Source: Burkholderiales bacterium (lineage in GTDB: Bacteria > Pseudomonadota > Gammaproteobacteria > Burkholderiales > SG8-39). From it: DNA of 64,000 nt. Position numbers and translations under genes: made by a program. How positions within the stretch are numbered: position 1 is the first letter of the stretch; the number at the start of each line of letters is the position of its first letter. Location of the stretch: the NCBI GenBank assembly GCA_023383795.1, contig JAHDYJ010000012.1, positions 5,307 through 69,306 of the forward strand. The letters are read 5' to 3'. Of the stretch, positions 1-64,000 are shown one piece after another. Below the pieces are notes generated by a model. That model did not search any database. It was not told the DNA's origin and was given only the letters and a program-made list of their open reading frames with translations.

Positions 1-1280
1 ATCTCGCGCTCGTGAAGGCGCGCGCGACGCCCGAGGGCGACCACTACCGGGTCAAGGGCCAGAAGATCTTCATCACCTACGGCGAGCACGACTGGTCCGA
101 GAACATCGTGCACCTGGTGCTCGCGCGCACGCCCGACGCGCCGCCGGGGGTGAAGGGAATCTCGCTCTTCGTCGTGCCGAAGTTCCTGGTGAACGCCGAC
201 GGCTCGCTCGGCGGGCGCAACGACGTGCAGTGCATCAAGCTCGAGGAGAAGCTCGGCATCCACGCGAGCCCGACCTGCGTGATGGCGTACGGCGAGAAGG
301 GCGGCGCGATCGGCTACCTGGTCGGCGAGGAGAACCGCGGACTCGAGTACATGTTCATCATGATGAACGCGGCGCGGTTCGCGGTCGGCATGGAGGGCCT
401 CGCGATCTCCGAGCGGGCCTACCAGAAGGCGGCCGCGTACGCGAAGGAGCGGGTGCAGAGCCGCGACCTCGGCGGCTCGGGCTCGCAGGCGGTGACGATC
501 ATCCACCACCCGGACGTGCGGCGGATGCTGATGAGCATGCGCGCCGCCACCGAGGCCATGCGGGCGCTCGCGTACGTCGTCGCCTCGGCGCTCGACCGCA
601 CGCACCGCCACCGCGGCGAGAAGGAGCGCCAGAAGGCGCAGGCGTTCGTCGACCTTATGATCCCGGTCGTGAAGGGCTGGTTCACCGAGACTTCGATCGA
701 GGTGGCCTCGCTCGGCATCCAGGTGCACGGAGGCATGGGCTACATCGAGGAGACCGGCGCGGCGCAGTTCTACCGCGACGCCCGCATCACAACGATCTAC
801 GAGGGCACCACCTCGATCCAGGCGAACGATCTGGTCGGGCGCAAGATCGCGCGCGAGGCCGGCACGACCGCGAAGGCCGTGATCAAGGACATGAAGGCGA
901 CGCTGCGGGCGCTCAAGGCCGCCGAGGGCGACGACTTCGCGGCGATGGCCCGCCACCTGGCCGCCGGCATCAAGGCGGTCGAGCAGTGCGTGGGCTGGAT
1001 CGTCGACACCTACGCCACGGATATCAAGGCGGTGCACGCCGGCTCGGTGCCGTTCCTGAAGCTGATGGGCATCGTCGCCGGCGGCTGGCAGATGGCGCGC
1101 GCAGCGCTCGCGGCGCAGGCGAAGGTCGCGACGGGCGAGGGCGACGCCGGGTTCCTGAAGGCCAAGATCGTTACCGCGCGCTTCTTCGCGGATCACTACC
1201 TCGCGCAGGCGCCTGGCCTGCGCGAGACGGTCATGGCCGGCGCTCCGGGCGTGATGGCCCTGCCGGCGGAGCAGTTCTAG
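1..1280 (+). CDS. Acyl-CoA dehydrogenase (long DmdC/AidB-like subfamily), 5' truncated by window edge
   Basis: Motifs KGQKIFITYGEHD, EEKLGIHASPTC, QVHGGMGYIEETG, IYEGTTSIQANDL; frame is open from the window start. Confidence 0.93.
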   Translation, partial: LALVKARATPEGDHYRVKGQKIFITYGEHDWSENIVHLVLARTPDAPPGVKGISLFVVPKFLVNADGSLGGRNDVQCIKLEEKLGIHASPTCVMAYGEKGGAIGYLVGEENRGLEYMFIMMNAARFAVGMEGLAISERAYQKAAAYAKERVQSRDLGGSGSQAVTIIHHPDVRRMLMSMRAATEAMRALAYVVASALDRTHRHRGEKERQKAQAFVDLMIPVVKGWFTETSIEVASLGIQVHGGMGYIEETGAAQFYRDARITTIYEGTTSIQANDLVGRKIAREAGTTAKAVIKDMKATLRALKAAEGDDFAAMARHLAAGIKAVEQCVGWIVDTYATDIKAVHAGSVPFLKLMGIVAGGWQMARAALAAQAKVATGEGDAGFLKAKIVTARFFADHYLAQAPGLRETVMAGAPGVMALPAEQF

Positions 1281-1462
1281 CGAAGGCTGGACAAGCTCTG
1301 CGACAGGGGCCGACGGCTCGCTTTGCGGGATCCCTCATCCCAGTGGACGAGGCCGCCCAAGCGGACTTCGGAGCCGGCCGCTTCGCCTTGACGGGCATGG
1401 CCCGGCCGCGCCGAGCGTAGTCGACTCCTGGCTCCCGAACGCAGCCTGGCGCCAACGCGGTT

Positions 1463-3397
1463 CTAGCGGGCGGGCGCGCCGAGCTCCCGGCGGGCCTCGC
1501 GGCCGGTCTCGAACACGTGCGCGGACAGCCGCCGCTTCTCCAGCTCCTGGCCGAGCTTCAGCCGCATGAATCCGCTGTTCGTGTAGCGGGAGACCTTCAG
1601 GTAGTAGGTCTGCTCGACGTAGCGGACGGCCTCCATGTAGTCGCCGACCGCATCGTCGTCGAGCGTGAAACCGTCGTAGTTCACGATCGAATTGACCCGT
1701 CTTCGGAGCGGCCCGAGCAGACGATCCACCGCGGCGACGATGGTGTCGACGTCGAGCTTGTCCTTGACGCGCATTCCGGCGTAATTCATGAAGACGGTGT
1801 TGGTTTCCGGGTCGTAGGACAGGCGGTCGTCGATGTGGATGTCGAGCATGCGCTCGCGCAGACCCATCGGCGGATGCCGGAAGAGGGCGGCGTCCATCGG
1901 CGTCGGCGCGCGTACGATCGGCGCGAACGGCAGCCGTGCGAGGATGTCGCGCTCCACGTCCACGCCCGGCGCCACCTCGGCGAGCTCGAGGCCGTCGGGC
2001 GTCAGGCGGAACACGCAGCGCTCGGTCACGTAGAGCACTTCCTGCTCGCTCCCCGCGGCAAGCCGGCCGTTGAACGTCACCTGGCCGAGGCGCTCGACGA
2101 ACTTCACGTGCTTGCCTTCCTTGACGATGCGGAGGCGCCCGTCCTCGATCGCGTACTCGGCGCCCCCCGCCGCGAAGCTCGAGACGAACACGACCTTCTT
2201 CGCGTTCTGACTGATGTTGATGAAGCCGCCGCAGCCGGCGATGCGGCTTCCGAAGCGGCTCGCGTTCACACTGCCTTCGCGGTCGCACTCGGCGAAACCG
2301 AGGAAGGCGGCGTCCAGCCCGCCGCCGTCGATGAGGTCGAACTGCGAGCAGTGGTCGATCACCGCCTGCCAGTTCACCGCCGCGCCGAAATCGAGCCCGC
2401 CCATCGGCACGCCGCCGATCACGCCGGGGTCGACCGTCAGGGTCATGAGATCGTGGATCTTCTCCTCGCTCGCGACGGTCGGGATGCAGTCCGGCATGCC
2501 GAGACCGAAGTTCACGACGCTGTTCGCGCCGAGCTCCATTGCCGCGCGGCGCGCGATGACCTTGCGCTCGTCGAGCGGCAGCGGCCTGATGGAGCGCATC
2601 GGCACTCTGACCTCGCCGGAGAACGCCGGGTTGTACTGGGTGCCGTAGGTCTGCATGTGATGCTCGGGGTCGGCGACCACGACGCAGTCGACGAGGCTGC
2701 CGGGGATCTTCACCTGCCGCGCGTCGAGGGTGCCTTCGGCGGCGATCCGCTCGACCTGGCAGATGACGTAGCCGTGCGAGTTCTTGGCGGCGATCGCCAT
2801 GGCGAGGTTCTCCAGGATGAGCGATTCCTTCTCCATGGTGATGTTGCCGTCGGGATCCGCGGTGGTGCCGCGGATGAACGCGATCTTGATCGGCATCCCG
2901 CGGTAGTAGAGGTACTCCTGCCCGAAGATGGTCAGCACCTGCACGAGGTCCTCGGTGGTGCGGTCGTTCATCTTGCCGCCCTCCTGGCGCGGGTCGACGA
3001 ACGTGCCGAGACCGACCCGGGACAGCGTGCCGGGCTTGCCCGCCGCGATGTCGCGATAGAGATGCGTAATCACGCCCTCCGGGAAGTTGTAGGCCTCGAC
3101 GTCGCCGGCGGTCACGAGCGCGGCGACCTTCGGCATGAGCCCGTAGTGGCCGCCGATCGTCCGCTTGAGGAGCCCGGCGTGCCCGAGGCGGTTCAGGCCC
3201 TTCTCCTTGGCGTCGCCCTGGCCGCCGGCGAAGACCAGCGTCAGCCCGCGCGGGGCGCCGGTCTGCACGAAGCGCTGCTCGAGCGCGACGAGCAGTTGAT
3301 CGGGCGTGCCGTTGCCGCCGTAACCGGTGGTTGCGAGGACGTCGCCGTCGCGCACGATCGCGATGGCGTCCTCGACCGGGATCACCTTCTTCAGCAT
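1463..3397 (-). CDS. Family I acyl-CoA:acetate/3-ketoacid CoA-transferase (Pct/YdiF-like) with an extra C-terminal domain
   Basis: MLKKVIPVEDA start with CAGGAG RBS; GLGTFVDPR, RGTTADPDGN, VNFGLGMP, GCGGFINISQNAKKVVF, YVTERCVF; ~120-aa C-terminal extension. Confidence 0.9.
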   Translation of the reverse strand: MLKKVIPVEDAIAIVRDGDVLATTGYGGNGTPDQLLVALEQRFVQTGAPRGLTLVFAGGQGDAKEKGLNRLGHAGLLKRTIGGHYGLMPKVAALVTAGDVEAYNFPEGVITHLYRDIAAGKPGTLSRVGLGTFVDPRQEGGKMNDRTTEDLVQVLTIFGQEYLYYRGMPIKIAFIRGTTADPDGNITMEKESLILENLAMAIAAKNSHGYVICQVERIAAEGTLDARQVKIPGSLVDCVVVADPEHHMQTYGTQYNPAFSGEVRVPMRSIRPLPLDERKVIARRAAMELGANSVVNFGLGMPDCIPTVASEEKIHDLMTLTVDPGVIGGVPMGGLDFGAAVNWQAVIDHCSQFDLIDGGGLDAAFLGFAECDREGSVNASRFGSRIAGCGGFINISQNAKKVVFVSSFAAGGAEYAIEDGRLRIVKEGKHVKFVERLGQVTFNGRLAAGSEQEVLYVTERCVFRLTPDGLELAEVAPGVDVERDILARLPFAPIVRAPTPMDAALFRHPPMGLRERMLDIHIDDRLSYDPETNTVFMNYAGMRVKDKLDVDTIVAAVDRLLGPLRRRVNSIVNYDGFTLDDDAVGDYMEAVRYVEQTYYLKVSRYTNSGFMRLKLGQELEKRRLSAHVFETGREARRELGAPAR

Positions 3398-3577
3398 TGC
3401 GCGCTCCTGGCAGGAGGAGGAGGGCCACGCGGGTCTTGGATGCCCTTCTCCGGCCGGCGACGGTCGGGTCGCGCGGGCGCCTGTGCGTGGTCGAGGTCGG
3501 GAAGCGGCCATCATAGGCGCATCGCGCGCGAGGCGCCACCCGCCGCCGGACGCGTGCGCGCGTCGCGCCCGAGAGAA

Positions 3578-4120
3578 TCAGCTGTCGCGCACGCCCTCGG
3601 CAGGCGGCGACCTGCCGCTCGCGTGCTCGAGGATCAGGCAGGTCGTCGTGCCGTGGGCGTAGAGACGCCCCTCGCGGTCGCGCAGGAAGCCCTCCGCGGT
3701 GGCGATGCGGTTGCCGCGGTGGATGATCTTCCCCTCGGCGCGCAGCAAGCCGGTCGCGGTCGTGATCGCGCGCACGAGGTTCACCTTCAGCTCGGCCGTG
3801 GTGTAGCCGGTGCCCGCCGGCAGCGTGGTGTGCACGGCGCAGCCCATCGCCGAGTCGAGCAGGGTGCAAGCGATGCCGCCGTGCACCGTGCCGATGGGGT
3901 TGTAGTGGAACTCCATCGGTTCGATCTCGAACACCGCGCGGCCGGGCTCGATCTCGGCGAGCGCGAAGCCGAGCACGCGCGCGAGCGGCGCCGCGGGCAG
4001 CTCGCCGGCGACGATCGCCTTCAGGTAGTCCATGCCGGCCATGCGCGCGCCGGCCCGTGCGCCGGCGCGCGGGTCTTCCCATTCGACGGTGCGCACGCGC
4101 GGCGGACTCGATGCGGTCAT
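3578..4120 (-). CDS. PaaI-family hotdog thioesterase
   Basis: HYNPIGTVHGGIACTLLDSAMGCAV motif; ATG at 4120 overlaps the GNAT stop (ATGA). Confidence 0.9.
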   Translation of the reverse strand: MTASSPPRVRTVEWEDPRAGARAGARMAGMDYLKAIVAGELPAAPLARVLGFALAEIEPGRAVFEIEPMEFHYNPIGTVHGGIACTLLDSAMGCAVHTTLPAGTGYTTAELKVNLVRAITTATGLLRAEGKIIHRGNRIATAEGFLRDREGRLYAHGTTTCLILEHASGRSPPAEGVRDS

Positions 4121-4698
4121 AGGTCGTTCACCTCGTGCAGGGCGTGCGGCGGCGCGACGCGGCCGTCGAGCGCGAGCTCGATCAGGCGCAGGTGCCCGCC
4201 GTCCGGGTGGAAGCGCGTGCCGAACCCCAGGGCGCCGGCGAGCCCGAGCATGCGCCGGTTCGTCGCATGAACGTCGCCGAGCAGCCTGCGCAGTCCGGCG
4301 TCGGCGGCGCATTCGATCAGGCGCCCGAGCAGGCGCTTGCCGATGCCGTAGCCTTGCCACGGGTCGGCCACGGTGACGGCGATCTCGGCCGCGTGCGGAT
4401 CGTCGTCCAGGCGGGCGTAGCGCGCGACAGCGAGCGGCGTCTCCGCGCCGGCGAACGTCGCGGTGGCGATCAGCGCGAGGTCGCGCGAGAAGTCCACGTT
4501 CAGCAGCCGATCGAGCAGCCGCGGGTTGAGCTTGATGCCGCCGTTCAGGAAGCGATGGTGGAGGCTTTCCGAGGACAGGCTGCGCCCGAGCTCGATCTCG
4601 AGATCGGCGTCGGTGGGCAGGAGGGGGCGGACGGTCACGGCGTGACCGAAGAATACCGGCCAGGCCGTGGTGAGATGCACGGGGGCGTTCGTGCTCAT
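4117..4698 (-). CDS. GNAT acetyltransferase resembling the GNAT domain of Pat-type lysine acetyltransferases
   Basis: LSSESLHHRF, AVARYARL, AEIAVTVADPWQGYGIG (acetyl-CoA motif A), NRRMLGLAGALGF. Confidence 0.85.
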   Translation of the reverse strand: MSTNAPVHLTTAWPVFFGHAVTVRPLLPTDADLEIELGRSLSSESLHHRFLNGGIKLNPRLLDRLLNVDFSRDLALIATATFAGAETPLAVARYARLDDDPHAAEIAVTVADPWQGYGIGKRLLGRLIECAADAGLRRLLGDVHATNRRMLGLAGALGFGTRFHPDGGHLRLIELALDGRVAPPHALHEVNDL

Positions 4699-5375
4699 GG
4701 CGCGTCCTTTCCCGCGAAGAGGTCCGATCGTGCGCCCGCCCCGGCGGAAGGGCGGTCACCGGTGACGGTCCCGCGCATCGATGCCCGGGGGGCGTAGTAC
4801 GCGACCAGCCGCTCGAAGGCGCGCCCGGCGCGGTTCCGCGCGGCGGGATCGGCGAGCAGTCGCCGGTCGTGGTGCGCGGCGAGGACGATCGCGAACAGCT
4901 CGAACGCAAACTGCTCGGGATCCGTCTCGGGGCCGAAGTGACCCTCGGCGACCGCGATCTCCACGGCCCGGGCGACGGCCTCGCGCAGGCGATGCTGCGC
5001 GCCGGCAAGAGCATCCCGGATCGGTCCCGGGCGATCGTCGTACTCGGCGGTGGCGCCAAGGATCACGCAGCCGCCGGGCAGCCCGGGGTCGTCGGCCCAG
5101 GCGAGCCAGCGCTCGAAGAGCGCCCGCAGGCGGGGCAGGCCGCGAGGGGCCGCGAGCGCCGGGCGGAACACCGTTTCCTCGAACCGCTGCTGGGCGCGGC
5201 GCAGGGTGGCGAGCTGCAGCTCTTCCTTGGATCCGAAGTGGGCGAAGAGGCCGCTCTTGGACATGCCGAGACGCGACGCGAGCGGGCCGATGCTGAGGCC
5301 CTCGAGGCCGAGCTCGCTCGCGAGGGCGACGGCCTCGCCGAGAATGTCGTGCCGAGTCTGCTCACCTTTACGCAT
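4695..5375 (-). CDS. TetR/AcrR family regulator
   Basis: MRKGEQTRHDIL start; HTH GLSIGPLASRLGMSKSGLFAHFGSKEELQ. Confidence 0.92.
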   Translation of the reverse strand: MRKGEQTRHDILGEAVALASELGLEGLSIGPLASRLGMSKSGLFAHFGSKEELQLATLRRAQQRFEETVFRPALAAPRGLPRLRALFERWLAWADDPGLPGGCVILGATAEYDDRPGPIRDALAGAQHRLREAVARAVEIAVAEGHFGPETDPEQFAFELFAIVLAAHHDRRLLADPAARNRAGRAFERLVAYYAPRASMRGTVTGDRPSAGAGARSDLFAGKDAP

Positions 5376-5386
5376 GAGCGAGAAAA

Positions 5387-5405
5387 TAGCACGAACGTTC
5401 GATAA
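5387..5405. promoter_or_regulatory. Probable TetR autoregulatory operator (palindrome CGAACGTTCG)
   Basis: Perfect 10-bp palindrome at 5392-5401, ~17 bp upstream of the tetR start. Confidence 0.55.
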
Positions 5406-5508
5406 TAACAAGCGGGCAAGAGGAGAGCGAATTATAGAGAAGTTTCTTATTAATGATTAATAGCTTATATAGATAATCTAATGTGAAGCATTAGATTCTT
5501 GGCACCCG

Positions 5509-7140
5509 CTACATGTTCGGGTAGTTGGGACCCTCGCCTCCCTGCGGCACGACCCAGTTGATGTTCTGGGTCGGATCCTTGATGTCGCAGGTCTTGCAGT
5601 GGACGCAGTTCTGCGCGTTGATTTGAAGCCGCGGATTGGCGCCGTCGGCGTCGCGCACGATCTCGTACACCCCCGCCGGGCAGTAGCGCTGCTCCGGGGC
5701 GTCGTAGAGTGCGAGATTCACCTTGATCGGCACCGCGGGATCGGCCAGCGTGAGGTGCGAGGGCTGGTTCTCGTCGTGGTTGACGCCCGAGAGGTACACC
5801 GACGAGAGCTTGTCGAAGGTCACCACGCCGTCGGGCTTCGGATAGGCGATCGGGCGCGCCTCCGCGGCCTTGCGGAGCTGGGTGTGGTCGGCGTGGATGC
5901 GGAACGTCCAGGGAGCGCGGCCCTGGAAGACGTACTGGTCCACGCCCGCGTACAGGACGCCCGCCCACATCCCCCAGTAGAACGACGGCCGGATGTTGCG
6001 CACGCGGTACAGCTCGTCCCAAAGCCACGTTCCGCGGAGCCGGTCCGGATAATCCTTCACCTCGCGCGGGGCGTCGTCGCCGAGCGCGCCGGCCAGCGCC
6101 TCGGCGGCGACCATGCCGGATTTCATCGCGAGGTGCGTGCCCTTGATCTTCGGCACGTTCAGGAAGCCCGCCGTGTCGCCGATCAGCAGCCCGCCGGGGA
6201 AGGTGAGCTTCGGCAGCGATTGGAAGCCCCCCTCGGAGATCGCGCGCGCGCCGTACGCGACGCGCCGGCCGCCCTCGAGGGTCGGCCGGATCTCGGGATG
6301 GGTCTTGAAGCGCTGGAATTCGTCGAACGGCGAGAGGTGCGGATTCTGGTAGTCGAGCCCGACCACGAACCCGACCGAGACGAGGTTCCCCTCGAGGTGG
6401 TACAGGAACGCGCCGCCGTAGGTGCCCGAGTCGAGCGGCCAGCCGATGCTGTGGAACACGAAGCCGGGGCGGTGCTTTTGCGGCGCGACCTCCCACAGCT
6501 CCTTGATGCCGATGCCGTAGGTCTGCGGATCGGCGCCCTCGCGGAGGCTGAAGCGCTTGAAGAGCGCCTTGGTCAGCGAGCCGCGGCAGCCCTCCGCGAA
6601 CACGGTCTGTCTCGCGTGCAGCTCGACGCCGGGCTGGTAGCTCTCGGTCCGGCTGCCGTCCTTCGCGATGCCCATGTCGCCGGTCGCAACGCCCCTGACG
6701 CTGCCGTCCTCGTGATAGAGCACTTCCGCGGCGGCGAACCCGGGATAGATCTCCACGCCGAGCGCCTCGGCCTCGCGCCCGAGCCAGCGGCAGAGGTTGC
6801 CGAGGCTGATGATGTAGTTGCCCTCGTTCCTGAGGAACGGCGGCAGCGGCAGCCGGTAGCCGCTCTTCTCGGTGAGCAGCATCACCCGGTCCTCGCGGAC
6901 CGGCGTGTTGAGCGGCGCGCCCTTGGCCTGCCAATCGGGAATCAGCTCGTTCAGGCTGCGCGGCTCGATCACCGCGCCCGACAGGATGTGCGCGCCGATC
7001 TCGGAGCCTTTCTCGATCAGGCACACGCCGATCTCGCGGCCCGCCTCGGCGGCGAGCTGCTTCAGGCGGATCGCGCAGGCGAGCCCGGAGGGCCCGCCGC
7101 CGACGATCACGACGTCGTACTGCATCGATTCGCGCTGCAT
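5509..7140 (-). CDS. Electron transfer flavoprotein-ubiquinone oxidoreductase (ETF-QO)
   Basis: [15 protein letters not shown] site, [21 protein letters not shown]-terminal CPAGVYE...[13 protein letters not shown] Fe-S motif. Confidence 0.96.
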
Positions 7141-7288
7141 CGCTCCGGCCCCCTCTGTTGTTCGGGTCTTCGGTCGGCGTCCGGCGCCGCATCCATGCGG
7201 CGATTGTATAATTCTTCGCGCCGCCTCTTCCGGCGCCGTCCCGCCCGCCGCGCGCGGTTCGCAGCCAACTCGAACGACCGACCCGCCT

Positions 7289-7702
7289 GTGACGTCCCCG
7301 CGCCGCACGCTCGTGCACACCGAGCTGATCCCGATCCGCTGGGGCGACATGGACGCGATAGGCCACGTGAACAACACGGTGTACTTCCGCTACATGGAGC
7401 AGGCCCGCATCTCGTGGTTCGACAGCCTGGGCGTCGCGTTCGACCCGCACGGCACCGGGCCGGTGATCGTCAACGCGAGCTGCACGTTCCTGAAGGAGCT
7501 CGTGTACCCGGGCACGGTCGAGGTGCGCATGCACGCCGGCAAGGCCGGCCGCTCCAGCTTCGAGACGTGGCTCGAGCTGCGGCCGAGCTACGATGCGGCG
7601 ACCGTGTACGCCGAGGGCGCCGCGAAAGTCGTGTGGGTAGACTTCGCGAAGGGGCGCTCGACCGCGCTGCCGGAGAGAATCAGACAGATCGTGGAGGGGT
7701 GA
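7289..7702 (+). CDS. 4HBT/YbgC-family acyl-CoA thioesterase
   Basis: [25 protein letters not shown]; GTG start inferred. Confidence 0.88.
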
Positions 7703-7707
7703 GCCGG

Positions 7708-9672
<1,965 letters not shown>

Positions 9673-9717
9673 GCTCTCCGGACGCCTCCGAAGGGGGAGG
9701 CGAGGCGGACCGCGGCG

Positions 9718-10878
9718 TCAGAACGACCGCGGCAACCCGAGCACGTGCTCGGCGACGTAGGATAGGATGAGATTGGTCGAGATCGGCGCGACCTGGAAGA
9801 GGCGGGTCTCGCGGAACTTGCGCTCGACGTCGTACTCGGCGGCGAAGCCGAAGCCGCCGTGGGTCTGCAGGCACGCGTTCGCGGACTCCCACGAGGCATC
9901 CGCGGCGAGCAGCTTCGCCATGTTCGCCTCGCCGCCGCACGGCTCGCCGCGGTCGAAGAGCTCGGCGGCGCGGTAGCGCATCAGGTTGGCGGCCTCGACG
10001 TTCACGTAGGCGCGCGCGATCGGGAACTGCACGCCCTGGTTCTGGCCGATCGGACGGTCGAAGACGACGCGCTCGCGCGCGTAGGCGGAGGCTTTCTCGA
10101 CGAACCAGTAGCCGTCGCCGACGCACTCGGCGGCGATCAGGATGCGCTCGGCGTTCATGCCGTCCAGCACGTAGCGGAAGCCCTTGCCTTCCTCGCCGAT
10201 CAGATTCTCGGCCGGCACCTCGAGCCCGTCGAAGAACACCTCGTTCGTCTCGTGGTTCATCATGTTGCGGATCGGCCGCACGGTCATGCCCTCGGCCGCG
10301 CCGGAAGAAAGCTCGACGAGGAACACCGACAGCCCGTCGCCCTTGCGCTTCACCTCAGCGAGCGGCGTGGTGCGCGCGAGAAGCAGCATGAGGTCCGAGT
10401 GCTGGACGCGCGAGGTCCATACCTTCTGCCCGTGCACGACGTAGCGGTCGCCCTTGCGCACGGCGGTCGTCTTGAGCTTGGTCGTGTCGGTGCCGGTGGT
10501 CGGCTCGGTGACGCCGAAGGCCTGCAGGCGGAGCTCGCCGGTGGCGATGCGCGGCAGGTGGCGGCGCTTCTGCTCTTCGGAGCCGTGGCGCAGGATGGTG
10601 CCCATGATGTACATCTGGGCATGGCACGCCGCCGAGTTGCCGCCGGCGCGGTTGATGCTCTCGAGGATCACCGAGGCCTCGGCGATGCCGAGGCCCGAGC
10701 CGCCGTACTGCTGCGGGATCAGCGCGCCGAGCCACCCGGCCTTGGTGAGCGCGTCGACGAACGCCTCGGGGTACTCGCGCGCCTCGTCGCGCTCGCGCCA
10801 GTACTCGCCCGGGAAGCGCTCGCAGAGCGCGCCCACGGCCTCGCGGATCTCGGGAAAGCGGTCGAGCTTCGAATGCAT
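9718..10878 (-). CDS. Acyl-CoA dehydrogenase
   Basis: FGVTEPTTGTD, GQKVWTS, QTHGGFGFAAEYDVERKFRE. Confidence 0.94.
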   Translation of the reverse strand: MHSKLDRFPEIREAVGALCERFPGEYWRERDEAREYPEAFVDALTKAGWLGALIPQQYGGSGLGIAEASVILESINRAGGNSAACHAQMYIMGTILRHGSEEQKRRHLPRIATGELRLQAFGVTEPTTGTDTTKLKTTAVRKGDRYVVHGQKVWTSRVQHSDLMLLLARTTPLAEVKRKGDGLSVFLVELSSGAAEGMTVRPIRNMMNHETNEVFFDGLEVPAENLIGEEGKGFRYVLDGMNAERILIAAECVGDGYWFVEKASAYARERVVFDRPIGQNQGVQFPIARAYVNVEAANLMRYRAAELFDRGEPCGGEANMAKLLAADASWESANACLQTHGGFGFAAEYDVERKFRETRLFQVAPISTNLILSYVAEHVLGLPRSF

Positions 10879-10930
10879 GGAGTGATCGGATGCTTGGGGT
10901 TGCGGGAGGCGAGACCGCGCAAGGCGCGGC

Positions 10931-14377
<3,447 letters not shown>

Positions 14378-14452
14378 CCGGAGCGACGGCCCGGGGGCCC
14401 GGGAAAGCCGGCCCCGCGATTTAACAATCTTTTGCAATTCAAGCGTCTCCGC

Positions 14453-14468
14453 GGGTACGGCGCTTGCA
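14453..14468 (+). promoter_or_regulatory. Putative sigma-54 -24/-12 promoter of the RTX gene
   Basis: GGGTACGGCGCTTGCA has GG-N10-GC spacing with TTGCA; preceded by an AT-rich patch (14419-14442). Confidence 0.5.
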
Positions 14469-14643
14469 CCTTCGCAATCACTCTGCGTGGGCGTCACACC
14501 TTGCGCAGAGGGAAGTGGGCACGCGCGCGGCCGGCAGAGCGGCGCCGGCGTCCCAAGGGGGAGCCACCGGGAATCCGGCCGCGCAAACCCCCGGGCAGAA
14601 GAGGCCCAGGTCGTCGGTCGGAGCCGGCCGAGGAGCACGAACG

Positions 14644-17600
14644 ATGACCACTCCGAATGCCGCGCAGCTCGCCGCGTTCTGCGTCGACGTCTACGACGCC
14701 GCAACCGATGTCGGTCGCGAGATCCCCACGGGATTCGTAAGACTCACCGGGTTCTCCGGCGAGAACGGTGACGGCGGACTGTTCGCCGCGGCCTACCTCG
14801 ACACCGAGACCGGGCAGCTCGTGCTCGCGTTCCGCGCCGACGATGCGCTGCGCGATCTCTTCACCAACCTGTCGTTCGTGACGAGCACCGGCGACACGCT
14901 GTTCAATCGCGCGCTCGCCCTGGTGGACGAGGCGCGCAAGCTCGCGGCCGAGCGCTACGGCGTCGCCCCGCCCGACGCCGCGGTGACGCTCACCGGACAC
15001 GGCGTCGGCGGCGGCTTCGCATCGCTCGTCTCGGTCGCGACCGGACTGCAGGCGGCCACGTTCAACGGGGTGGGCATCAGCGGGCTCCTGTCGGCATTCG
15101 AGGAGCGCTTCGGACCGCTCGCGCCGGACTTCGCGAGCCGCATCTCGAACTACGTCGCGCAGGGTGACGAGACCTATGCGCTGCCGCGCGGGACGTCGCA
15201 AGTCGGACAGGTGATTGACGTCCAGACGTCAACGCTGTCGTTTTTCGGACAGCTGTCGACCGCGGTCGGGGCCGACATGCAGGGCCAGCAGCTGCTCGAC
15301 GCGATCTACGACTGGCTCGGCACCGGCAGCGCGGACCGCCGCAACGCGCAGCGCGTGCTGATGGCCCTCGAGCTGCAGTTCGGCGCCGTGACGGGCGACG
15401 CCGCGGCGACCGACGCGCAGAAGGCCGAGCTGAACGGCAGGTTGAACGAGCTGCTGCAGACCGACTCGGCCGACCGCATCGCCGCGCGCAAGTTCGATCG
15501 CGTGATGATCGACGGCTCGGACGCAGGACAAGCGCAAGACGCGGGCGGCTACGGTGCGAGCAACGATCTCATCGTTGGCGCGTCCGGCGCGGACACGCTC
15601 CACGGCGGCGCCGGCGACGACATGCTCCTCGGCGGCGACGGCAACGACATCCTGGCGGGCGGCGCCGGGGCAGACGAGCTCCACGGCGGCAAGGGCTCGG
15701 ACGTCTACCGCTTCGCGAGCGCCGACGGGACGAACGTCCTGCGCGACGCGCAGGGCACGAACCGGGTGATCGTCGACGGCGTGCCCGTCGCCGGCTTCTT
15801 CTACGGCGACGGCTCGGGCATCTGGCGCAGTGCCGATGGCAGGCTGACCCTGACGGACACCGAGACGGGCGCCACGCTCGCGACCGCCTCCGGTCTCACG
15901 CTCGAGCTGGACGGATTCGCCGAGGGCCAATTCGGCCTGCTGCGCGTGGCCGGGTTCCTCGATCCCGCATCGCTCCCGCGGATCGCGGGCGATCTCGTCG
16001 GCGCGAGCGGCGACGAGCTGGTTGGCTCGGCCGGCGCGGAGCTCATCGAGGCCGGCGAGGGCGACGACTACGTCATGGCCGGTGCCGGAGACGACGTGGC
16101 CGCGGGCGGCACGGGGAGCGACGTGCTCGCAGGCGGCGACGGCAGCGACCGGCTGGCGGCGGACAAGTGGGTCTCGACCGAGGAGGCGCTGGCGAATCCC
16201 GCGCCGGGCGCGAGCGGCGCCGGCGACTGGCTGGCCGGCGGGGAGGGCGACGACGTCCTCGTCGGCGGCGCGCGCGGCGACGTGCTCTCCGGCGGCGGCG
16301 GGCGCGACCTGCTGATCGGCGGCGGCGGCGGCGACTTCCTGCTGGGCGACGCGGACTACCTGCCCGCCGAGACGCAATGGACCTTCGCCGTCGGCGCGGA
16401 CGGCCGCTCCAACTACTACTCCTGGAGCGATCCCGAGTCGAACGATCCCGCCGCGAGCGCAGCCGATCTGATGTTCGGCGGCGACGGGAACGACTGGATG
16501 GCGGGCGGCCGCGGCGACGACACGCTCTTCGGCGGTGCCGGCGACGACGAGCTGATCGGTAACGCAGGCGCCGACACGCTGTTCGGCGGCGCCGGCAGAG
16601 ACCGCCTGTACGGCGGCGAGCGCGCGCGCGGTGCGGCGCTCGACTTCAGCGACGACTACCTCGACGGCGGCGACGACGACGACATGCTCGCCGGCTCGGC
16701 CGGGAACAACTTCCTTCTCGGCGGCGGCGGCAACGACGAGATCCGCGCCGGCGCCGGCGAGAACCTGATCGAAGGCGGCGACGGCGACGACACCATCTCG
16801 GCCACCGGCCGCGACGTCGTCTACGGGGGCGCGGGCAACGATTTCATCGTGACCTTCGGCATCGGCGATGCGCGCCTCGACGGCGGCGAGGGCGACGACC
16901 GGCTGTTCGGCGAGCAGGGCAACGACACGCTCGCCGGCGGTGCCGGCGACGACCGGCTCTACGGCGGCGAGGGCGACGACCTGCTCGACGGCGGCGTCGG
17001 CGACGATCGCTACGTGTTCGACGCGGGCAGCGGCGTCGACGCGATCACCGACGCGTCCGGCTTCGACGTGATCGAGCTCCGCTCGATCGAGGGTGCGGGC
17101 GCCACCGACTATACGATCGCGCGCGACGGCATCCGCCTCGTCGCCGACAACACCGAGATTCGCCTCGAGTACGGCGCGCTCGGCGACCGCATCCTGCTCG
17201 GCCGCGATCCGCGCGGCGTGATCGAGCAGGTCGACCTGACGCGCTTCGCCGGCGGCACCGTGACGACCGAGTCGATCGCGTTGACCGACTTGCCGGTGGT
17301 GTACGCGGGAACCGACGACAGCGAGATCCTGTTCGGGGTCGAGGGATTCCGCAACGTCGTGAGCGGCGGCGGCGGCAACGACATCGTCGTCGGGGCGAGC
17401 GGCGCCGACGTGATCGCGGGCGGCGCCGGGCTCGACGTCCTGCGCGGCGGCGACGGCGGCGACACCTATGTCTTCGGCATCGGCGACGGCCTGGACACGA
17501 TCGACGACACCGGCGCTGGCGGCGTCGACGTGCTCTCGCTCGGCATCGCGCTCGACGCCGCGACGCTCACGCTCGCCGGCGGCCTGCTCTTCCTGGACAT

Positions 17601-20319
17601 CGGCGGCGGCGAGGGCGTGAAGCTCGCCGGCTTCCACCGCCTTGACGCCTACGGCAGCGTGTCGGTCGAACGCTTCGAGTTCGGCGGCGGCGTCGGGCTG
17701 TCGGCCGGCGAGCTGATCGATCGCGGCTTCGATCTGCGCGGAACTACGGCCGCCGAGAGCGTCTCGGGCACCAACGCGGTCGACCGTTTCCACGCCTCGG
17801 CGGGCGACGACCGCCTGGCCGGCGGCGGGGGTGACGACGTCTACGAGTTCGGACGGGGCTCCGGCAAGGACTTCATCTCCGACCTCGATCTCACCCCCGG
17901 CAACTTCGACCGCGTGGTCCTGCGCGACGGCATCACGCCCGACGACCTCCAGGTGTCCGCCGAGGCGGACCGCCTGACGCTTCGCTTGAGCGACGCCGAC
18001 CAGCTCTCGATCCAGTGGCTCCCGGCCGCGGGCTACCAGATCGAGTCGATCGCTTTCGGCGACGGCACCCTCTGGGATCTGCCCGTCCTGCAGGGCTTCT
18101 TCCAGGCGTCGAACCGTCCGCCCGGGTTGCTCGCGCCGATCGGCGACCAGACCGCGCTCGAGGACGCGCCGTTCGTGTTCCAGGTGCCGGCGGGAACTTT
18201 CGAGGATCCTGACGGCGACGGCACTCTCGCGTACTCGGCCAGCCTCGAGGACGGCAGCAGCCTGCCGGCGTGGCTCGCCTTCGATGGCGCCACGGGCACG
18301 TTCTCCGGCACGCCCCTCAACGCGGACGTCGGGTCGATCGGCGTCACGGTGACCGCCGCCGACGGCTCGGGCGAGCGCGTCGCCGACACCTTCGCGATCG
18401 ACGTCCAGAACGTCAACGATGCGCCGGCGCTCGCCGCGCCGCTCGGCGTGCTGAACGTCGCCGAGGACAGTGCCCTCGACTTTGCGATCCCGGCGGGGAC
18501 GTTCGTCGACGTCGACCGCGATGACGCGCTTCGCTACGTCGCCGCGCTCGAGAACGGCGCCGCGCTGCCCGACTGGCTGCACTTCGACGCGGCGGCCGGG
18601 ACGCTGCGCGGCACCCCCGGAAACTCCGAGGTCGGCAGCTACCGGGTCCGCGTCGCTGCGCTCGACGCGGCCGGCGCGTACGCCGAGGACGTGCTGGCGC
18701 TCAACGTGTTGAACGTGAACGACGCGCCGACCCTCGCGGCGCCGCTCGCGGACGCGATCGTCAAGGAGTCGCATCCGCTCGACCTGCTGATCGACGCGGG
18801 CGCGTTCGTCGACGTCGATCCGGGCGACGCGCTCGAGTACGCCCTCACGCTCTCGAGCGGTGACGCGCTGCCCGAGTGGCTCACGTTCGACGGCGCGGAG
18901 CTCTGGCTGGGCGGAACGCCCGGGCGCGCGGACATCGGCACGCTGGAGCTGCGCCTCACCGCGACCGACGGCGCGGGCGCGTCGGTCTACGACGATTTCC
19001 TGGTGACCGTCGCGGCGGTTCCCGGCCAGGTGCTGATCGGCACCAATGCCGACGACGACCTCTTCGGCGACGCCGGCGACGACACGCTGGCCGGCCGAGG
19101 CGGGCGCGACTTGCTCGCCGGCAGCGCCGGCGACGACACGTTCGCCTTCGCGCGCGACGCGACCTGGAGCGGCACCGCGCGGCGCGAGCACCCGGACACC
19201 GGCGAGCGCGTCGGCCTCGCCGGCCGCGGGCGGAGCTACGACGTGTTCGACGGCGGCGCCGGATCGGACGCGTTGCTCGGCACCGGTCGCGCGGACGCGA
19301 TCCTGCGCTTCGATCCGTCGGACCTGCCGGGCGCCGCCGAGCGCATCACCGGCATCGAGCGGATCGACGCCGGCGGCGGCAGCGACATCGTCGATCTGAC
19401 GGGGCCGACCTCATACGGGCCGGTGACGGTGCTCGGCGGCGCCGGGCACGACGTCATCTGGTCGAGCGACGGCGACGACCTGCTCTACGGCGGCAGCGGG
19501 ATGGACCGCATCGACGGCGGCGGCGGCAACGATTACATCGCAGGCGGCAGCGGCGGCGACGTGCTCTCCGGCGGAAGCGGCAACGACATCCTCGAGGGCG
19601 ACAGCGGGATCGACTGGCTGTACGACTACGAGGGCAGCAACGTGCTGTGGGGGCGCGGCGGCGCGGACAGCCTGTACGACGGCGGGGGCAACGCCCTGCT
19701 CGTCGGCGGCGCCGGCGTCGACCGCATCACGCTCGGCGGCGGCCGCGACGTCATCGCGTTCAACCGCGGCGACGGCCGCGACGTGGTGCGCGGCAGCGGC
19801 ACGGCGACGCTCTCGCTCGGCGGCGGCATCCGCTACGAGGACCTCGCGCTGCGCAAGCGCTTCGACGACCTGATCGTGGAGACCGGCGGCGGCGAGCGGA
19901 TCACGTTCCAGGGCTGGTACGCCGACCCGCTCGCGCAGAGCGTGCTCGACATGCAGGTGATCACGCAGGTGATGCAGGGGGGCGGGCCGGGCAGCGATGC
20001 GGTGCTCGGCGACCAGCCGGTCGAGGCGTTCGACTTCCGCGCGATCGTCGCCGCGTTCGACGAGGCGAGGGCGATGAGCAGAAACCTCGTGCGCTGGGAG
20101 ATGCTGGACGCGCTCGCGCGCGCCGAGCCGCGCGGCTTCGACAACCTTGCGGCGGGCGGCGATCTCGCCTATCAGTACGGCCTGAGCGGGACGCTCGCCG
20201 GCATCGGCGTCGGCGCCGCGCAGGCGGTGCTGAGCGACTCGCGGTTCGGCAGCGGGCCGCAGCCGCTCTCGGGCCTCGACGCGCTGACGGCCGGGACGGC
20301 GAAGCTCGGCGGGGGTTGA
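14644..20319 (+). CDS. Large RTX (hemolysin-type Ca-binding) T1SS substrate with an N-terminal lipase-like domain and three putative Ig/cadherin-like domains
   Basis: Many GGxGxDxL nonapeptides; three ...LPxWLxFD...GTP...NVNDAP-type units; N-terminal LVLAFR...VTLTGHGVGGG; RBS GAGGAG upstream of ATG 14644; no signal peptide. Confidence 0.92.
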   Translation: MTTPNAAQLAAFCVDVYDAATDVGREIPTGFVRLTGFSGENGDGGLFAAAYLDTETGQLVLAFRADDALRDLFTNLSFVTSTGDTLFNRALALVDEARKLAAERYGVAPPDAAVTLTGHGVGGGFASLVSVATGLQAATFNGVGISGLLSAFEERFGPLAPDFASRISNYVAQGDETYALPRGTSQVGQVIDVQTSTLSFFGQLSTAVGADMQGQQLLDAIYDWLGTGSADRRNAQRVLMALELQFGAVTGDAAATDAQKAELNGRLNELLQTDSADRIAARKFDRVMIDGSDAGQAQDAGGYGASNDLIVGASGADTLHGGAGDDMLLGGDGNDILAGGAGADELHGGKGSDVYRFASADGTNVLRDAQGTNRVIVDGVPVAGFFYGDGSGIWRSADGRLTLTDTETGATLATASGLTLELDGFAEGQFGLLRVAGFLDPASLPRIAGDLVGASGDELVGSAGAELIEAGEGDDYVMAGAGDDVAAGGTGSDVLAGGDGSDRLAADKWVSTEEALANPAPGASGAGDWLAGGEGDDVLVGGARGDVLSGGGGRDLLIGGGGGDFLLGDADYLPAETQWTFAVGADGRSNYYSWSDPESNDPAASAADLMFGGDGNDWMAGGRGDDTLFGGAGDDELIGNAGADTLFGGAGRDRLYGGERARGAALDFSDDYLDGGDDDDMLAGSAGNNFLLGGGGNDEIRAGAGENLIEGGDGDDTISATGRDVVYGGAGNDFIVTFGIGDARLDGGEGDDRLFGEQGNDTLAGGAGDDRLYGGEGDDLLDGGVGDDRYVFDAGSGVDAITDASGFDVIELRSIEGAGATDYTIARDGIRLVADNTEIRLEYGALGDRILLGRDPRGVIEQVDLTRFAGGTVTTESIALTDLPVVYAGTDDSEILFGVEGFRNVVSGGGGNDIVVGASGADVIAGGAGLDVLRGGDGGDTYVFGIGDGLDTIDDTGAGGVDVLSLGIALDAATLTLAGGLLFLDIGGGEGVKLAGFHRLDAYGSVSVERFEFGGGVGLSAGELIDRGFDLRGTTAAESVSGTNAVDRFHASAGDDRLAGGGGDDVYEFGRGSGKDFISDLDLTPGNFDRVVLRDGITPDDLQVSAEADRLTLRLSDADQLSIQWLPAAGYQIESIAFGDGTLWDLPVLQGFFQASNRPPGLLAPIGDQTALEDAPFVFQVPAGTFEDPDGDGTLAYSASLEDGSSLPAWLAFDGATGTFSGTPLNADVGSIGVTVTAADGSGERVADTFAIDVQNVNDAPALAAPLGVLNVAEDSALDFAIPAGTFVDVDRDDALRYVAALENGAALPDWLHFDAAAGTLRGTPGNSEVGSYRVRVAALDAAGAYAEDVLALNVLNVNDAPTLAAPLADAIVKESHPLDLLIDAGAFVDVDPGDALEYALTLSSGDALPEWLTFDGAELWLGGTPGRADIGTLELRLTATDGAGASVYDDFLVTVAAVPGQVLIGTNADDDLFGDAGDDTLAGRGGRDLLAGSAGDDTFAFARDATWSGTARREHPDTGERVGLAGRGRSYDVFDGGAGSDALLGTGRADAILRFDPSDLPGAAERITGIERIDAGGGSDIVDLTGPTSYGPVTVLGGAGHDVIWSSDGDDLLYGGSGMDRIDGGGGNDYIAGGSGGDVLSGGSGNDILEGDSGIDWLYDYEGSNVLWGRGGADSLYDGGGNALLVGGAGVDRITLGGGRDVIAFNRGDGRDVVRGSGTATLSLGGGIRYEDLALRKRFDDLIVETGGGERITFQGWYADPLAQSVLDMQVITQVMQGGGPGSDAVLGDQPVEAFDFRAIVAAFDEARAMSRNLVRWEMLDALARAEPRGFDNLAAGGDLAYQYGLSGTLAGIGVGAAQAVLSDSRFGSGPQPLSGLDALTAGTAKLGGG

Positions 20320-20513
20320 CTCGCACTGAACGACGCCTGGCGATAGCGGGCGGGCACCCCCCGCTTCTCGCCGGCCGCAGCGCAGGGGGCCCGCCGCAAG
20401 CCGGCCGGAAAAGAGCAGGGGACCCCGTCCCTTCCCCCGTGTGTAGGAGGGTGTTTGCGGACTCGGGCGCCACGTGGGCGCAGCCGCGCCGACGCCTACG
20501 GGAGACGCAACGA

Positions 20514-20562
20514 CACCACCCCGTCACGCTTCGCGTGACACCCCTCCTCGGAGAGGAGGGGA
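20514..20562. repeat. REP-like double-hairpin intergenic element
   Basis: CACCCC-GTCACGcttcGCGTGAC-ACCCCTCCTCggaGAGGAGGGG: two adjacent stems. Confidence 0.5.
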
Positions 20563-20742
20563 TCTCGGGCGCCAGGTGGGCGCGGCCGGGTGCAGCCCCT
20601 GACGCAACCGCAGCGCCACGACACATACACTCGGTCGGCGCCGCCCGACGCGCGCGTCCCGCGCGCAAGCCGTGCCGTGCGCGACCCCGTGCGAATTCGC
20701 ACACCGCCTATTAATTTCGTTTCGCGCGCCCGCGCAAATTGA

Positions 20743-24652
<3,910 letters not shown>

Positions 24653-24675
24653 CGCACGCGCCGCCGGCCGCGCCC

Positions 24676-25011
24676 ATGCGCCTCCTCACGCTCGCCCTCG
24701 GCGCGCTGGTCGTCGCGATCCAGTACCCGCTGTGGTTCGGCAAGGGCGGCTGGCTGCGGGTGGCCGAGCTCGAGCGCGAGCTCTCGGCAGTGGACGAGCG
24801 CAACGGCCGGCTCGCGGCGCGCAACGCCGCGCTCGACGCCGAGGTGCGCGACCTCAAGCAGGGCCTGGGGGCGGTCGAGGAGCGCGCGCGCTTCGAGCTC
24901 GGAATGATCCGGCGGGACGAGGTATTCTTCCAGGTCGTCGACCCGCAGGCCGGGGCGCGGCGCCAGGGAAACTCCGATCAGGTCATCCCCGCGCAAGCGG
25001 GGATTCAGTAA
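24676..25011 (+). CDS. ftsB: Cell division protein FtsB
   Basis: [10 protein letters not shown], coiled coil, [11 protein letters not shown]; canonical position after eno. Confidence 0.95.
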
Positions 25012-25057
25012 GGGCTCGATCGCGCCCGGACTGGATTCCCGCAGCCGCGGGAGTGAC
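24982..25057. repeat. REP/RPE-type palindromic repeat pair (GTCATCCCCGCG...CTGGATTCCCGC...GAGTGAC)
   Basis: Two inverted copies of the GTCATTCCCGCGnAnGCGGGAATCCAG-type unit; the first copy overlaps the ftsB 3' end. Confidence 0.75.
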
Positions 25058-25126
25058 GAGGTGTTCTGGAGCCGCCCCAGCGCGGGTCGGGCGCGCGGCA
25101 CGGCGCCGCGCAGAGGAGGCCCGCGG

Positions 25127-26485
25127 ATGAATCTACATGCGAAGCTGCTCGCGCGCGAGGCGCAGGGCGCGCCGCTGCGCGTCGCGCTGATCGGCGCCGG
25201 CAAGTTCGGCACCATGTACCTCGCGCAGGCGCCGCGCACGCCGGGCGTGCACCTCGCCGGCATCGCCGATCTCTCGCGCGCCAACGCGGTCGCGAACCTG
25301 GAGCGCGTCGGCTGGCCCCCCGAGCGGTACGGCGCCGCCAGCCTGGACGAAGCGCTGCGCGAGCGCCGCACGCACCTCGGCGAGGACTGGCGCGCGCTCG
25401 TCGCCCATCCGGCCGTCGACATCGTGGTCGAGGCGACCGGCAATCCGATCGCCGCGGTCGAGCACGCGCTCGAGGCCTTCCGGCACGGCAAGCACGTGGT
25501 GATGGTCACCGTCGAGGCCGACGCGGTCTGCGGGCCGGCGCTCGCGCGGCGCGCGCACGAGGCGGGCGTCATCTACAGCCTCGCCTACGGCGACCAGCCG
25601 GCGCTCATCTGCGAGCTGGTGGACTGGGCGCGCGCGGCCGGCTTCCCGGTGGTCGCCGCGGGGCGCGGCCACAAGTGGCTGCCGCATTTCGCGCAGTCCA
25701 CGCCCGATACGGTGTGGGGCTATTACGGCCTCTCGCCGGAGCAGGCCCGGATCGGCGGCCTGAACCCGAAGATGTTCAACTCGTTCCTCGACGGCTCGAA
25801 GCCCGCGATCGAGAGCACGGCGGTGGCCAACGCCACCGGCCTCACGCCGGCGCCCTGGGGGCTCGCGTTCCCGCCCGCCGGCACCGACGACCTGCCGTTC
25901 GTGATGCGGCCGCGGGAGGAGGGCGGGCAGCTTCATCACAAGGGACAGGTCGAGGTGGTGTCCTCGCTCGAGCGCGACGGCCGCGCGGTGCCGTACGACA
26001 TCCGCTTCGGCGTGTGGGTCGTGTTCGAGGGCGAGACCGAGTACATCCGCCGCTGCTTCGCCGAGTACGGGGTGCGCACCGATCCGGGCGGGCGCTACGC
26101 GAGCCTGTACAAGCGCTGGCACCTGATCGGCCTCGAGGCCGGCATCTCGGTCGCCGCGGTCGGGCTGCGCGGCGAGCCGACCGGCTGCGCGACCGGGTTC
26201 CACGCCGACGCCGTCGCGACCGCGAAGCGCGACCTGCGCGCGGGCGAGGTGCTCGACGGCGAGGGCGGGTACACGGTCTACGGCAGGCTCATGCCGGCGG
26301 CGGACTCGCTCGCGCACGGGGCGCTGCCGCTCGGGCTCGCACACGACGTCGAGCTGCTGCACCCGGTGCCGGCCGGGCAGGTGCTGCGCTGGAGCGACGT
26401 GCAGGCGGACGGCGCGCTCGCCGCGGTGCGGCTGCGGCGCGAGATGGAGCAGGCGGTGGCGCCCGCGCGGCGCGCGGTGGCCTGA
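25127..26485 (+). CDS. NAD(P)-dependent oxidoreductase, homoserine-dehydrogenase-like with C-terminal SAF domain
   Basis: VALIGAGKFG Rossmann motif, GDQPALICEL, FLDGSK, AKRDLRAGEVLDGEGGYTVYG (SAF). Confidence 0.88.
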   Translation: MNLHAKLLAREAQGAPLRVALIGAGKFGTMYLAQAPRTPGVHLAGIADLSRANAVANLERVGWPPERYGAASLDEALRERRTHLGEDWRALVAHPAVDIVVEATGNPIAAVEHALEAFRHGKHVVMVTVEADAVCGPALARRAHEAGVIYSLAYGDQPALICELVDWARAAGFPVVAAGRGHKWLPHFAQSTPDTVWGYYGLSPEQARIGGLNPKMFNSFLDGSKPAIESTAVANATGLTPAPWGLAFPPAGTDDLPFVMRPREEGGQLHHKGQVEVVSSLERDGRAVPYDIRFGVWVVFEGETEYIRRCFAEYGVRTDPGGRYASLYKRWHLIGLEAGISVAAVGLRGEPTGCATGFHADAVATAKRDLRAGEVLDGEGGYTVYGRLMPAADSLAHGALPLGLAHDVELLHPVPAGQVLRWSDVQADGALAAVRLRREMEQAVAPARRAVA

Positions 26486-26513
26486 TCGACGGACGGGACG
26501 AAAGGAGCACGGC

Positions 26514-27500
26514 ATGCAGCATCGACGCTTAGGCAGGAACGGCCCCGCCGTCTCGGCCCTCGGCCTGGGCTGCATGGCCATGACCAATCTCTACGGGCCG
26601 GTCGACGAGGCCGAGGCGATCGCGACGGTGCGCGCGGCGCTCGACGCCGGCGCCGACTTCCTCGACACCGCGGACGCCTACGCGGACGGCAAGAACGAGG
26701 AGCTGCTGCGCAAGGCGCTCGCCGACGGCTACCGCGCCAAGGCGTTCGTGGCGACGAAGTTCGGCAACGTGCGCGACGCCGAGGGCAAGCCCGCGGCGAA
26801 CGGCCGCCCCGAGTACGTCGTCGCGGCGTGCGAGCGCAGCCTGGCGCGTCTCGGCATCGACGCGATCGATCTCTACTACCAGCACCGGGTCGACGCCTCG
26901 GTGCCGATCGAGGAGACCGTCGGCGCGATGGCGCGCCTGGTCGAGCAGGGCAAGGTGCGCCATCTCGGGCTCTCCGAGGCCGGTCCGGAGACGCTGCGCC
27001 GGGCGGCGCGCGTGCACCCGATCGCGGCGCTGCAGACCGAGTACTCGCTGTGGTGCCGCTTCGCCGAGGCGGAGATCCTGCCGGCCTGCCGGGAGCTCGC
27101 AATCGCGTTCGTGCCGTACTCGCCGCTCGGCCGCGGCATGCTGACCGGCGCGATCCGCTCGCTCGCCGATCTCGGCGAGAACGACCGCCGCCGCGACCAC
27201 CCGCGCTTCCATGCCGGCAATCTCGAGCGCAACGCCGAGCTGGTCGCGCCGCTGCTGGCGATGGCCGAGCGCAAGCGCTGCTCGCCGGCGCAGCTCGCGC
27301 TCGCGTGGCTGCTCGCGCAGGGCGAGGACGTGCTGCCGATCCCGGGCACCAAGCGCCGCACGCACCTCGCCGACAACCTCGGCGCGCTCGACATCCGGCT
27401 CTCCGCCGAGGAGGCGGCCGCGCTCGCCGCGGCGGTGGACGACACGCGCGTGCAAGGCACGCGCTACCCGAAGGGCCAGCTCCCGCTGCTCGGCCTTTGA
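26514..27500 (+). CDS. Aldo/keto reductase
   Basis: LGLGCM, DTADAY, DLYYQHRVD, GLSE, QTEYSLW, PIPGTKR. Confidence 0.95.
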   Translation: MQHRRLGRNGPAVSALGLGCMAMTNLYGPVDEAEAIATVRAALDAGADFLDTADAYADGKNEELLRKALADGYRAKAFVATKFGNVRDAEGKPAANGRPEYVVAACERSLARLGIDAIDLYYQHRVDASVPIEETVGAMARLVEQGKVRHLGLSEAGPETLRRAARVHPIAALQTEYSLWCRFAEAEILPACRELAIAFVPYSPLGRGMLTGAIRSLADLGENDRRRDHPRFHAGNLERNAELVAPLLAMAERKRCSPAQLALAWLLAQGEDVLPIPGTKRRTHLADNLGALDIRLSAEEAAALAAAVDDTRVQGTRYPKGQLPLLGL

Positions 27501-27569
27501 TCCGCCGCGCCTCTTGGCGCGCGGCGGCCGCGGCCGTACCATCGGGGCTCAGACCAGAGGAGAAGGACG

Positions 27570-28046
27570 ATGCCGGTCACCGAGCTGAACCACTACTTCG
27601 TGCGCGCGAACGACCTCGAGCGGACCAAGAACTTCTACTGCGACGTGCTCGGCTTCGAGGTGATGCGGCGGCCCGATTTCCCGTTCCCCGGATATTGGCT
27701 CGGCGTCAACGGCAAGATCCAGGTCCACATGGGGCCCGCCGGCGTGCCGAACCAGGAGCTCTACTACCTCGGCACGACGCCGAAGTCGGCCACCGACAAT
27801 TCCGGCGTGGTCGACCACATCGCGTTCCTCGCGAGCGACCACGAGGCGATGGCGAAGCGCCTCGACGAGAAGGGCGTCGCCCGCCGCAACCGCTACTTCC
27901 CCGAGTTCAAGCTCTACCAGATGTTCCTCAAGGATCCCGACGGGCTGGTGATCGAGCTCAACTTCTTCGGCGTCGAGGAGGCGCCGCAGTGGGGCGGCGA
28001 GAACTACGCGGAGATGCCGCGGGTCGGCGAGGTCGAGCGGGCCTAG
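27570..28046 (+). CDS. VOC/glyoxalase family protein
   Basis: LNHY...FYCDVLG, DHIAF, DPDGLVIELN. Confidence 0.88.
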   Translation: MPVTELNHYFVRANDLERTKNFYCDVLGFEVMRRPDFPFPGYWLGVNGKIQVHMGPAGVPNQELYYLGTTPKSATDNSGVVDHIAFLASDHEAMAKRLDEKGVARRNRYFPEFKLYQMFLKDPDGLVIELNFFGVEEAPQWGGENYAEMPRVGEVERA

Positions 28047-28062
28047 CGCGCGCGGCCGCGGC

Positions 28063-29271
28063 ATGAACGCGCCGCAGAAGCGCCGCGCGAGCTTCGCCGA
28101 GGTGAGCGGCGCGGAGGCGCTCGCGCGCGCGCGCGAGCTCGTCCCGGCGCTGCGCGAGCGCGCCGCGCGCGCGGAGGTCGCGCGCAACATGCTGCCCGAG
28201 ACCGAGGCGGACCTGCACCGCACGGGGCTCTTCCGCATCCTGCAGCCCAAGCGCTACGGCGGCATGGAGCTCGATTACATCTGGCTGATCGACGTGCCGG
28301 CGGAGCTCGCGCGCGGGTGCGCCTCGACCGCCTGGACGGTCGGCAACTACGCGATCCACCACCACATGCTCGCGCAGTACGACGAGCGCGCGCAGGAGGA
28401 GGTCTGGGGGAGCAACCCCGACGCGAAGATCGCCTCCGGCATCGCCTACCCGCAGGGGCGCGCGCGCAAGGTCGACGGCGGCTACGTCATCAGCGGCCAC
28501 TGGAACTTCTCGAGCGGCGTCGTGGGCGCCGACTGGAACATGCTCGCCGTCCTGGTCCGCGACGGCGAGCGCGTGGTCGACCACCGCATGTGCCTCGTGC
28601 CGCCGGCGGACTACGAGATCGTCGACGACTGGCAGGTGCTCGGCATGCGGGCGACGGGCTCGCAGTCGGTGCGGGCGAAGGACGTCTTCGTCCCGGAGCA
28701 CCGGGCGCTCTGCATGTACGCCTGCCGCGGCGGCGCGGGCTTCCCCGGCGCGAAGGTCAACCCCAATCCGATGTTCCGCATCCCGGTCTCGACGCTCGGG
28801 TCGCACTGCCTCGCGCCGGCTGCGCTCGGCAACGCGCAGGCGGCGCTCGAGCTCACCTGCGACGCGGTCAAGGCGCGCAGCACGAACTACACGGCGGCGC
28901 GGATGCGCGATTTCCAGACCGTGCAGCTGCGCGTCGGCGCGGCAGGGGCGCGCATCGAGGCCGCCCGCCTGCTCTTCCGCCAGGACTGCATCGAGGCGCA
29001 GCGCATGGCCGCGGCCGACCACGTTCCCACGGTCGAGGAGAAGCTGCGGATCAAGCGCAACGTCGCGTACGGCGCCCAGCTCTGCACCGAGGCCGTCGAC
29101 CTGCTGCACGCGATGGCGGGCGCGAACGGCATCTACGACACCTATCCGATCCAGCGCGTCTTCCGCGACGCGCATTCGCTGATGGCCCACATCGGCTTCG
29201 CGTTCGACGCCCACGGCTCCGCGTGGGGCCTGGTCGCGCTCGGCGGCGAGTTCGCGAGCCCGACGCTGTAG
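28063..29271 (+). CDS. Flavin-dependent monooxygenase, oxygenase component (HsaA/C2-HpaH-like, acyl-CoA dehydrogenase fold)
   Basis: LARGCASTAW, GHWNFSSGV, DDWQVLGMRATGS, IQRVFRDAH. Confidence 0.88.
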   Translation: MNAPQKRRASFAEVSGAEALARARELVPALRERAARAEVARNMLPETEADLHRTGLFRILQPKRYGGMELDYIWLIDVPAELARGCASTAWTVGNYAIHHHMLAQYDERAQEEVWGSNPDAKIASGIAYPQGRARKVDGGYVISGHWNFSSGVVGADWNMLAVLVRDGERVVDHRMCLVPPADYEIVDDWQVLGMRATGSQSVRAKDVFVPEHRALCMYACRGGAGFPGAKVNPNPMFRIPVSTLGSHCLAPAALGNAQAALELTCDAVKARSTNYTAARMRDFQTVQLRVGAAGARIEAARLLFRQDCIEAQRMAAADHVPTVEEKLRIKRNVAYGAQLCTEAVDLLHAMAGANGIYDTYPIQRVFRDAHSLMAHIGFAFDAHGSAWGLVALGGEFASPTL

Positions 29272-29356
29272 CGAAGGGTCGTGGGCTCGGAGGGGCTCTG
29301 CCCCGCGGGCACCCCAACTCAGGAATAGCGCGTCGCGGCGGTTTATTCCAGGCTGC

Positions 29357-30214
29357 TCAGGCGCGCGCGAGGCTCGCGAGCGCCGCCAGCGCGACGACGA
29401 GGCCGGCGCCCTTGCGGGGCGTGAACCGCTCGCGCAGGAGCACGAAGCCGACGACCGCGGTCACGACGAAGCCCATCTGCGCGACCGGCACGAGCACGCT
29501 CGCCTCGCCGCGCGCGAGCCCTTCGAGCAGCGTGACGAACGCGGTCGAGAGCAGCGTCGCGGCGGCGACGGCGAAGCGCCACGTCGAAGGCACGGGCCGG
29601 ATGGCGCCGTCGATCGATCCGGCGAGCGAGGTGGACATCATCACGACGAGCGAGGCCTGCACGACGAGCAGGCTGGCCGGCGTCGCTCCGGCGCGCAGGC
29701 CGACCTTGTAGAGGAGGTTCGCGATGCCGACAGCCACGGTCGCGACGAGCACACGCACGAGCGAGGCGGCCATGGTCCGCCGCGCGGTCGCGCCGCCGGC
29801 GTCGGCGCCGGCGAGGAGCAGCCAGACCGCCACGAGCGCGAGACCGATGCCGAGCGCCTTGGGCGCGTTCATCGGTTCGCCGAGCACCATCACCGCGAGC
29901 GCGGCGGTGACGGTGAAGCTCAGCCGGAAGATCGGCGCGTTGATGCTGACCGAGCCCAGGCGCAGGCTCTGGGCGAAGTTGTAGAAGCCGGTGAACGCGA
30001 ACACCCCGGCCGCCAGGCCCCAGAGCGAGGCCGCCGTGAAGATCAGCGTGCCGCTGGCGGCGCCGTAGAGCGTGCAGAAGGAGAGGAAAAACCAGGTCTG
30101 CACCATCATGAACTGGTGCGGCGGTACGCCGCTCATCGCCGAGCGCTTGTAGACCAGGTCCGCAAGCCCGTAGCAGACCATGGCGGCGAGGGCGAAGGCG
30201 ATTCCGGGGGTCAT
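29357..30214 (-). CDS. EamA/DMT family transporter
   Basis: About 10 hydrophobic helices in two repeats; VLGEPM and LLRERF motifs. Confidence 0.85.
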   Translation of the reverse strand: MTPGIAFALAAMVCYGLADLVYKRSAMSGVPPHQFMMVQTWFFLSFCTLYGAASGTLIFTAASLWGLAAGVFAFTGFYNFAQSLRLGSVSINAPIFRLSFTVTAALAVMVLGEPMNAPKALGIGLALVAVWLLLAGADAGGATARRTMAASLVRVLVATVAVGIANLLYKVGLRAGATPASLLVVQASLVVMMSTSLAGSIDGAIRPVPSTWRFAVAAATLLSTAFVTLLEGLARGEASVLVPVAQMGFVVTAVVGFVLLRERFTPRKGAGLVVALAALASLARA

Positions 30215-30379
30215 CGTTCGGCGAGGAGACGCGGCGGCAGCCGCGCATCCTAGCAGGGTGCCGGAACGAGGCCCACGGTGTCCGGGTGCGACAGGCGCGG
30301 AACGTGCGGCGCGGACTCGCGGGCGCAGCGCGTATGGCGGCGCGCGGCGGGCGCCGGACCGGCGGCGGTTGCGGACTTC

Positions 30380-30916
30380 TCAGCGCGAGTCTGCCGTGGA
30401 CGCGCGCTCAGCCGCCGTCCCGCCGATCTCGTCCAGGCTGCCCTGCAGGGCGAGGCGATCGAGGTGCTCGAGGCGCAGCGCGGTGAACAGGCCGATACGG
30501 CGGAACAGAAGGTCGTAGGCGACGAAGAACGCCCGGCGGACCGCGGGCGGGTCGCGTTCGACGGCCGCCGGGTCGGGCACGCCCCAGTGTGCGGTCATCG
30601 GCTGGCCCGGCCAGACGGGACACGCTTCACCGCCTGCGTGGTCGCAGACGGTGAGCACGAAATCGAGCGCGGGCGCACCGGGCGCCGCGAACTCGTCCCA
30701 GTTCTTGCTGCGCAGCTCGCCGACGGGGAGGCGCGCCTCGCGCAGCTGATCGATCGCGCTGGGATGGACGCGTCCGGCCGGGTGGCTTCCCGCGCTGAAG
30801 GCGCGGAACCGATCGCCGCCGACGGCGTTCAAGATCGCCTCGGCCATGATCGAGCGCGCGGAGTTCGCGGTGCAGAGGAAGAGCACGTTGTAGCGGCGCG
30901 ACGGCCGGGCGGTCAT
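30380..30916 (-). CDS. arsC: Arsenate reductase, LMW-PTPase family
   Basis: [38 protein letters not shown]. Confidence 0.9.
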
Positions 30917-30967
30917 GACGGTCTCCGGAGGCGGGCACTGGGAGGCGCCTGAGGCTACTCCGGAAAT

Positions 30968-30985
30968 GTGACGGCTTCGTTGCAC
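30968..30985 (-). promoter_or_regulatory. Putative Pho box facing arsC
   Basis: Minus strand reads GTGCAAC-GAAG-CCGTCAC (two heptamers at 11-bp period). Confidence 0.45.
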
Positions 30986-31009
30986 GCCGCCCCGCGGTTC
31001 CCGCGCCGG

Positions 31010-31027
31010 CTGTCATGGCGGCGTAAC
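31010..31027 (+). promoter_or_regulatory. Pho box upstream of pstS
   Basis: CTGTCAT-GGCG-GCGTAAC matches the CTGTCAT-N4-CTGTCAY consensus, ~80 bp before pstS. Confidence 0.7.
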
Positions 31028-31107
31028 ACTCGACCCCTAGGATGCTCGTCGGTTGCGGAGGGGCATCCTCCGCGCGACGCGCAAGCTTCCTAGAGGAGAG
31101 TCCCAGG

Positions 31108-32103
<996 letters not shown>

Positions 32104-32141
32104 GCCGGCGCCGGCGCGGCTCGGGCGCCGGATCGAACGCG

Positions 32142-32173
32142 GCGCGGGAGGAGAAAGGCCTCTTCTCCCGCGC
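32142..32173 (+). terminator. pstS-pstC intergenic stem-loop (mRNA stabiliser or attenuator)
   Basis: GCGCGGGAGGAG-loop-TCTTCTCCCGCGC; no U-tract. Confidence 0.45.
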
Positions 32174-32206
32174 GGCCGTGCCAACTTCGGGGAGGGCCGA
32201 GAACCG

Positions 32207-33163
32207 ATGGCCAACGCGCATGGAGCAGGCGCCATAGCGACCGGCGGCGCGGCACTGGCCGCCCCGACCCGGTTCGCGCACAGGCGCTCGCGGCACATCA
32301 AGGAGCGGGTCATCGAGGCGCTGCTGTTCCTCAGCGCGTTCTCGGCGGTCGCCACGACCGTCGCGATCGTCGCGGTCCTGCTCTACGAGTCGGCGGCGTT
32401 CTTCGAGCACGTCTCGATCGTCGAGTTCCTGACCGGCACCGAGTGGACGCCGCTGTTCGAGAACGCGAAATACGGCATCCTGCCGCTCGTCGCGGGGACG
32501 CTCGTCACCGCCGGCGTCGGGCTGGCGGTCGCCGTGCCGCTCGGACTGGTCACGGCGATCTATCTCTCCGAGTTCGCGCCGCACCGCGTGCGCGAGACCG
32601 TCAAGCCTTTCCTCGAGCTGCTGGAGGGCGTGCCGACGGTCGTGTACGGGTACTTTGCCCTGCTGTTCGTGACCCCGTTGCTGCAGCGGCTCCTTCCCGG
32701 ACTGCCCGGATTCAACATGCTGAGCGCGGGCATCGTGATCGGCGTCATGATCATCCCCTACGTCAGCTCGGTCTCGGAGGACGCCATGCGCGCGGTGCCG
32801 ATGAGCCTGCGCGAGGGGTCGTACGCGATGGGCGCGACCCGGTTCCAGACCGCAGTCAGGGTCGTACTCCCGGCGGCCGTCTCGGGCGTAGTGGCGGCCT
32901 TCATTCTCGGCATCTCTCGCGCCGTGGGCGAGACGATGGTGGTCGCGATCGCCGCCGGCCAGCAGCCGAACTTCACCCTGGATCCGACCGAGTCGGCGGC
33001 CACCATCACCGCCTACATCGTCCAAGTCGCGCTCGGCGATCTGCCGCACGCGAGCATCGGCTACCAGAGCATCTTCGCGGCCGGTCTGGTGCTGGTCGCG
33101 ATGACGCTCGCATTCAACATCATCGGCCACTATCTGCGCCGGCGGTTCCGCGAGGTCTACTGA
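32207..33163 (+). CDS. pstC: Phosphate ABC permease PstC
   Basis: AIYLSEFA, PTVVYG, SRAVGETMVV. Confidence 0.96.
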   Translation: MANAHGAGAIATGGAALAAPTRFAHRRSRHIKERVIEALLFLSAFSAVATTVAIVAVLLYESAAFFEHVSIVEFLTGTEWTPLFENAKYGILPLVAGTLVTAGVGLAVAVPLGLVTAIYLSEFAPHRVRETVKPFLELLEGVPTVVYGYFALLFVTPLLQRLLPGLPGFNMLSAGIVIGVMIIPYVSSVSEDAMRAVPMSLREGSYAMGATRFQTAVRVVLPAAVSGVVAAFILGISRAVGETMVVAIAAGQQPNFTLDPTESAATITAYIVQVALGDLPHASIGYQSIFAAGLVLVAMTLAFNIIGHYLRRRFREVY

Positions 33164-33164
33164 C

Positions 33165-34100
33165 ATGAGCACGTCACGGGCGGGAGAGGACCTGGCGGCG
33201 CTGCGCGAGCTGATCGGGCGCCACAAGCGGCGCGACGTCATGTTCGGCATCGTCGGCCTCGCCTGCATGATGGTCGGCGTCGTGACGCTGATCGTCCTCT
33301 TCATCGATCTCCTGATCGACGGTGCGCCGCGCTTCTCGTGGGATTTCTTCACCAGCTTCCCGTCGCGCCGCGCCGGCGAGGCGGGCATCCTGTCGGCGTG
33401 GGTCGGCACGCTGCTGGTGATGGCGGTGACCATGGTCGCCGCGGTGCCGCTCGGCGTGGCCGCCGGCATCTATCTCGAGGAGTACGCGCCGAAGAACTGG
33501 GTCACCGATCTGATCGAGATCAACGTGACCAATCTCGCCGGCGTGCCCTCGATCGTGTACGGCCTGCTCGCGCTCGGGCTGTTCGTGTACGCGCTCGGCT
33601 TCGGGCAAAGCGTGCTGTCGGCGGGGCTCACGCTCGCGCTGCTCATCCTGCCGGTGATCATCGTCGCGACCCGCGAGTCGATCCGCGCAATCCCGGGGAG
33701 CATCCGCGAGGCGGCGCACGCGGTCGGCGCGACCAAGTGGCAGGTCACCTACGACCACATCCTGCCATACTCGGTGGGCGGGATCATGACCGGGGTGATC
33801 ATCGGGCTCGCGCGGGCGATCGGCGAGACCGCCCCGATCATCACGATCGGCGCGCTGACCTTCATCGCGTTCCTGCCCGCGGCGCCGGTGCAGGCCGAGT
33901 TCCCGTTCGTGTCCGGCGAATGGCTCTTCGCGCCGTTCACGGTGCTGCCGATCCAGATGTTCAATTGGGTGTCGCGTCCCGACACCGCCTTTCACGCCAA
34001 CGCCGCGGCGACCGGGATCGTGATCATCGTGGCGACGCTGGCGATGAACGCGCTCGCCATCCGGATCCGCTACCGGATCCGTCAGCGCATCAAGTGGTAG
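33165..34100 (+). CDS. pstA: Phosphate ABC permease PstA
   Basis: [27 protein letters not shown]. Confidence 0.96.
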
Positions 34101-34108
34101 GAGGATCC

Positions 34109-34987
34109 ATGTCAAGCGTGCCGTTTTCCATCGGGCCGGCGGCGCAAGCCGCCCCGGTCCGCCCACCCGCGGCGCAGGAGGCCGAGGCCGTAGGCCGCCC
34201 GGCGCCCCGGCCGGCCGCGCCACCGGTGCCGGTGAAGGCCGAGGTGAGGGAACTCGAATTCCACTACGGCGACTTCCAGGGGCTCAAGGGGCTCAGCATG
34301 CCGGTTCACGAGCGGCGCGTGACCGCGCTGATCGGCCCGTCGGGCTGCGGCAAGTCGACGTTCCTGCGCTGCTTCAACCGCATGCACGATCTCTATCCCG
34401 GCAACCGCTACCGGGGTGAGATCCGGCTGCTGCCCGACGGCACCAACCTGCTCGCATCCGCCGTCGACCCGATCGAGGTGCGCATGCGCATCAGCATGGT
34501 GTTCCAGAAGCCGAACCCGTTCCCGAAGTCGATCTACGAGAACGTCGCGTACGGTCTGCGCGTGCGCGGGGAGGGGAACAGGCGCGCGATCGACGACAAG
34601 GTCGAGCAGGCGCTGCGCAGCGCGGCCCTGTGGGATGAGGTGAAAGACCGGCTGCAGGACCTCGCGTTCAACCTTTCGGGCGGCCAGCAGCAGCGCCTCT
34701 GCATCGCCCGCGCGCTCGCGACCGACCCCGAGATCATGCTGTTCGACGAGCCGACCTCCGCACTCGACCCGATCGCCACCGCGAGTATCGAGGAACTGAT
34801 CGCCGACCTGAAGGACAAGCTCACGATCCTGATCGTGACGCACAACATGCAGCAGGCGGCACGCGTGTCGGACTACACGGCGTACATGTACCTCGGCGAG
34901 CTCGTCGAGTTCGATACGACCGAGAGGATCTTCATGCAGCCCAAGCGCAAGGAGACCGAGGACTACATCACCGGCAGGTTCGGCTAG
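34109..34987 (+). CDS. pstB: Phosphate ABC ATPase PstB
   Basis: [38 protein letters not shown]. Confidence 0.97.
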
Positions 34988-35026
34988 CGCCGCCGCCACG
35001 CCGATCCGTCGCGGAGGCGCGAGCGA

Positions 35027-35758
35027 ATGTCCGAGATCCTGGAAGGCCACACCGTCAGCCGCTACGACGGGGAGCTCAACACCGCCCATCTCCAGGTGCT
35101 GGAGATGGGCGGCCTCGTCCTCGACCAGTGCCGGCAGGCGCTGGAGGCGCTCAAGACCGGCGACCTGGAGGCGGCACGGCACGTGCTCGCTCGGGAGCGG
35201 CAGGTGGACAGTCTCGAGCTCAAGCTCGACGAGACCGTGTGGTGGGTGGTCGGCCGGCGCGGCCCGGTCGCGCGCGACCTGCGGGCCGTGATGGCGTTCT
35301 CCAAGGCGGTGACCGACTTCGAGCGCATCGGCGACGAGGCGGCGCGGATCGCGCACGCGACGCTCGCCGTCTACGACGACGAGATCCGCCGGCCGAGCCG
35401 CAAGCTGCTGCGCGACGTGCAGACCATGGGCCGGCTCGCGCTCGGGATGCTCGCGGACGCGGTGGCGCTGTACGACACGTTCGAGCTCGCCGGCGCCGAG
35501 GCGCTGGTGCAGCGGCACCACGAGCTCGACGCCGAGTTCCAGTCCAGCCTGCGGCGCCTGTCGACCTTCATCCTCGAGGATGCCCGCAACGTCGGCCACG
35601 CGGTCAACGCGGTCCTGCTGGTCAAGTCGCTCGAGCGGATCGGCGACCATGCGCGCAACCTCGCCGAGTACGTCGTGCACCTCGTGCGCGGCGACGACGG
35701 ACGCCAGGACGCCGTCGGCGACGAGACGGGCGGCGCCGGCACGGCGCGCGCGGCGTAG
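35027..35758 (+). CDS. phoU: Phosphate signalling regulator PhoU
   Basis: PVARDLR, DFERIGD, LERIGDHARN. Confidence 0.93.
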   Translation: MSEILEGHTVSRYDGELNTAHLQVLEMGGLVLDQCRQALEALKTGDLEAARHVLARERQVDSLELKLDETVWWVVGRRGPVARDLRAVMAFSKAVTDFERIGDEAARIAHATLAVYDDEIRRPSRKLLRDVQTMGRLALGMLADAVALYDTFELAGAEALVQRHHELDAEFQSSLRRLSTFILEDARNVGHAVNAVLLVKSLERIGDHARNLAEYVVHLVRGDDGRQDAVGDETGGAGTARAA

Positions 35759-35763
35759 CCCCC

Positions 35764-36645
35764 TCAGCCCGCGCGCTGCACGATCCCCATCAGCTTGTAG
35801 GCGAGCAGCGCCGCGGCGAACTCGTAGGCGTGAAAGCCCGGGATCGGGGCGAACTCCATCACGTCGAACCCGATGATCCGCCGCTGGCGCGCCACCGACT
35901 CGAAGAGCGCCAGCGTCTGGTACCAGCCGAGCCCGCCGGGCACGGGCGTGCCGGTGGCGGGCAGCACCGACGGGTCGATCCCGTCGACGTCCACCGTGAA
36001 GAACACCTTGCCGGGAAACTCCGCCGGCAGCGCGACCGAATCGATGCCGCGCGGCACGAGCTGGTCGGCGTCGACGTAGCCCACGCCGTACTCCGTGCGC
36101 GCGGCGCGCTCCTCCTTGCAGTAGGCGCGGTTGCCGAGCTGGAAGAGCGGGATGCCGGCCTCGACGATCCGCCGCATCACGCTCGCGTGGCTGAGCGGGT
36201 CGCCTTCGTAGCGGTCGCGCAGGTCCGCGTGCGCGTCGATCTGCACGACGCCGAAGTCGCCGATGCCGGCGTCCAGGTAGCCGCGGATCACGCCCCACGT
36301 CACCGTGTGCTCGCCGCCCAGCACGACCGGCAGCCTGCCGAGGCGCAGGATGCGCCCGACCGCCGCCGCGATCGCCTCGATGACGCGCTCGGCCGGGCCG
36401 CTGCAGTCGATCGCGGGCCAGGTGTAGATGCCCTCCGCCCCGGGGTCGCTCGCGCCGTCCCACCGCTCGAGCTGGCCCGAGGCCGCGATGATCGCCGCCG
36501 GACCGCGCGCCGTGCCGCCGCCGTAGGACACGGTCTTCTCGTAGGGCACCGGCAGGACGTGGAAGCGCGCGTCTTCGGGCGCGACGTCGGGGAGCTCGGT
36601 GCCGAGGAAGCGCTCCGCCGCGCGGCCCGCGAGGGATGCGCTCAC
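35764..36645 (-). CDS. speB: Agmatinase (ureohydrolase family)
   Basis: GGEH, DAHADLR, DVDGIDPS..PATGTPVPGG; GTG start overlaps the nspC stop. Confidence 0.9.
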   Translation of the reverse strand: MSASLAGRAAERFLGTELPDVAPEDARFHVLPVPYEKTVSYGGGTARGPAAIIAASGQLERWDGASDPGAEGIYTWPAIDCSGPAERVIEAIAAAVGRILRLGRLPVVLGGEHTVTWGVIRGYLDAGIGDFGVVQIDAHADLRDRYEGDPLSHASVMRRIVEAGIPLFQLGNRAYCKEERAARTEYGVGYVDADQLVPRGIDSVALPAEFPGKVFFTVDVDGIDPSVLPATGTPVPGGLGWYQTLALFESVARQRRIIGFDVMEFAPIPGFHAYEFAAALLAYKLMGIVQRAG

Positions 36646-37808
36646 GAGAGCCGGCCCTTGAAGTCTTCGTAGCCGAACTCTCGCACCACCCGGATGCGGT
36701 CGGTCGCGGAGTTCCAGATCGCGATCGCCGGCAGCGGAACGCCGTTGAACGTGTTCGTCTTCACCATCGTGTAGTGCGCCATGTCCTCGAACACGAGCCG
36801 CCGGCCGACCGCGAGCGGCGCGGCGAACGAGTAGTCGCCGATCACGTCGCCGGCGAGGCAGGTCTGTCCGCCGAGGCGATAGGTGTGCGCATGCGCACCG
36901 GCCTCGCCGGCGTCGATGATGCCCGGCCGGTACGGCATCTCGAGCACGTCCGGCATGTGACAGGTCGCGGAGGTGTCGAGGATCGCGAGCGGCATCCCGT
37001 TCCACGGCAAATCGAGCACCTCGGCGACCAGCACGCCGGCGTGCAGCGCGACCGCCTCGCCGGGCTCCAGGTACACCTGCACCCCGTGGCGCGCCTGGAA
37101 GTCGCTCACCAGCCGGATCAGGCCGTCGACGTCGTAGTCGGGCCGGGTGATGTGGTGCCCGCCGCCGAAGTTGATCCACTGCATGCCCGGGATGAACTCG
37201 CCGAATCCCGCCTCGAACGCAGCGAGCGTGCGCTCGAGGGGCCCCACGTTCTGCTCGCAAAGCGCGTGGAAGTGCAGGCCGCTGATGCCGTCGAGCGCGC
37301 CCCCAGGGAAGCGCGCGCGCGGGATGCCGAGCCGGGAGAACGGCGCGCACGGATCGTAGAGCGGCACCTCGCCCTCCGAGTGCTCGGGATTGACGCGCAG
37401 CCCGAGGCGCAGCCCCGGCCGGCGCTTCGCCGCGGTACGCGCGAGCGGGGCGAACCGCTCCCACTGCGACGGCGAGTTGAACACCACGTGGTCCGAGAGC
37501 TCGAGGACCTCGGCGAGCTCGGGCTCGCTGAAGGCCGCGCAGAACGTGTGCACCTCGCCGCCGAACGCCTCGCGCCCGAGCCGCGCCTCGTGCAGCCCGC
37601 TCGCGCAGGTGCCCTGCAGGTAGCGCATCACGAGCGGCGCCAGGCTCCACATCGAGAACGCCTTCAGCGCGAGCAGGATCTTCGCGCCGGTGGCGCGCTG
37701 CACCCGGTGGAGCACCTGCAGGTTCTCCTCGACCGCCACCTCGTCGACGACGAAGCAGGGCGACGGAACGCGCGCGGGGTCGAGCTTCCGGAAGCGGGCG
37801 GTGCGCAT
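36642..37808 (-). CDS. nspC: Carboxy(nor)spermidine decarboxylase
   Basis: LLALKAFS, YDPCAPFSRLG, GLHFHALCE, NFGGGHH, HMPDVLEMPY, HYTMVKTNTFNG. Confidence 0.95.
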   Translation of the reverse strand: MRTARFRKLDPARVPSPCFVVDEVAVEENLQVLHRVQRATGAKILLALKAFSMWSLAPLVMRYLQGTCASGLHEARLGREAFGGEVHTFCAAFSEPELAEVLELSDHVVFNSPSQWERFAPLARTAAKRRPGLRLGLRVNPEHSEGEVPLYDPCAPFSRLGIPRARFPGGALDGISGLHFHALCEQNVGPLERTLAAFEAGFGEFIPGMQWINFGGGHHITRPDYDVDGLIRLVSDFQARHGVQVYLEPGEAVALHAGVLVAEVLDLPWNGMPLAILDTSATCHMPDVLEMPYRPGIIDAGEAGAHAHTYRLGGQTCLAGDVIGDYSFAAPLAVGRRLVFEDMAHYTMVKTNTFNGVPLPAIAIWNSATDRIRVVREFGYEDFKGRLS

Positions 37809-37837
37809 TGCGGGTGCTGCGGCCGGCGGCGCCGGAC

Positions 37838-39043
37838 TCAGTCCATCGGCTTGTCGAGCGTCGTCACGACCCACGGCAGCCCGTGCCGGTTCATGTCCTC
37901 CATGAACGGGTCGGGATCGAGCTGCTCCATGTTGAAGACGCCCTTGCCGCGCCACTTGCCGGTCAGCATCAGCTTGGCGCCGATCATCGCCGGCACGCCG
38001 GTGGTGTACGAGATCGCCTGCGAGCCGACCTCGCGGTAGCACGCCTCGTGGTCGCAGACGTTGTAGAGGAACGCGATCTTGTCCCTGCCGCCCTGCTTGC
38101 CGCGCACCAGGCAGCCGATGCAGGTCTTGCCCTTGGTCAGCGGTCCGAGGCTCGACGGGTCAGGCAGCAGCGCCTTCAGGAACTGCAGCGGCACGATCTC
38201 GCGCCCCTGGAACATCACCGGCTCGATGCTCGTCATGCCGACGTTCCCGAGCACCTCGAGATGCTTGAGGTAGTTGTCGGAGAAGGTCATCCAAAACCGC
38301 GCCCGCTTCAGCGTCGGGAAGTGCTTCGCGATCGACTCGAGCTCCTCGTGGTAGAGGAGATAGATCTTCTTCGGCCCGATGCCCTCCGGGAAGTCGAACA
38401 TGCGGCTCACCGAGAGCGGATCGGTCTCCTTCCAGGCGCCGTTCTCCCAGTAGCGGCCGCGCGCGGTCACCTCGCGGATGTTGATCTCGGGGTTGAAGTT
38501 CGTCGCGAACGGCTGGCCGTGCTCGCCCGCGTTGCAGTCGATGATGTCCAGCGTCTCGATCGTGTCGAAGTGGTGCTTCGCGAGGTACGCAGTGAACACG
38601 TTGGTCGCGCCCGGATCGAAGCCGCTGCCGAGCAGCGCCATGATCCCGCGGTCGCGGAAGCGCTCGTGGTAGGCCCACTGCCAGCGGTACTCGAACTTCG
38701 CGGTGTCGCGCGGCTCGTAGTTCGCCGTGTCGAGGTAGTCGACGCCGGCCGCGAGGCACGCGTCCATGATCGCCAGATCCTGGTAGGGCAGGGCAACGTT
38801 GACCACCACGCCGGGCTTCACGCGCTCGATGAGCCGCGTCGTCTGCGGCACGTCGTCGGCATCGACCTGCGCGGTCTCGATCTTGCGGCCGGTCCGCTCG
38901 GCGACCTGCGCGGCGATCGCCCGGCATTTCGCCTCGGTCCGGCTCGCGAGCACGATGTCCTCGAACACCTCCGGTACCTGCGCGCACTTGTGCGCGACCA
39001 CCTGGCCGACGCCGCCGGCGCCGACGATCAAGACCTTGGGCAT
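37838..39043 (-). CDS. Carboxy(nor)spermidine dehydrogenase (saccharopine dehydrogenase family)
   Basis: VLIVGAGGVG, NVALPYQDL, DTANYE, GSGFDPG, FATNFNPEIN, QAISYTTGVP. Confidence 0.93.
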   Translation of the reverse strand: MPKVLIVGAGGVGQVVAHKCAQVPEVFEDIVLASRTEAKCRAIAAQVAERTGRKIETAQVDADDVPQTTRLIERVKPGVVVNVALPYQDLAIMDACLAAGVDYLDTANYEPRDTAKFEYRWQWAYHERFRDRGIMALLGSGFDPGATNVFTAYLAKHHFDTIETLDIIDCNAGEHGQPFATNFNPEINIREVTARGRYWENGAWKETDPLSVSRMFDFPEGIGPKKIYLLYHEELESIAKHFPTLKRARFWMTFSDNYLKHLEVLGNVGMTSIEPVMFQGREIVPLQFLKALLPDPSSLGPLTKGKTCIGCLVRGKQGGRDKIAFLYNVCDHEACYREVGSQAISYTTGVPAMIGAKLMLTGKWRGKGVFNMEQLDPDPFMEDMNRHGLPWVVTTLDKPMD

Positions 39044-39159
39044 CGCGATCGCTCTCCTCTGGAAACTGGCGCTTGTGACCCCGGATTGCGGCGAGGGTTC
39101 CGCGCGCCCGACGCGGCGCGTCCGGTGGCCCCGGTGCGCGCGCCGCGGCCGCGCGGCTC

Positions 39160-41091
<1,932 letters not shown>

Positions 41092-41232
41092 TTTCGGTCT
41101 TTCCCTCCTGACGCGGCAAAAGGCGCGCTCGGCACGGGGCGAATGATGCGCGCCGCGGTGCCAAATATCAAGCGCAAATCCATGTCGATGCAGCGAAAAA
41201 GCGCTCCGGCCGCGGCGCGTCGCACCGCGCGC

Positions 41233-42091
41233 TCACTCGCGCAGCAGGCGGCGCAGCTGCTCGTCGCGGGGCAATCCGGCGGCGGCGAGACTCGCGGCGA
41301 ACGCCGAGCGCGGCCCCACGAGCGGCGCCGCGTCGCACTCGAGGAAGACGAGCCGGTCGGCGCCGTGATCGTGGATGAGGTCGATGCGCGCCGCCCAGTC
41401 GACGCCGAGCGCTTCGACGATCGCGCGCGCCGTGCGGCGGACGCGCGCGGCGAGCGCGGCGTCCTCGAGCGGGGCGCGCCCCGGGCGCAGCACGTACTTG
41501 CGACCGAACGAGTAGGGCACGCCCTCGGGCAGCAGGATCCGCAGCGGAGCGCCGACGCATCCGCCGAGCACGGCGATCGTGAGCTCGGCCCCGCGCGCCT
41601 GCTCCTGCGCGATCATCCGCTGGCTGCGCAGCCGCGCCGGGAGCGGGCCCGCGCGCACCAGCCGCAGGCCGATCGAATCGGAACCGCGCCGGGGCTTCAG
41701 CACGAGCGGAAAGCGCAGGCCCTCGGCGTCGTCTGCGAGCGCCGTGGGGGGGGCAGTGCACGCCGTGCGCGGCGGCGAGGCGTGCGGCGCCGTACTTGTC
41801 GTAGCAGCGCTCCAGCGCGTCCGCGCCCGGGCCGATGTACGGTATGCCGGCCCGCGTCAGGGCGCGGGTCGCTGCGAGCAGCACCGGATCGGAGAGGCGC
41901 AGCAGCGCGCCCGGCGGGAGCCGCGCGGCGTCGCGCGCGCGGTACGGCCGCAGGGCGGGGCGGCGCCGGCGCTGCGCGAGCTCGCCCGCGAGCTCGCGCG
42001 CCTCGGCGCGATGGACCCACGCGAGCGGATGCGCTCGCCATGCGTCGTGGACGACGAGGATGCCGGCCGCCGGCTCGCCCGGAGAAGCCAT
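41233..42091 (-). pseudogene. D-Ala-D-Ala ligase-like ATP-grasp gene with a +1 frameshift in a C8 run (41746-41753)
   Basis: GIPYIGPGADALERCYDK in one frame; FPLVLKPRRGSDSIG, ELTIAVLG, ARIDLI, FLECD in the next; removing one C joins them. Confidence 0.75.
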
Positions 42092-42250
42092 GGCGCGAGG
42101 ATTGCACAGATCCGGCAGGCCGGCGCCGCGGCCGGATCGAGCGGAAGCGGCATTCCTGCGCGCGACAAACACCGCACGCCGCCCGCGCAGCGCCGATGGA
42201 CACTGCGTCGCGGCGGGCGTATCGTGGCTTCGTTGACGGCGGAGGTCTTC

Positions 42251-42763
42251 ATGCGCGCAATCGCGATGCTCGTCGCCGCGTTCCCCGTGGCGGTTCTCGC
42301 CCAATACATCCCGCAGCCGGTGATCCCGCAGACCAGCGTGCCCGGCGCGGGCTACTCCGGGAGTTATCAGCAAGCGCCGGGCGTCGGCGTCGGGGTCGTC
42401 GCGCCGCTCCAGGGCGGCGGCGCGGTCATCGTGGGCCCCGGGCAAGCGCGGGGATACATCGTGACGGACCGCAATCCGTGGGGCACCGGCGTGATCGGAC
42501 CTGGCGGCGCCGCGACCTACGTCGTGCCGAACGCCGGCGGCAGCACGATCCTCTCGCCCGGCGGCACGACGATCGTCCGCCCGAATCCGGCCGGCGGCAC
42601 GACGATCATCGGGCCAAACCAGCCGACGACGTTGTTCGTGCCCACCGAGCGCGGCGGTTCGGTGATCCTGGGGCCCGGCGGGACCGGCTACATCGTTCCG
42701 ACGCCGCAGGGCACTTACGTCCAGCCGCCGGCCAATCCGCCGCTGATCATCTACGATCGCTAG
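42251..42763 (+). CDS. Secreted Gly/Pro/Thr-rich beta-hairpin repeat protein of unknown function
   Basis: GGAGG RBS; signal peptide ending AVLA; repeated GG-x-x-I-I-GPGG-T-Y-I-V-P units; coding-like codon usage. Confidence 0.7.
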   Translation: MRAIAMLVAAFPVAVLAQYIPQPVIPQTSVPGAGYSGSYQQAPGVGVGVVAPLQGGGAVIVGPGQARGYIVTDRNPWGTGVIGPGGAATYVVPNAGGSTILSPGGTTIVRPNPAGGTTIIGPNQPTTLFVPTERGGSVILGPGGTGYIVPTPQGTYVQPPANPPLIIYDR

Positions 42764-42970
42764 GGCATCGCGGGGCGCTGCGCCTGTCGAGACTCCGACG
42801 CGCCAACGCGATGCGACGTCGGCGGCGTCGAGCGTTTTGACACGACGGCGCGGGCACCGGCGGTGCGACTCGCGAGACGACGTCGACGAGCGCGCACGCA
42901 CGTGCGCCGCGTCCCGCTATTGAAGTAGGTACCCTGATGTACTAGAGTCGGCGGTCTGAGGAGACGGCGC

Positions 42971-43687
42971 ATGGCGGGAGGGCCCCGGGGGTTTGGATGG
43001 CGGTTGTGCGCGTCGGCCGCGTTGCCGCTCGCCGTGCTGCTGTCCGGCGTCGCCGCGGCGCAAGGCTTCAAGTTCGAGCAGAACCCCGGCGCCGACCGGG
43101 CGGCCGCCGAGGCCGCCGCCCGGCAGCAGCGCGTCACGCAGAACCTCTCGACGCCGTGCCGCCAGTCGATCAAGAACAAGAAGATCATGGTCATCATCGG
43201 CGAGCAGCAGACCAACGGCTACGTGCTCGCGCAGCAGCAGAACTACGGTCCGCACTTCCAGGTGATCAACGCGCGGCTGCAGGCGCTCGGCCTGCGGACC
43301 TACACGCCCGAGGAGATCCGCAAGCAGATCGCCCAGGCCGAGATCGACGCGTACTTCCGCAACGATCCCGACGCAGCGCTCTCGGCGTCGCGCCGGCTCG
43401 GGGCGAGCTTCATCCTGCGCGGCCTGATCACCGCGCAGGCGAGCTTCAACCCGATCGTGCGCGTCAACCAGGTGTCGGTGGGCATGGGCTTCACGCTGGC
43501 CGCGGCGAGCGGGCGCACGGTCGCGGACGCGAACGCGGCGGCGGCCTCGTACGCCGGGCCGGACGTGCGCGCGATGGCCCTCACGCTCCTGAACGAGCAC
43601 GCGGACGAGGTCGTCTCGAAGCTCTACAGCGACTACTGCCGGAACGCGGAGCCCGCGGCGCCGGCGAAAGGTGCGGGGGCGCAGTGA
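42971..43687 (+). CDS. Secreted hypothetical protein (CsgG/FlgT-middle-like alpha/beta fold)
   Basis: Signal peptide; KIMVIIGE, LQALGL, ASRRLGASFILRG pattern; two Cys. The fold call is inference. Confidence 0.7.
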   Translation: MAGGPRGFGWRLCASAALPLAVLLSGVAAAQGFKFEQNPGADRAAAEAAARQQRVTQNLSTPCRQSIKNKKIMVIIGEQQTNGYVLAQQQNYGPHFQVINARLQALGLRTYTPEEIRKQIAQAEIDAYFRNDPDAALSASRRLGASFILRGLITAQASFNPIVRVNQVSVGMGFTLAAASGRTVADANAAAASYAGPDVRAMALTLLNEHADEVVSKLYSDYCRNAEPAAPAKGAGAQ

Positions 43688-43758
43688 GCCGCGCAGTGAA
43701 CCAGGACAACCGCGCGCCCATCGGCCAACGTCAGTCGTCTCAACGCGGAGGAACGCAC

Positions 43759-44586
43759 ATGAACAACTTTCGCGGCAGCCTGATCGCCGGCCTTGCGGCC
43801 GGTCTCGCCCTCGCCGGCCCGGTCATCGCCCAGCCGACCTTCCAGAGCGCCTCCCCGACCGCCGGCACCGCCACGTCGGAGCGGGCGAACGAGATGGCCG
43901 ACAAGGCCATGTACAAGCCGATCGAGTACACGAACGCTGCCAAGAAGGGCCCCGCGCTCGTCGTGATCCCCGGCGAGATCAAGAGCAGCAACGCGACCTT
44001 CCTGCAGAAATTCGGGCCGACCAACATCGCCGACTTCGCGGAGATCGAGCTCAGCAAGGCCAACTTCCAGGTCCTCGAGCGCTCGAACCTCGGCCCGATC
44101 CTGAACGAGTTCTCGCTGGCGTACAACCTCGGTGATCCGCAGAAGGCGCGCCAGTACCTCGGCATGGGGAAGCTGCGCAGCACGAAATACATCGTGAAGT
44201 TCGACATCCTCAAGACCGAGCAGGTGGCCGCCGCGCAGCAGGGCTTCGACGGCGCCTCGATCGGGCGCGTGATCGGGATCCTCGGCGCGTTCAGCGGCTC
44301 GACCGGCGGCGCCCGCGCGGGGGCGGTCGGCGAGACCGCGGTCGGGTCGGTGAAGACCGGCGACTCGACCGGCGTCTGGGTGATCGGCATGCGCTACAAG
44401 ATCATGGACGCCGAGACCACCGAGCAGCTCGCGCAGGGCTACACCGAGGAGAAGATGGAGGTCGGCGCGACCGGCACATCGGTCATGGGCGTCTCGCAGT
44501 CCGCGCAGGGCGGCGTCGGCCTCGACACGATGGTCCAGCGCCTGGTGCAGAAGTCGGTGTGGGAAATCGACAACAAGTACAAGTGA
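43759..44586 (+). CDS. Secreted CsgG/HfaB-like protein
   Basis: Signal peptide; FQVLERSNLGPILNE resembles the CsgG F-x-V-x-ER motif; glycine-zipper segment; RYKIMDAETTE. Confidence 0.65.
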   Translation: MNNFRGSLIAGLAAGLALAGPVIAQPTFQSASPTAGTATSERANEMADKAMYKPIEYTNAAKKGPALVVIPGEIKSSNATFLQKFGPTNIADFAEIELSKANFQVLERSNLGPILNEFSLAYNLGDPQKARQYLGMGKLRSTKYIVKFDILKTEQVAAAQQGFDGASIGRVIGILGAFSGSTGGARAGAVGETAVGSVKTGDSTGVWVIGMRYKIMDAETTEQLAQGYTEEKMEVGATGTSVMGVSQSAQGGVGLDTMVQRLVQKSVWEIDNKYK

Positions 44587-44676
44587 TCCGCCGGGCAAGG
44601 CACGACGCGCGACGCCGGCCCGCTGCCGGCGTCGGCGTCTTTGGGCGCGATCGCTCGTTCGGGGAGAGGACGGCGC

Positions 44677-47103
44677 ATGAGTGAGGTCACCAGACTCGGC
44701 AAGTTCGAGGTCCGCCGCGAGCTCGGCAAGGGCGCCATGGGCGTCGTCTACGAGGGCTTCGACCCGATGATCGAGCGGACCGTGGCGATCAAGACGATCC
44801 GCGCCGAGAACCTGCAGGGCGAGGACGCCCAGGAGCAGCTCGCGCGCTTCCGCCGCGAGGCGCAGGCCGCGGGCCGCCTCACGCACCCGAACGTGGTGTC
44901 GATCTACGACTTCGGCCTCGACGACGGCACGTACTACATCGCGATGGAGTTCGTGAAGGGCCGCGAGCTGCAGGACATCCTGGGCCAGAACGAGCGGTTC
45001 GGCATCCCGGGCGTGGTCCAGGTCATGACGCAGCTGCTCGAGGCGCTCGACTACTCGCACCGGAACGGCGTCGTCCACCGCGACATCAAGCCCGCGAACA
45101 TCATCCTGCTCGAGGACGGCACGGTGAAGGTCGCCGACTTCGGCATTGCGCGCGTCGAGTCGTCGAACCTCACGCAGGCCGGGATGGTGCTCGGGACGCC
45201 GAGCTACATGTCGCCCGAGCAGTTCATGGGGCAGACCGTGGACGGGCGGTCGGATCTCTTCTCGGCCGGCGTGATCCTCTACCAGCTGCTGACCGGCGAG
45301 AAGCCGTTCACCGGCTCGATCACCACGATCATGCACAAGGTGCTGCAGGAGCAGCCGCTGCCGCCCTCGACGCTGAACGTGCAGGTGCCGCGCGCGTTCG
45401 ACGCGGTCGTGCAGAAGGCGCTCGCGAAGCGTCCCGACGAGCGCTACCAGACCGGCCGCGAGTTCGCGGCCGCGATCAAGCAGGCGGCCGTCGCGGCCGG
45501 AGCGGGCTCGCCCGCCGATGCGACCATGGTCAACGCGGCGGCGGCGACGATGGCGGCCAAGGCGCCGCCACGGCCGGCCGAGGCGACGCAGCGGGCCGCG
45601 AAGGTCGAGGCGCCGCGCAAGCCCTCCGTCCTGCCGCCGCCGGCGAAGCGCTCGCAGGCGCCGGTGATCGCCGTGTTCGGCGGCCTCGCCGTGCTCGCCG
45701 TCGCGGCTGCCGCGTGGCTGCTCCTGGCGAGGGCGTCGCAGCCTGCCGTCACGGCGGAGCCCGCCGCTGGCTCGGGAGCCGCGCCTGCCGTCGCGGCACA
45801 GGCTGCTGCGGCGAGCGCGTCCGCTCCCGTCGCCGTTGCGGCTCCGGCCGCGCCGCCGGCGACCTCGCCGCCGCCCGCGCCGGTGGTGGTGTCTGCACCG
45901 CCGACCATGCCGGCAGCACCCCCCGGCACGGTCGTCGTCGCGGCGCTCGGGCTCGCCGATCCCTCGGACGCGCGCTACAAGGACGACCAAGCCGCGCTGC
46001 AGGCGGCGCTGCGCGCCGACTCGCGCGGCCAGCTCGTCGAGAAGGCGCTCGGCCTGTACGTCGAGCGGACCTCGCTCACGCGTCACTACGACCGGCTGCG
46101 CGAGACGCTGCTCGCCCGCAGCAACGACTACATCGCGTCGGTCGTGCAGGAGTCCGCGCCGCAGCTCGGCAAGGACGGGCTCATGTACGTCACCACCCAG
46201 GCGGTGGTGAAGTCGAAGGAGCTGCAGAAGTCGCTGAACCAGATGTCGCGCGACGAGCGCATCGACTTCATCCGCAACAACGGCGACCCGAAGATCTCGG
46301 TGCGGGTGACGACGCGCGACGCCGACCGCGCGGACGGCCCGGCGCAGCCCTCGGCGATCGCCGAGAACGTCCTCAAGGAGCGCATCAAGTCGTTCGGTTT
46401 CCGCACCTGGTCGGACGATGCCGGAGCCGCCAAGCCGGACTTCGCGGTCGTCGGCGAGGCGCGCATCAAGAGACTCTCGGCGCGGCTGCAGGCCTCCGGC
46501 CTGACGATCAGCAAGTTCACGCTGACCTCGTGGACGGTGAAGTGCACCGACCGCGAGAGCGGCGAGGAGATCTACTTCAACAACACGCTGCCGAAGGGCG
46601 TCGGCAGCTGGGCGAGCGAGGAGGAGGCGGTGCGCGCGATCGGCCAGAGGCTCGCCGACGAGTTCTCGCGCGACTTCTTCCTGCAGCACTTCGGCATGAG
46701 CGGGCAGCGGGCGGTGCTCAAGCTCCAGGGCGTGACCGACCCCCGCATGGCCGAGCTCCTCGGCCGCGAGCTGATCGGCCTCGGAACGGTGCTCTGGAGC
46801 GCGCCGCGGCCGGGCGCCTCGCCGCGCACCTTCGACGTGCAGCTCGCCGGCGGTGGTGCGGTGCAGGACCTGGTCGCAGAGGGAATCCTGAAGCCGCTGA
46901 ACGCGAAGCTCGGCAAGGCCTGCTTCGGGCTCGGCGCGAGCGCCGGCGACGAGGTGACGATCACGCGCGACCCGTCGTGCGCCGAGGCGAGCGTCGTCCA
47001 GCAGCTCGAGAGCGCGCCGCCCGCGGGGCTCTACCGTGCGCCGCCGTCGCGGCAGCAGTCGGTGGTGAAGAACCCCGAGACGCTCAAGAAGCTGACGATC
47101 TGA
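44677..47103 (+). CDS. Hanks-type Ser/Thr kinase with a TM helix and periplasmic FlgT/LPP20-like region
   Basis: LGKGAMGVVY, VAIK, HRDIKPAN, DFG, GTPSYMSPE; Ala/Pro linker; TM VIAVFGGLAVLAVAAAAWLLL. Confidence 0.93.
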   Translation: MSEVTRLGKFEVRRELGKGAMGVVYEGFDPMIERTVAIKTIRAENLQGEDAQEQLARFRREAQAAGRLTHPNVVSIYDFGLDDGTYYIAMEFVKGRELQDILGQNERFGIPGVVQVMTQLLEALDYSHRNGVVHRDIKPANIILLEDGTVKVADFGIARVESSNLTQAGMVLGTPSYMSPEQFMGQTVDGRSDLFSAGVILYQLLTGEKPFTGSITTIMHKVLQEQPLPPSTLNVQVPRAFDAVVQKALAKRPDERYQTGREFAAAIKQAAVAAGAGSPADATMVNAAAATMAAKAPPRPAEATQRAAKVEAPRKPSVLPPPAKRSQAPVIAVFGGLAVLAVAAAAWLLLARASQPAVTAEPAAGSGAAPAVAAQAAAASASAPVAVAAPAAPPATSPPPAPVVVSAPPTMPAAPPGTVVVAALGLADPSDARYKDDQAALQAALRADSRGQLVEKALGLYVERTSLTRHYDRLRETLLARSNDYIASVVQESAPQLGKDGLMYVTTQAVVKSKELQKSLNQMSRDERIDFIRNNGDPKISVRVTTRDADRADGPAQPSAIAENVLKERIKSFGFRTWSDDAGAAKPDFAVVGEARIKRLSARLQASGLTISKFTLTSWTVKCTDRESGEEIYFNNTLPKGVGSWASEEEAVRAIGQRLADEFSRDFFLQHFGMSGQRAVLKLQGVTDPRMAELLGRELIGLGTVLWSAPRPGASPRTFDVQLAGGGAVQDLVAEGILKPLNAKLGKACFGLGASAGDEVTITRDPSCAEASVVQQLESAPPAGLYRAPPSRQQSVVKNPETLKKLTI

Positions 47104-47206
47104 GGGAAGTACTCGGGGGCAGGTCTCGCCGGAGCGATGACCGCATTCTCACGCGGTCTCCCCGCACTTGCGCGAATGACGTGCGCGGAGGCCGTCCCCG
47201 CGGGCG

Positions 47207-48112
47207 TCAGTCGTCCTTCGGCCGGACCTCGCACACGAACGTGACGACCTCGGCTCCGGGCGCGCTCGCCGAGTGGCCGAAGCAGAGCATGCCACGCCCG
47301 CGCAGCAGCACCTGATCGCGCCGCACCACCGTCTCGACGCCGTCCTCGAGCGTGACGTAGGTGCCGTTGGTGCTCAGGTCCACGTAGTAGAAGCGGTCGG
47401 CGCGCCGCTCGATGCGACCGTGCAGGCGCGAGGCCATGCGGTCGGTGATCGAGATGTGGTGGATCGCGTCGCGGCCGATCTGCACGGCGGGCAACGCGTC
47501 GTCCATTACCAGCGTCCGCACGCCGTGCGTCAGCCGCAGGACGGATTCGATCCTGGCCGGGCCGCGGTTCGATGCCAGCATCGTCAGGTCGTCGCCCGTC
47601 TGCCACAGCACCTCGCAGACCTCGACCTCGGACTGCTTGCCCTTCACCGACAATGCCGCCACCTCGCGCGTGCTCTCGCGCAGCATCGGCGAGAGCGCGG
47701 CGACGGTCGCGCCGGTGGTGATGATCTGGCCGCCCTTCGCGAAGCCGGCCATCCGCGCGGCGGTGTTGACCGCGTCGCCGAAGTAGTCGCCGCTCTCCTC
47801 GATCGCCTCGCCGTAGTGGAAGCCGATCCGGATCGCGAGCTGCACTTGGCCGAACGGCGGCAGGGCGGAGATGCGGTTCTGCATCTCGGTGGCGGCCTGC
47901 AGGGCGGCGTCGGCGTCGGGGAACGCCGCCATGACCTCGTCGCCGATCGTCTTCACGACCGTCCCGCGGTAGGCGGCGACCGCGCGCTTCATGACGTCGA
48001 TGGCGGTCTCGACCGCGGTCAGGGCGGCGCGGTCGCCGAGGACTTCGTACAGGGTGGTGCTGCCGCTCACGTCCGCGAAGAGGAGGGCCAGGCTCCGAGC
48101 GTTCGACGTCAT
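47207..48112 (-). CDS. Class III adenylate/guanylate cyclase with C-terminal FHA domain
   Basis: FADVSGST, KTIGDEVM, GDYFGDAVNTAARM; FHA motifs IGR, SRLHG, DLSTNGT. Confidence 0.92.
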   Translation of the reverse strand: MTSNARSLALLFADVSGSTTLYEVLGDRAALTAVETAIDVMKRAVAAYRGTVVKTIGDEVMAAFPDADAALQAATEMQNRISALPPFGQVQLAIRIGFHYGEAIEESGDYFGDAVNTAARMAGFAKGGQIITTGATVAALSPMLRESTREVAALSVKGKQSEVEVCEVLWQTGDDLTMLASNRGPARIESVLRLTHGVRTLVMDDALPAVQIGRDAIHHISITDRMASRLHGRIERRADRFYYVDLSTNGTYVTLEDGVETVVRRDQVLLRGRGMLCFGHSASAPGAEVVTFVCEVRPKDD

Positions 48113-48254
48113 TCCGCCCTTCGATTCTTGTAGTTGATCGACCGTAGGATAGCGCCAGAACGGCTTCCGGACATGTGCATCGTGCGCCGGCGGGTGTCGG
48201 ATCCCCGACTCCTCGCCTCGCCGGCCGGTGCGGCGAGCGCTACGATGGCCGCCG

Positions 48255-49676
48255 CTAAAGCCGGCGCTGCCGCGCCTGCCAGTGCTTCTCGAGGTTGTAG
48301 GCGAGCTGCTCGCTCAGATGGCAGAACGCCTGCTCACGGGCGTACACGACCATGTACTCGCGCAGGCGATCCAGCGGCTCGGTCTGGACCCGCAATGCCT
48401 TGCGGTTGCCGCCGGCGCTCACCATGCCCGAGCCGAGCGCGTTCGCCACGGCGGACTCGACGGCGGCGTCCAGCCGCTCGCGCGGGTGGACCTCGCGGAC
48501 CAGACCCGCCGCGGCGGACTCCTCCACCGAGAAGCGGCGGTCGAACATGATGCCGTCGCGCGCGACCGACTCGCCCACGAACCGCGGCAGGCGCAGGTTG
48601 GCGCAGCCCGGAATGATTCCCTCCTTGCGCGCGGGCAGGTTGAAGTAGGCGCCCTGCTCGGCGATCACGTAGTCCATCACGAGCAGGAGCTGGCACCCGC
48701 CGCCGATCGCGAACGACTCGACCACGGCGATCCACGGCTTCTCGTGCGTGTCGTCCGGCTCGTCCAGACGGAAGTCGGGCCGCGCGTGGCCGCGGTAGAG
48801 CTTGTTCACGAACCCCAGGTCGCGGACGAGGTAGAAGAGGTAGGGCAGCTTGCCGTGGTAGAGGCGGGTGAGGTTGAGGCCGGCGGAGAAGATCCGCCGG
48901 CCCTTGTACTTCGGGTGGTCGACCGGGTCGCCGCGCAGCACGCCCATCTTGAGCCCCGGATGCAGCAGGACGAGGTCGGTCGCGAGCTCCTGCGCGTCGA
49001 GCGCCGTGTCGTCCTCCGCGTTCAGGTAGCGCGGGTAGGTGAAGTAGAGGTAGCCGCATTCGCCCATCGCCTCGACGCGCACCGGGCCGAGATCGAGGCG
49101 GCCGCGCGCGACGAACTCGTCGAGCCGCGCGAGGGCCGCCGGCGTCGGCTGCAGCATGGCGAGCAGCATGTGGGTCCCGATCCGCCGGTCGTTCATGAGC
49201 TGCGACACGAGGACCCCTTGCGCGATCTCGCGGCCGTCCTTGTCGATCTGCATGCGGTTCGCTTCCTCGGCGACCTCGGCGCGCGTCGGCACGAGGCCCG
49301 GCCACAGCTCCGCCGCCCGCCACGCCAGATCGTCGATGCGCAGGCTGCGGCGGAAGTCGTCGGTGAGCCGCCGGTAGATCGCCTCGCGATGCGCCCGTGC
49401 GAAGCGCCAGACGAGGTCGGCCATCGCGCGCACCATCAGCGCCCCGGCCTGCATCTCGGCCGCGCCGCGCTTCGAGCGAAGCGGCAGGCGTGCGAGGAGG
49501 GCCCACCCCGCCGCGGTGTGCGCGCCCAGCGCGGCGGCATCGGCGGCGAGCCGGTCGCCGTTGCCGGCCTCGGCGAAGGTGCGGGTCTCGACCTGCCGCA
49601 GCCAGTCGTGCGCGGCCTGGTCGAAGCCGGCGGCCGCGAGCTGCCGGCAGGCGATTTCGAGCGTCTGTGCGTGCAT
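48255..49676 (-). CDS. dpgC: DpgC-like crotonase-fold cofactor-free dioxygenase
   Basis: PGLVPTRAE, KDGREI, LNAEDD, HPKYKGRRIFSAGLNL, KPWIAVVESFAIGGGCQLLL, KEGIIPG, EQAFCHLS. Confidence 0.8.
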   Translation of the reverse strand: MHAQTLEIACRQLAAAGFDQAAHDWLRQVETRTFAEAGNGDRLAADAAALGAHTAAGWALLARLPLRSKRGAAEMQAGALMVRAMADLVWRFARAHREAIYRRLTDDFRRSLRIDDLAWRAAELWPGLVPTRAEVAEEANRMQIDKDGREIAQGVLVSQLMNDRRIGTHMLLAMLQPTPAALARLDEFVARGRLDLGPVRVEAMGECGYLYFTYPRYLNAEDDTALDAQELATDLVLLHPGLKMGVLRGDPVDHPKYKGRRIFSAGLNLTRLYHGKLPYLFYLVRDLGFVNKLYRGHARPDFRLDEPDDTHEKPWIAVVESFAIGGGCQLLLVMDYVIAEQGAYFNLPARKEGIIPGCANLRLPRFVGESVARDGIMFDRRFSVEESAAAGLVREVHPRERLDAAVESAVANALGSGMVSAGGNRKALRVQTEPLDRLREYMVVYAREQAFCHLSEQLAYNLEKHWQARQRRL

Positions 49677-49747
49677 TCCCGTGGCAACGTCGGTATGCGA
49701 GCGTCCAATGGTAAGACCGGACGCCGCCACGTCGCCCGGGCGGTATT

Positions 49748-49769
49748 GCAAATGAGAATGCAGTATCAG
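49748..49769. promoter_or_regulatory. Fur-box-like operator
   Basis: GCAAATGAGAATGCAGTATCAG resembles GATAATGATAATCATTATC; an AT-rich island just upstream of the fur-family gene. Confidence 0.6.
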
Positions 49770-49781
49770 TAGAATCGGGCC

Positions 49782-50186
49782 ATGGAGCGCCTGACGCGCC
49801 AGCGGATCGCCATCGCGACGGTCATCGAGGCCGCGCGACGGCCGCTGTCGCCCCAGGAAATCTGCGACGCCGCCCAGGCGCACGTCGCGGGGCTCGGGGT
49901 GGCGACCGTGTACCGGACGCTGAAGGCGATGATCGCCGAGGGGGCGGTGCGCGGCGTGGAGCTTCCCGGGGAGCCGCCGCGCTACGAGCCGACCGGCCTC
50001 GGCCACCATCACCATTTCCGCTGCGACGGCTGTGCGCGCGTGTTCGACTTCGACGCCTGCCCGGGCGGCCTGGACGCGCTCGCGCCCAAGGGCTTCGTGT
50101 CCGAGCGGCATGAGTTCGTCCTCTACGGCAAGTGCCCGGAATGCGCTGCGCGCAAGCGCGGCGTCGGCACCCGCGCCAGGCGCTGA
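49782..50186 (+). CDS. Fur family transcriptional regulator (Zur-like)
   Basis: TRQR, ATVYRTL, HHHHFRCDGC, C-terminal CPEC. Confidence 0.92.
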   Translation: MERLTRQRIAIATVIEAARRPLSPQEICDAAQAHVAGLGVATVYRTLKAMIAEGAVRGVELPGEPPRYEPTGLGHHHHFRCDGCARVFDFDACPGGLDALAPKGFVSERHEFVLYGKCPECAARKRGVGTRARR

Positions 50187-50187
50187 G

Positions 50188-50493
50188 ATGATGGGCGCGA
50201 CGGCGGTCCGCCTGCTGCTCGCGATCGCGCTCCTGCTGGGGCAGGTCGGCGCCTACGCGCACGGCCTCGTGCACCTCGACCAGGCGGCGCCGGGCAGCCA
50301 CGAAGGCGAGGCGCCGCATCCGCCGTGCGAGCTCTGCGCGGCGTACGCCGTCGCCACGGCGCCCCCTGCGGCGCCGGCGCCGCTCCCGCTGGCGGCCGCG
50401 GCGGCCATCCCGATTCCTTCCCGGATCGCCGACGCAGTCAGTCAGCGCGCCGCTCGCGCGCACCGGCCACGCGGGCCGCCCCCGCTCACCTAG
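50188..50493 (+). CDS. DUF2946/CruR-like leader protein (CxxC plus C-terminal RGPP)
   Basis: N-terminal hydrophobic segment, His residues, CELC, ends RPRGPPPLT; directly upstream of the TonB receptor. Confidence 0.75.
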   Translation: MMGATAVRLLLAIALLLGQVGAYAHGLVHLDQAAPGSHEGEAPHPPCELCAAYAVATAPPAAPAPLPLAAAAAIPIPSRIADAVSQRAARAHRPRGPPPLT

Positions 50494-50594
50494 ACCGATG
50501 CCGCCGCGCGGGGACCCCCCGTGCGCCGAATCCACGCCCGGGCGCAAGCCCGGATGGCACGGCAGTGCGCCGCGCTCACAGGGGAGCCTCCCGT

Positions 50595-52742
50595 ATGACA
50601 CGCAGCATCGCGACGGCCGCGCTCGCGGCCGCTCTGTTCTCGCCGGCCGTTGCGCCAGCACAGGGCTCTGGATTGCGCAACACCGATACCGCCGGTTCGA
50701 CCCTGCCGCCGGTGGTCGTGACCGCGACCCCGCTCGGCGCCGAGCTCTTCGGGCTCGCGAGCCCCGCGGCCGTCCTGCAGGGTCCGGGTCTGCGGCTCAA
50801 GACGCAGTCGACCCTCGGCGAGATTCTAGGCAACGAGGTCGGAGTCGCCTCGACCTACTTCGGCCCGAACGCGAGCCGCCCGATCATCCGCGGGCTGGAC
50901 GGCGACCGCATCCAGCTCTTGCAGAACGGCGTCGGCGTCCTCGACGCCTCGGCGGCGAGCTTCGACCACGCAGTGTCGCTCGAACCGCTGCTCGTCGACC
51001 GCGTCGAGGTCGTACGCGGGCCGGCTGCGCTCATGTACGGCGGCAACGCGGTGGGCGGCGTGGTGAACGTCGTCGACGGCCGCATCCCGCGCGAGCCGCT
51101 CGGGCGACCCTTCGCGGGTGCGATCGACCTGCGCTACGGCTCGCGGAACGACGAGCGCGCGGGCGGCGTGCGCCTGGACGCGGAGGGCAACGGCTTCGTG
51201 CTGCATGCGGACGCCTTCGGGCGGCGCACCGATGATCTGCGGATTCCCGGCTTCCAGCGCTCGGCGCAGCTCCGCGCGCGCGACCCGCTGCCGCCCGGCG
51301 ATCCCGAGCCCGCCGGCCGGCTGCCCAACAGCGACGCGAAGGCGTCAGGCGGCGCGCTCGGCGGTGCGCTCCTGTTCGACCGCGGCTACCTCGGCGCCGC
51401 CTATTCGGTCTACGACACCGACTACGGCACCGTCGCAGAGGACACGGTGCGCATCGGCCTGCGCCAGCGGCGCTGGGAGGTGGCGGGCGAGCTCCGCGAT
51501 CCGCACCCGTCGATCAAGGCGCTCCGCCTCAAGGCCGGCCACTCGGACTACGCGCATAGCGAGCTCGAGGACGGGGAGGTGGGCACCGTGTTCCGGAACC
51601 GCGGATACGACGGACGCCTCGAGGTCGCGCACGGGAGGCTCGGCCCGCTCGAGGGTGCGATCGGCCTCCAGCTCACGCAGTTCGACTTCTCCGCGCTCGG
51701 CGACGAGGCGTACGTGCCGGACACCGCGACCGACCGCTTGGCGGCCTTCGTCTACGAGCAGGCGGAGCGCGGTTCCTGGACGCTCTCGTTCGGCGGGCGG
51801 CTCGAGCGCAACCGGGTGCGGGCGAGCGCGCTCGTCGACACCGCCGGCGCGCCGGTGCTGGACCCGGCCGGGAACCCGATCCCCGGCGGCGAGCGCACCT
51901 TCACGCCGGCGAGCGGCTCGGTAGCGGTCGTCTATGCGCTCTCGCGCGAGTGGGCGGTGGCGCTCAACGCGGCCTACACCGAGCGCGCACCGACCTTCCA
52001 GGAGCTCTTCTCGAACGGCCCGCACGTCGCGACGAACGCGTTCGAGATCGGCGATCGCGACCTCGACAAGGAGCGCTCGGCCGCGCTCGATCTCGGCCTG
52101 CGGCGGCGGGGCGACGACTGGCGCGGCGCCGCCGGCGCGTTCTACAATCGGTTCTCCAACTTTGTCGCGCTGCTCGCATCGGTCGACCCGGCGACCGGCC
52201 AGCCGCTCTTCCGCGACACTGACGACCGCACCTTGCCGGCGGTGGCCGACCCGGCCGGCGCGGGCTACGCCGAGCCGATCCAGCAGTACCAGTACGGCGC
52301 CGTGCCGGCGACCTTCTACGGACTGGAGCTCGAGGGGAGCGCGCGCGTGTGGCAGGGAACCGGGCAGCGCGTGGATGTCGAGGTGCGCGGCGACTACACG
52401 CGCGCGAGGAACCGCGCCACCGGCGCGCCGCTGCCGCGCATCGCGCCGCTCCGTTACGGGGGCGGCGTCATCTACACCCGCGGCATGCTCGACGCGCGGC
52501 TCGACGTGCTGCGCGCCGAGGCGCAGCGCCGCGTCCCGGCCGGCGAGCTCTCCACCGACGGCTACACGCTGCTCGATGCGAGCATCACATACCGCCTGCG
52601 GGCGCAGGGCGTGTCGGGCGAGGTCTACCTGCGCGCGGTCAACCTTCTGAACGAAGAGATCCGCTACGCGACCTCGTTTCTGCGCGACCTCGCGCCCGCA
52701 GGCAAGCGCGGCGTGGCGATCGGACTGCGGGCGAGCTTCTGA
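50595..52742 (+). CDS. TonB-dependent receptor (ZnuD-like)
   Basis: VVVTA TonB box, FGPNASRPIIRGLDGDRI, VEVVRGPAALMYG, ELFSNGPHVAT, C-terminal Phe. Confidence 0.93.
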   Translation: MTRSIATAALAAALFSPAVAPAQGSGLRNTDTAGSTLPPVVVTATPLGAELFGLASPAAVLQGPGLRLKTQSTLGEILGNEVGVASTYFGPNASRPIIRGLDGDRIQLLQNGVGVLDASAASFDHAVSLEPLLVDRVEVVRGPAALMYGGNAVGGVVNVVDGRIPREPLGRPFAGAIDLRYGSRNDERAGGVRLDAEGNGFVLHADAFGRRTDDLRIPGFQRSAQLRARDPLPPGDPEPAGRLPNSDAKASGGALGGALLFDRGYLGAAYSVYDTDYGTVAEDTVRIGLRQRRWEVAGELRDPHPSIKALRLKAGHSDYAHSELEDGEVGTVFRNRGYDGRLEVAHGRLGPLEGAIGLQLTQFDFSALGDEAYVPDTATDRLAAFVYEQAERGSWTLSFGGRLERNRVRASALVDTAGAPVLDPAGNPIPGGERTFTPASGSVAVVYALSREWAVALNAAYTERAPTFQELFSNGPHVATNAFEIGDRDLDKERSAALDLGLRRRGDDWRGAAGAFYNRFSNFVALLASVDPATGQPLFRDTDDRTLPAVADPAGAGYAEPIQQYQYGAVPATFYGLELEGSARVWQGTGQRVDVEVRGDYTRARNRATGAPLPRIAPLRYGGGVIYTRGMLDARLDVLRAEAQRRVPAGELSTDGYTLLDASITYRLRAQGVSGEVYLRAVNLLNEEIRYATSFLRDLAPAGKRGVAIGLRASF

Positions 52743-52825
52743 GCGGCGCAGGCCGCGCGCGCCCTCGGCCCGGCCATCGCCGGACGACTATACTTCCGCC
52801 ACCAGCGATCGAAGGAGAGCGAGCG

Positions 52826-53404
52826 ATGATTCGAAGCGCGCTAGGTCTGCTAGCAGGTCTGACGCTCGCCCTGGGCGCCGGCGCGGCCCACGGCAAGGAG
52901 TGCAAGGGCGTCGCCTTTCCCGATCAGGTGCAGGCCGACGGTGCCGCGCTGAAGCTGAACGGCCTCGGCCTGCGGCAGGCGACGTTCCTCAGGATCGACG
53001 TTTACGTGGGGGCGCTCTACCTCGCGCAACCCTCCCGTGACGCCGACGCGATCCTGAAGGCGAACGGGCCTTGGCAGCTCGTCCTGCACTTCGTGCGCGA
53101 CGTGGGACAGGCTGATCTCGTCAAGGCGTGGGACGAGGGCTTCGAGAACAACGCCAAGGGCGAGATCCCGGCGCTCAAGGACCGCATCGAGTCGTTCAAG
53201 GGCATGATGGCCGACGTGAAGACGGGCGAGCGCATCGTCATGACCTACAAGCCGGGCGCGGGCGTGCAGACGGCCGTCAAGGGCACAGCCAAGGGCGCAA
53301 TCGCGGGCGAGGACTTCGCGCGTGCGTTGCTCGCGATCTGGTTGGGCCCGCGTCCGCCGAACGCGGACCTGAAGGCCGGACTGCTCGGCGGGCCGTGCGG
53401 CTGA
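52826..53404 (+). CDS. Periplasmic chalcone-isomerase-like protein
   Basis: Signal peptide; LKLNGLGLR, VYVGALYL, LLAIWLG, LKAGLLG. Confidence 0.88.
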   Translation: MIRSALGLLAGLTLALGAGAAHGKECKGVAFPDQVQADGAALKLNGLGLRQATFLRIDVYVGALYLAQPSRDADAILKANGPWQLVLHFVRDVGQADLVKAWDEGFENNAKGEIPALKDRIESFKGMMADVKTGERIVMTYKPGAGVQTAVKGTAKGAIAGEDFARALLAIWLGPRPPNADLKAGLLGGPCG

Positions 53405-53610
53405 AGATCGGCCCGGCTCGCGGCTTCCGCTCACCTCCGTTCCGCGGCTCGCGACGCGACTTCGCAACCGTCGTGGCATGGCGCCGCCCGCGTCTGCGGC
53501 ATCGCGGGTCGCGCCGCACGCCGTGGCAATGTCGAGCCGGTTTACGCTCCGCCCGTCCCCAGGCCGGCCGCATCGATCCAGGGACTTGAATACAGAGAGA
53601 AACCAGATTC

Positions 53611-53626
53611 TGGCCTGAAAGGTGCA
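53611..53626 (+). promoter_or_regulatory. Putative sigma-54 promoter of the PEP-CTERM gene
   Basis: TGGCCTGAAAGGTGCA has GG-N10-GC spacing; PEP-CTERM genes are commonly sigma-54/PrsR controlled. Confidence 0.5.
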
Positions 53627-53699
53627 TGCCCCCTGGCGCTTGGCCTTGCAAAGGTTGTTGCACGGCAGTTCTCTCGACACTTTCTGGGAGGCGACGGCG

Positions 53700-54542
53700 A
53701 TGAAGCGGAAGCTGACGCGTATTGCGCTTGCGGCGCTCGGATCGGCGGGCCTCCTGTGGTCGGCAGCCGCGTCCTCGGCCCTGATCACCTCGTTCACGGC
53801 GAGCGGTACGGTGGGCGCCACGGTAGCCGCCTATCCGACGGCCTTCTCGGCCGGTGCGGGGACGCTGACGGTCAGCGGCATCCCGGCCGGCGCGAGCATC
53901 CTGCAGGCCTACCTCTACGCGAACAACTACTTCGGTACGCCGGACGCGTCCGCTACGTTTGACGGAAACGCCCTCGGCGCGGTTGCGCCGTTCGCGACCG
54001 ACGGCGGGTTCTCCGCCTATCGCTGGGACGTCACCGGCCTGGTGACCGGCGACGGCGCCTATTCGGCGAGCTACAGCGGCCCGACCAACACGTACGGTCT
54101 CGCGCTCGCGGTCGCGTTCAGCCACCCGAGCCTGCCGGTCTCGACCGTGTGCATCAACGACGGCGCCGTCGACATCGATGGCCCCGAGACCGCCAGCACC
54201 TCCTGCGCCGGCATGGCCGCGGGGAGCGGGACGCTGTGGATCCATACCGCGGCCGACAATGCCCTTGGTGAGTCGGGCGAAGAGATCCGCTACAACGGCG
54301 CCGTGGTCGGTGGTCCGATCGACGCAAATCTCGGGGACTTCGCCAGCCTGTTCGAGCTCGCGGTCACGAACCTGGACGGCCTGAACACGGCGGAGATCTT
54401 CTCCCCGGCCGACCAGTTCGGGTGGGACCTCGCGGTGTTTGCCGGGCCGGCTGGCGAGACGGGAGTGCCGGAGCCCGGTTCGCTCGCGCTGCTCGGCCTC
54501 GGCCTGGCGGCCTTCGCGCTCGCGCGTCGCAGGAAGTCCTGA
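53700..54542 (+). CDS. PEP-CTERM sorting-domain surface protein (DUF3344-like body)
   Basis: Signal peptide; C-terminus VPEPGSLALLGLGLAAFALARRRKS. Confidence 0.93.
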   Translation: MKRKLTRIALAALGSAGLLWSAAASSALITSFTASGTVGATVAAYPTAFSAGAGTLTVSGIPAGASILQAYLYANNYFGTPDASATFDGNALGAVAPFATDGGFSAYRWDVTGLVTGDGAYSASYSGPTNTYGLALAVAFSHPSLPVSTVCINDGAVDIDGPETASTSCAGMAAGSGTLWIHTAADNALGESGEEIRYNGAVVGGPIDANLGDFASLFELAVTNLDGLNTAEIFSPADQFGWDLAVFAGPAGETGVPEPGSLALLGLGLAAFALARRRKS

Positions 54543-54563
54543 GCGCTGCGAGGCAAGCACCGG

Positions 54564-54592
54564 AAAGGCAGCCCGCCGGGCTGCCTTTTTTT
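54564..54592 (+). terminator. Rho-independent terminator
   Basis: AAAGGCAGCCC-GCC-GGGCTGCCTTTTTTT. Confidence 0.9.
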
Positions 54593-54723
54593 GTGCGTGC
54601 GCGCGGCGCCGAGTCCGGAGCCGGCGCCGGATCGGCGCTGCGCTTCGCCCACGGCTCCGCTACGCGCCGACCGCGACCTTCCTTCGTGCACCACTTCCTG
54701 GGGAGCTGATTCGCGGGCCTGCG

Positions 54724-54978
54724 TCAGGTCCTCCGGAAGATTCCGAGCTTGCCCAGGATGAATATCAACAGCACCGCGCCTCCGAGAGCGACCACGAAGC
54801 CCAGGATGCCTCCACCAGGTGCGATCCCCACCAGTCCCGCGATCCAGAAGCCCAGCAGCGAACCCACCACGCCCACCAGGACGTTGGCGATCAAGCCCAT
54901 CTGGGCGTTGGTCTTCATGATGATGCTCGCCAGCCAGCCGACGATTCCGCCAATGATCAACGTGATGATCCAGCTCAT
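54724..54978 (-). CDS. GlsB/YeaQ/YmgE stress-response membrane protein
   Basis: IIGGIVGWLAS, NVLVGVVGS, GAVLLIFI. Confidence 0.9.
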   Translation of the reverse strand: MSWIITLIIGGIVGWLASIIMKTNAQMGLIANVLVGVVGSLLGFWIAGLVGIAPGGGILGFVVALGGAVLLIFILGKLGIFRRT

Positions 54979-55034
54979 GTCCGTACTCCCCTTGTGATCG
55001 ATGCCGCCGCTCGCGCACCCTGCGCACGGCGCGG

Positions 55035-55640
55035 TTAGCGCATTGCCTCGCGGGCCATTCGCAGGATGTCATCCAGTGGATTGCCGTCGCCGTTCAGGTC
55101 GAGCATCGAGGCGAGCCCCGGCGCCGCGGCGCCCGGCGACTCGCTGCCGGCGCCGGCGGCCTGGCCGCCGAGCAGGCTCCCCAGCAAGCCTCCGAGCGCG
55201 CCGCCCGCCGGAGCCGGCGGCGCCGCAGCGCTGCCGCCCTGTTGCTTCGCCACGAAGCCTGCGACCAGCATCGCCAGCATCGGCAGCATCTTCCTCAGCA
55301 GGGACGGATCGAGCCCCGACTGCGAGGCCGCGTTCTGCGCGACCGCGCGGCTCACGTCCTTCGAGCCGAAGATCTGTCCGAGCACGTCGTTGCCATGGCT
55401 GACGTCCGTAGGCTGCGGTGCGAGCACCTCGTCGAGCAGGCTGCCGCCGCCGAGCCGCCCGAGCAGGCCGCCGAGCCCTTCGAGCCCCGAGGGTTGCGAC
55501 TGTGCCTGCTTCTTGAGTCCGCCTAGGATCGCCGGGATAAGCGCTTCGGCTCCGCTCGCCGCTTGGGTCTCGCTGACGCCCAGTTCCCGCGCCATCGACC
55601 GGAGGCCGCCCGCCTGGGCGAGGATATCGGTGATCTGCAT
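55035..55640 (-). CDS. DUF937/YidB-like protein
   Basis: GNDVLGQIFGSKDVSR, KMLPMLA, LDLNGDGNPLDD. Confidence 0.8.
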   Translation of the reverse strand: MQITDILAQAGGLRSMARELGVSETQAASGAEALIPAILGGLKKQAQSQPSGLEGLGGLLGRLGGGSLLDEVLAPQPTDVSHGNDVLGQIFGSKDVSRAVAQNAASQSGLDPSLLRKMLPMLAMLVAGFVAKQQGGSAAAPPAPAGGALGGLLGSLLGGQAAGAGSESPGAAAPGLASMLDLNGDGNPLDDILRMAREAMR

Positions 55641-55677
55641 GTGCTTCCCCCGTTGGCTGAGTGACCGCACCGCCGGC

Positions 55678-56082
55678 TCAGTCCAGGAGCTCCTTGGGCA
55701 CGTTGCCGCCATTGGCGGCGATGCGCGCGAGCACGGTCTTGTGCAGCCACATGTTCATCTTCGCCGAATCACCCATCAAGTCAGCCGGGCAGCCGAGCTC
55801 CGTGGCGAGTTCCTTGCGCGCGGTGAAGCTGCTGTCGATGTCCAGAAGCTTCAGCAGGTCGACGATGGACGTCCGCCAGTTCAGCTTCTGCGGGTTCGCC
55901 GCTGCGCGCTTCTCCAGTTGCGCAACAACATCGACAACGGCGATCGGCTTGGGCGGCGGTGGTGCAACTGGCGCCGTCACTGGGCCCGCCGATGCCGCGG
56001 TGGGCGCAGGGGTGGGAGGTGCGGCGGCAGCCGCAGAGGTACCCATGCCGAGCTTCTCGAGGATCTTGCTGAAGAATCCCAT
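55678..56082 (-). CDS. DUF3597 domain protein
   Basis: LNWRTSIVDLLKLL, ARKELATELG, DSAKMNMWLHK, NGGNVP. Confidence 0.88.
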   Translation of the reverse strand: MGFFSKILEKLGMGTSAAAAAPPTPAPTAASAGPVTAPVAPPPPKPIAVVDVVAQLEKRAAANPQKLNWRTSIVDLLKLLDIDSSFTARKELATELGCPADLMGDSAKMNMWLHKTVLARIAANGGNVPKELLD

Positions 56083-56420
56083 GTTGCTCTCCTTGAGCTT
56101 GAGTGGTTGGTGTGTGACAGTGCACCCCCATTGAGTGCAAGCCTGCGGCACACTCCGATACGCACGACGACGGGCTGGGAGGTCATTCCGACGGGTTCGT
56201 CGATAGTCACGCTCGCGAAGTGCCGCTGCCAGAACCGCGAAGATGCCCCGTAGTCCGAGGCAACGCATTGAATTCAGTCTAGCGGTCGAAATCGAGCAGG
56301 TGTTGAGGCAAGTCAACTGCCCTGGGGTGCCCGCCCGATCCCCGGCGGGAAAGAATTCGAGTGGACCTCGGACTGCTAGGAACGCCGTTCGGCCGGCACG
56401 CCTTCGTCACGGCAAGCCGG

Positions 56421-56451
56421 AAACGAAAACGGCCAGCGCACGCTAGCCGTT
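56421..56451 (-). terminator. Terminator downstream of the tRNA-Asn 3' end (chromosomal side of the att site)
   Basis: Minus strand AACGGCTAGCGTGCGCTGGCCGTT followed by TTCGTTT. Confidence 0.6.
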
Positions 56452-56459
56452 GAATTGAC

Positions 56460-56504
56460 TGGCTCCCCGACCAGGGCTCGAACCTGGGACCTGCGGATTA
56501 ACAG
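56460..56504 (-). mobile_element. att site: 3' half of tRNA-Asn(GTT), 45 bp
   Basis: Minus strand CTGTTAATCCGCAGGTCCCAGGTTCGAGCCCTGGTCGGGGAGCCA = anticodon loop, T arm and CCA; the 5' half is absent. Confidence 0.9.
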
Positions 56505-56669
56505 AGCGCTTTTACACTCCGCGGCGCAAGACATTACACCTTCGCACAACACAGAACAACAGGGACGGCGGGCGTTTGTCTGCATGAGTGACATTTGCCG
56601 CAGCCACACGAGCCCGCGCAGGACGCGCCAGAACGGCCGCTGCGCGATCGCAGAGGCGAGGAGATAGGA

Positions 56670-56695
56670 TGGCCCAGCGCGCTAGCCCAGCGCGC
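56670..56695. repeat. 13-bp tandem direct repeat, candidate integrase arm-type sites
   Basis: TGGCCCAGCGCGC / TAGCCCAGCGCGC, ~170 bp inside the att site. Confidence 0.5.
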
Positions 56696-56856
56696 AGTGG
56701 CGCCAGATACGCAAGGCGGTACGCGTGAATTCGGCGAGGATCAGATGTCCGCGACCCGCACCGTCGGGGTGGCGCTCACGGATGAGCCGCACTTGCGCTC
56801 GAGCGCGCCGCTCCATCGCCGCCGCGTCGCCCGGGCGGTCGGTCGGCATGCCGGCC

Positions 56857-56943
56857 TCACGACCTCGTCGGCGATGGCGTCGGCGCCGAGCTCGCGCCCA
56901 GGGCGAGCCGATTCGGAAAGCGCTCCCCGGAATTCGCCGTCAT
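56857..56943 (-). pseudogene. 28-codon remnant resembling the N-terminus of a DUF2460 distal-tail protein
   Basis: ATGA-coupled to the tape measure stop; MTANSGERFPNRLALGASSAP resembles the recalled DUF2460 start pattern RFP-x-x-I/L-A/S-x-G-A/S-x-G-G-P. Confidence 0.4.
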
Positions 56944-59003
56944 GCGTTGTGCCTGAGCGCGCTCTGGATCGCGAGCCCGACCTCGGCGCCGGTCTGCTTG
57001 GCGCTTGCTCCGGTCGTGCCGCCTGGCACGGTGACGTTGATAACGATCGAGTGTCCGCCGCGGCCGCGCCCGGCCGGAGTGATCGTCACGCGCTCGCCTG
57101 GGGCGGCGCTGATCGGCACCAGGCGCTCGGCCGAGCCTGTCCCGGGCACGGTGAACGCGCCGCCGTGCTGGAAGGGCCCGAAGACGCCGCTCGCGAGCAC
57201 CTGGTCGATCGCAAGGCCGCCGGCGCCGCCGCCCAGGCCGAACAGTTTGAGGAAATCGAAGTTTCCGCCGGCGATCTCTTTCGCCGTCTTCGAGGCGAAC
57301 CCGCCGAGCGGCTCCGTCACGAATGCGCGCGTCCCGATCCTGCGCAGATCCTTTTCGAGCGCGTTGAGGACATCGCGCAGGTTCTCGCCCTCGACGACGG
57401 CATCCTCGAAGGCGCTCGAGAAGACGGGCCCCAGCTCCTGCCAGGCGTCGCGCAGATCGTCGGACTCATCGGTGATCCGGCGGAGCTCCTCGTCGAGCTC
57501 GGCCATTGCCTCGCGCGCCTTGACGGCGTTCGCGCCGCCGCGCTCGAGCTCGCCCGCCATCAGGGCGAATTGGCGTCGGTTCTCCTCGATGCGCCCGGTG
57601 CGCGTCGAGGCGAGCAGCCCCTCGATCGCGCGGGCGCGGTCCTGCGCGGCCTGGATCTCGCGCTGGGCGAGGTCCTCGGCCGCCTGCGTCGCCTCCTCCT
57701 TGAGCCGGGTGTCCTCCTTGTAGAGATCGATCTTCGCTGCAACCGCGACGAGCTCGTCCTTCTGCGCGGCGGTGACTTTCAGGGTGCCGAGCTCGTACTG
57801 ACCGAGAATCTCGAGCACCCGGGAGCCCTCCGCGCTCTGCCGGTTCAGCTCCGAATTGAGCGAGGCGAGGGTGCGCTGGAAATCGTCGGCCTCCTTGCGG
57901 GCCGATGCCGTGCGCGTCTTGAGCGCGGCCGGAAGGTCGGGCGCGCGGGCGAGCGGGCCGCTCGGTCCGGCGGGAGTCGCTTGTGCGAGCGTCTCCCGCG
58001 CCTTCATGAGCCGCTCGATTTCGGCTTTCTCCTCACGGATTTTGCCGAGTCGGAATTCGATCACCTTCGTCGCGTTCTCGTCGCTCGTCAGGAACCGGGC
58101 GATGGCGCCGCGCTGTGGTACCTGCTCGAGCTCCTTCAGCAGCTGCTGCTCCTCCTGCACGAGCTCGTGGAAGCGCCCGAGATTGACGTTTCCGGAGAAC
58201 GCGAGCTTGAAATTCTCGCTAAAGGTGAGCGCCGAGCGGCCGGCGCCGAGGAAGGCGCTGGTGAGCTCGCTCAAGCCGAGTAGGAGCGGCCTACTGAGCT
58301 GGAGCTTGAGTCCCTCGAGCCGCTGCCCGAGCCGGGTTAGGTCGTCATTGAATTGCTCGGCCGCACGCGCGGTCTGCGTGTCGATGACGATGCCGAGGCG
58401 CTCGGCCTCGGCGCGCATCGCCTCCAGCCCATTCGCGCCCTGGTTCAGGAGCGGGATCAGATCAGCGCCGGCGCGGCCGAAGAGCCGGGTCGCGATTGCC
58501 GTCTTGCCGGCGCCATCCTCCATCTTCTGGAACCGGTCGGCCACCTCGGCGAGGATCGTGTCGGAGCCCTTGAGCACCCCTTGGGCATCCTTGACTGAGA
58601 TCCCGAGTGCCGCGAAGGCATCCTTCGCCTCCCCGGTGCCCTTCGCCGTGTCGAGCATGTTCACCGAGAGCCGTACGAGCGCTGTCTCGAGGTTCTCCGC
58701 CGAGACGCCGGAGAGATCCGCGGCGAAGCGGAGCGCACTGAAGGCCTCCGTGGTGACTCCGGCCCGCTGCGCCGCCTTGCCTGTCTCGTCGGCGAGGTTC
58801 GCGACCCCACGCGCAGCGGCCACCAGGCTCCCGGCGCCGAGCACGCCCACGAAGCCCGCGAGTGCGGTGCGCGCCGCACCAAAGCTGCCAGCCAGGCCCT
58901 TCGAGCGCTTCTCGAGCCCCTCCAGCCCGCGCGTGACCGACGCGAACGCGCCCCGTGTATCGTCGGTGGCGGTGATGCGAAAGTTCGGGTCGCGGGTCGC
59001 CAT
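56940..59003 (-). CDS. Phage tail tape measure protein
   Basis: RITATDDTRGAFASV N-terminus; helical repeats FAALGISV, LFGRAGADLIPLLN, AEQFNDDL; C-terminus FQHGG...PGERVTITP...IVINV. Confidence 0.85.
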   Translation of the reverse strand: MATRDPNFRITATDDTRGAFASVTRGLEGLEKRSKGLAGSFGAARTALAGFVGVLGAGSLVAAARGVANLADETGKAAQRAGVTTEAFSALRFAADLSGVSAENLETALVRLSVNMLDTAKGTGEAKDAFAALGISVKDAQGVLKGSDTILAEVADRFQKMEDGAGKTAIATRLFGRAGADLIPLLNQGANGLEAMRAEAERLGIVIDTQTARAAEQFNDDLTRLGQRLEGLKLQLSRPLLLGLSELTSAFLGAGRSALTFSENFKLAFSGNVNLGRFHELVQEEQQLLKELEQVPQRGAIARFLTSDENATKVIEFRLGKIREEKAEIERLMKARETLAQATPAGPSGPLARAPDLPAALKTRTASARKEADDFQRTLASLNSELNRQSAEGSRVLEILGQYELGTLKVTAAQKDELVAVAAKIDLYKEDTRLKEEATQAAEDLAQREIQAAQDRARAIEGLLASTRTGRIEENRRQFALMAGELERGGANAVKAREAMAELDEELRRITDESDDLRDAWQELGPVFSSAFEDAVVEGENLRDVLNALEKDLRRIGTRAFVTEPLGGFASKTAKEIAGGNFDFLKLFGLGGGAGGLAIDQVLASGVFGPFQHGGAFTVPGTGSAERLVPISAAPGERVTITPAGRGRGGHSIVINVTVPGGTTGASAKQTGAEVGLAIQSALRHNA

Positions 59004-59006
59004 CGG

Positions 59007-59204
59007 TCATCCCTCACAGCCGCTTCCGCCGGTCGTGGCGCGCCGCCGGCGCACGGCCTTGCCCGCCCAGGCCGCGAGCCGATCGGCTGCGCGGCATCGC
59101 GGGCACGTCCTCTCGTTGCCGGTCGGTCGGAAATTCATGCGGCAAGCCTCGCAGCCGACGATCGGGAGCTCGGCGGGCGGCGGCCGTTCCGGCGGCTTAC
59201 GCAT
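59007..59204 (-). CDS. Small zinc-ribbon protein (CxxC...CxxC)
   Basis: CEAC...CPRC; start overlaps the upstream ORF stop; ends 3 bp before the tape measure start. Confidence 0.5.
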   Translation of the reverse strand: MRKPPERPPPAELPIVGCEACRMNFRPTGNERTCPRCRAADRLAAWAGKAVRRRRATTGGSGCEG

Positions 59205-59412
59205 CGGCCGCGAGATTGTCCAACGCCGCACGCAGCGCCGGCGGCACCCAGAGGTCCACGCGGTCGGGATCGACTTCGCCGCGGCGCACGGCCCGCTCAA
59301 GCTCGAGCCGGAAAACGTTGCAAGCTACTTCGCGGGCGAGCCAGGTGCAGTGGCGATTGAGGCGACGACGGACCGCGCGCGGCAGTTGGTTGCCATGCAT
59401 GTAGTTCAGCAT
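59197..59412 (-). CDS. Small hypothetical protein with LPRAVRRR..RHCTW motif (copy 2)
   Basis: MLNYMHGNQLPRAVRRRLNRHCTWLAR; tightly packed between neighbours. Confidence 0.55.
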   Translation of the reverse strand: MLNYMHGNQLPRAVRRRLNRHCTWLAREVACNVFRLELERAVRRGEVDPDRVDLWVPPALRAALDNLAADA

Positions 59413-59582
59413 CCGGCGACGCCCGCGGCCGCCCACGGGGGAAGGAATAAGCCCACAACGGCCGCGGACGCGCCGGATTCCGTTAATGCCCGATCAGCGC
59501 GACGCGCGATCCACGTGCAGTGTCGAGCAGCTCGGCGACGGACCGCGCGGGGGAGGTGTGGCTGCGGACACACACTCGGCAT
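59406..59582 (-). CDS. Small hypothetical protein with LPRAVRRR..RHCTW motif (copy 1)
   Basis: MPSVCPQPHLPRAVRRRAARHCTWIAR; starts 17 bp after the capsid stop. Confidence 0.5.
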   Translation of the reverse strand: MPSVCPQPHLPRAVRRRAARHCTWIARRADRALTESGASAAVVGLFLPPWAAAGVAGC

Positions 59583-59599
59583 CCGGCAACGGATTCGCG

Positions 59600-61612
59600 C
59601 TAGTTGCCGATCAGTCCCACGAGCGGGCCGGCGGTCGTCGCGTCGCCGATGTCGTGCACGAGCGCGTGGAAGCGCTCGGTCGCTTTGATCCCGATCTGAT
59701 CGAATTCGGCGTAGCGCTCGGTGAGGATCTGCAGCCGGATATCGCGCCGCAGGCCGAGCTTCGAGGCGAGGCGCAAGTTCCCGAACGCGATCATCACTTG
59801 GCCGGAGTAGTCCGTCGTCGCGCCGGCCGGCAGCACCGGCGACGTGTAGACAGGGAAGCCACCGTAAGCTTTGGGGATGTCCCCGGCGAGATCGGACACC
59901 GCGTTCCCGGCAAGCCCCTGCAGGATCCGGAAGAACGTCAGGCCCCAGGCGCGGTGTGAACAGTAAAAACCGGCGCCGTCGTACGCGACCTCGGGCAGGG
60001 CGGCCACTAGCGCTGCAAGATCCGCGGCGTCGATCTCGGCGAACGTATCGTGGTTGGCGCCGGCGAGCACCTGGCCGCCGTCGTGGCTGCCATCCACCAG
60101 GAGGTGAAACACGCCGCGCATGCCGCCGTACGTGGAGGTCGCGTCGCCCAAGAAGCCGCACTCATCTTCTTTCTTCGCGAACGCGCGGCCGATCTGGAAG
60201 GCCACCCGATCCGCGATCGCGATCGGCGAGTCGTCCATCAGTTCCGTCGGCACGCGGACGAGCGAGGCCGCCTTGCGCGCGACGAGATTGACGGTTTCCC
60301 ACGCGCCTTCGCTGTCGGGGATTTCGGCGCTCTCCTCGACGAAGTTCACTTCCGGATCGGAGGCCGACCGCGGGACGGTTAGGGTGTCCGTGTTCATCGG
60401 CCATACGTCGGAGCGCATGCGGAACACGCCGTGCGAGTCGGCGAGGTCGATGATTGTTGCCGACAACTGATCGGGCACGAGCGCACCGCCCTGGCTGAGA
60501 ATCTGTCCGCTCATGGCCCGGACTTCCAGGCCGTTGGCGCCACACCAGGCGATAGCGCCCCGATCGCCGTAGAGCGCGCGGAGCCACTGCCCCGCAGCGA
60601 ATGCGCGCGCCTGCGCGTCCGGGCCCTTGAAGTGCTTCGGAAGGGGAAGCTGCTCGCGCGCGCCGGCGCCGTAGCTCGACGTGACGTACGCGGGCTCGGC
60701 GGTGTTCAGCGGCGGCGTGCCGAGCGAGAGCCGCCCCAGCATGCGCTGACGGAACATCTCGACCGTTCCGCTCGGTTCGGCAGCGACCGCGGCGGCGATC
60801 TCCGGCCCGCCACGGCCGACGAATTCATTTCCGGCGCGCAGGATGTCTGCCACGCGCTGCCGCTCGCGCGCGGCGCTGTCGTCGAACTCGCGCGCCTCGA
60901 GCTCACCGCCGGCGCGCAGGATCCGGCGCTCGCGCCGGCTGAGATTGCCGGCGTCGCCGGCGTCGTCGTGGATCGTCATGGGAATAAATCCTTTCGCATG
61001 CGAAAAAAGTTGGCGACCGACGCCGACTGAGGGATCGGCCGGCACCGAGACAAGCGAGCCCTCCAGCGGCTCCCAGTCGATGACGCGGTACGTGGATACG
61101 CCCTCCTCCTGCCTCTCGAGGACGAGGTCGTGGATCAGGTAGCCCACCGATGCATTCGTGCGGATGCCGTCGAGCACATCGCGCCAGATCTCCTCGGCGC
61201 GCGCGGAACGGCCGAACCGCGCGGTGACCTGCAGCTTTCTGTCGGACGTGACTTCCCAGCGCTCCCCCACGCCCACGTGATCGCGGGCATCGTGGCCGAC
61301 CAGAAGCGGGAAGCCGGCCTCGAGCCGCATGTCGCGGATCGAGCCCCGGCCATGATCGAGGATCTCGAAGCCCCACCAGCGCTCATAGCTGGCTTCGCTC
61401 GAGATCGAAAGGGTGACGGTGCGCGCCTCTTCGTCGATCGCCCCGCGATCGAGCCGGAGGAAGCGCTCCTGGCGCTTGCCGCGCAGCGCGGCGATGCGCG
61501 CCTCCGGCTGGAGGGCGAGGAACTTCCGATGCCGCGCTGCGACCGCACGCACCTGCTCGACGGCGCCCGATGTGCCGGCGGCGCTCCATTCCATCTCGAA
61601 GTCAATGGTCAC
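59600..61612 (-). CDS. HK97-type prohead protease fused to scaffold and major capsid protein
   Basis: Protease motifs PLLVGHD, ASVGY, EGSLVSVPAD; capsid motifs GGALVP, FVEESAEIP, VPTELMDDS, FAKKEDECGFLGD, FGNL, ATERF; GTG start inferred. Confidence 0.88.
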   Translation of the reverse strand: MTIDFEMEWSAAGTSGAVEQVRAVAARHRKFLALQPEARIAALRGKRQERFLRLDRGAIDEEARTVTLSISSEASYERWWGFEILDHGRGSIRDMRLEAGFPLLVGHDARDHVGVGERWEVTSDRKLQVTARFGRSARAEEIWRDVLDGIRTNASVGYLIHDLVLERQEEGVSTYRVIDWEPLEGSLVSVPADPSVGVGRQLFSHAKGFIPMTIHDDAGDAGNLSRRERRILRAGGELEAREFDDSAARERQRVADILRAGNEFVGRGGPEIAAAVAAEPSGTVEMFRQRMLGRLSLGTPPLNTAEPAYVTSSYGAGAREQLPLPKHFKGPDAQARAFAAGQWLRALYGDRGAIAWCGANGLEVRAMSGQILSQGGALVPDQLSATIIDLADSHGVFRMRSDVWPMNTDTLTVPRSASDPEVNFVEESAEIPDSEGAWETVNLVARKAASLVRVPTELMDDSPIAIADRVAFQIGRAFAKKEDECGFLGDATSTYGGMRGVFHLLVDGSHDGGQVLAGANHDTFAEIDAADLAALVAALPEVAYDGAGFYCSHRAWGLTFFRILQGLAGNAVSDLAGDIPKAYGGFPVYTSPVLPAGATTDYSGQVMIAFGNLRLASKLGLRRDIRLQILTERYAEFDQIGIKATERFHALVHDIGDATTAGPLVGLIGN

Positions 61613-61800
61613 GGCCCGTCCCGCTTCACCACGGCGCCGCGCAAATAAGAAAGCCGGCGCCGACAACGTCGATCCCGCTGCGCGGGTCCACTGTCGCCGG
61701 CGGCCGGCTGGCCGCTTCGTCTCGAGGCTCGCATGGCCGCGGGTTCGTGCGCCTGGCGGCGCGCCCCATTTCAGCCGAGAATCTCGGCAGAGACGCGGCA

Positions 61801-61829
61801 ATCTTGCCACCGCGCAGGATCCTTGGCAA
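61801..61829 (-). promoter_or_regulatory. Candidate sigma-70 promoter for the capsid-tape measure operon
   Basis: Minus strand TTGCCA-N17-CAAGAT; CTTGCCA/TGGCAAG inverted repeat overlaps both hexamers. Confidence 0.4.
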
Positions 61830-61849
61830 GTGGCTCACCCGGTGAGCCA

Positions 61850-62140
61850 TCAATTTGCGCGCTGTGCACGCTCGGCGCGCTCGGCGCGCTCGACGTCAAT
61901 CGCGCCCAAGGTTGCCGCCAGTGCGTTCAGCCGGCTGGGCAGGATGCGCGTCCAGTTGTCAGCGTCAATCGGGCTGTCGGTTTTCCAGCGGACGAGCTCG
62001 TCGCGGCGGGCGATGCCAACGGCGCCCGCCGCGTTGTGCCCGCAATGGACGTGCACAAGGTCAAGGTCGTCGTTCAGCGGCCGGCGCATGGCGCCGGCCA
62101 AGCACTCTTGGCAAATCGTCGTCGGCCCGTTCACTTCCAC
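61850..62140 (-). CDS. Hypothetical protein with CxxC...HxHC
   Basis: AGGAG RBS; ICQECL...HVHCGH; lies between terS and the capsid gene. Confidence 0.6.
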   Translation of the reverse strand: MEVNGPTTICQECLAGAMRRPLNDDLDLVHVHCGHNAAGAVGIARRDELVRWKTDSPIDADNWTRILPSRLNALAATLGAIDVERAERAERAQRAN

Positions 62141-62153
62141 CTCCTGTGTCAGA

Positions 62154-62660
62154 CTAAGGCTGCTCCAGTGCCGCGGCGAGCGCGGTCAGCGCACGCCGGA
62201 CCTCATGCTCGAGGAGGCGTTGCGCCGCTGGCGGATCCGCCGGCGCAACGATCGCGGCGACGCGAGCCGGAAGCGCCAGCATCGCGTCGGCAACCATCCG
62301 GGCGGTCTCCTGCTGGCTCCGGCGCACGTCGTCGGCGTCTACGAGCCGCCCGGCGCGGCGGGCGAGCTCGAGCTCTTGGCGGTCCGCCTGCGCACGCAGC
62401 AGCCGTTTCCGGTCCGGGTCGTCGGCGCCGCGGCGCGCGACTTCACGAGCGAGCCACCATTGAACCGCGGCACCGGCGTCGTATAGCCGGTGCCGGCCAC
62501 GGTCGCCGAGGCATGGGAGCCCTTCGCCTTCCCAGGCGACAATCGATGCGGCCGACACGCCAAGTACGCGGGCGAGCTGCCGCTGCGTGAGCTCGACCGC
62601 GCCATCAGCCTCCACGATTGCCGCTGAATCCTCAGAGGGAGGCTTAACTTCAGCGCTCAT
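62154..62660 (-). CDS. Terminase small subunit, lambda Nu1-like (PICI Rpp-like)
   Basis: Winged HTH LTQRQLARVLGVSAASIVAWEGEGLP...YDAGAAVQWW; coiled coil RKRLLRAQADRQELE..GRLV; LALPARVA. Confidence 0.82.
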   Translation of the reverse strand: MSAEVKPPSEDSAAIVEADGAVELTQRQLARVLGVSAASIVAWEGEGLPCLGDRGRHRLYDAGAAVQWWLAREVARRGADDPDRKRLLRAQADRQELELARRAGRLVDADDVRRSQQETARMVADAMLALPARVAAIVAPADPPAAQRLLEHEVRRALTALAAALEQP

Positions 62661-62684
62661 GTTCCTCACCTTCTAGCGCTTTTT

Positions 62685-62726
62685 CGAGGCTGGAACGCTC
62701 GCAACGCGATCGGCCAGGAAGGACCC
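62685..62726 (-). other. Lambda-like cos site (cosQ GGGTCCT plus cosN-like sequence)
   Basis: Minus strand GGGTCCTTCCTGGCCGATCGCGTTGCG-AGCGTTCCAGCCT-CG parallels lambda GGGTCCTTTCC...TTACG-GGGCGGCGACCT-CG, immediately upstream of terS as in lambda. Confidence 0.6.
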
Positions 62727-62743
62727 GCAAACGGCGGGCGCAT

Positions 62744-62905
62744 GAACCTTGCGAACCTTCGTGAACCCTTCTGAACGCGTGCGTAGAAAAGTCTCCACAT
62801 CACCAACCGCTTTTATTTCCCACTAGAGGGTTCGATAGGTTCGGTAGGTTCAGATGCAGATCTGGCGCGGCGATCGAGCCGAACCACCCCCGAACCTACC
62901 GAACC
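62744..62905. repeat. GAACC iterons in both orientations (putative replication origin)
   Basis: GAACC at 62744/62753/62763, GGTTC at 62829/62838/62847, GAACC at 62881/62892/62901; 9-11-bp spacing, at the 3' end of the VapE gene. Confidence 0.65.
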
Positions 62906-64000
62906 CTCTTCCGCTGGCGCTTCCCACACGCGCCGCCGCAAGGCGCCGACTTGGCGCCGGGCCCAGCCAAGGCGCCGCAGGATTGCTCCGGCCCGGAGCT
63001 GCGCGCGCCGATCCTGGCGGGCGGCCTCGAGGCCCACGGCCGCGCGTAGCAGCTCCCCGATCTCTACTTGTCGGAGCTGCGCGACGTGCATCGCGACGCG
63101 GTCTTCCCACGGATCACCCTCGTAACGCTGCTCCTGGGCGGCCGCGGCCTCGCCCGCGGGCACCTCCCACCACGGCTCGCGCAGCTCGCGGACGCGATGC
63201 AGCGCTTCGGCGAAGAGTTGCTCGCGATTGGCGCCAATCCAGTCAAGATCGATCGCACCGCAGCGCACCGGCCAGAAGCGCCGCGCGCCAGTCGCGTCGC
63301 GCAGGTAGTGCGATTCGTTAGTCGTGCCGACCATGACCGAGGTACGCGGCAGCTCGAGCGTGCGCCGGCCATAGGGCGGGCGGAAGTTGTCGACGCGGCG
63401 CGACGCGAAAGCCTTGATGGTTTCGGGCTCGCGTCGATTGAGCGCCTCGAGCTCGGGCAGCTCCACAATCAGGCGGCCGTGGAGCTCGAGGATCGCGTCC
63501 TTGCTGCCGAGTGGACTTAAGATCTCGCCGTACCAGTCGCCGCCGAGCGTCTCAAGCGCCTGGCTCTTCAGCCGGCCCTGCCCCGATTCGAGCACGACGA
63601 TGTGGTCATGCTTGCAGCCTGGCCAGATCAGGCGCGCTGCCGCAGCCTTCAGGAGGTTGGCGCCGATCGCGATCGCGTACGCCGTATCGTCGCCCCCGAA
63701 CGCGCGTGACACGAGCAGATCCGCACGACTCACGCCGTCCCAGCGAAGACCGAGCAACCACGAGAGTGGCTCGCAGCGCTCGTGCTCATGGGCGACGAGT
63801 TCGACGCCCTGGCGCACAGGGTCGATTCCGATACGCGGCAGGCCGACCTCGGTTTGCAGCAGCCGCAGTAGGCGCAGCTCATCAACATCGCGCCAGTCCC
63901 GCGGTGTGGCGTCGTGATCGACACGCACCCGCTGGTAGAAGCGGTCGAAGTAGAGCGCGCCCTTGTAATCCGGATGGAAATCCAGCACGCGCGCGACGTT
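62813..64000 (-). CDS. VapE (virulence-associated E) primase-helicase, 5' truncated by window edge
   Basis: LRWDGVSR, PGCKHD, Walker A GQGRLKS, ELPEL, RPPYGR, GTTN..YLRDATGARRFWPV, REQLFAEA. Confidence 0.92.
   Translation of the reverse strand, partial: NVARVLDFHPDYKGALYFDRFYQRVRVDHDATPRDWRDVDELRLLRLLQTEVGLPRIGIDPVRQGVELVAHEHERCEPLSWLLGLRWDGVSRADLLVSRAFGGDDTAYAIAIGANLLKAAAARLIWPGCKHDHIVVLESGQGRLKSQALETLGGDWYGEILSPLGSKDAILELHGRLIVELPELEALNRREPETIKAFASRRVDNFRPPYGRRTLELPRTSVMVGTTNESHYLRDATGARRFWPVRCGAIDLDWIGANREQLFAEALHRVRELREPWWEVPAGEAAAAQEQRYEGDPWEDRVAMHVAQLRQVEIGELLRAAVGLEAARQDRRAQLRAGAILRRLGWARRQVGALRRRVWEAPAEEGSVGSGVVRLDRRARSASEPTEPIEPSSGK

What the first reader, a model, noticed from the sequence alone, without database searches (positions are those of the whole stretch)
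56460..64000. tRNA-Asn-integrated satellite with its own terS, cos, protease-capsid and tape measure gene, but no portal, TerL or tail
Seen: VapE > iterons > cos-like site > Nu1-type terS > small ORF > protease-capsid fusion > three tiny ORFs > tape measure > att, all on one strand in ~7.5 kb. Known: Gram-negative PICIs carry pri-rep, a TerS homologue (Rpp) and sometimes a capsid gene; cf-PICIs carry complete head modules (portal, TerL, connectors); I know of neither class carrying a tape measure gene. Inference: a satellite type that borrows TerL, portal and tail parts from a lambda-cos helper while supplying the parts that set packaging specificity, head size and tail length or DNA ejection. 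The visible genes are intact and tightly packed, which argues against random prophage decay.
Basis: partly seen in the sequence, partly recalled or inferred. Interest (0 to 1): 0.92.

Follow-up and report, generated by a model that had tools for sequence, protein, structure and literature searches.

The report
Phage satellite with capsid and tape-measure genes
This is most likely one end of a small mobile element that parasitises a lambda-like phage: it carries its own packaging-recognition, head-shell and tail-ruler genes but not the packaging motor, portal or tail, a layout that resembles satellites described only in 2025-2026.

Summary
The order is VapE-type replicase, nine GGTTCR iterons, a conserved cos-like motif, a Nu1-type TerS, a 96-aa ORF, a protease-capsid fusion, small ORFs, a 687-aa tape measure protein (TMP), then a 45-nt 3' piece of tRNA-Asn. 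The contig ends inside the replicase gene, so integrase and the intact tRNA cannot be seen. The rest of the element is not in the assembly.

In 116 of 144 related capsid loci a lambda-type portal lies next to the capsid gene, usually with a gpA TerL upstream. Here, and in seven other loci, those genes are missing. Three of the seven are complete units of 8.8-9.5 kb. Two are bounded by tRNA-derived repeats and one is circular. They carry integrase and primase, two also an AlpA-like regulator, then the capsid fusion. Three of the seven also carry a TMP or a truncated TMP-like gene directly after the capsid gene. The window's capsid sits in a clade with no phage-type member (support 0.976).

It is therefore a PICI-like satellite, not a random prophage remnant. 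Satellite TMPs are no longer unheard of: PLEs (2026), mycobacterial EPIPs (2025) and some cf-PICIs have them. This is a new variant, not a new kind. How the TMP is used is inferred, not shown.

The parts
56460..56504 (-). 3' 45 nt of tRNA-Asn(GTT), from the anticodon loop to the CCA end. It is the att repeat at the TMP end of the element.
   Evidence: It is 100% identical to the 3' 45 nt of complete tRNA-Asn genes of G009, G010 and G011. In 7 of 8 fetched loci the match lies inside an ARAGORN-called tRNA-Asn. Homology of the chromosomal flank with same-genus genome G002 ends at 56477.
56505..56939 (-). 435-nt spacer between the TMP stop and att. It holds one unsupported 55-aa ORF (56682..56849).
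   Evidence: ORF list and composition. No homologue was found in the other satellite loci.
56940..59003 (-). Tape measure protein, 687 aa, intact.
   Evidence: PF10145 1.4e-9 and phrog_8462 2.3e-52. It is 45% identical over residues 1-686 to the 696-aa TMP of the complete siphophage contig L196. The next best relatives in 5.8 billion proteins are 45-46% identical and 693-696 aa long.
59007..59300 (-). Small ORF with a CxxC..CxxC zinc ribbon. The likely real start is the ATG at 59204 (65 aa). It is in frame with the TMP, separated from it by a stop and one codon.
   Evidence: Translation and composition. Only sub-threshold zinc-ribbon hits in Pfam. Its GC2 of 0.77 is not typical of a gene, so its reality is uncertain.
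59197..59436 (-). 79-aa ORF directly after the capsid gene, function unknown.
   Evidence: Gene-like GC1/2/3 of 0.80/0.50/0.79. It is 33% identical over 70 aa to the ORF that follows the capsid gene in satellite locus L086. No family or usable Atlas hit.
59600..61594 (-). Fusion of prohead protease and HK97-fold major capsid protein (664 aa from the ATG at 61594; the frame is open up to 61810).
   Evidence: PF05065 1.6e-24; phrog_617 3.4e-51, phrog_4523 2e-36 and phrog_80 'head maturation protease' 4e-6. A family profile matches solved HK97-fold capsid proteins, best the RcGTA capsid 6tba at 5.5e-17. The window protein keeps all 46 columns that are invariant among 30 aligned homologues.
61850..62140 (-). 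96-aa ORF. It is the only gene between TerS and the capsid fusion, where phage relatives carry TerL, a ~185-aa gene and the portal.
   Evidence: Gene-like composition 0.71/0.51/0.81. Weak homologue (24% over 82 aa, E=1.3e-6) at the same position in L086. No family and no usable Atlas hit.
62154..62669 (-). Small terminase subunit of the lambda Nu1 type. The probable start is the ATG at 62660, behind AAGGTGAGG.
   Evidence: PF07471 1.7e-11 and phrog_57 1.6e-27. It is 29-35% identical to the TerS of satellite loci L009 and L189.
62717..62728 (-). Conserved cos-like motif GCGGGTCCTTCC, 57 nt upstream of TerS.
   Evidence: GGGTCCT is on the sense strand at -57 to -122 in 13 of 26 distinct TerS-upstream regions (expected 0.011 per region). 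It lies between the replicase and the head genes in the window and in all 7 other satellite-type loci. It also lies 205 nt upstream of the TerS of a lambda-like prophage that shares a genome with satellite L189. That it is a terminase site is inferred.
62743..62905 (.). Nine GGTTCR iterons (3 direct, 3 inverted, 3 direct) around a relatively AT-rich stretch, spanning the 3' end of the replicase gene and the intergenic region. Putative replication origin.
   Evidence: 9 sites in 163 nt, against 83 in 64,000 nt on both strands. That it is an origin is inferred from its position next to the replicase gene. That SaPI origins lie in that position is recalled, not taken from a call.
62813..64000 (-). 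C-terminal part of a VapE-domain primase/helicase. The ORF continues 372 nt past the window to the contig end; its N-terminus is missing.
   Evidence: PF05272 4.5e-63. phrog_256 6.9e-72, aligned to profile positions 386-700 of 798. Longer homologues (926-1147 aa) add a DnaG-type zinc finger, and one adds Toprim.

Best explanation
The stretch is the structural and replication half of a tRNA-Asn-integrated, PICI-like phage satellite of a lambda-like cos siphophage. The proposed life cycle is as follows.

1. After induction by a helper, the VapE-type replicase fires at the GGTTCR iteron origin.
2. The satellite's Nu1-type TerS binds next to the shared cos-like site (CGGGTCCTTCC). It recruits the helper's gpA-type TerL, so satellite concatemers are cut and packaged.
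3. The satellite's own protease-capsid fusion assembles on the helper's portal into a shell sized for a genome of roughly 9-12 kb.
4. The satellite's TMP is threaded into tails built from helper tube, tip and chaperone proteins, giving chimeric tails as shown for PLEs.

Shown: gene identities and order; absence of TerL, portal and tail-tube genes between TerS and att; the att fragment; the iterons; the conserved motif; and the same architecture in complete, att-bounded or circular relatives. Inferred: induction, origin function, cos function, capsid size, use of the helper portal and TerL, and incorporation of the TMP.
For: **Gene content and order.**

**Phage relatives have what the window lacks.**
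- Phage relatives have TerS, gpA TerL (PF05876 and PF20454), a ~185-aa gene, a lambda-type portal (PF05136), then the capsid fusion.
- Of 144 distinct full-length capsid fusions, 116 have a portal hit within 1.2 kb upstream.
- The window has 14 nt plus a 96-aa ORF there, and only 597 nt between capsid and TMP. Full phages have roughly 1.8-7 kb in that second gap.

**Seven other loci share the reduced layout.**
- L189 is a complete 8.8-kb unit between tRNA-Val and a 48-nt repeat: integrase, primase, TerS, capsid fusion.
- L355 is a complete 8,953-bp unit between perfect 47-nt repeats at tRNA-Arg. It holds integrase, an AlpA-like gene, primase, capsid fusion, a 415-aa TMP-like gene and a neck protein.
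- L272 is a 9,450-bp circle (144-nt terminal overlap). It holds integrase, an AlpA-like gene, a primase-like gene, capsid fusion and a 650-aa TMP.
- L009 has TerS, small ORFs, capsid fusion, a small ORF, then TMP.
- L086 and L356 have TerS and the capsid fusion without a TMP.

**Phylogeny.** The window's capsid falls in a clade (support 0.976) of five. Three are confirmed satellite-type, two are of unknown context, and none is phage-type.

**Cos-like motif.** It is shared by phages and by all the satellite loci. It is also present upstream of the TerS of one of two gpA-type prophages that share a genome with satellite L189.

**Insertion boundary.** The flank is 89-91% identical to a same-genus chromosome up to the tRNA fragment.

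**Precedent.** PLE TMPs are incorporated into chimeric tails and are needed for transduction (PMC12987554, passages read). EPIPs carry TerS, MCP and TMP (PMC12822802, passages read).
Against: - The element is cut by the contig end. Integrase, regulator, intact tRNA-Asn and total length are unseen. TerL, portal or tail genes beyond the replicase cannot be formally excluded; they would be in an unprecedented position.
- No helper is visible. The assembly has no lambda-type portal and only a sub-cut-off gpA hit. Apart from a weak partial match in one genome (G045, E=7.9e-9), the capsid fusion was not found in the other 59 of 60 relatives searched.
- No TMP chaperone gene is recognisable next to the TMP, unlike in PLEs.
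- There is no direct evidence of excision, replication or packaging for this element. The laid contigs gave no clean empty-site or circle junction.
- The satellite state was assigned by eye from gene maps. The automatic rule also flagged 12 loci that I reclassified as phages because a portal or tail genes lie further off.
- TerS was not recognised in the two complete TMP-bearing relatives L272 and L355.
Confidence: 0.72

Rival explanations
1. It is a satellite as above, but the TMP is not a virion part of the satellite. It would be either an interference or defence factor that poisons helper tail assembly, or a recently captured passenger gene with no role in transfer.
For: - No chaperone gene accompanies the TMP.
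- One relative, L355, keeps only a 415-aa N-terminal TMP-like protein.
- Three of the seven other satellite-type loci (L086, L189, L356) do without any TMP.
- The window TMP is closer to a phage TMP (45% over the full length) than to the TMP of its capsid-clade relative L272 (29% over residues 72-231). That fits repeated capture from phages.
- Interference with tail assembly by satellite-borne genes is documented: the Tai abstract in the listing, and Rta in PMC12987554.
Against: - The full-length intact TMPs in the window and L272 match the length of phage TMPs (687 against 693-696 aa; 650 aa against a 657-position profile). That is what a working ruler needs.
- A TMP sits directly after the capsid gene in three separate capsid lineages.
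- In PLEs the satellite TMP is incorporated and is required for transfer.
Confidence: 0.18
2. It is a decayed lambda-like prophage. Random deletions removed TerL and portal, and separately the connector-to-chaperone genes. What remains is inert.
For: - Every gene has phage homologues. The TMP is an ordinary phage TMP.
- The tRNA-Asn site is an integration hot spot that holds a different island in G002.
- No helper is found in the genome.
- The element cannot be seen whole.
Against: - Two precise deletions leaving all flanking genes intact would have to recur independently in seven other loci from different capsid lineages.
- Three of those are complete ~9-kb units with their own integrase, replicase and att, and one is circular.
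- The capsid clade of the window has no phage-type member.
- All 46 family-invariant capsid/protease residues are kept.
- Iterons and the cos-like motif are intact.
Confidence: 0.07
3. It is an autonomous 'mini' HK97-fold virus, or a domesticated capsid element of the GTA or encapsulin kind, that needs no helper phage.
For: - Small 5-11.6-kb metagenomic genomes with an HK97 capsid protein, integrase and replication genes, but no portal, terminase or tail, have been described. A helper-free lifestyle was raised as one hypothesis for them (PMC13669383, passages read).
- The best solved-structure match of the capsid domain is the RcGTA capsid.
Against: - This element has a Nu1-type TerS and a cos-like site shared with phages that carry gpA TerL. 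Those are meaningless without a large terminase and a portal.
- A TMP is meaningless without a tail.
- The integrase, att and replicase in relatives mark a mobile element, not a domesticated locus.
Confidence: 0.03

Closest known systems
Capsid-forming PICIs (cf-PICIs; Alqurainy et al. 2023; SatelliteFinder paper PMC10085698, passages read; preprint abstract seen in the listing)
   Same: - It is a chromosomally integrated satellite.
- Its complete relatives have the order integrase, AlpA-like regulator, primase.
- It makes its own HK97-type capsid protein and protease, fused as in some Firmicutes cf-PICIs, and has its own TerS.
- Some cf-PICIs are reported to hold putative tmp genes (PMC12987554, Extended Data Fig. 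10 legend).
   Different: - cf-PICIs are defined by also carrying TerL, portal, head-tail adaptor and connector, so they steal only tails.
- Here TerL, portal and connectors are absent between TerS and att. The helper's portal and motor must be stolen as well.
Classical Gram-negative PICIs with a TerS homologue (Rpp), and cos-type SaPIs with the capsid homologue Ccm. The Rpp work is recalled, only its title being seen in a reference list; the Ccm abstract was seen in the listing (PMC8569155).
   Same: - Small size and tRNA or other specific att sites.
- A replicase with an adjacent iteron origin.
- A TerS-type protein that redirects helper cos packaging.
- In SaPIbov5, a capsid-protein homologue that resizes the head.
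   Different: - Classical PICIs are described as lacking other structural genes.
- This element carries a full protease-capsid fusion rather than a remodelling factor, plus a TMP.
- SatelliteFinder treats tail profiles as forbidden components for PICI and cf-PICI. It may therefore reject the TMP-bearing members if a tail profile matches their TMP. I did not run it.
PLEs of Vibrio cholerae (PMC12987554, Nature 2026; passages read)
   Same: - A satellite-encoded TMP.
- In PLEs it replaces the helper's TMP in chimeric tails. Its deletion cuts transduction by 96-99.9%.
- This is the experimental precedent for the role proposed here.
   Different: - PLEs parasitise a virulent myovirus.
- They pair tmp with a chaperone, and sometimes with a baseplate hub.
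- They use the helper's capsid protein.
- No PLE protein was compared here, so relatedness is untested. No chaperone is recognisable here.
EPIPs of Mycolicibacterium (PMC12822802, bioRxiv Dec 2025; passages read)
   Same: - Small satellites carrying TerS, a major capsid protein and a TMP, without tail genes or holin.
- Particles have small heads.
   Different: - Actinobacterial host and a serine integrase.
- They also carry a scaffold, a head-tail adaptor and a stopper.
- They are isolated as particles with long, variable tails.
- Here there is a tyrosine integrase (in relatives), a protease-capsid fusion, a Nu1-type TerS and a proteobacterial host. No sequence comparison with EPIPs was possible with the tools.
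'Twilight-zone' mini HK97-fold genomes from metagenomes (PMC13669383, Nat Commun Oct 2026; passages read)
   Same: - Units of 5-11.6 kb with DTRs, holding an HK97 capsid protein, integrase or excisionase, and replication genes.
- No portal or tail.
- One ORF in that set was annotated as a TMP.
- The circular 9.45-kb relative L272 would fall in this size class.
   Different: - Those genomes are reported without terminase or other packaging genes, and many have encapsulin-like capsid domains.
- This family has a Nu1 TerS in 5 of 8 loci, a cos-like motif shared with phages, and a protease fused to the capsid protein.
- Whether any of my loci are in their data set could not be checked, because supplements are closed.

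Membership tests
PICI (classical, Gram-negative type) | Integrase at one end and site-specific att repeats | tested here: inconclusive
   One att repeat, the tRNA-Asn 3' 45 nt, is present. The integrase end is off the contig and not in the assembly. Relatives L189, L272 and L355 have a tyrosine integrase, and L189 and L355 have both repeats.
PICI (classical, Gram-negative type) | Own primase/replicase with an adjacent origin | tested here: met
   VapE-domain replicase, with nine GGTTCR iterons at its 3' end. Origin function itself is inferred.
PICI (classical, Gram-negative type) | Packaging gene of the TerS type | tested here: met
   PF07471 1.7e-11 and phrog_57 1.6e-27.
PICI (classical, Gram-negative type) | No other phage structural genes; tail genes are forbidden components in SatelliteFinder | tested here: not met
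   A protease-capsid fusion and a TMP are present. The forbidden-component rule was read in PMC10085698.
cf-PICI | Own TerL | tested here: not met
   No ORF larger than 96 aa lies between TerS and the capsid gene. tblastn with 7 gpA TerL queries gave no hit, and PF05876 gave only a sub-cut-off hit elsewhere in the assembly. The unseen part beyond the replicase cannot be excluded.
cf-PICI | Own portal, head-tail adaptor and connector | tested here: not met
   PF05136 has no match in the assembly, and 8 portal queries gave no tblastn hit. Only 597 nt lie between capsid and TMP. The complete relatives L189 and L272 also lack them; L355 has one neck/tail-completion gene.
cf-PICI | Own major capsid protein and prohead protease | tested here: met
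   A fused protein: PF05065, phrog_4523, phrog_80. HK97-fold matches in the PDB.
PLE | tmp paired with a tail assembly chaperone; helper ICP1; Vibrio host | tested here: not met
   No chaperone homologue lies next to the TMP. By its relatives, the host belongs to another order of the same class or beyond. The TMP is of the siphophage PF10145 type.
Intact temperate lambda-like siphophage | TerS, TerL, portal, head, connectors, tail tube, chaperones, TMP, tail tip | tested here: not met
   Compare the gene maps of phage relatives with the window.
Phage satellite (functional definition) | Helper-dependent induction, packaging and transfer | not testable with these tools
   This needs induction or infection experiments. 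The only indirect support is the circular 9,450-bp relative L272 in a viral-contig collection, and gpA-type prophages that share a genome with relative L189.

The most novel reading that the evidence does not exclude
These elements are an unclassified, widespread lineage of ~9-12-kb satellites of lambda-like cos siphophages. They encode only the two 'rulers' of a virion, the shell protein that sets head size and the tape measure that fills the tail, plus the packaging address (TerS and cos). They steal the portal, motor, connectors, tube and tip. The TMP has been captured repeatedly from helper phages. Capture would be selected because a satellite-specific TMP lets satellite DNA enter cells, for example helper lysogens that block entry through the helper's own TMP, or lets the satellite escape tail-targeting defences. 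Current satellite finders may miss the TMP-bearing members, because they forbid tail genes.
Probability: 0.3. Interest if true: 0.78.

Novelty: new variant of a known kind. Interest (0 to 1): 0.6.

Why it matters
- **An intermediate degree of piracy.** Satellites are usually sorted by how much of the virion they steal. Classical PICIs, P4 and PLEs steal heads and tails; cf-PICIs steal only tails. This family makes its own shell and, in half of the loci found, its own tape measure, yet depends on the helper for portal, motor and every other tail part.
- **A wider range for satellite TMPs.** It extends the very recent finding that satellites can encode TMPs (PLEs 2026, EPIPs 2025) to PICI-like elements of Proteobacteria from wastewater-type communities.
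- **A conserved cos-like motif.** The motif links satellites and candidate helpers, so it could be used to pair them in metagenomes.
- **A possible blind spot in detection.** SatelliteFinder lists tail genes as forbidden components, so such elements may be discarded.
- **Limits.** The host here is known only from a draft assembly. The element is incomplete, and nothing about its function has been tested.

Tried and rejected
**Extending the element.**
- blastn of the contig end, of the tRNA fragment and of the whole element against the assembly found only the contig itself.
- tblastn with three longer VapE homologues hit only an interior locus on C185, which I guess is the chromosomal primase gene. 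Four satellite integrases gave nothing at E<=1e-8.
- The rest of the element is not in the assembly.

**Looking for the empty site.**
- The same-genus genome G002 shares the flank up to 56477. It then holds a different insertion with two partial tRNA-Asn pieces and no intact tRNA within 14.5 kb. No clean attB was obtained.

**Sequencing runs.**
- 20 of 24 listed rows hold part of the stretch, and 9 hold at least half of its words. Those 9 are sludge, bioreactor, biofilm and wastewater metagenomes from six coded studies, two of them possible sources.
- Laying contigs of X3, X7, X14 and X15 at 90% likeness gave hundreds of short, partly foreign pieces and many 21-24-nt 'joints' of no value.
- Pieces with no differences cover both the flank and the element in X3, and the element in X7. 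Unitigs of X3 and X7 both start at 56475, inside the tRNA repeat.
- No empty-site or circle junction could be read from this.

**Small ORFs.** Pfam at E<=0.1, PHROGs and the protein Atlas gave nothing usable for the 96-aa, 79-aa and zinc-ribbon ORFs, or for the small ORFs of L009, L272 and L355.

**Rfam.** No family reached E<=0.1 in 56000-64000, and the truncated tRNA is not detected.

**Isolated phages.** No deposited phage covers 80% or more of the capsid fusion or the TMP. The best are Vibrio phage VP882 (33% over 67% of the capsid fusion) and Paracoccus phage Shpa (47% over 24% of the TMP).

**dN/dS.** Not attempted. The nearest relatives are 45-58% identical in protein, so synonymous sites are saturated. 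I used conservation of invariant residues and intact length instead.

**TerS-based locus search.** Considered and dropped, because the four satellite TerS proteins are only 28-34% identical.

**Structure and complex prediction.** Not used. The large proteins are identified by sequence, and the small ORFs have too few homologues for a useful alignment.

**Automatic classification.** The rule 'no portal hit within 1.2 kb and at least 1.4 kb of upstream flank' flagged 16 loci. I kept 4 as satellite-type: the window, L086, L175 (= L189) and L352 (= L356). I added L009, L272 and L348/L355 after reading their maps. I moved 12 to 'phage': L067, L083, L084, L091, L177, L194, L203, L211, L214, L217, L237 and L250. 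In those, a portal, a TerL-sized ORF pair or tail genes lie in the locus. Nine loci with too little flank stayed 'unknown'.

Full report
**Where the window lies.** The window is positions 5307-69306 of a 69,678-nt contig in a 234-contig, 4.9-Mb draft assembly. The contig ends 372 nt after the window. The DNA is about 70% G+C, so every frame holds long spurious ORFs. Third-position G+C and homology place all real genes of 56.4-64 kb on the minus strand.

**What is there.** Reading the minus strand from 64000 downwards:

| Feature | Coordinates | Evidence |
|---|---|---|
| VapE-domain primase/helicase, C-terminal part | 62813..>64000 | PF05272 4.5e-63; phrog_256 6.9e-72 on profile positions 386-700 of 798, so the N-terminal part is missing |
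| Nu1-type small terminase | 62154..62669 | PF07471 1.7e-11; phrog_57 1.6e-27 |
| 96-aa ORF | 61850..62140 | gene-like composition |
| Prohead protease fused to HK97-fold capsid protein | 59600..61594 | PF05065 1.6e-24; phrog_4523 'major head and protease protein' 2e-36; phrog_80 4e-6 |
| 79-aa ORF | 59197..59436 | homologue in L086 |
| Zinc-ribbon ORF | within 59007..59300 | |
| Tape measure protein, 687 aa | 56940..59003 | PF10145 1.4e-9; phrog_8462 2.3e-52 |

A family profile of the capsid fusion matches solved HK97-fold capsids, best the RcGTA capsid (5.5e-17).

After 435 nt comes 56460-56504. This stretch is 100% identical to the 3' 45 nt of tRNA-Asn(GTT) genes of three relatives. In 7 of 8 fetched loci the match lies in an ARAGORN-called tRNA-Asn. 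The chromosomal flank is 89-91% identical to a same-genus genome up to 56477 and then diverges. The element boundary therefore lies at the tRNA fragment.

**Iterons and a cos-like site.** Nine GGTTCR hexamers lie in 62743-62905, as three direct, three inverted and three direct copies, 9-11 nt apart, around a relatively AT-rich stretch. The whole window has 83 on both strands. They span the 3' end of the replicase gene and the intergenic region. That SaPI-type origins sit in this position is recalled, not taken from a call.

Fifty-seven nt upstream of TerS lies GCGGGTCCTTCC.
- I compared the 450 nt upstream of TerS in all fetched loci. GGGTCCT stands on the sense strand at -57 to -122 in 13 of 26 distinct regions. 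These come from genomes of 41% to 68% G+C. The expectation is 0.011 per region.
- It is also present, on the gene-sense strand between replicase and head genes, in every satellite-type locus examined: the window, L009, L086, L189, L272, L355 and L356. It is absent from the two short contigs L085 and L087.
- I read it as part of the terminase recognition or cleavage site. That is inference.

**What phage relatives look like.** The capsid fusion has many relatives: 951 proteins at E<=0.001 among 8000 scored candidates, the best non-self at 58% identity. I fetched loci from viral contigs, metagenome contigs and whole genomes.
- In phage-type loci the order is Nu1 TerS, a 650-700-aa TerL, a ~185-aa gene, a 475-600-aa portal, then the capsid fusion.
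- Pfam confirms gpA ATPase and nuclease domains (PF05876, PF20454) and a lambda-family portal (PF05136).
- The TMP follows after about 1.8-7 kb of connector, tube and chaperone genes.
- Of 144 distinct full-length capsid fusions, 116 have a portal hit within 1.2 kb upstream.
- The window has only the 96-aa ORF between TerS and capsid, and 597 nt between capsid and TMP.

**The reduced layout recurs.** Seven other loci lack portal and TerL next to the capsid fusion.

| Locus | Source | Size and bounds | Gene order | TMP |
|---|---|---|---|---|
| L189 | complete 2.7-Mb genome, same order | ~8.8 kb; tRNA-Val and a 48-nt repeat of its 3' end (90%) | tyrosine integrase, small ORFs, PriCT-2/DUF3987 primase, Nu1 TerS, capsid fusion, repeat | no |
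| L355 | genome of the same class | 8,953 bp; perfect 47-nt repeats at tRNA-Arg | integrase, AlpA-like HTH, primase/helicase, small ORFs, capsid fusion, TMP-like, 189-aa 'tail completion or Neck1' protein | 415-aa TMP-like (phrog_9483 3.7e-39) |
| L272 | viral contig | 9,594 nt with an exact 144-nt terminal overlap, so a 9,450-bp circle | integrase, 147-aa ORF, HTH_17/AlpA-like, 83-aa ORF, primase-like protein, small ORFs, capsid fusion, TMP 156 nt later | 650 aa (phrog_9483 5.1e-99 over the whole profile) |
| L009 | 4.4-kb viral contig | incomplete | TerS, two small ORFs, capsid fusion, one small ORF, TMP: the window's order | yes (runs off the contig) |
| L086 | 8-kb metagenome contig | incomplete; ends at tRNA-Pro | primase/helicase, TerS, homologue of the 96-aa ORF, capsid fusion, homologue of the 79-aa ORF, two unknown ORFs | no |
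| L356 | genome of the same class | near tRNA-Glu | TerS, two small ORFs, capsid fusion | no |

The seventh label, L175, is the same place as L189. Including the window there are 8 satellite-type loci. Four carry a TMP or TMP-like gene and five a recognised TerS. One further candidate lies in a genome flagged as unpublished and is not used.

How often genomes have the capsid fusion at all:
- 17 of 401 genomes sampled from the order.
- 11 of 400 sampled from the class, at E<=1e-20.
- 2 of 61 close relatives.

Each count includes the window's own genome.

**Phylogeny.** A FastTree (LG+gamma) of the 144 capsid fusions gives these groupings:
- The window falls in the clade (L272,(L086,(L085,(L087,window)))) with support 0.976. 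Three members are confirmed satellite-type, two have too little flank to tell, and none is phage-type. The clade is sister to a phage clade (0.997).
- L355 and L189 form a second satellite pair (0.997).
- L009 and L356 sit alone beside phage clades.

So the reduced state is old within the window's clade, and it has arisen or spread several times.

Modules are shared across these lineages. The L086 and L355 primases are 48% identical, and the L272 and L356 integrases 31%. That is as expected of a common satellite gene pool.

The window's TMP is closer to the TMP of a complete siphophage, L196 (45% over residues 1-686; 696 aa), than to that of its capsid relative L272 (29% over 160 residues). 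L196 has portal, capsid, tube, chaperones, TMP and tip genes. TMPs therefore seem to be exchanged with phages rather than inherited with the capsid gene.

**Helper.**
- The assembly has no lambda-type portal (PF05136).
- It has only a sub-cut-off gpA hit with an internal stop on another contig.
- tblastn with 15 TerL and portal queries gave no hit.
- By contrast, the complete genome that carries satellite L189 holds two prophages with gpA TerL and a lambda-type portal.
- One of them has GGGTCCTT 205 nt upstream of its TerS, and a TMP whose N-terminus is 44% identical to the window's. That is a plausible helper for that relative.

**How it most likely works.**
1. A lambda-like cos siphophage induces the island.
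2. The replicase amplifies it from the iteron origin.
3. The satellite TerS, bound beside the shared cos-like site, recruits the helper's gpA TerL.
4. The satellite protease-capsid fusion assembles on the helper portal into a shell fit for a genome of about 9-12 kb. The complete relatives are 8.8-9.5 kb. This element already spans 7.9 kb without its integrase end.
5. The satellite TMP enters tails built from helper parts.

Only the anatomy and the comparative pattern are shown. Every functional step is inferred.

The satellite TMPs are as long as their phage counterparts: 687 aa against 693-696 aa, and 650 aa against a 657-position profile. A changed tail length is therefore not the obvious purpose. 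The N-terminal PF10145 region is the part conserved across satellites and phages. It may be what must stay compatible with helper proteins. No chaperone gene accompanies the TMP.

**What is known.** That is now out of date.
- **PLEs.** They encode TMP and chaperone genes. The PLE TMP replaces the helper's in chimeric tails, and its deletion cuts transduction by 96-99.9%. The same paper shows putative tmp genes in some cf-PICIs and other putative satellites (PMC12987554, passages read).
- **EPIPs.** These Mycolicibacterium satellites carry TerS, capsid protein, scaffold, adaptor, stopper and a TMP (PMC12822802, passages read).
- **Mini HK97 genomes.** Metagenomic genomes of 5-11.6 kb with integrase and replication genes, but no terminase, portal or tail, have been described. 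One ORF was annotated as a TMP (PMC13669383, passages read).
- **SatelliteFinder.** It treats tail and holin profiles as forbidden components for PICI and cf-PICI (PMC10085698, passages read). It may therefore reject the TMP-bearing members.
- **Search coverage.** My one literature search ('phage satellite', 'tape measure', 'capsid', 'PICI'; 107 papers with at least 3 terms, 25 listed) showed no paper describing this particular combination. That combination is a Nu1 TerS, a protease-capsid fusion and a TMP, without TerL, portal or connectors. This is one search of an incomplete library, and supplements were closed.

**Verdict.** The satellite reading is well supported by comparison, although the element itself is incomplete and untested. 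It fails the membership tests for classical PICI (it has structural genes) and for cf-PICI (it has no TerL, portal or connectors). It is best called a new variant within the PICI-like satellites, and it adds to the new theme of satellite-encoded tape measures.

Noticed in passing
L367 (G002:C1:2298400-2318390, reverse-complemented positions 3005-5443): In a same-genus genome the homologous flank is followed by a different insertion. An 18-nt piece and, 2.4 kb on, a full 45-nt piece of the tRNA-Asn 3' end are present. No intact tRNA lies within the next 14.5 kb, and there are no homologues of the window's element. tRNA-Asn looks like an integration hot spot with tandem islands in this genus.
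   Followed up: partly
window 59001-59009: The zinc-ribbon ORF (59007..59300) is in the same frame as the TMP. It is separated from the TMP's ATG by its stop codon and one further codon. L009 does not share this arrangement, so it may be chance.
   Followed up: partly
L355 6482-8298 (minus strand): This complete 8,953-bp satellite carries a truncated TMP-like protein (415 aa, N-terminal half only). It is directly followed by a 189-aa 'tail completion or Neck1' protein (phrog_27, 1.5e-31). Both would be head-proximal tail parts.
   Followed up: partly
L372 and L373 (G208:C1, about 1.83-1.85 Mb and 1.90-1.92 Mb): Two lambda-like prophages (Nu1-like TerS, gpA TerL, lambda-type portal, TMP) lie in the same complete genome as satellite L189. 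Only the first has the GGGTCCTT motif upstream of its TerS.
   Followed up: partly
L086 2290-2560: Downstream of the primase gene of this satellite lies a dense set of repeats of the type TAAGGTGCTCA / TAAGTTGCTCAA, in both orientations. It sits just before the cos-like motif, a second example of iterons in the same position as in the window.
   Followed up: no
L343 (G000:C76:22778-23026): There is a sub-cut-off match to the gpA ATPase domain (22.2 bits against a cut-off of 25.6) with an internal TAG, elsewhere in the window's own assembly. It is possibly a terminase remnant.
   Followed up: no
Proteins P0014 and P0124: A capsid-fusion relative (46% identity) and a TMP relative (45%, 693 aa) both list a longest contig of 21,283 nt. 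They may lie on one phage contig related to both satellite genes.
   Followed up: no
L272 5143-5334 and L087 2589-2777: The 63-aa ORF that follows the TMP in L272 has a 48%-identical homologue directly after the capsid gene in L087, which has no TMP in between. The TMP looks like an insertion into a conserved capsid-plus-small-ORF arrangement.
   Followed up: no
window 53622-54542 and 55035-55712: The chromosomal neighbours of the insertion site are a PEP-CTERM sorting-signal protein (PF07589, 2.8e-7) and a DUF937 protein (1.7e-18). They are ordinary flank genes and not part of the element.
   Followed up: no

What the first reader, a model, noticed from the sequence alone, without database searches (positions are those of the whole stretch)
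56940..59003. Stand-alone 687-aa tape measure protein: tail hijacking or tail interference?
Seen: a full-length TMP with typical N- and C-termini, but no tail tube or tail-assembly chaperone genes upstream. Known: TMP sets tail length (roughly 0.15 nm per residue, so ~100 nm here) and takes part in DNA injection. Inference: it may replace the helper TMP to give satellite-specific tails or escape superinfection exclusion, or act as a dominant-negative blocker of helper tail assembly.
Basis: partly seen in the sequence, partly recalled or inferred. Interest (0 to 1): 0.85.

Follow-up and report, generated by a model that had tools for sequence, protein, structure and literature searches.

The report
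Phage satellite carrying its own tape measure
The 687-residue tape measure gene is real and is the last gene of a small island, inserted at a tRNA-Asn gene, that looks like a phage satellite carrying its own capsid protein, small terminase and tape measure, a kind of satellite described only recently.

Summary
Window 56940-59003 (minus strand) encodes an intact 687-aa tape measure protein (TMP). No tail tube or tail chaperone gene was found upstream.

It is not isolated, though. It ends a compact island on the minus strand: VapE replicase, Nu1-type small terminase, 96-aa ORF, 736-aa protease-capsid fusion, two small ORFs, then the TMP. A 45-nt tRNA-Asn 3' half (attR, 56460-56504) follows. The integrase end is lost at the contig end.

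A syntenic relative (L256) has the same order and the same tRNA-Asn att. Four other compact elements place a TMP 18-143 nt after the capsid gene. In ordinary siphoviruses the gap was 2.5 kb or more.

Capsid genes group the satellites together. Each satellite TMP instead pairs with the TMP of a canonical phage; the window's partner is L089, at 45% over the full length. The C-terminal half of the small terminase also matches L089's. A sister element (L279) has no TMP.

Best reading (0.6): a satellite of an L089-like siphovirus whose TMP, taken from the helper's tail module, replaces the helper TMP in satellite particles. This has been shown for Vibrio PLEs and proposed for EPIPs. Altered tail length is not supported (687 versus 693-696 aa). 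I rate it a new variant of a known kind.

The parts
56460..56504 (-). attR: 45-nt 3' half of tRNA-Asn(GUU), from the anticodon loop to CCA. This is the left boundary of the island.
   Evidence: Read directly. The same 3' half, with compensatory T-stem changes, lies just after the TMP-side end of relative L256. Synteny with same-genus genome G002 stops at about window 56477. Exact contigs of two other metagenome runs start at 56475. ARAGORN finds no whole tRNA in the window and no tRNA-Asn in the assembly.
56682..56849 (-). Possible 55-aa ORF between the TMP and attR. It is doubtful as a gene.
   Evidence: ORF list. No Pfam or PHROG hit.
56940..59003 (-). Tape measure protein, 687 aa (P0001): the finding.
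   Evidence: Nearest relative is the TMP of the canonical siphovirus contig L089, 45% identity, 473 bits.
59007..59204 (-). 65-aa ORF with CxxC...CxxC (zinc-ribbon-like). Its ATG overlaps the stop of the ORF before it, and its stop lies 3 nt before the TMP ATG. Function unknown.
   Evidence: Translation. The enclosing 97-aa ORF has no Pfam or PHROG hit.
59197..59436 (-). 71-79-aa ORF just after the capsid gene. It is conserved in sister element L279. Function unknown.
   Evidence: tblastn to L279 at the same position gives 34% over 59 aa, E 9e-5. No family. The protein atlas gave no usable hit.
59600..61810 (-). Head maturation protease fused to an HK97-fold major capsid protein (736-aa ORF; the true start is uncertain and homology begins near residue 100).
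   Evidence: PHROG 617, 4523, 10 and 80. Pfam PF05065 at residues 441-714. 40% identity over 661 aa to L256 and 56% to L279.
61850..62140 (-). 96-aa Cys-containing ORF between the small terminase and the capsid gene. It is conserved at the same position in L279 and L256. Function unknown.
   Evidence: tblastn: L279 E 1e-6, L256 E 3e-3. No family. The atlas gave nothing above chance level.
62154..62669 (-). Small terminase subunit, Nu1 type (171 aa).
   Evidence: PF07471 at 1.7e-11 and phrog_57 at 1.6e-27. The N-terminal half matches L256's TerS. The C-terminal half (residues 87-170) is 46% identical to the TerS of the L089 phage record.
62813..64000 (-). VapE-type replicase/helicase. The gene runs 78 nt past the window end (421 aa from MRAPAQ...).
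   Evidence: PF05272 at 5e-63 and phrog_256. Start read. 48% identical to the L256 homologue.

Best explanation
The TMP is a working gene of an integrated phage satellite, probably about 10-11 kb by comparison with L256. The satellite sits at the 3' end of a tRNA-Asn gene. SHOWN: the gene order VapE, Nu1-type TerS, 96-aa ORF, protease-capsid fusion, two small ORFs, TMP, attR; no large terminase, portal, connector, tail tube or chaperone in the visible part or in the relative L256; the same compact capsid-then-TMP layout in other, unrelated elements. INFERRED MECHANISM: a lambda-like siphovirus of the L089/L091 type acts as helper. After induction the island excises and replicates using VapE. 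Its TerS pairs a satellite-type DNA-binding half with a helper-like C-terminal half. This would recruit the helper's GpA-type large terminase to satellite DNA. Its own protease-capsid protein would build satellite heads on the helper portal. Its TMP would be threaded into tails made from the helper's chaperone, tube and tip proteins, in place of the helper TMP. The TMP cassette appears to have been acquired from, or exchanged with, the helper's tail module, which would keep it compatible. The result would be chimeric tails of about the helper's length. The benefit is not known. Candidates are efficient satellite DNA delivery, insensitivity to factors aimed at the helper TMP, or entry into cells that exclude the helper.
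For: TMP identity.

Island context.

Boundary: tRNA-Asn 3' half, shared with L256, and the synteny break against G002.

Mobile: the TMP was absent from 6 of 6 same-genus genomes searched and present in 6 of 61 genomes overall, counting the window's own.

Syntenic relative L256: integrase, 3 small ORFs, VapE 48%, TerS 41%, o96-like ORF, protease-capsid 40%, 122-aa ORF, phrog_32 tail assembly protein, TMP, 91-aa ORF, att.

Bimodal capsid-to-TMP gap. It is 18-854 nt in six places: WIN 597, L121 18, L002 63, L003 133, L096 143, L256 854. It is 2492-9335 nt in all other loci where both genes were found: 33 loci, 10, 5.

Other compact elements carry an integrase and a replication gene, and one also a TerS, but no portal, large terminase or tail tube among the ORFs scanned.

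TMP tree (43 rows): each of the 6 compact TMPs pairs with a canonical-phage TMP. Supports are WIN-L089 100, L003-L120 96, L096-L094 97, L256-L091 95 and L002-L135 87; L121 sits in a supported six-row group whose other five members are canonical. The 'compact' label needs 6 changes for 6 rows.

Capsid tree (39 rows): the compact label needs only 2 changes for 5 rows, and 0 of 500 shuffles were as low. WIN+L256 pair at 89 and L002+L003 at 92.

BLASTP. TMP: WIN-L089 473 bits, WIN-L256 92, L256-L091 325. Capsid: WIN-L256 407 bits, L089-L091 996 (75%), WIN-L089 protease domain only.

L089 is a full siphovirus: portal, protease-capsid, head closure, tail terminator, major tail, chaperone, TMP, tail assembly protein, J-like protein. 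L089 and L091 share head genes at 74-75% but tail genes at only 29-42%.

The TerS C-terminal half matches the TerS of the L089 record (46%, E 4.7e-18), which lies next to a GpA-type large terminase.

Precedent: PLE TMPs are incorporated into PLE virions, and the helper TMP is excluded (PMC12987554, passages read). EPIP satellites carry TerS, capsid and TMP genes (PMC12822802, passages read).
Against: No tail chaperone is encoded, and PLEs carry one beside their TMP.

The closest capsid relative, L279 (56%), has no TMP at all. The TMP is therefore dispensable for this lineage and sits where satellites often carry accessory cargo.

No helper is visible in this assembly. There is no second capsid, TMP or portal hit, no large terminase over cut-off, and no L089-like tail gene. 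The assembly has 234 contigs and only 35 tRNAs, so this is weak evidence.

Identity to the nearest phage TMP is only 45% and is very uneven, 6-24% across residues 251-350. Compatibility with an L089-like tail is therefore not assured.

The integrase end and attL are missing (contig end), so completeness and mobility of this copy are not shown.

There is no evidence of expression or of particles.
Confidence: 0.6

Rival explanations
1. Interference cargo. The satellite TMP is a decoy that poisons helper tail assembly (dominant negative) or otherwise defends the host. It is not a structural part of satellite particles.
For: It occupies the att-distal end of the island, and in sister element L279 other unrelated genes sit there instead. 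It is dispensable in that lineage. No chaperone is encoded. A decoy would also have to match the helper's tail module, so the TMP/helper pairing fits this reading too. Satellites that block tail assembly are known: Rta of PLE11 (PMC12987554, passages read) and Tai systems (PMC11364771, abstract seen in the search listing).
Against: The protein is full-length and collinear with a functional phage TMP. It keeps the conserved N- and C-terminal blocks and about the same length. A decoy would not need all of these. In the one tested system the satellite TMP is incorporated. A satellite that needs helper tails would harm itself unless its own particles were spared.
Confidence: 0.2
2. Decaying prophage remnant. 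Deletions removed the tail and packaging genes, and the TMP is a leftover with no current role.
For: The TMP's nearest relative lies in a complete phage. The integrase end is not visible. No helper is seen in the assembly.
Against: All ORFs are intact and tightly coupled. The same gene order and att type occur in L256 at only 40-48% protein identity, which implies long retention. The same capsid-then-TMP adjacency occurs in elements with other replication and integration genes. No gap between 854 and 2492 nt was seen. The capsid and TMP genes have different histories, which simple deletion from one phage cannot produce.
Confidence: 0.1
3. Assembly artefact. The contig joins a phage fragment to chromosome by mistake.
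For: The genome is a 234-contig draft with 4.19% contamination, and the island reaches a contig end.
Against: Words of the 8-kb stretch are held by 20 runs from 11 studies. Exact contigs from three further studies tile the island. The junction is a biologically sensible tRNA att shared with L256.
Confidence: 0.03

Closest known systems
EPIPs (Extracellular Prophage-Inducing Particles) of Mycolicibacterium aichiense; preprint PMC12822802, passages read
   Same: A satellite that carries a small terminase, a major capsid protein and a TMP but lacks tail proteins. The TMP is thought to take part in hijacking the helper's tail.
   Different: EPIPs have a serine integrase, a scaffolding protein, and head-to-tail adaptor and stopper genes. 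They occur in Actinobacteria and have tails longer and more variable than the helper's. The element here has VapE and a protease-capsid fusion, no adaptor or stopper was found, it integrates at a tRNA (relative L256 has a phrog_1 integrase), and its TMP length equals that of the nearest phage relatives. No sequence comparison with EPIPs was possible because no EPIP sequence was held.
PLEs of Vibrio cholerae; Nature 2026, PMC12987554, and preprint PMC11838301, passages read
   Same: The satellite encodes its own TMP, homologous to but diverged from the helper's. The PLE TMP is incorporated into satellite virions and the helper TMP is excluded (chimeric tails). That paper also notes putative tmp genes in other satellites, including some cf-PICIs (legend of Extended Data Fig. 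10; the figure was not seen).
   Different: PLEs parasitise a contractile-tailed lytic phage. They also encode a tail chaperone, and some a baseplate hub. They use the helper's capsid protein. Here the presumed helper is a siphovirus, no chaperone was found, and the satellite brings its own capsid protein.
Capsid-forming PICIs (cf-PICIs), as defined in the introduction of PMC10690885, citing Alqurainy et al. 2023 (that paper itself was not read)
   Same: An integrated island with its own capsid protein, protease and small terminase that depends on a helper for tails.
   Different: cf-PICIs encode the full head and packaging set: portal, head-tail connectors, large terminase and HNH. None of these was found here or in L256, and a TMP is not part of their definition.
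Classical proteobacterial PICIs / SaPI-type satellites (recalled knowledge)
   Same: Size class, tRNA-type att, a replicase of the primase/VapE kind, and redirection of packaging through a small terminase.
   Different: Classical PICIs remodel helper capsids with small proteins. They do not encode a full capsid protein, and they carry no TMP.

Membership tests
Phage tail tape measure protein | Match to curated TMP profiles | tested here: met
   PF10145 at 38.6 bits, over the 33.2 cut-off. Seventeen PHROG families annotated as TMP, the best at 2.3e-52.
Phage tail tape measure protein | Full-length collinearity with a TMP that sits between the tail chaperone and the tail-tip genes of a tailed phage | tested here: met
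   45% identity over residues 2-687 to the TMP of L089. L089 has major tail protein, chaperone, TMP, tail assembly protein and a J-like protein in that order.
Phage tail tape measure protein | Own-locus context: preceded by tail tube and frameshifted chaperone genes, followed by distal tail genes | tested here: not met
   Only two small unassigned ORFs lie between the capsid gene and the TMP, and attR follows.
Phage satellite (PICI-like integrative element) | Integrated with att repeats at a defined site, with an integrase at one end | tested here: inconclusive
   attR (tRNA-Asn 3' half) is present. attL and the integrase are beyond the contig end. Relative L256 has the integrase.
Phage satellite (PICI-like integrative element) | Own replication gene, and lack of the genes needed to make a complete virion | tested here: met
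   VapE is present. No large terminase, portal, connector, tail tube or lysis family hit in any ORF scanned here or in L256.
Phage satellite (PICI-like integrative element) | Helper-dependent induction, packaging and transfer | not testable with these tools
   Needs experiments. The only indirect hint is that the TMP and the TerS C-terminal half are homologous to those of L089-type phages.
cf-PICI | Major capsid protein, protease and small terminase | tested here: met
cf-PICI | Portal, head-tail connectors, large terminase and HNH encoded by the island | tested here: not met
   None in the visible 7.9 kb, where all coding space is accounted for. None in L256. Whole-assembly searches for PF04860, PF03354 and PF03237 found nothing, and PF05876 gave only a sub-cut-off hit elsewhere.
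PLE-type chimeric-tail satellite | Satellite tmp accompanied by a satellite tail assembly chaperone | tested here: not met
   No chaperone family hit. L089's chaperone finds nothing in the assembly or in the compact loci by tblastn.
PLE-type chimeric-tail satellite | Satellite TMP incorporated into virions in place of the helper's | not testable with these tools
   Needs mass spectrometry or western blots of particles.
EPIP | TerS, major capsid protein and TMP together in one satellite | tested here: met
EPIP | Serine integrase, scaffolding protein, head-to-tail adaptor and stopper | tested here: not met
   None found. L256's integrase hits phrog_1 and phrog_216. I recall these as tyrosine-type integrase families; the tool output does not say so.

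The most novel reading that the evidence does not exclude
These loci define an unrecognised class of minimal 'capsid plus tape measure' satellites in Proteobacteria. They carry a replicase, TerS, protease-capsid and TMP, but no portal, large terminase, connector or chaperone. The capsid gene is inherited within the satellite lineage. The TMP is a swappable cassette, repeatedly captured from the tail module of whichever siphovirus currently serves as helper, and it is sometimes absent. If so, TMP replacement would be a general and evolutionarily labile way for satellites to control tail assembly or DNA entry, and a satellite's TMP could be used to predict its helper.
Probability: 0.4. Interest if true: 0.7.

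Novelty: new variant of a known kind. Interest (0 to 1): 0.55.

Why it matters
Satellite-encoded tape measures were shown experimentally only in 2025-26, for PLEs and EPIPs, and what they gain the satellite is still unknown. This locus and its relatives extend the idea to tRNA-integrated islands of GC-rich bacteria found in wastewater, sludge, bioreactor and biofilm metagenomes.

Three points are testable. First, the TMP follows the helper's tail module while the capsid gene follows the satellite lineage. Second, the TMP is present in some sister elements and absent in others. Third, the small terminase is a hybrid of a satellite-type and a helper-type half.

Together these give a sequence-based way to nominate helpers, here L089/L091-type phages. 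They also provide a natural presence/absence contrast for asking what a satellite gains from its own TMP.

Tried and rejected
1. Looking for the missing integrase end. The last 21-127 nt of the contig overlap no other contig. The att fragment has no second copy in the assembly. No tRNA-Asn is assembled. This led nowhere.

2. The first genome-contig scan, with the single TMP sequence, found no relative. It was repeated with alignment A1.

3. G/GT-type frameshifted chaperone in the 597-nt gap. The two small ORFs each have their own coupled start, the frame offset is not -1, and neither hits a family. I rejected the idea as unsupported. It is not excluded at the level of fold, because no structure prediction was run.

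4. Protein atlas searches on the 96-aa and 79-aa ORFs gave nothing above chance level.

5. The ProMCP search over 401 genomes of the order gave 16 genomes with a match (counting the window's own). These were mostly protease-domain matches in short loci. I did not follow them up and they tell nothing about architecture.

6. Contigs of four sequencing runs were laid on the stretch at 90% likeness. The joints and loose ends are numerous and have short sides (20-25 nt), which is typical of unrelated GC-rich sequence, so I take none as evidence of excision or an empty site. In the metatranscriptome run X18, exact contigs lie on 59927-60327, 60476-60989 and 62176-62469. No piece on the TMP was among those listed. 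DNA carry-over cannot be excluded, so this says nothing about expression.

7. No helper was found in the assembly. In a 234-contig draft this is not evidence of absence.

8. Host taxonomy was not determined.

9. Structure prediction, fold search, complex prediction and the search of solved structures were not used. The TMP's identity was already clear from profiles, and no binding claim rests on a model.

10. Supplementary files and figures were not seen. Extended Data Fig. 10 of PMC12987554 (gene maps of cf-PICIs with putative tmp genes) may already show elements like this one.

11. One search ('satellite', 'tape measure', 'vape', 'capsid') returned 0 papers.
Full report
THE OBSERVATION

The window is about 70% GC, so long spurious ORFs are common. 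The ORF at 56940..59003 on the minus strand nevertheless has the codon-position GC of a real gene (GC1 0.71, GC2 0.49, GC3 0.88). It translates to 687 aa. It passes Pfam PF10145 PhageMin_Tail (38.6 bits against a cut-off of 33.2). It hits 24 PHROG families, 17 of them annotated as tape measure, with the best at 2.3e-52.

In the 5.8-billion-protein collection it has 274 relatives at E <= 0.001 among the 8000 candidates scored. Three are full-length at 45-46% identity and are 696, 695 and 693 aa long. A 13-sequence alignment shows conserved N-terminal and C-terminal blocks around a variable coiled middle. So it is an intact TMP.

WHAT SURROUNDS IT

The gene is on the minus strand, so its upstream side is at higher coordinates. 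Reading from the right, the genes are:
- a VapE-type replicase, 62813 to 78 nt past the window end (PF05272 at 5e-63);
- a Nu1-type small terminase, 62154..62669 (PF07471, phrog_57);
- a 96-aa ORF, 61850..62140;
- a 736-aa ORF, 59600..61810, that fuses a head maturation protease to an HK97-fold major capsid protein (phrog_617, 4523, 10, 80; PF05065);
- two small translationally coupled ORFs in the 597-nt gap, one of 71-79 aa and one of 65 aa with CxxC...CxxC;
- the TMP.

None of these ORFs, nor any other ORF up to the contig end, hits a tail tube, chaperone, portal, connector or large terminase family.

Downstream of the TMP, at 56460-56504 on the same strand, lies the 3' half of a tRNA-Asn(GUU), running from the anticodon loop to CCA. 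ARAGORN finds no whole tRNA there. Beyond it come DUF3597 and DUF937 genes. Synteny with a genome of the same genus (G002) runs through these genes and stops at about 56477, inside the tRNA fragment.

The TMP is absent from 6 of 6 other genomes of the genus that were searched. The contig ends 372 nt beyond the window. The integrase side of the island and the intact tRNA are not in the assembly.

IS THE LAYOUT AN ACCIDENT?

I fetched loci around TMP relatives from species genomes and from IMG/VR. I located capsid genes with an iteratively built HMM. Among the 40 locus ids that hold both genes on one strand, the gap from capsid end to TMP start is bimodal. It is 18-675 nt in seven ids, which are five distinct places: WIN/L001, L121, L002, L003/L007 and L096. 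It is 2854-9335 nt in the other 33.

A capsid-based scan of IMG/VR added L256 with a gap of 854 nt. Ten other loci in that scan had gaps of 3115-7134 nt, and 68 loci showed no TMP hit in whatever downstream sequence they had, which was often short. A metagenome scan gave five further pairs, all with gaps of 2492 nt or more.

The compact loci are all small integrative elements:
- L121: integrase, replication initiator, TerS, 164-aa ORF, capsid, TMP, fibre-like protein.
- L170, which contains L003 (same family as the window's genome): D5-type primase/helicase, protease, capsid, TMP, integrase.
- L169, which contains L002 (same order): protease, capsid, TMP, then unrelated genes.
- L096: integrase, primase-like protein, 145-aa ORF, capsid (split into two ORFs), TMP, then a phage replication module.

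L256 is a true syntenic relative of the window's island. Its order is integrase (cut by the contig end), three small ORFs, VapE (48% identity), TerS (41%), an o96-like ORF, a 733-aa protease-capsid fusion (40%), a 122-aa ORF, a phrog_32 tail assembly protein, a 696-aa TMP and a 91-aa ORF. The same tRNA-Asn 3' half follows, with compensatory changes in the T stem.

Retention of this order at 40-48% identity, together with its recurrence alongside different replication and integration genes, argues against a random deletion remnant.

WHERE THE TMP CAME FROM

On a TMP tree of 43 rows (6 compact, 37 canonical), none of the compact TMPs group with each other. Five pair with a canonical-phage TMP: WIN-L089 (SH-aLRT 100), L003-L120 (96), L096-L094 (97), L256-L091 (95) and L002-L135 (87). 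L121 sits in a supported six-row group whose other five members are canonical. The 'compact' label needs 6 changes for 6 rows, as many as in shuffles.

On a capsid tree of 39 rows the compact rows do cluster. They need 2 changes for 5 rows, and 0 of 500 shuffles were as low. WIN+L256 pair at 89, and L121 and L189 join them in a group supported at 91. L002+L003 pair at 92. A clade of WIN, L256 and L121 alone has support of only 50. A FastTree run on 110 rows agrees but shows long branches meeting. L096 was left out of the capsid trees because its capsid gene is split. Duplicate loci L001, L007 and L258 were also left out.

Pairwise BLASTP gives the same picture.

| Pair | TMP | Capsid |
|---|---|---|
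| WIN-L089 | 473 bits (45%) | 98 bits, protease domain only |
| WIN-L256 | 92 bits (27%) | 407 bits (40%) |
| L256-L091 | 325 bits | 100 bits, protease domain only |
| L089-L091 | 158 bits | 996 bits (75%) |

L089 is a complete siphovirus morphogenesis region: portal, protease-capsid, head closure, tail terminator, major tail protein, chaperone, TMP, tail assembly protein and a J-like protein. L091 shares L089's head genes at 74-75% identity, but its tail terminator, tube, chaperone and TMP at only 29-42%.

So two sister satellites each carry a TMP that matches the tail module of one of two sister phages. Identity between the window's TMP and L089's is mosaic: 74-80% over residues 401-500 and 6-24% over residues 251-350.

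A SECOND LINK TO THE SAME PHAGES

The window's TerS is a hybrid. Its N-terminal half (residues 25-90, the part matched by the MerR/HTH profile) matches L256's TerS at 42%. Its C-terminal half (residues 87-170) matches the TerS of the L089 record at 46% (E 4.7e-18) and that of the L091 record at 38%. In the L089 record the TerS gene is followed by a large ORF that reads as a lambda gpA-type large terminase (that reading is mine, not a profile result).

From recalled knowledge of lambda Nu1, the N-terminal domain binds DNA and the C-terminal region binds gpA. That fits a satellite TerS which recognises satellite DNA but recruits the helper's large terminase.

THE TMP IS NOT UNIVERSAL IN THE LINEAGE

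L279 is the closest capsid relative found (56% identity). It has an AlpA-like ORF, a 435-aa ORF, a TerS-like ORF, an o96 homologue, a protease-capsid fusion and a homologue of the window's 79-aa ORF. It then has about 1.7 kb of unrelated small genes and an intact tRNA-Pro. No trace of a TMP was found, even at E = 10. The TMP is therefore an accessory, exchangeable module at the att-distal end.

HELPER AND EXPRESSION

The assembly holds no second HK97 capsid, TMP or PF04860 portal hit. It holds no PF03354 or PF03237 large terminase, and only a sub-cut-off, stop-containing PF05876 hit on another contig. tblastn found no L089-like portal, tube, chaperone or J-like gene. This is a 234-contig draft with only 35 tRNAs, so absence is weak evidence.

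Words of the island are held by 20 runs from 11 studies of wastewater, sludge, bioreactor and biofilm metagenomes dated 2019-2024. Two of the runs may be the source of this DNA. Exact contigs from three further studies tile the island. Nothing usable on expression or excision came from those contigs.

COMPARISON WITH WHAT IS KNOWN

PLEs of Vibrio cholerae encode their own TMP and tail chaperone, and some a baseplate hub. The PLE TMP is incorporated into PLE virions and the ICP1 TMP is excluded. Deleting tmp from PLE11 cuts transduction by about 99.9%. The authors also note putative tmp genes in other satellites, including a sampling of cf-PICIs (PMC12987554 and PMC11838301, passages read; figures not seen).

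EPIPs of Mycolicibacterium carry TerS, adaptor, stopper, serine integrase, scaffold, capsid and TMP genes, and have longer, variable tails (PMC12822802, passages read).

cf-PICIs are defined by a full head and packaging set that includes portal, connectors, large terminase and HNH (introduction of PMC10690885, passage read). This island lacks all of those.

So the idea that a satellite brings its own TMP is already in print. This gene set, this host group, the tRNA-Asn target and the evolutionary pattern did not turn up in my searches.

VERDICT

The tail-length idea is not supported, since 687 aa against 693-696 aa in the closest relatives predicts about 103 versus 104 nm. The choice between replacement and interference remains open.

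My estimates are: replacement giving chimeric tails 0.6; interference cargo 0.2; remnant 0.1; artefact 0.03. I rate it a new variant of a known kind, with interest 0.55.

Noticed in passing
window 59333-59388 and 59503-59558: A 56-nt direct repeat (75% identity, spacing 170 nt) in the capsid-TMP gap. One copy lies inside the 79-aa ORF and the other in the non-coding stretch after the capsid stop. It could be a duplication scar or a binding or packaging site.
   Followed up: no
window 62825-62844 / 62890-62909: A 20-nt inverted repeat, 95% complementary, with 45 nt between the arms. It lies inside the 3' end of the VapE gene, just upstream of the small terminase gene.
   Followed up: no
L279 (metagenome contig, 8065 nt), about 5700-7500: A sister satellite with a 56%-identical protease-capsid fusion and homologues of the 96-aa and 79-aa ORFs, but no TMP. 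Unrelated lower-GC small genes and an intact tRNA-Pro(GGG) occupy that end.
   Followed up: partly
L256 7183-7794: In the syntenic relative, a 203-aa phrog_32 'tail assembly protein' (E 6.6e-54) sits immediately upstream of the TMP. Some members therefore carry a second tail gene.
   Followed up: no
L096 9592-17809: A compact integrase, primase-like, capsid, TMP element is directly followed by a phage replication module (O-like initiator, DnaB helicase) and virion genes. This may be a satellite integrated in tandem with a prophage. Its capsid gene is split into two ORFs (5514-6353 and 6346-6885).
   Followed up: no
L089 versus L091 (IMG/VR contigs): Two phages share head genes at 74-75% identity but tail terminator, tube, chaperone and TMP at only 29-42%. 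This is a clean head/tail module swap.
   Followed up: partly
G002:C1, about 2296000-2315370 (L177): At the orthologous site the same-genus genome keeps only a 17-nt remnant of the tRNA 3' end. About 19 kb follows with no match of 300 nt or more (at E <= 1e-20) anywhere in the window's genome. This is probably a different island at the same hotspot.
   Followed up: no
window 53622-54542 (+): A 306-aa protein with a C-terminal PEP-CTERM sorting motif and a weak, below-cut-off DUF3344 match lies in the chromosomal flank.
   Followed up: no
L026 (Sulfuritalea MAG contig) 9998-18636: Here a 682-aa TMP is followed, not preceded, by VapE (35% identity) and TerS (32%) homologues and a 745-aa ORF. This could be two elements in tandem or a permuted order. 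It was not annotated.
   Followed up: no
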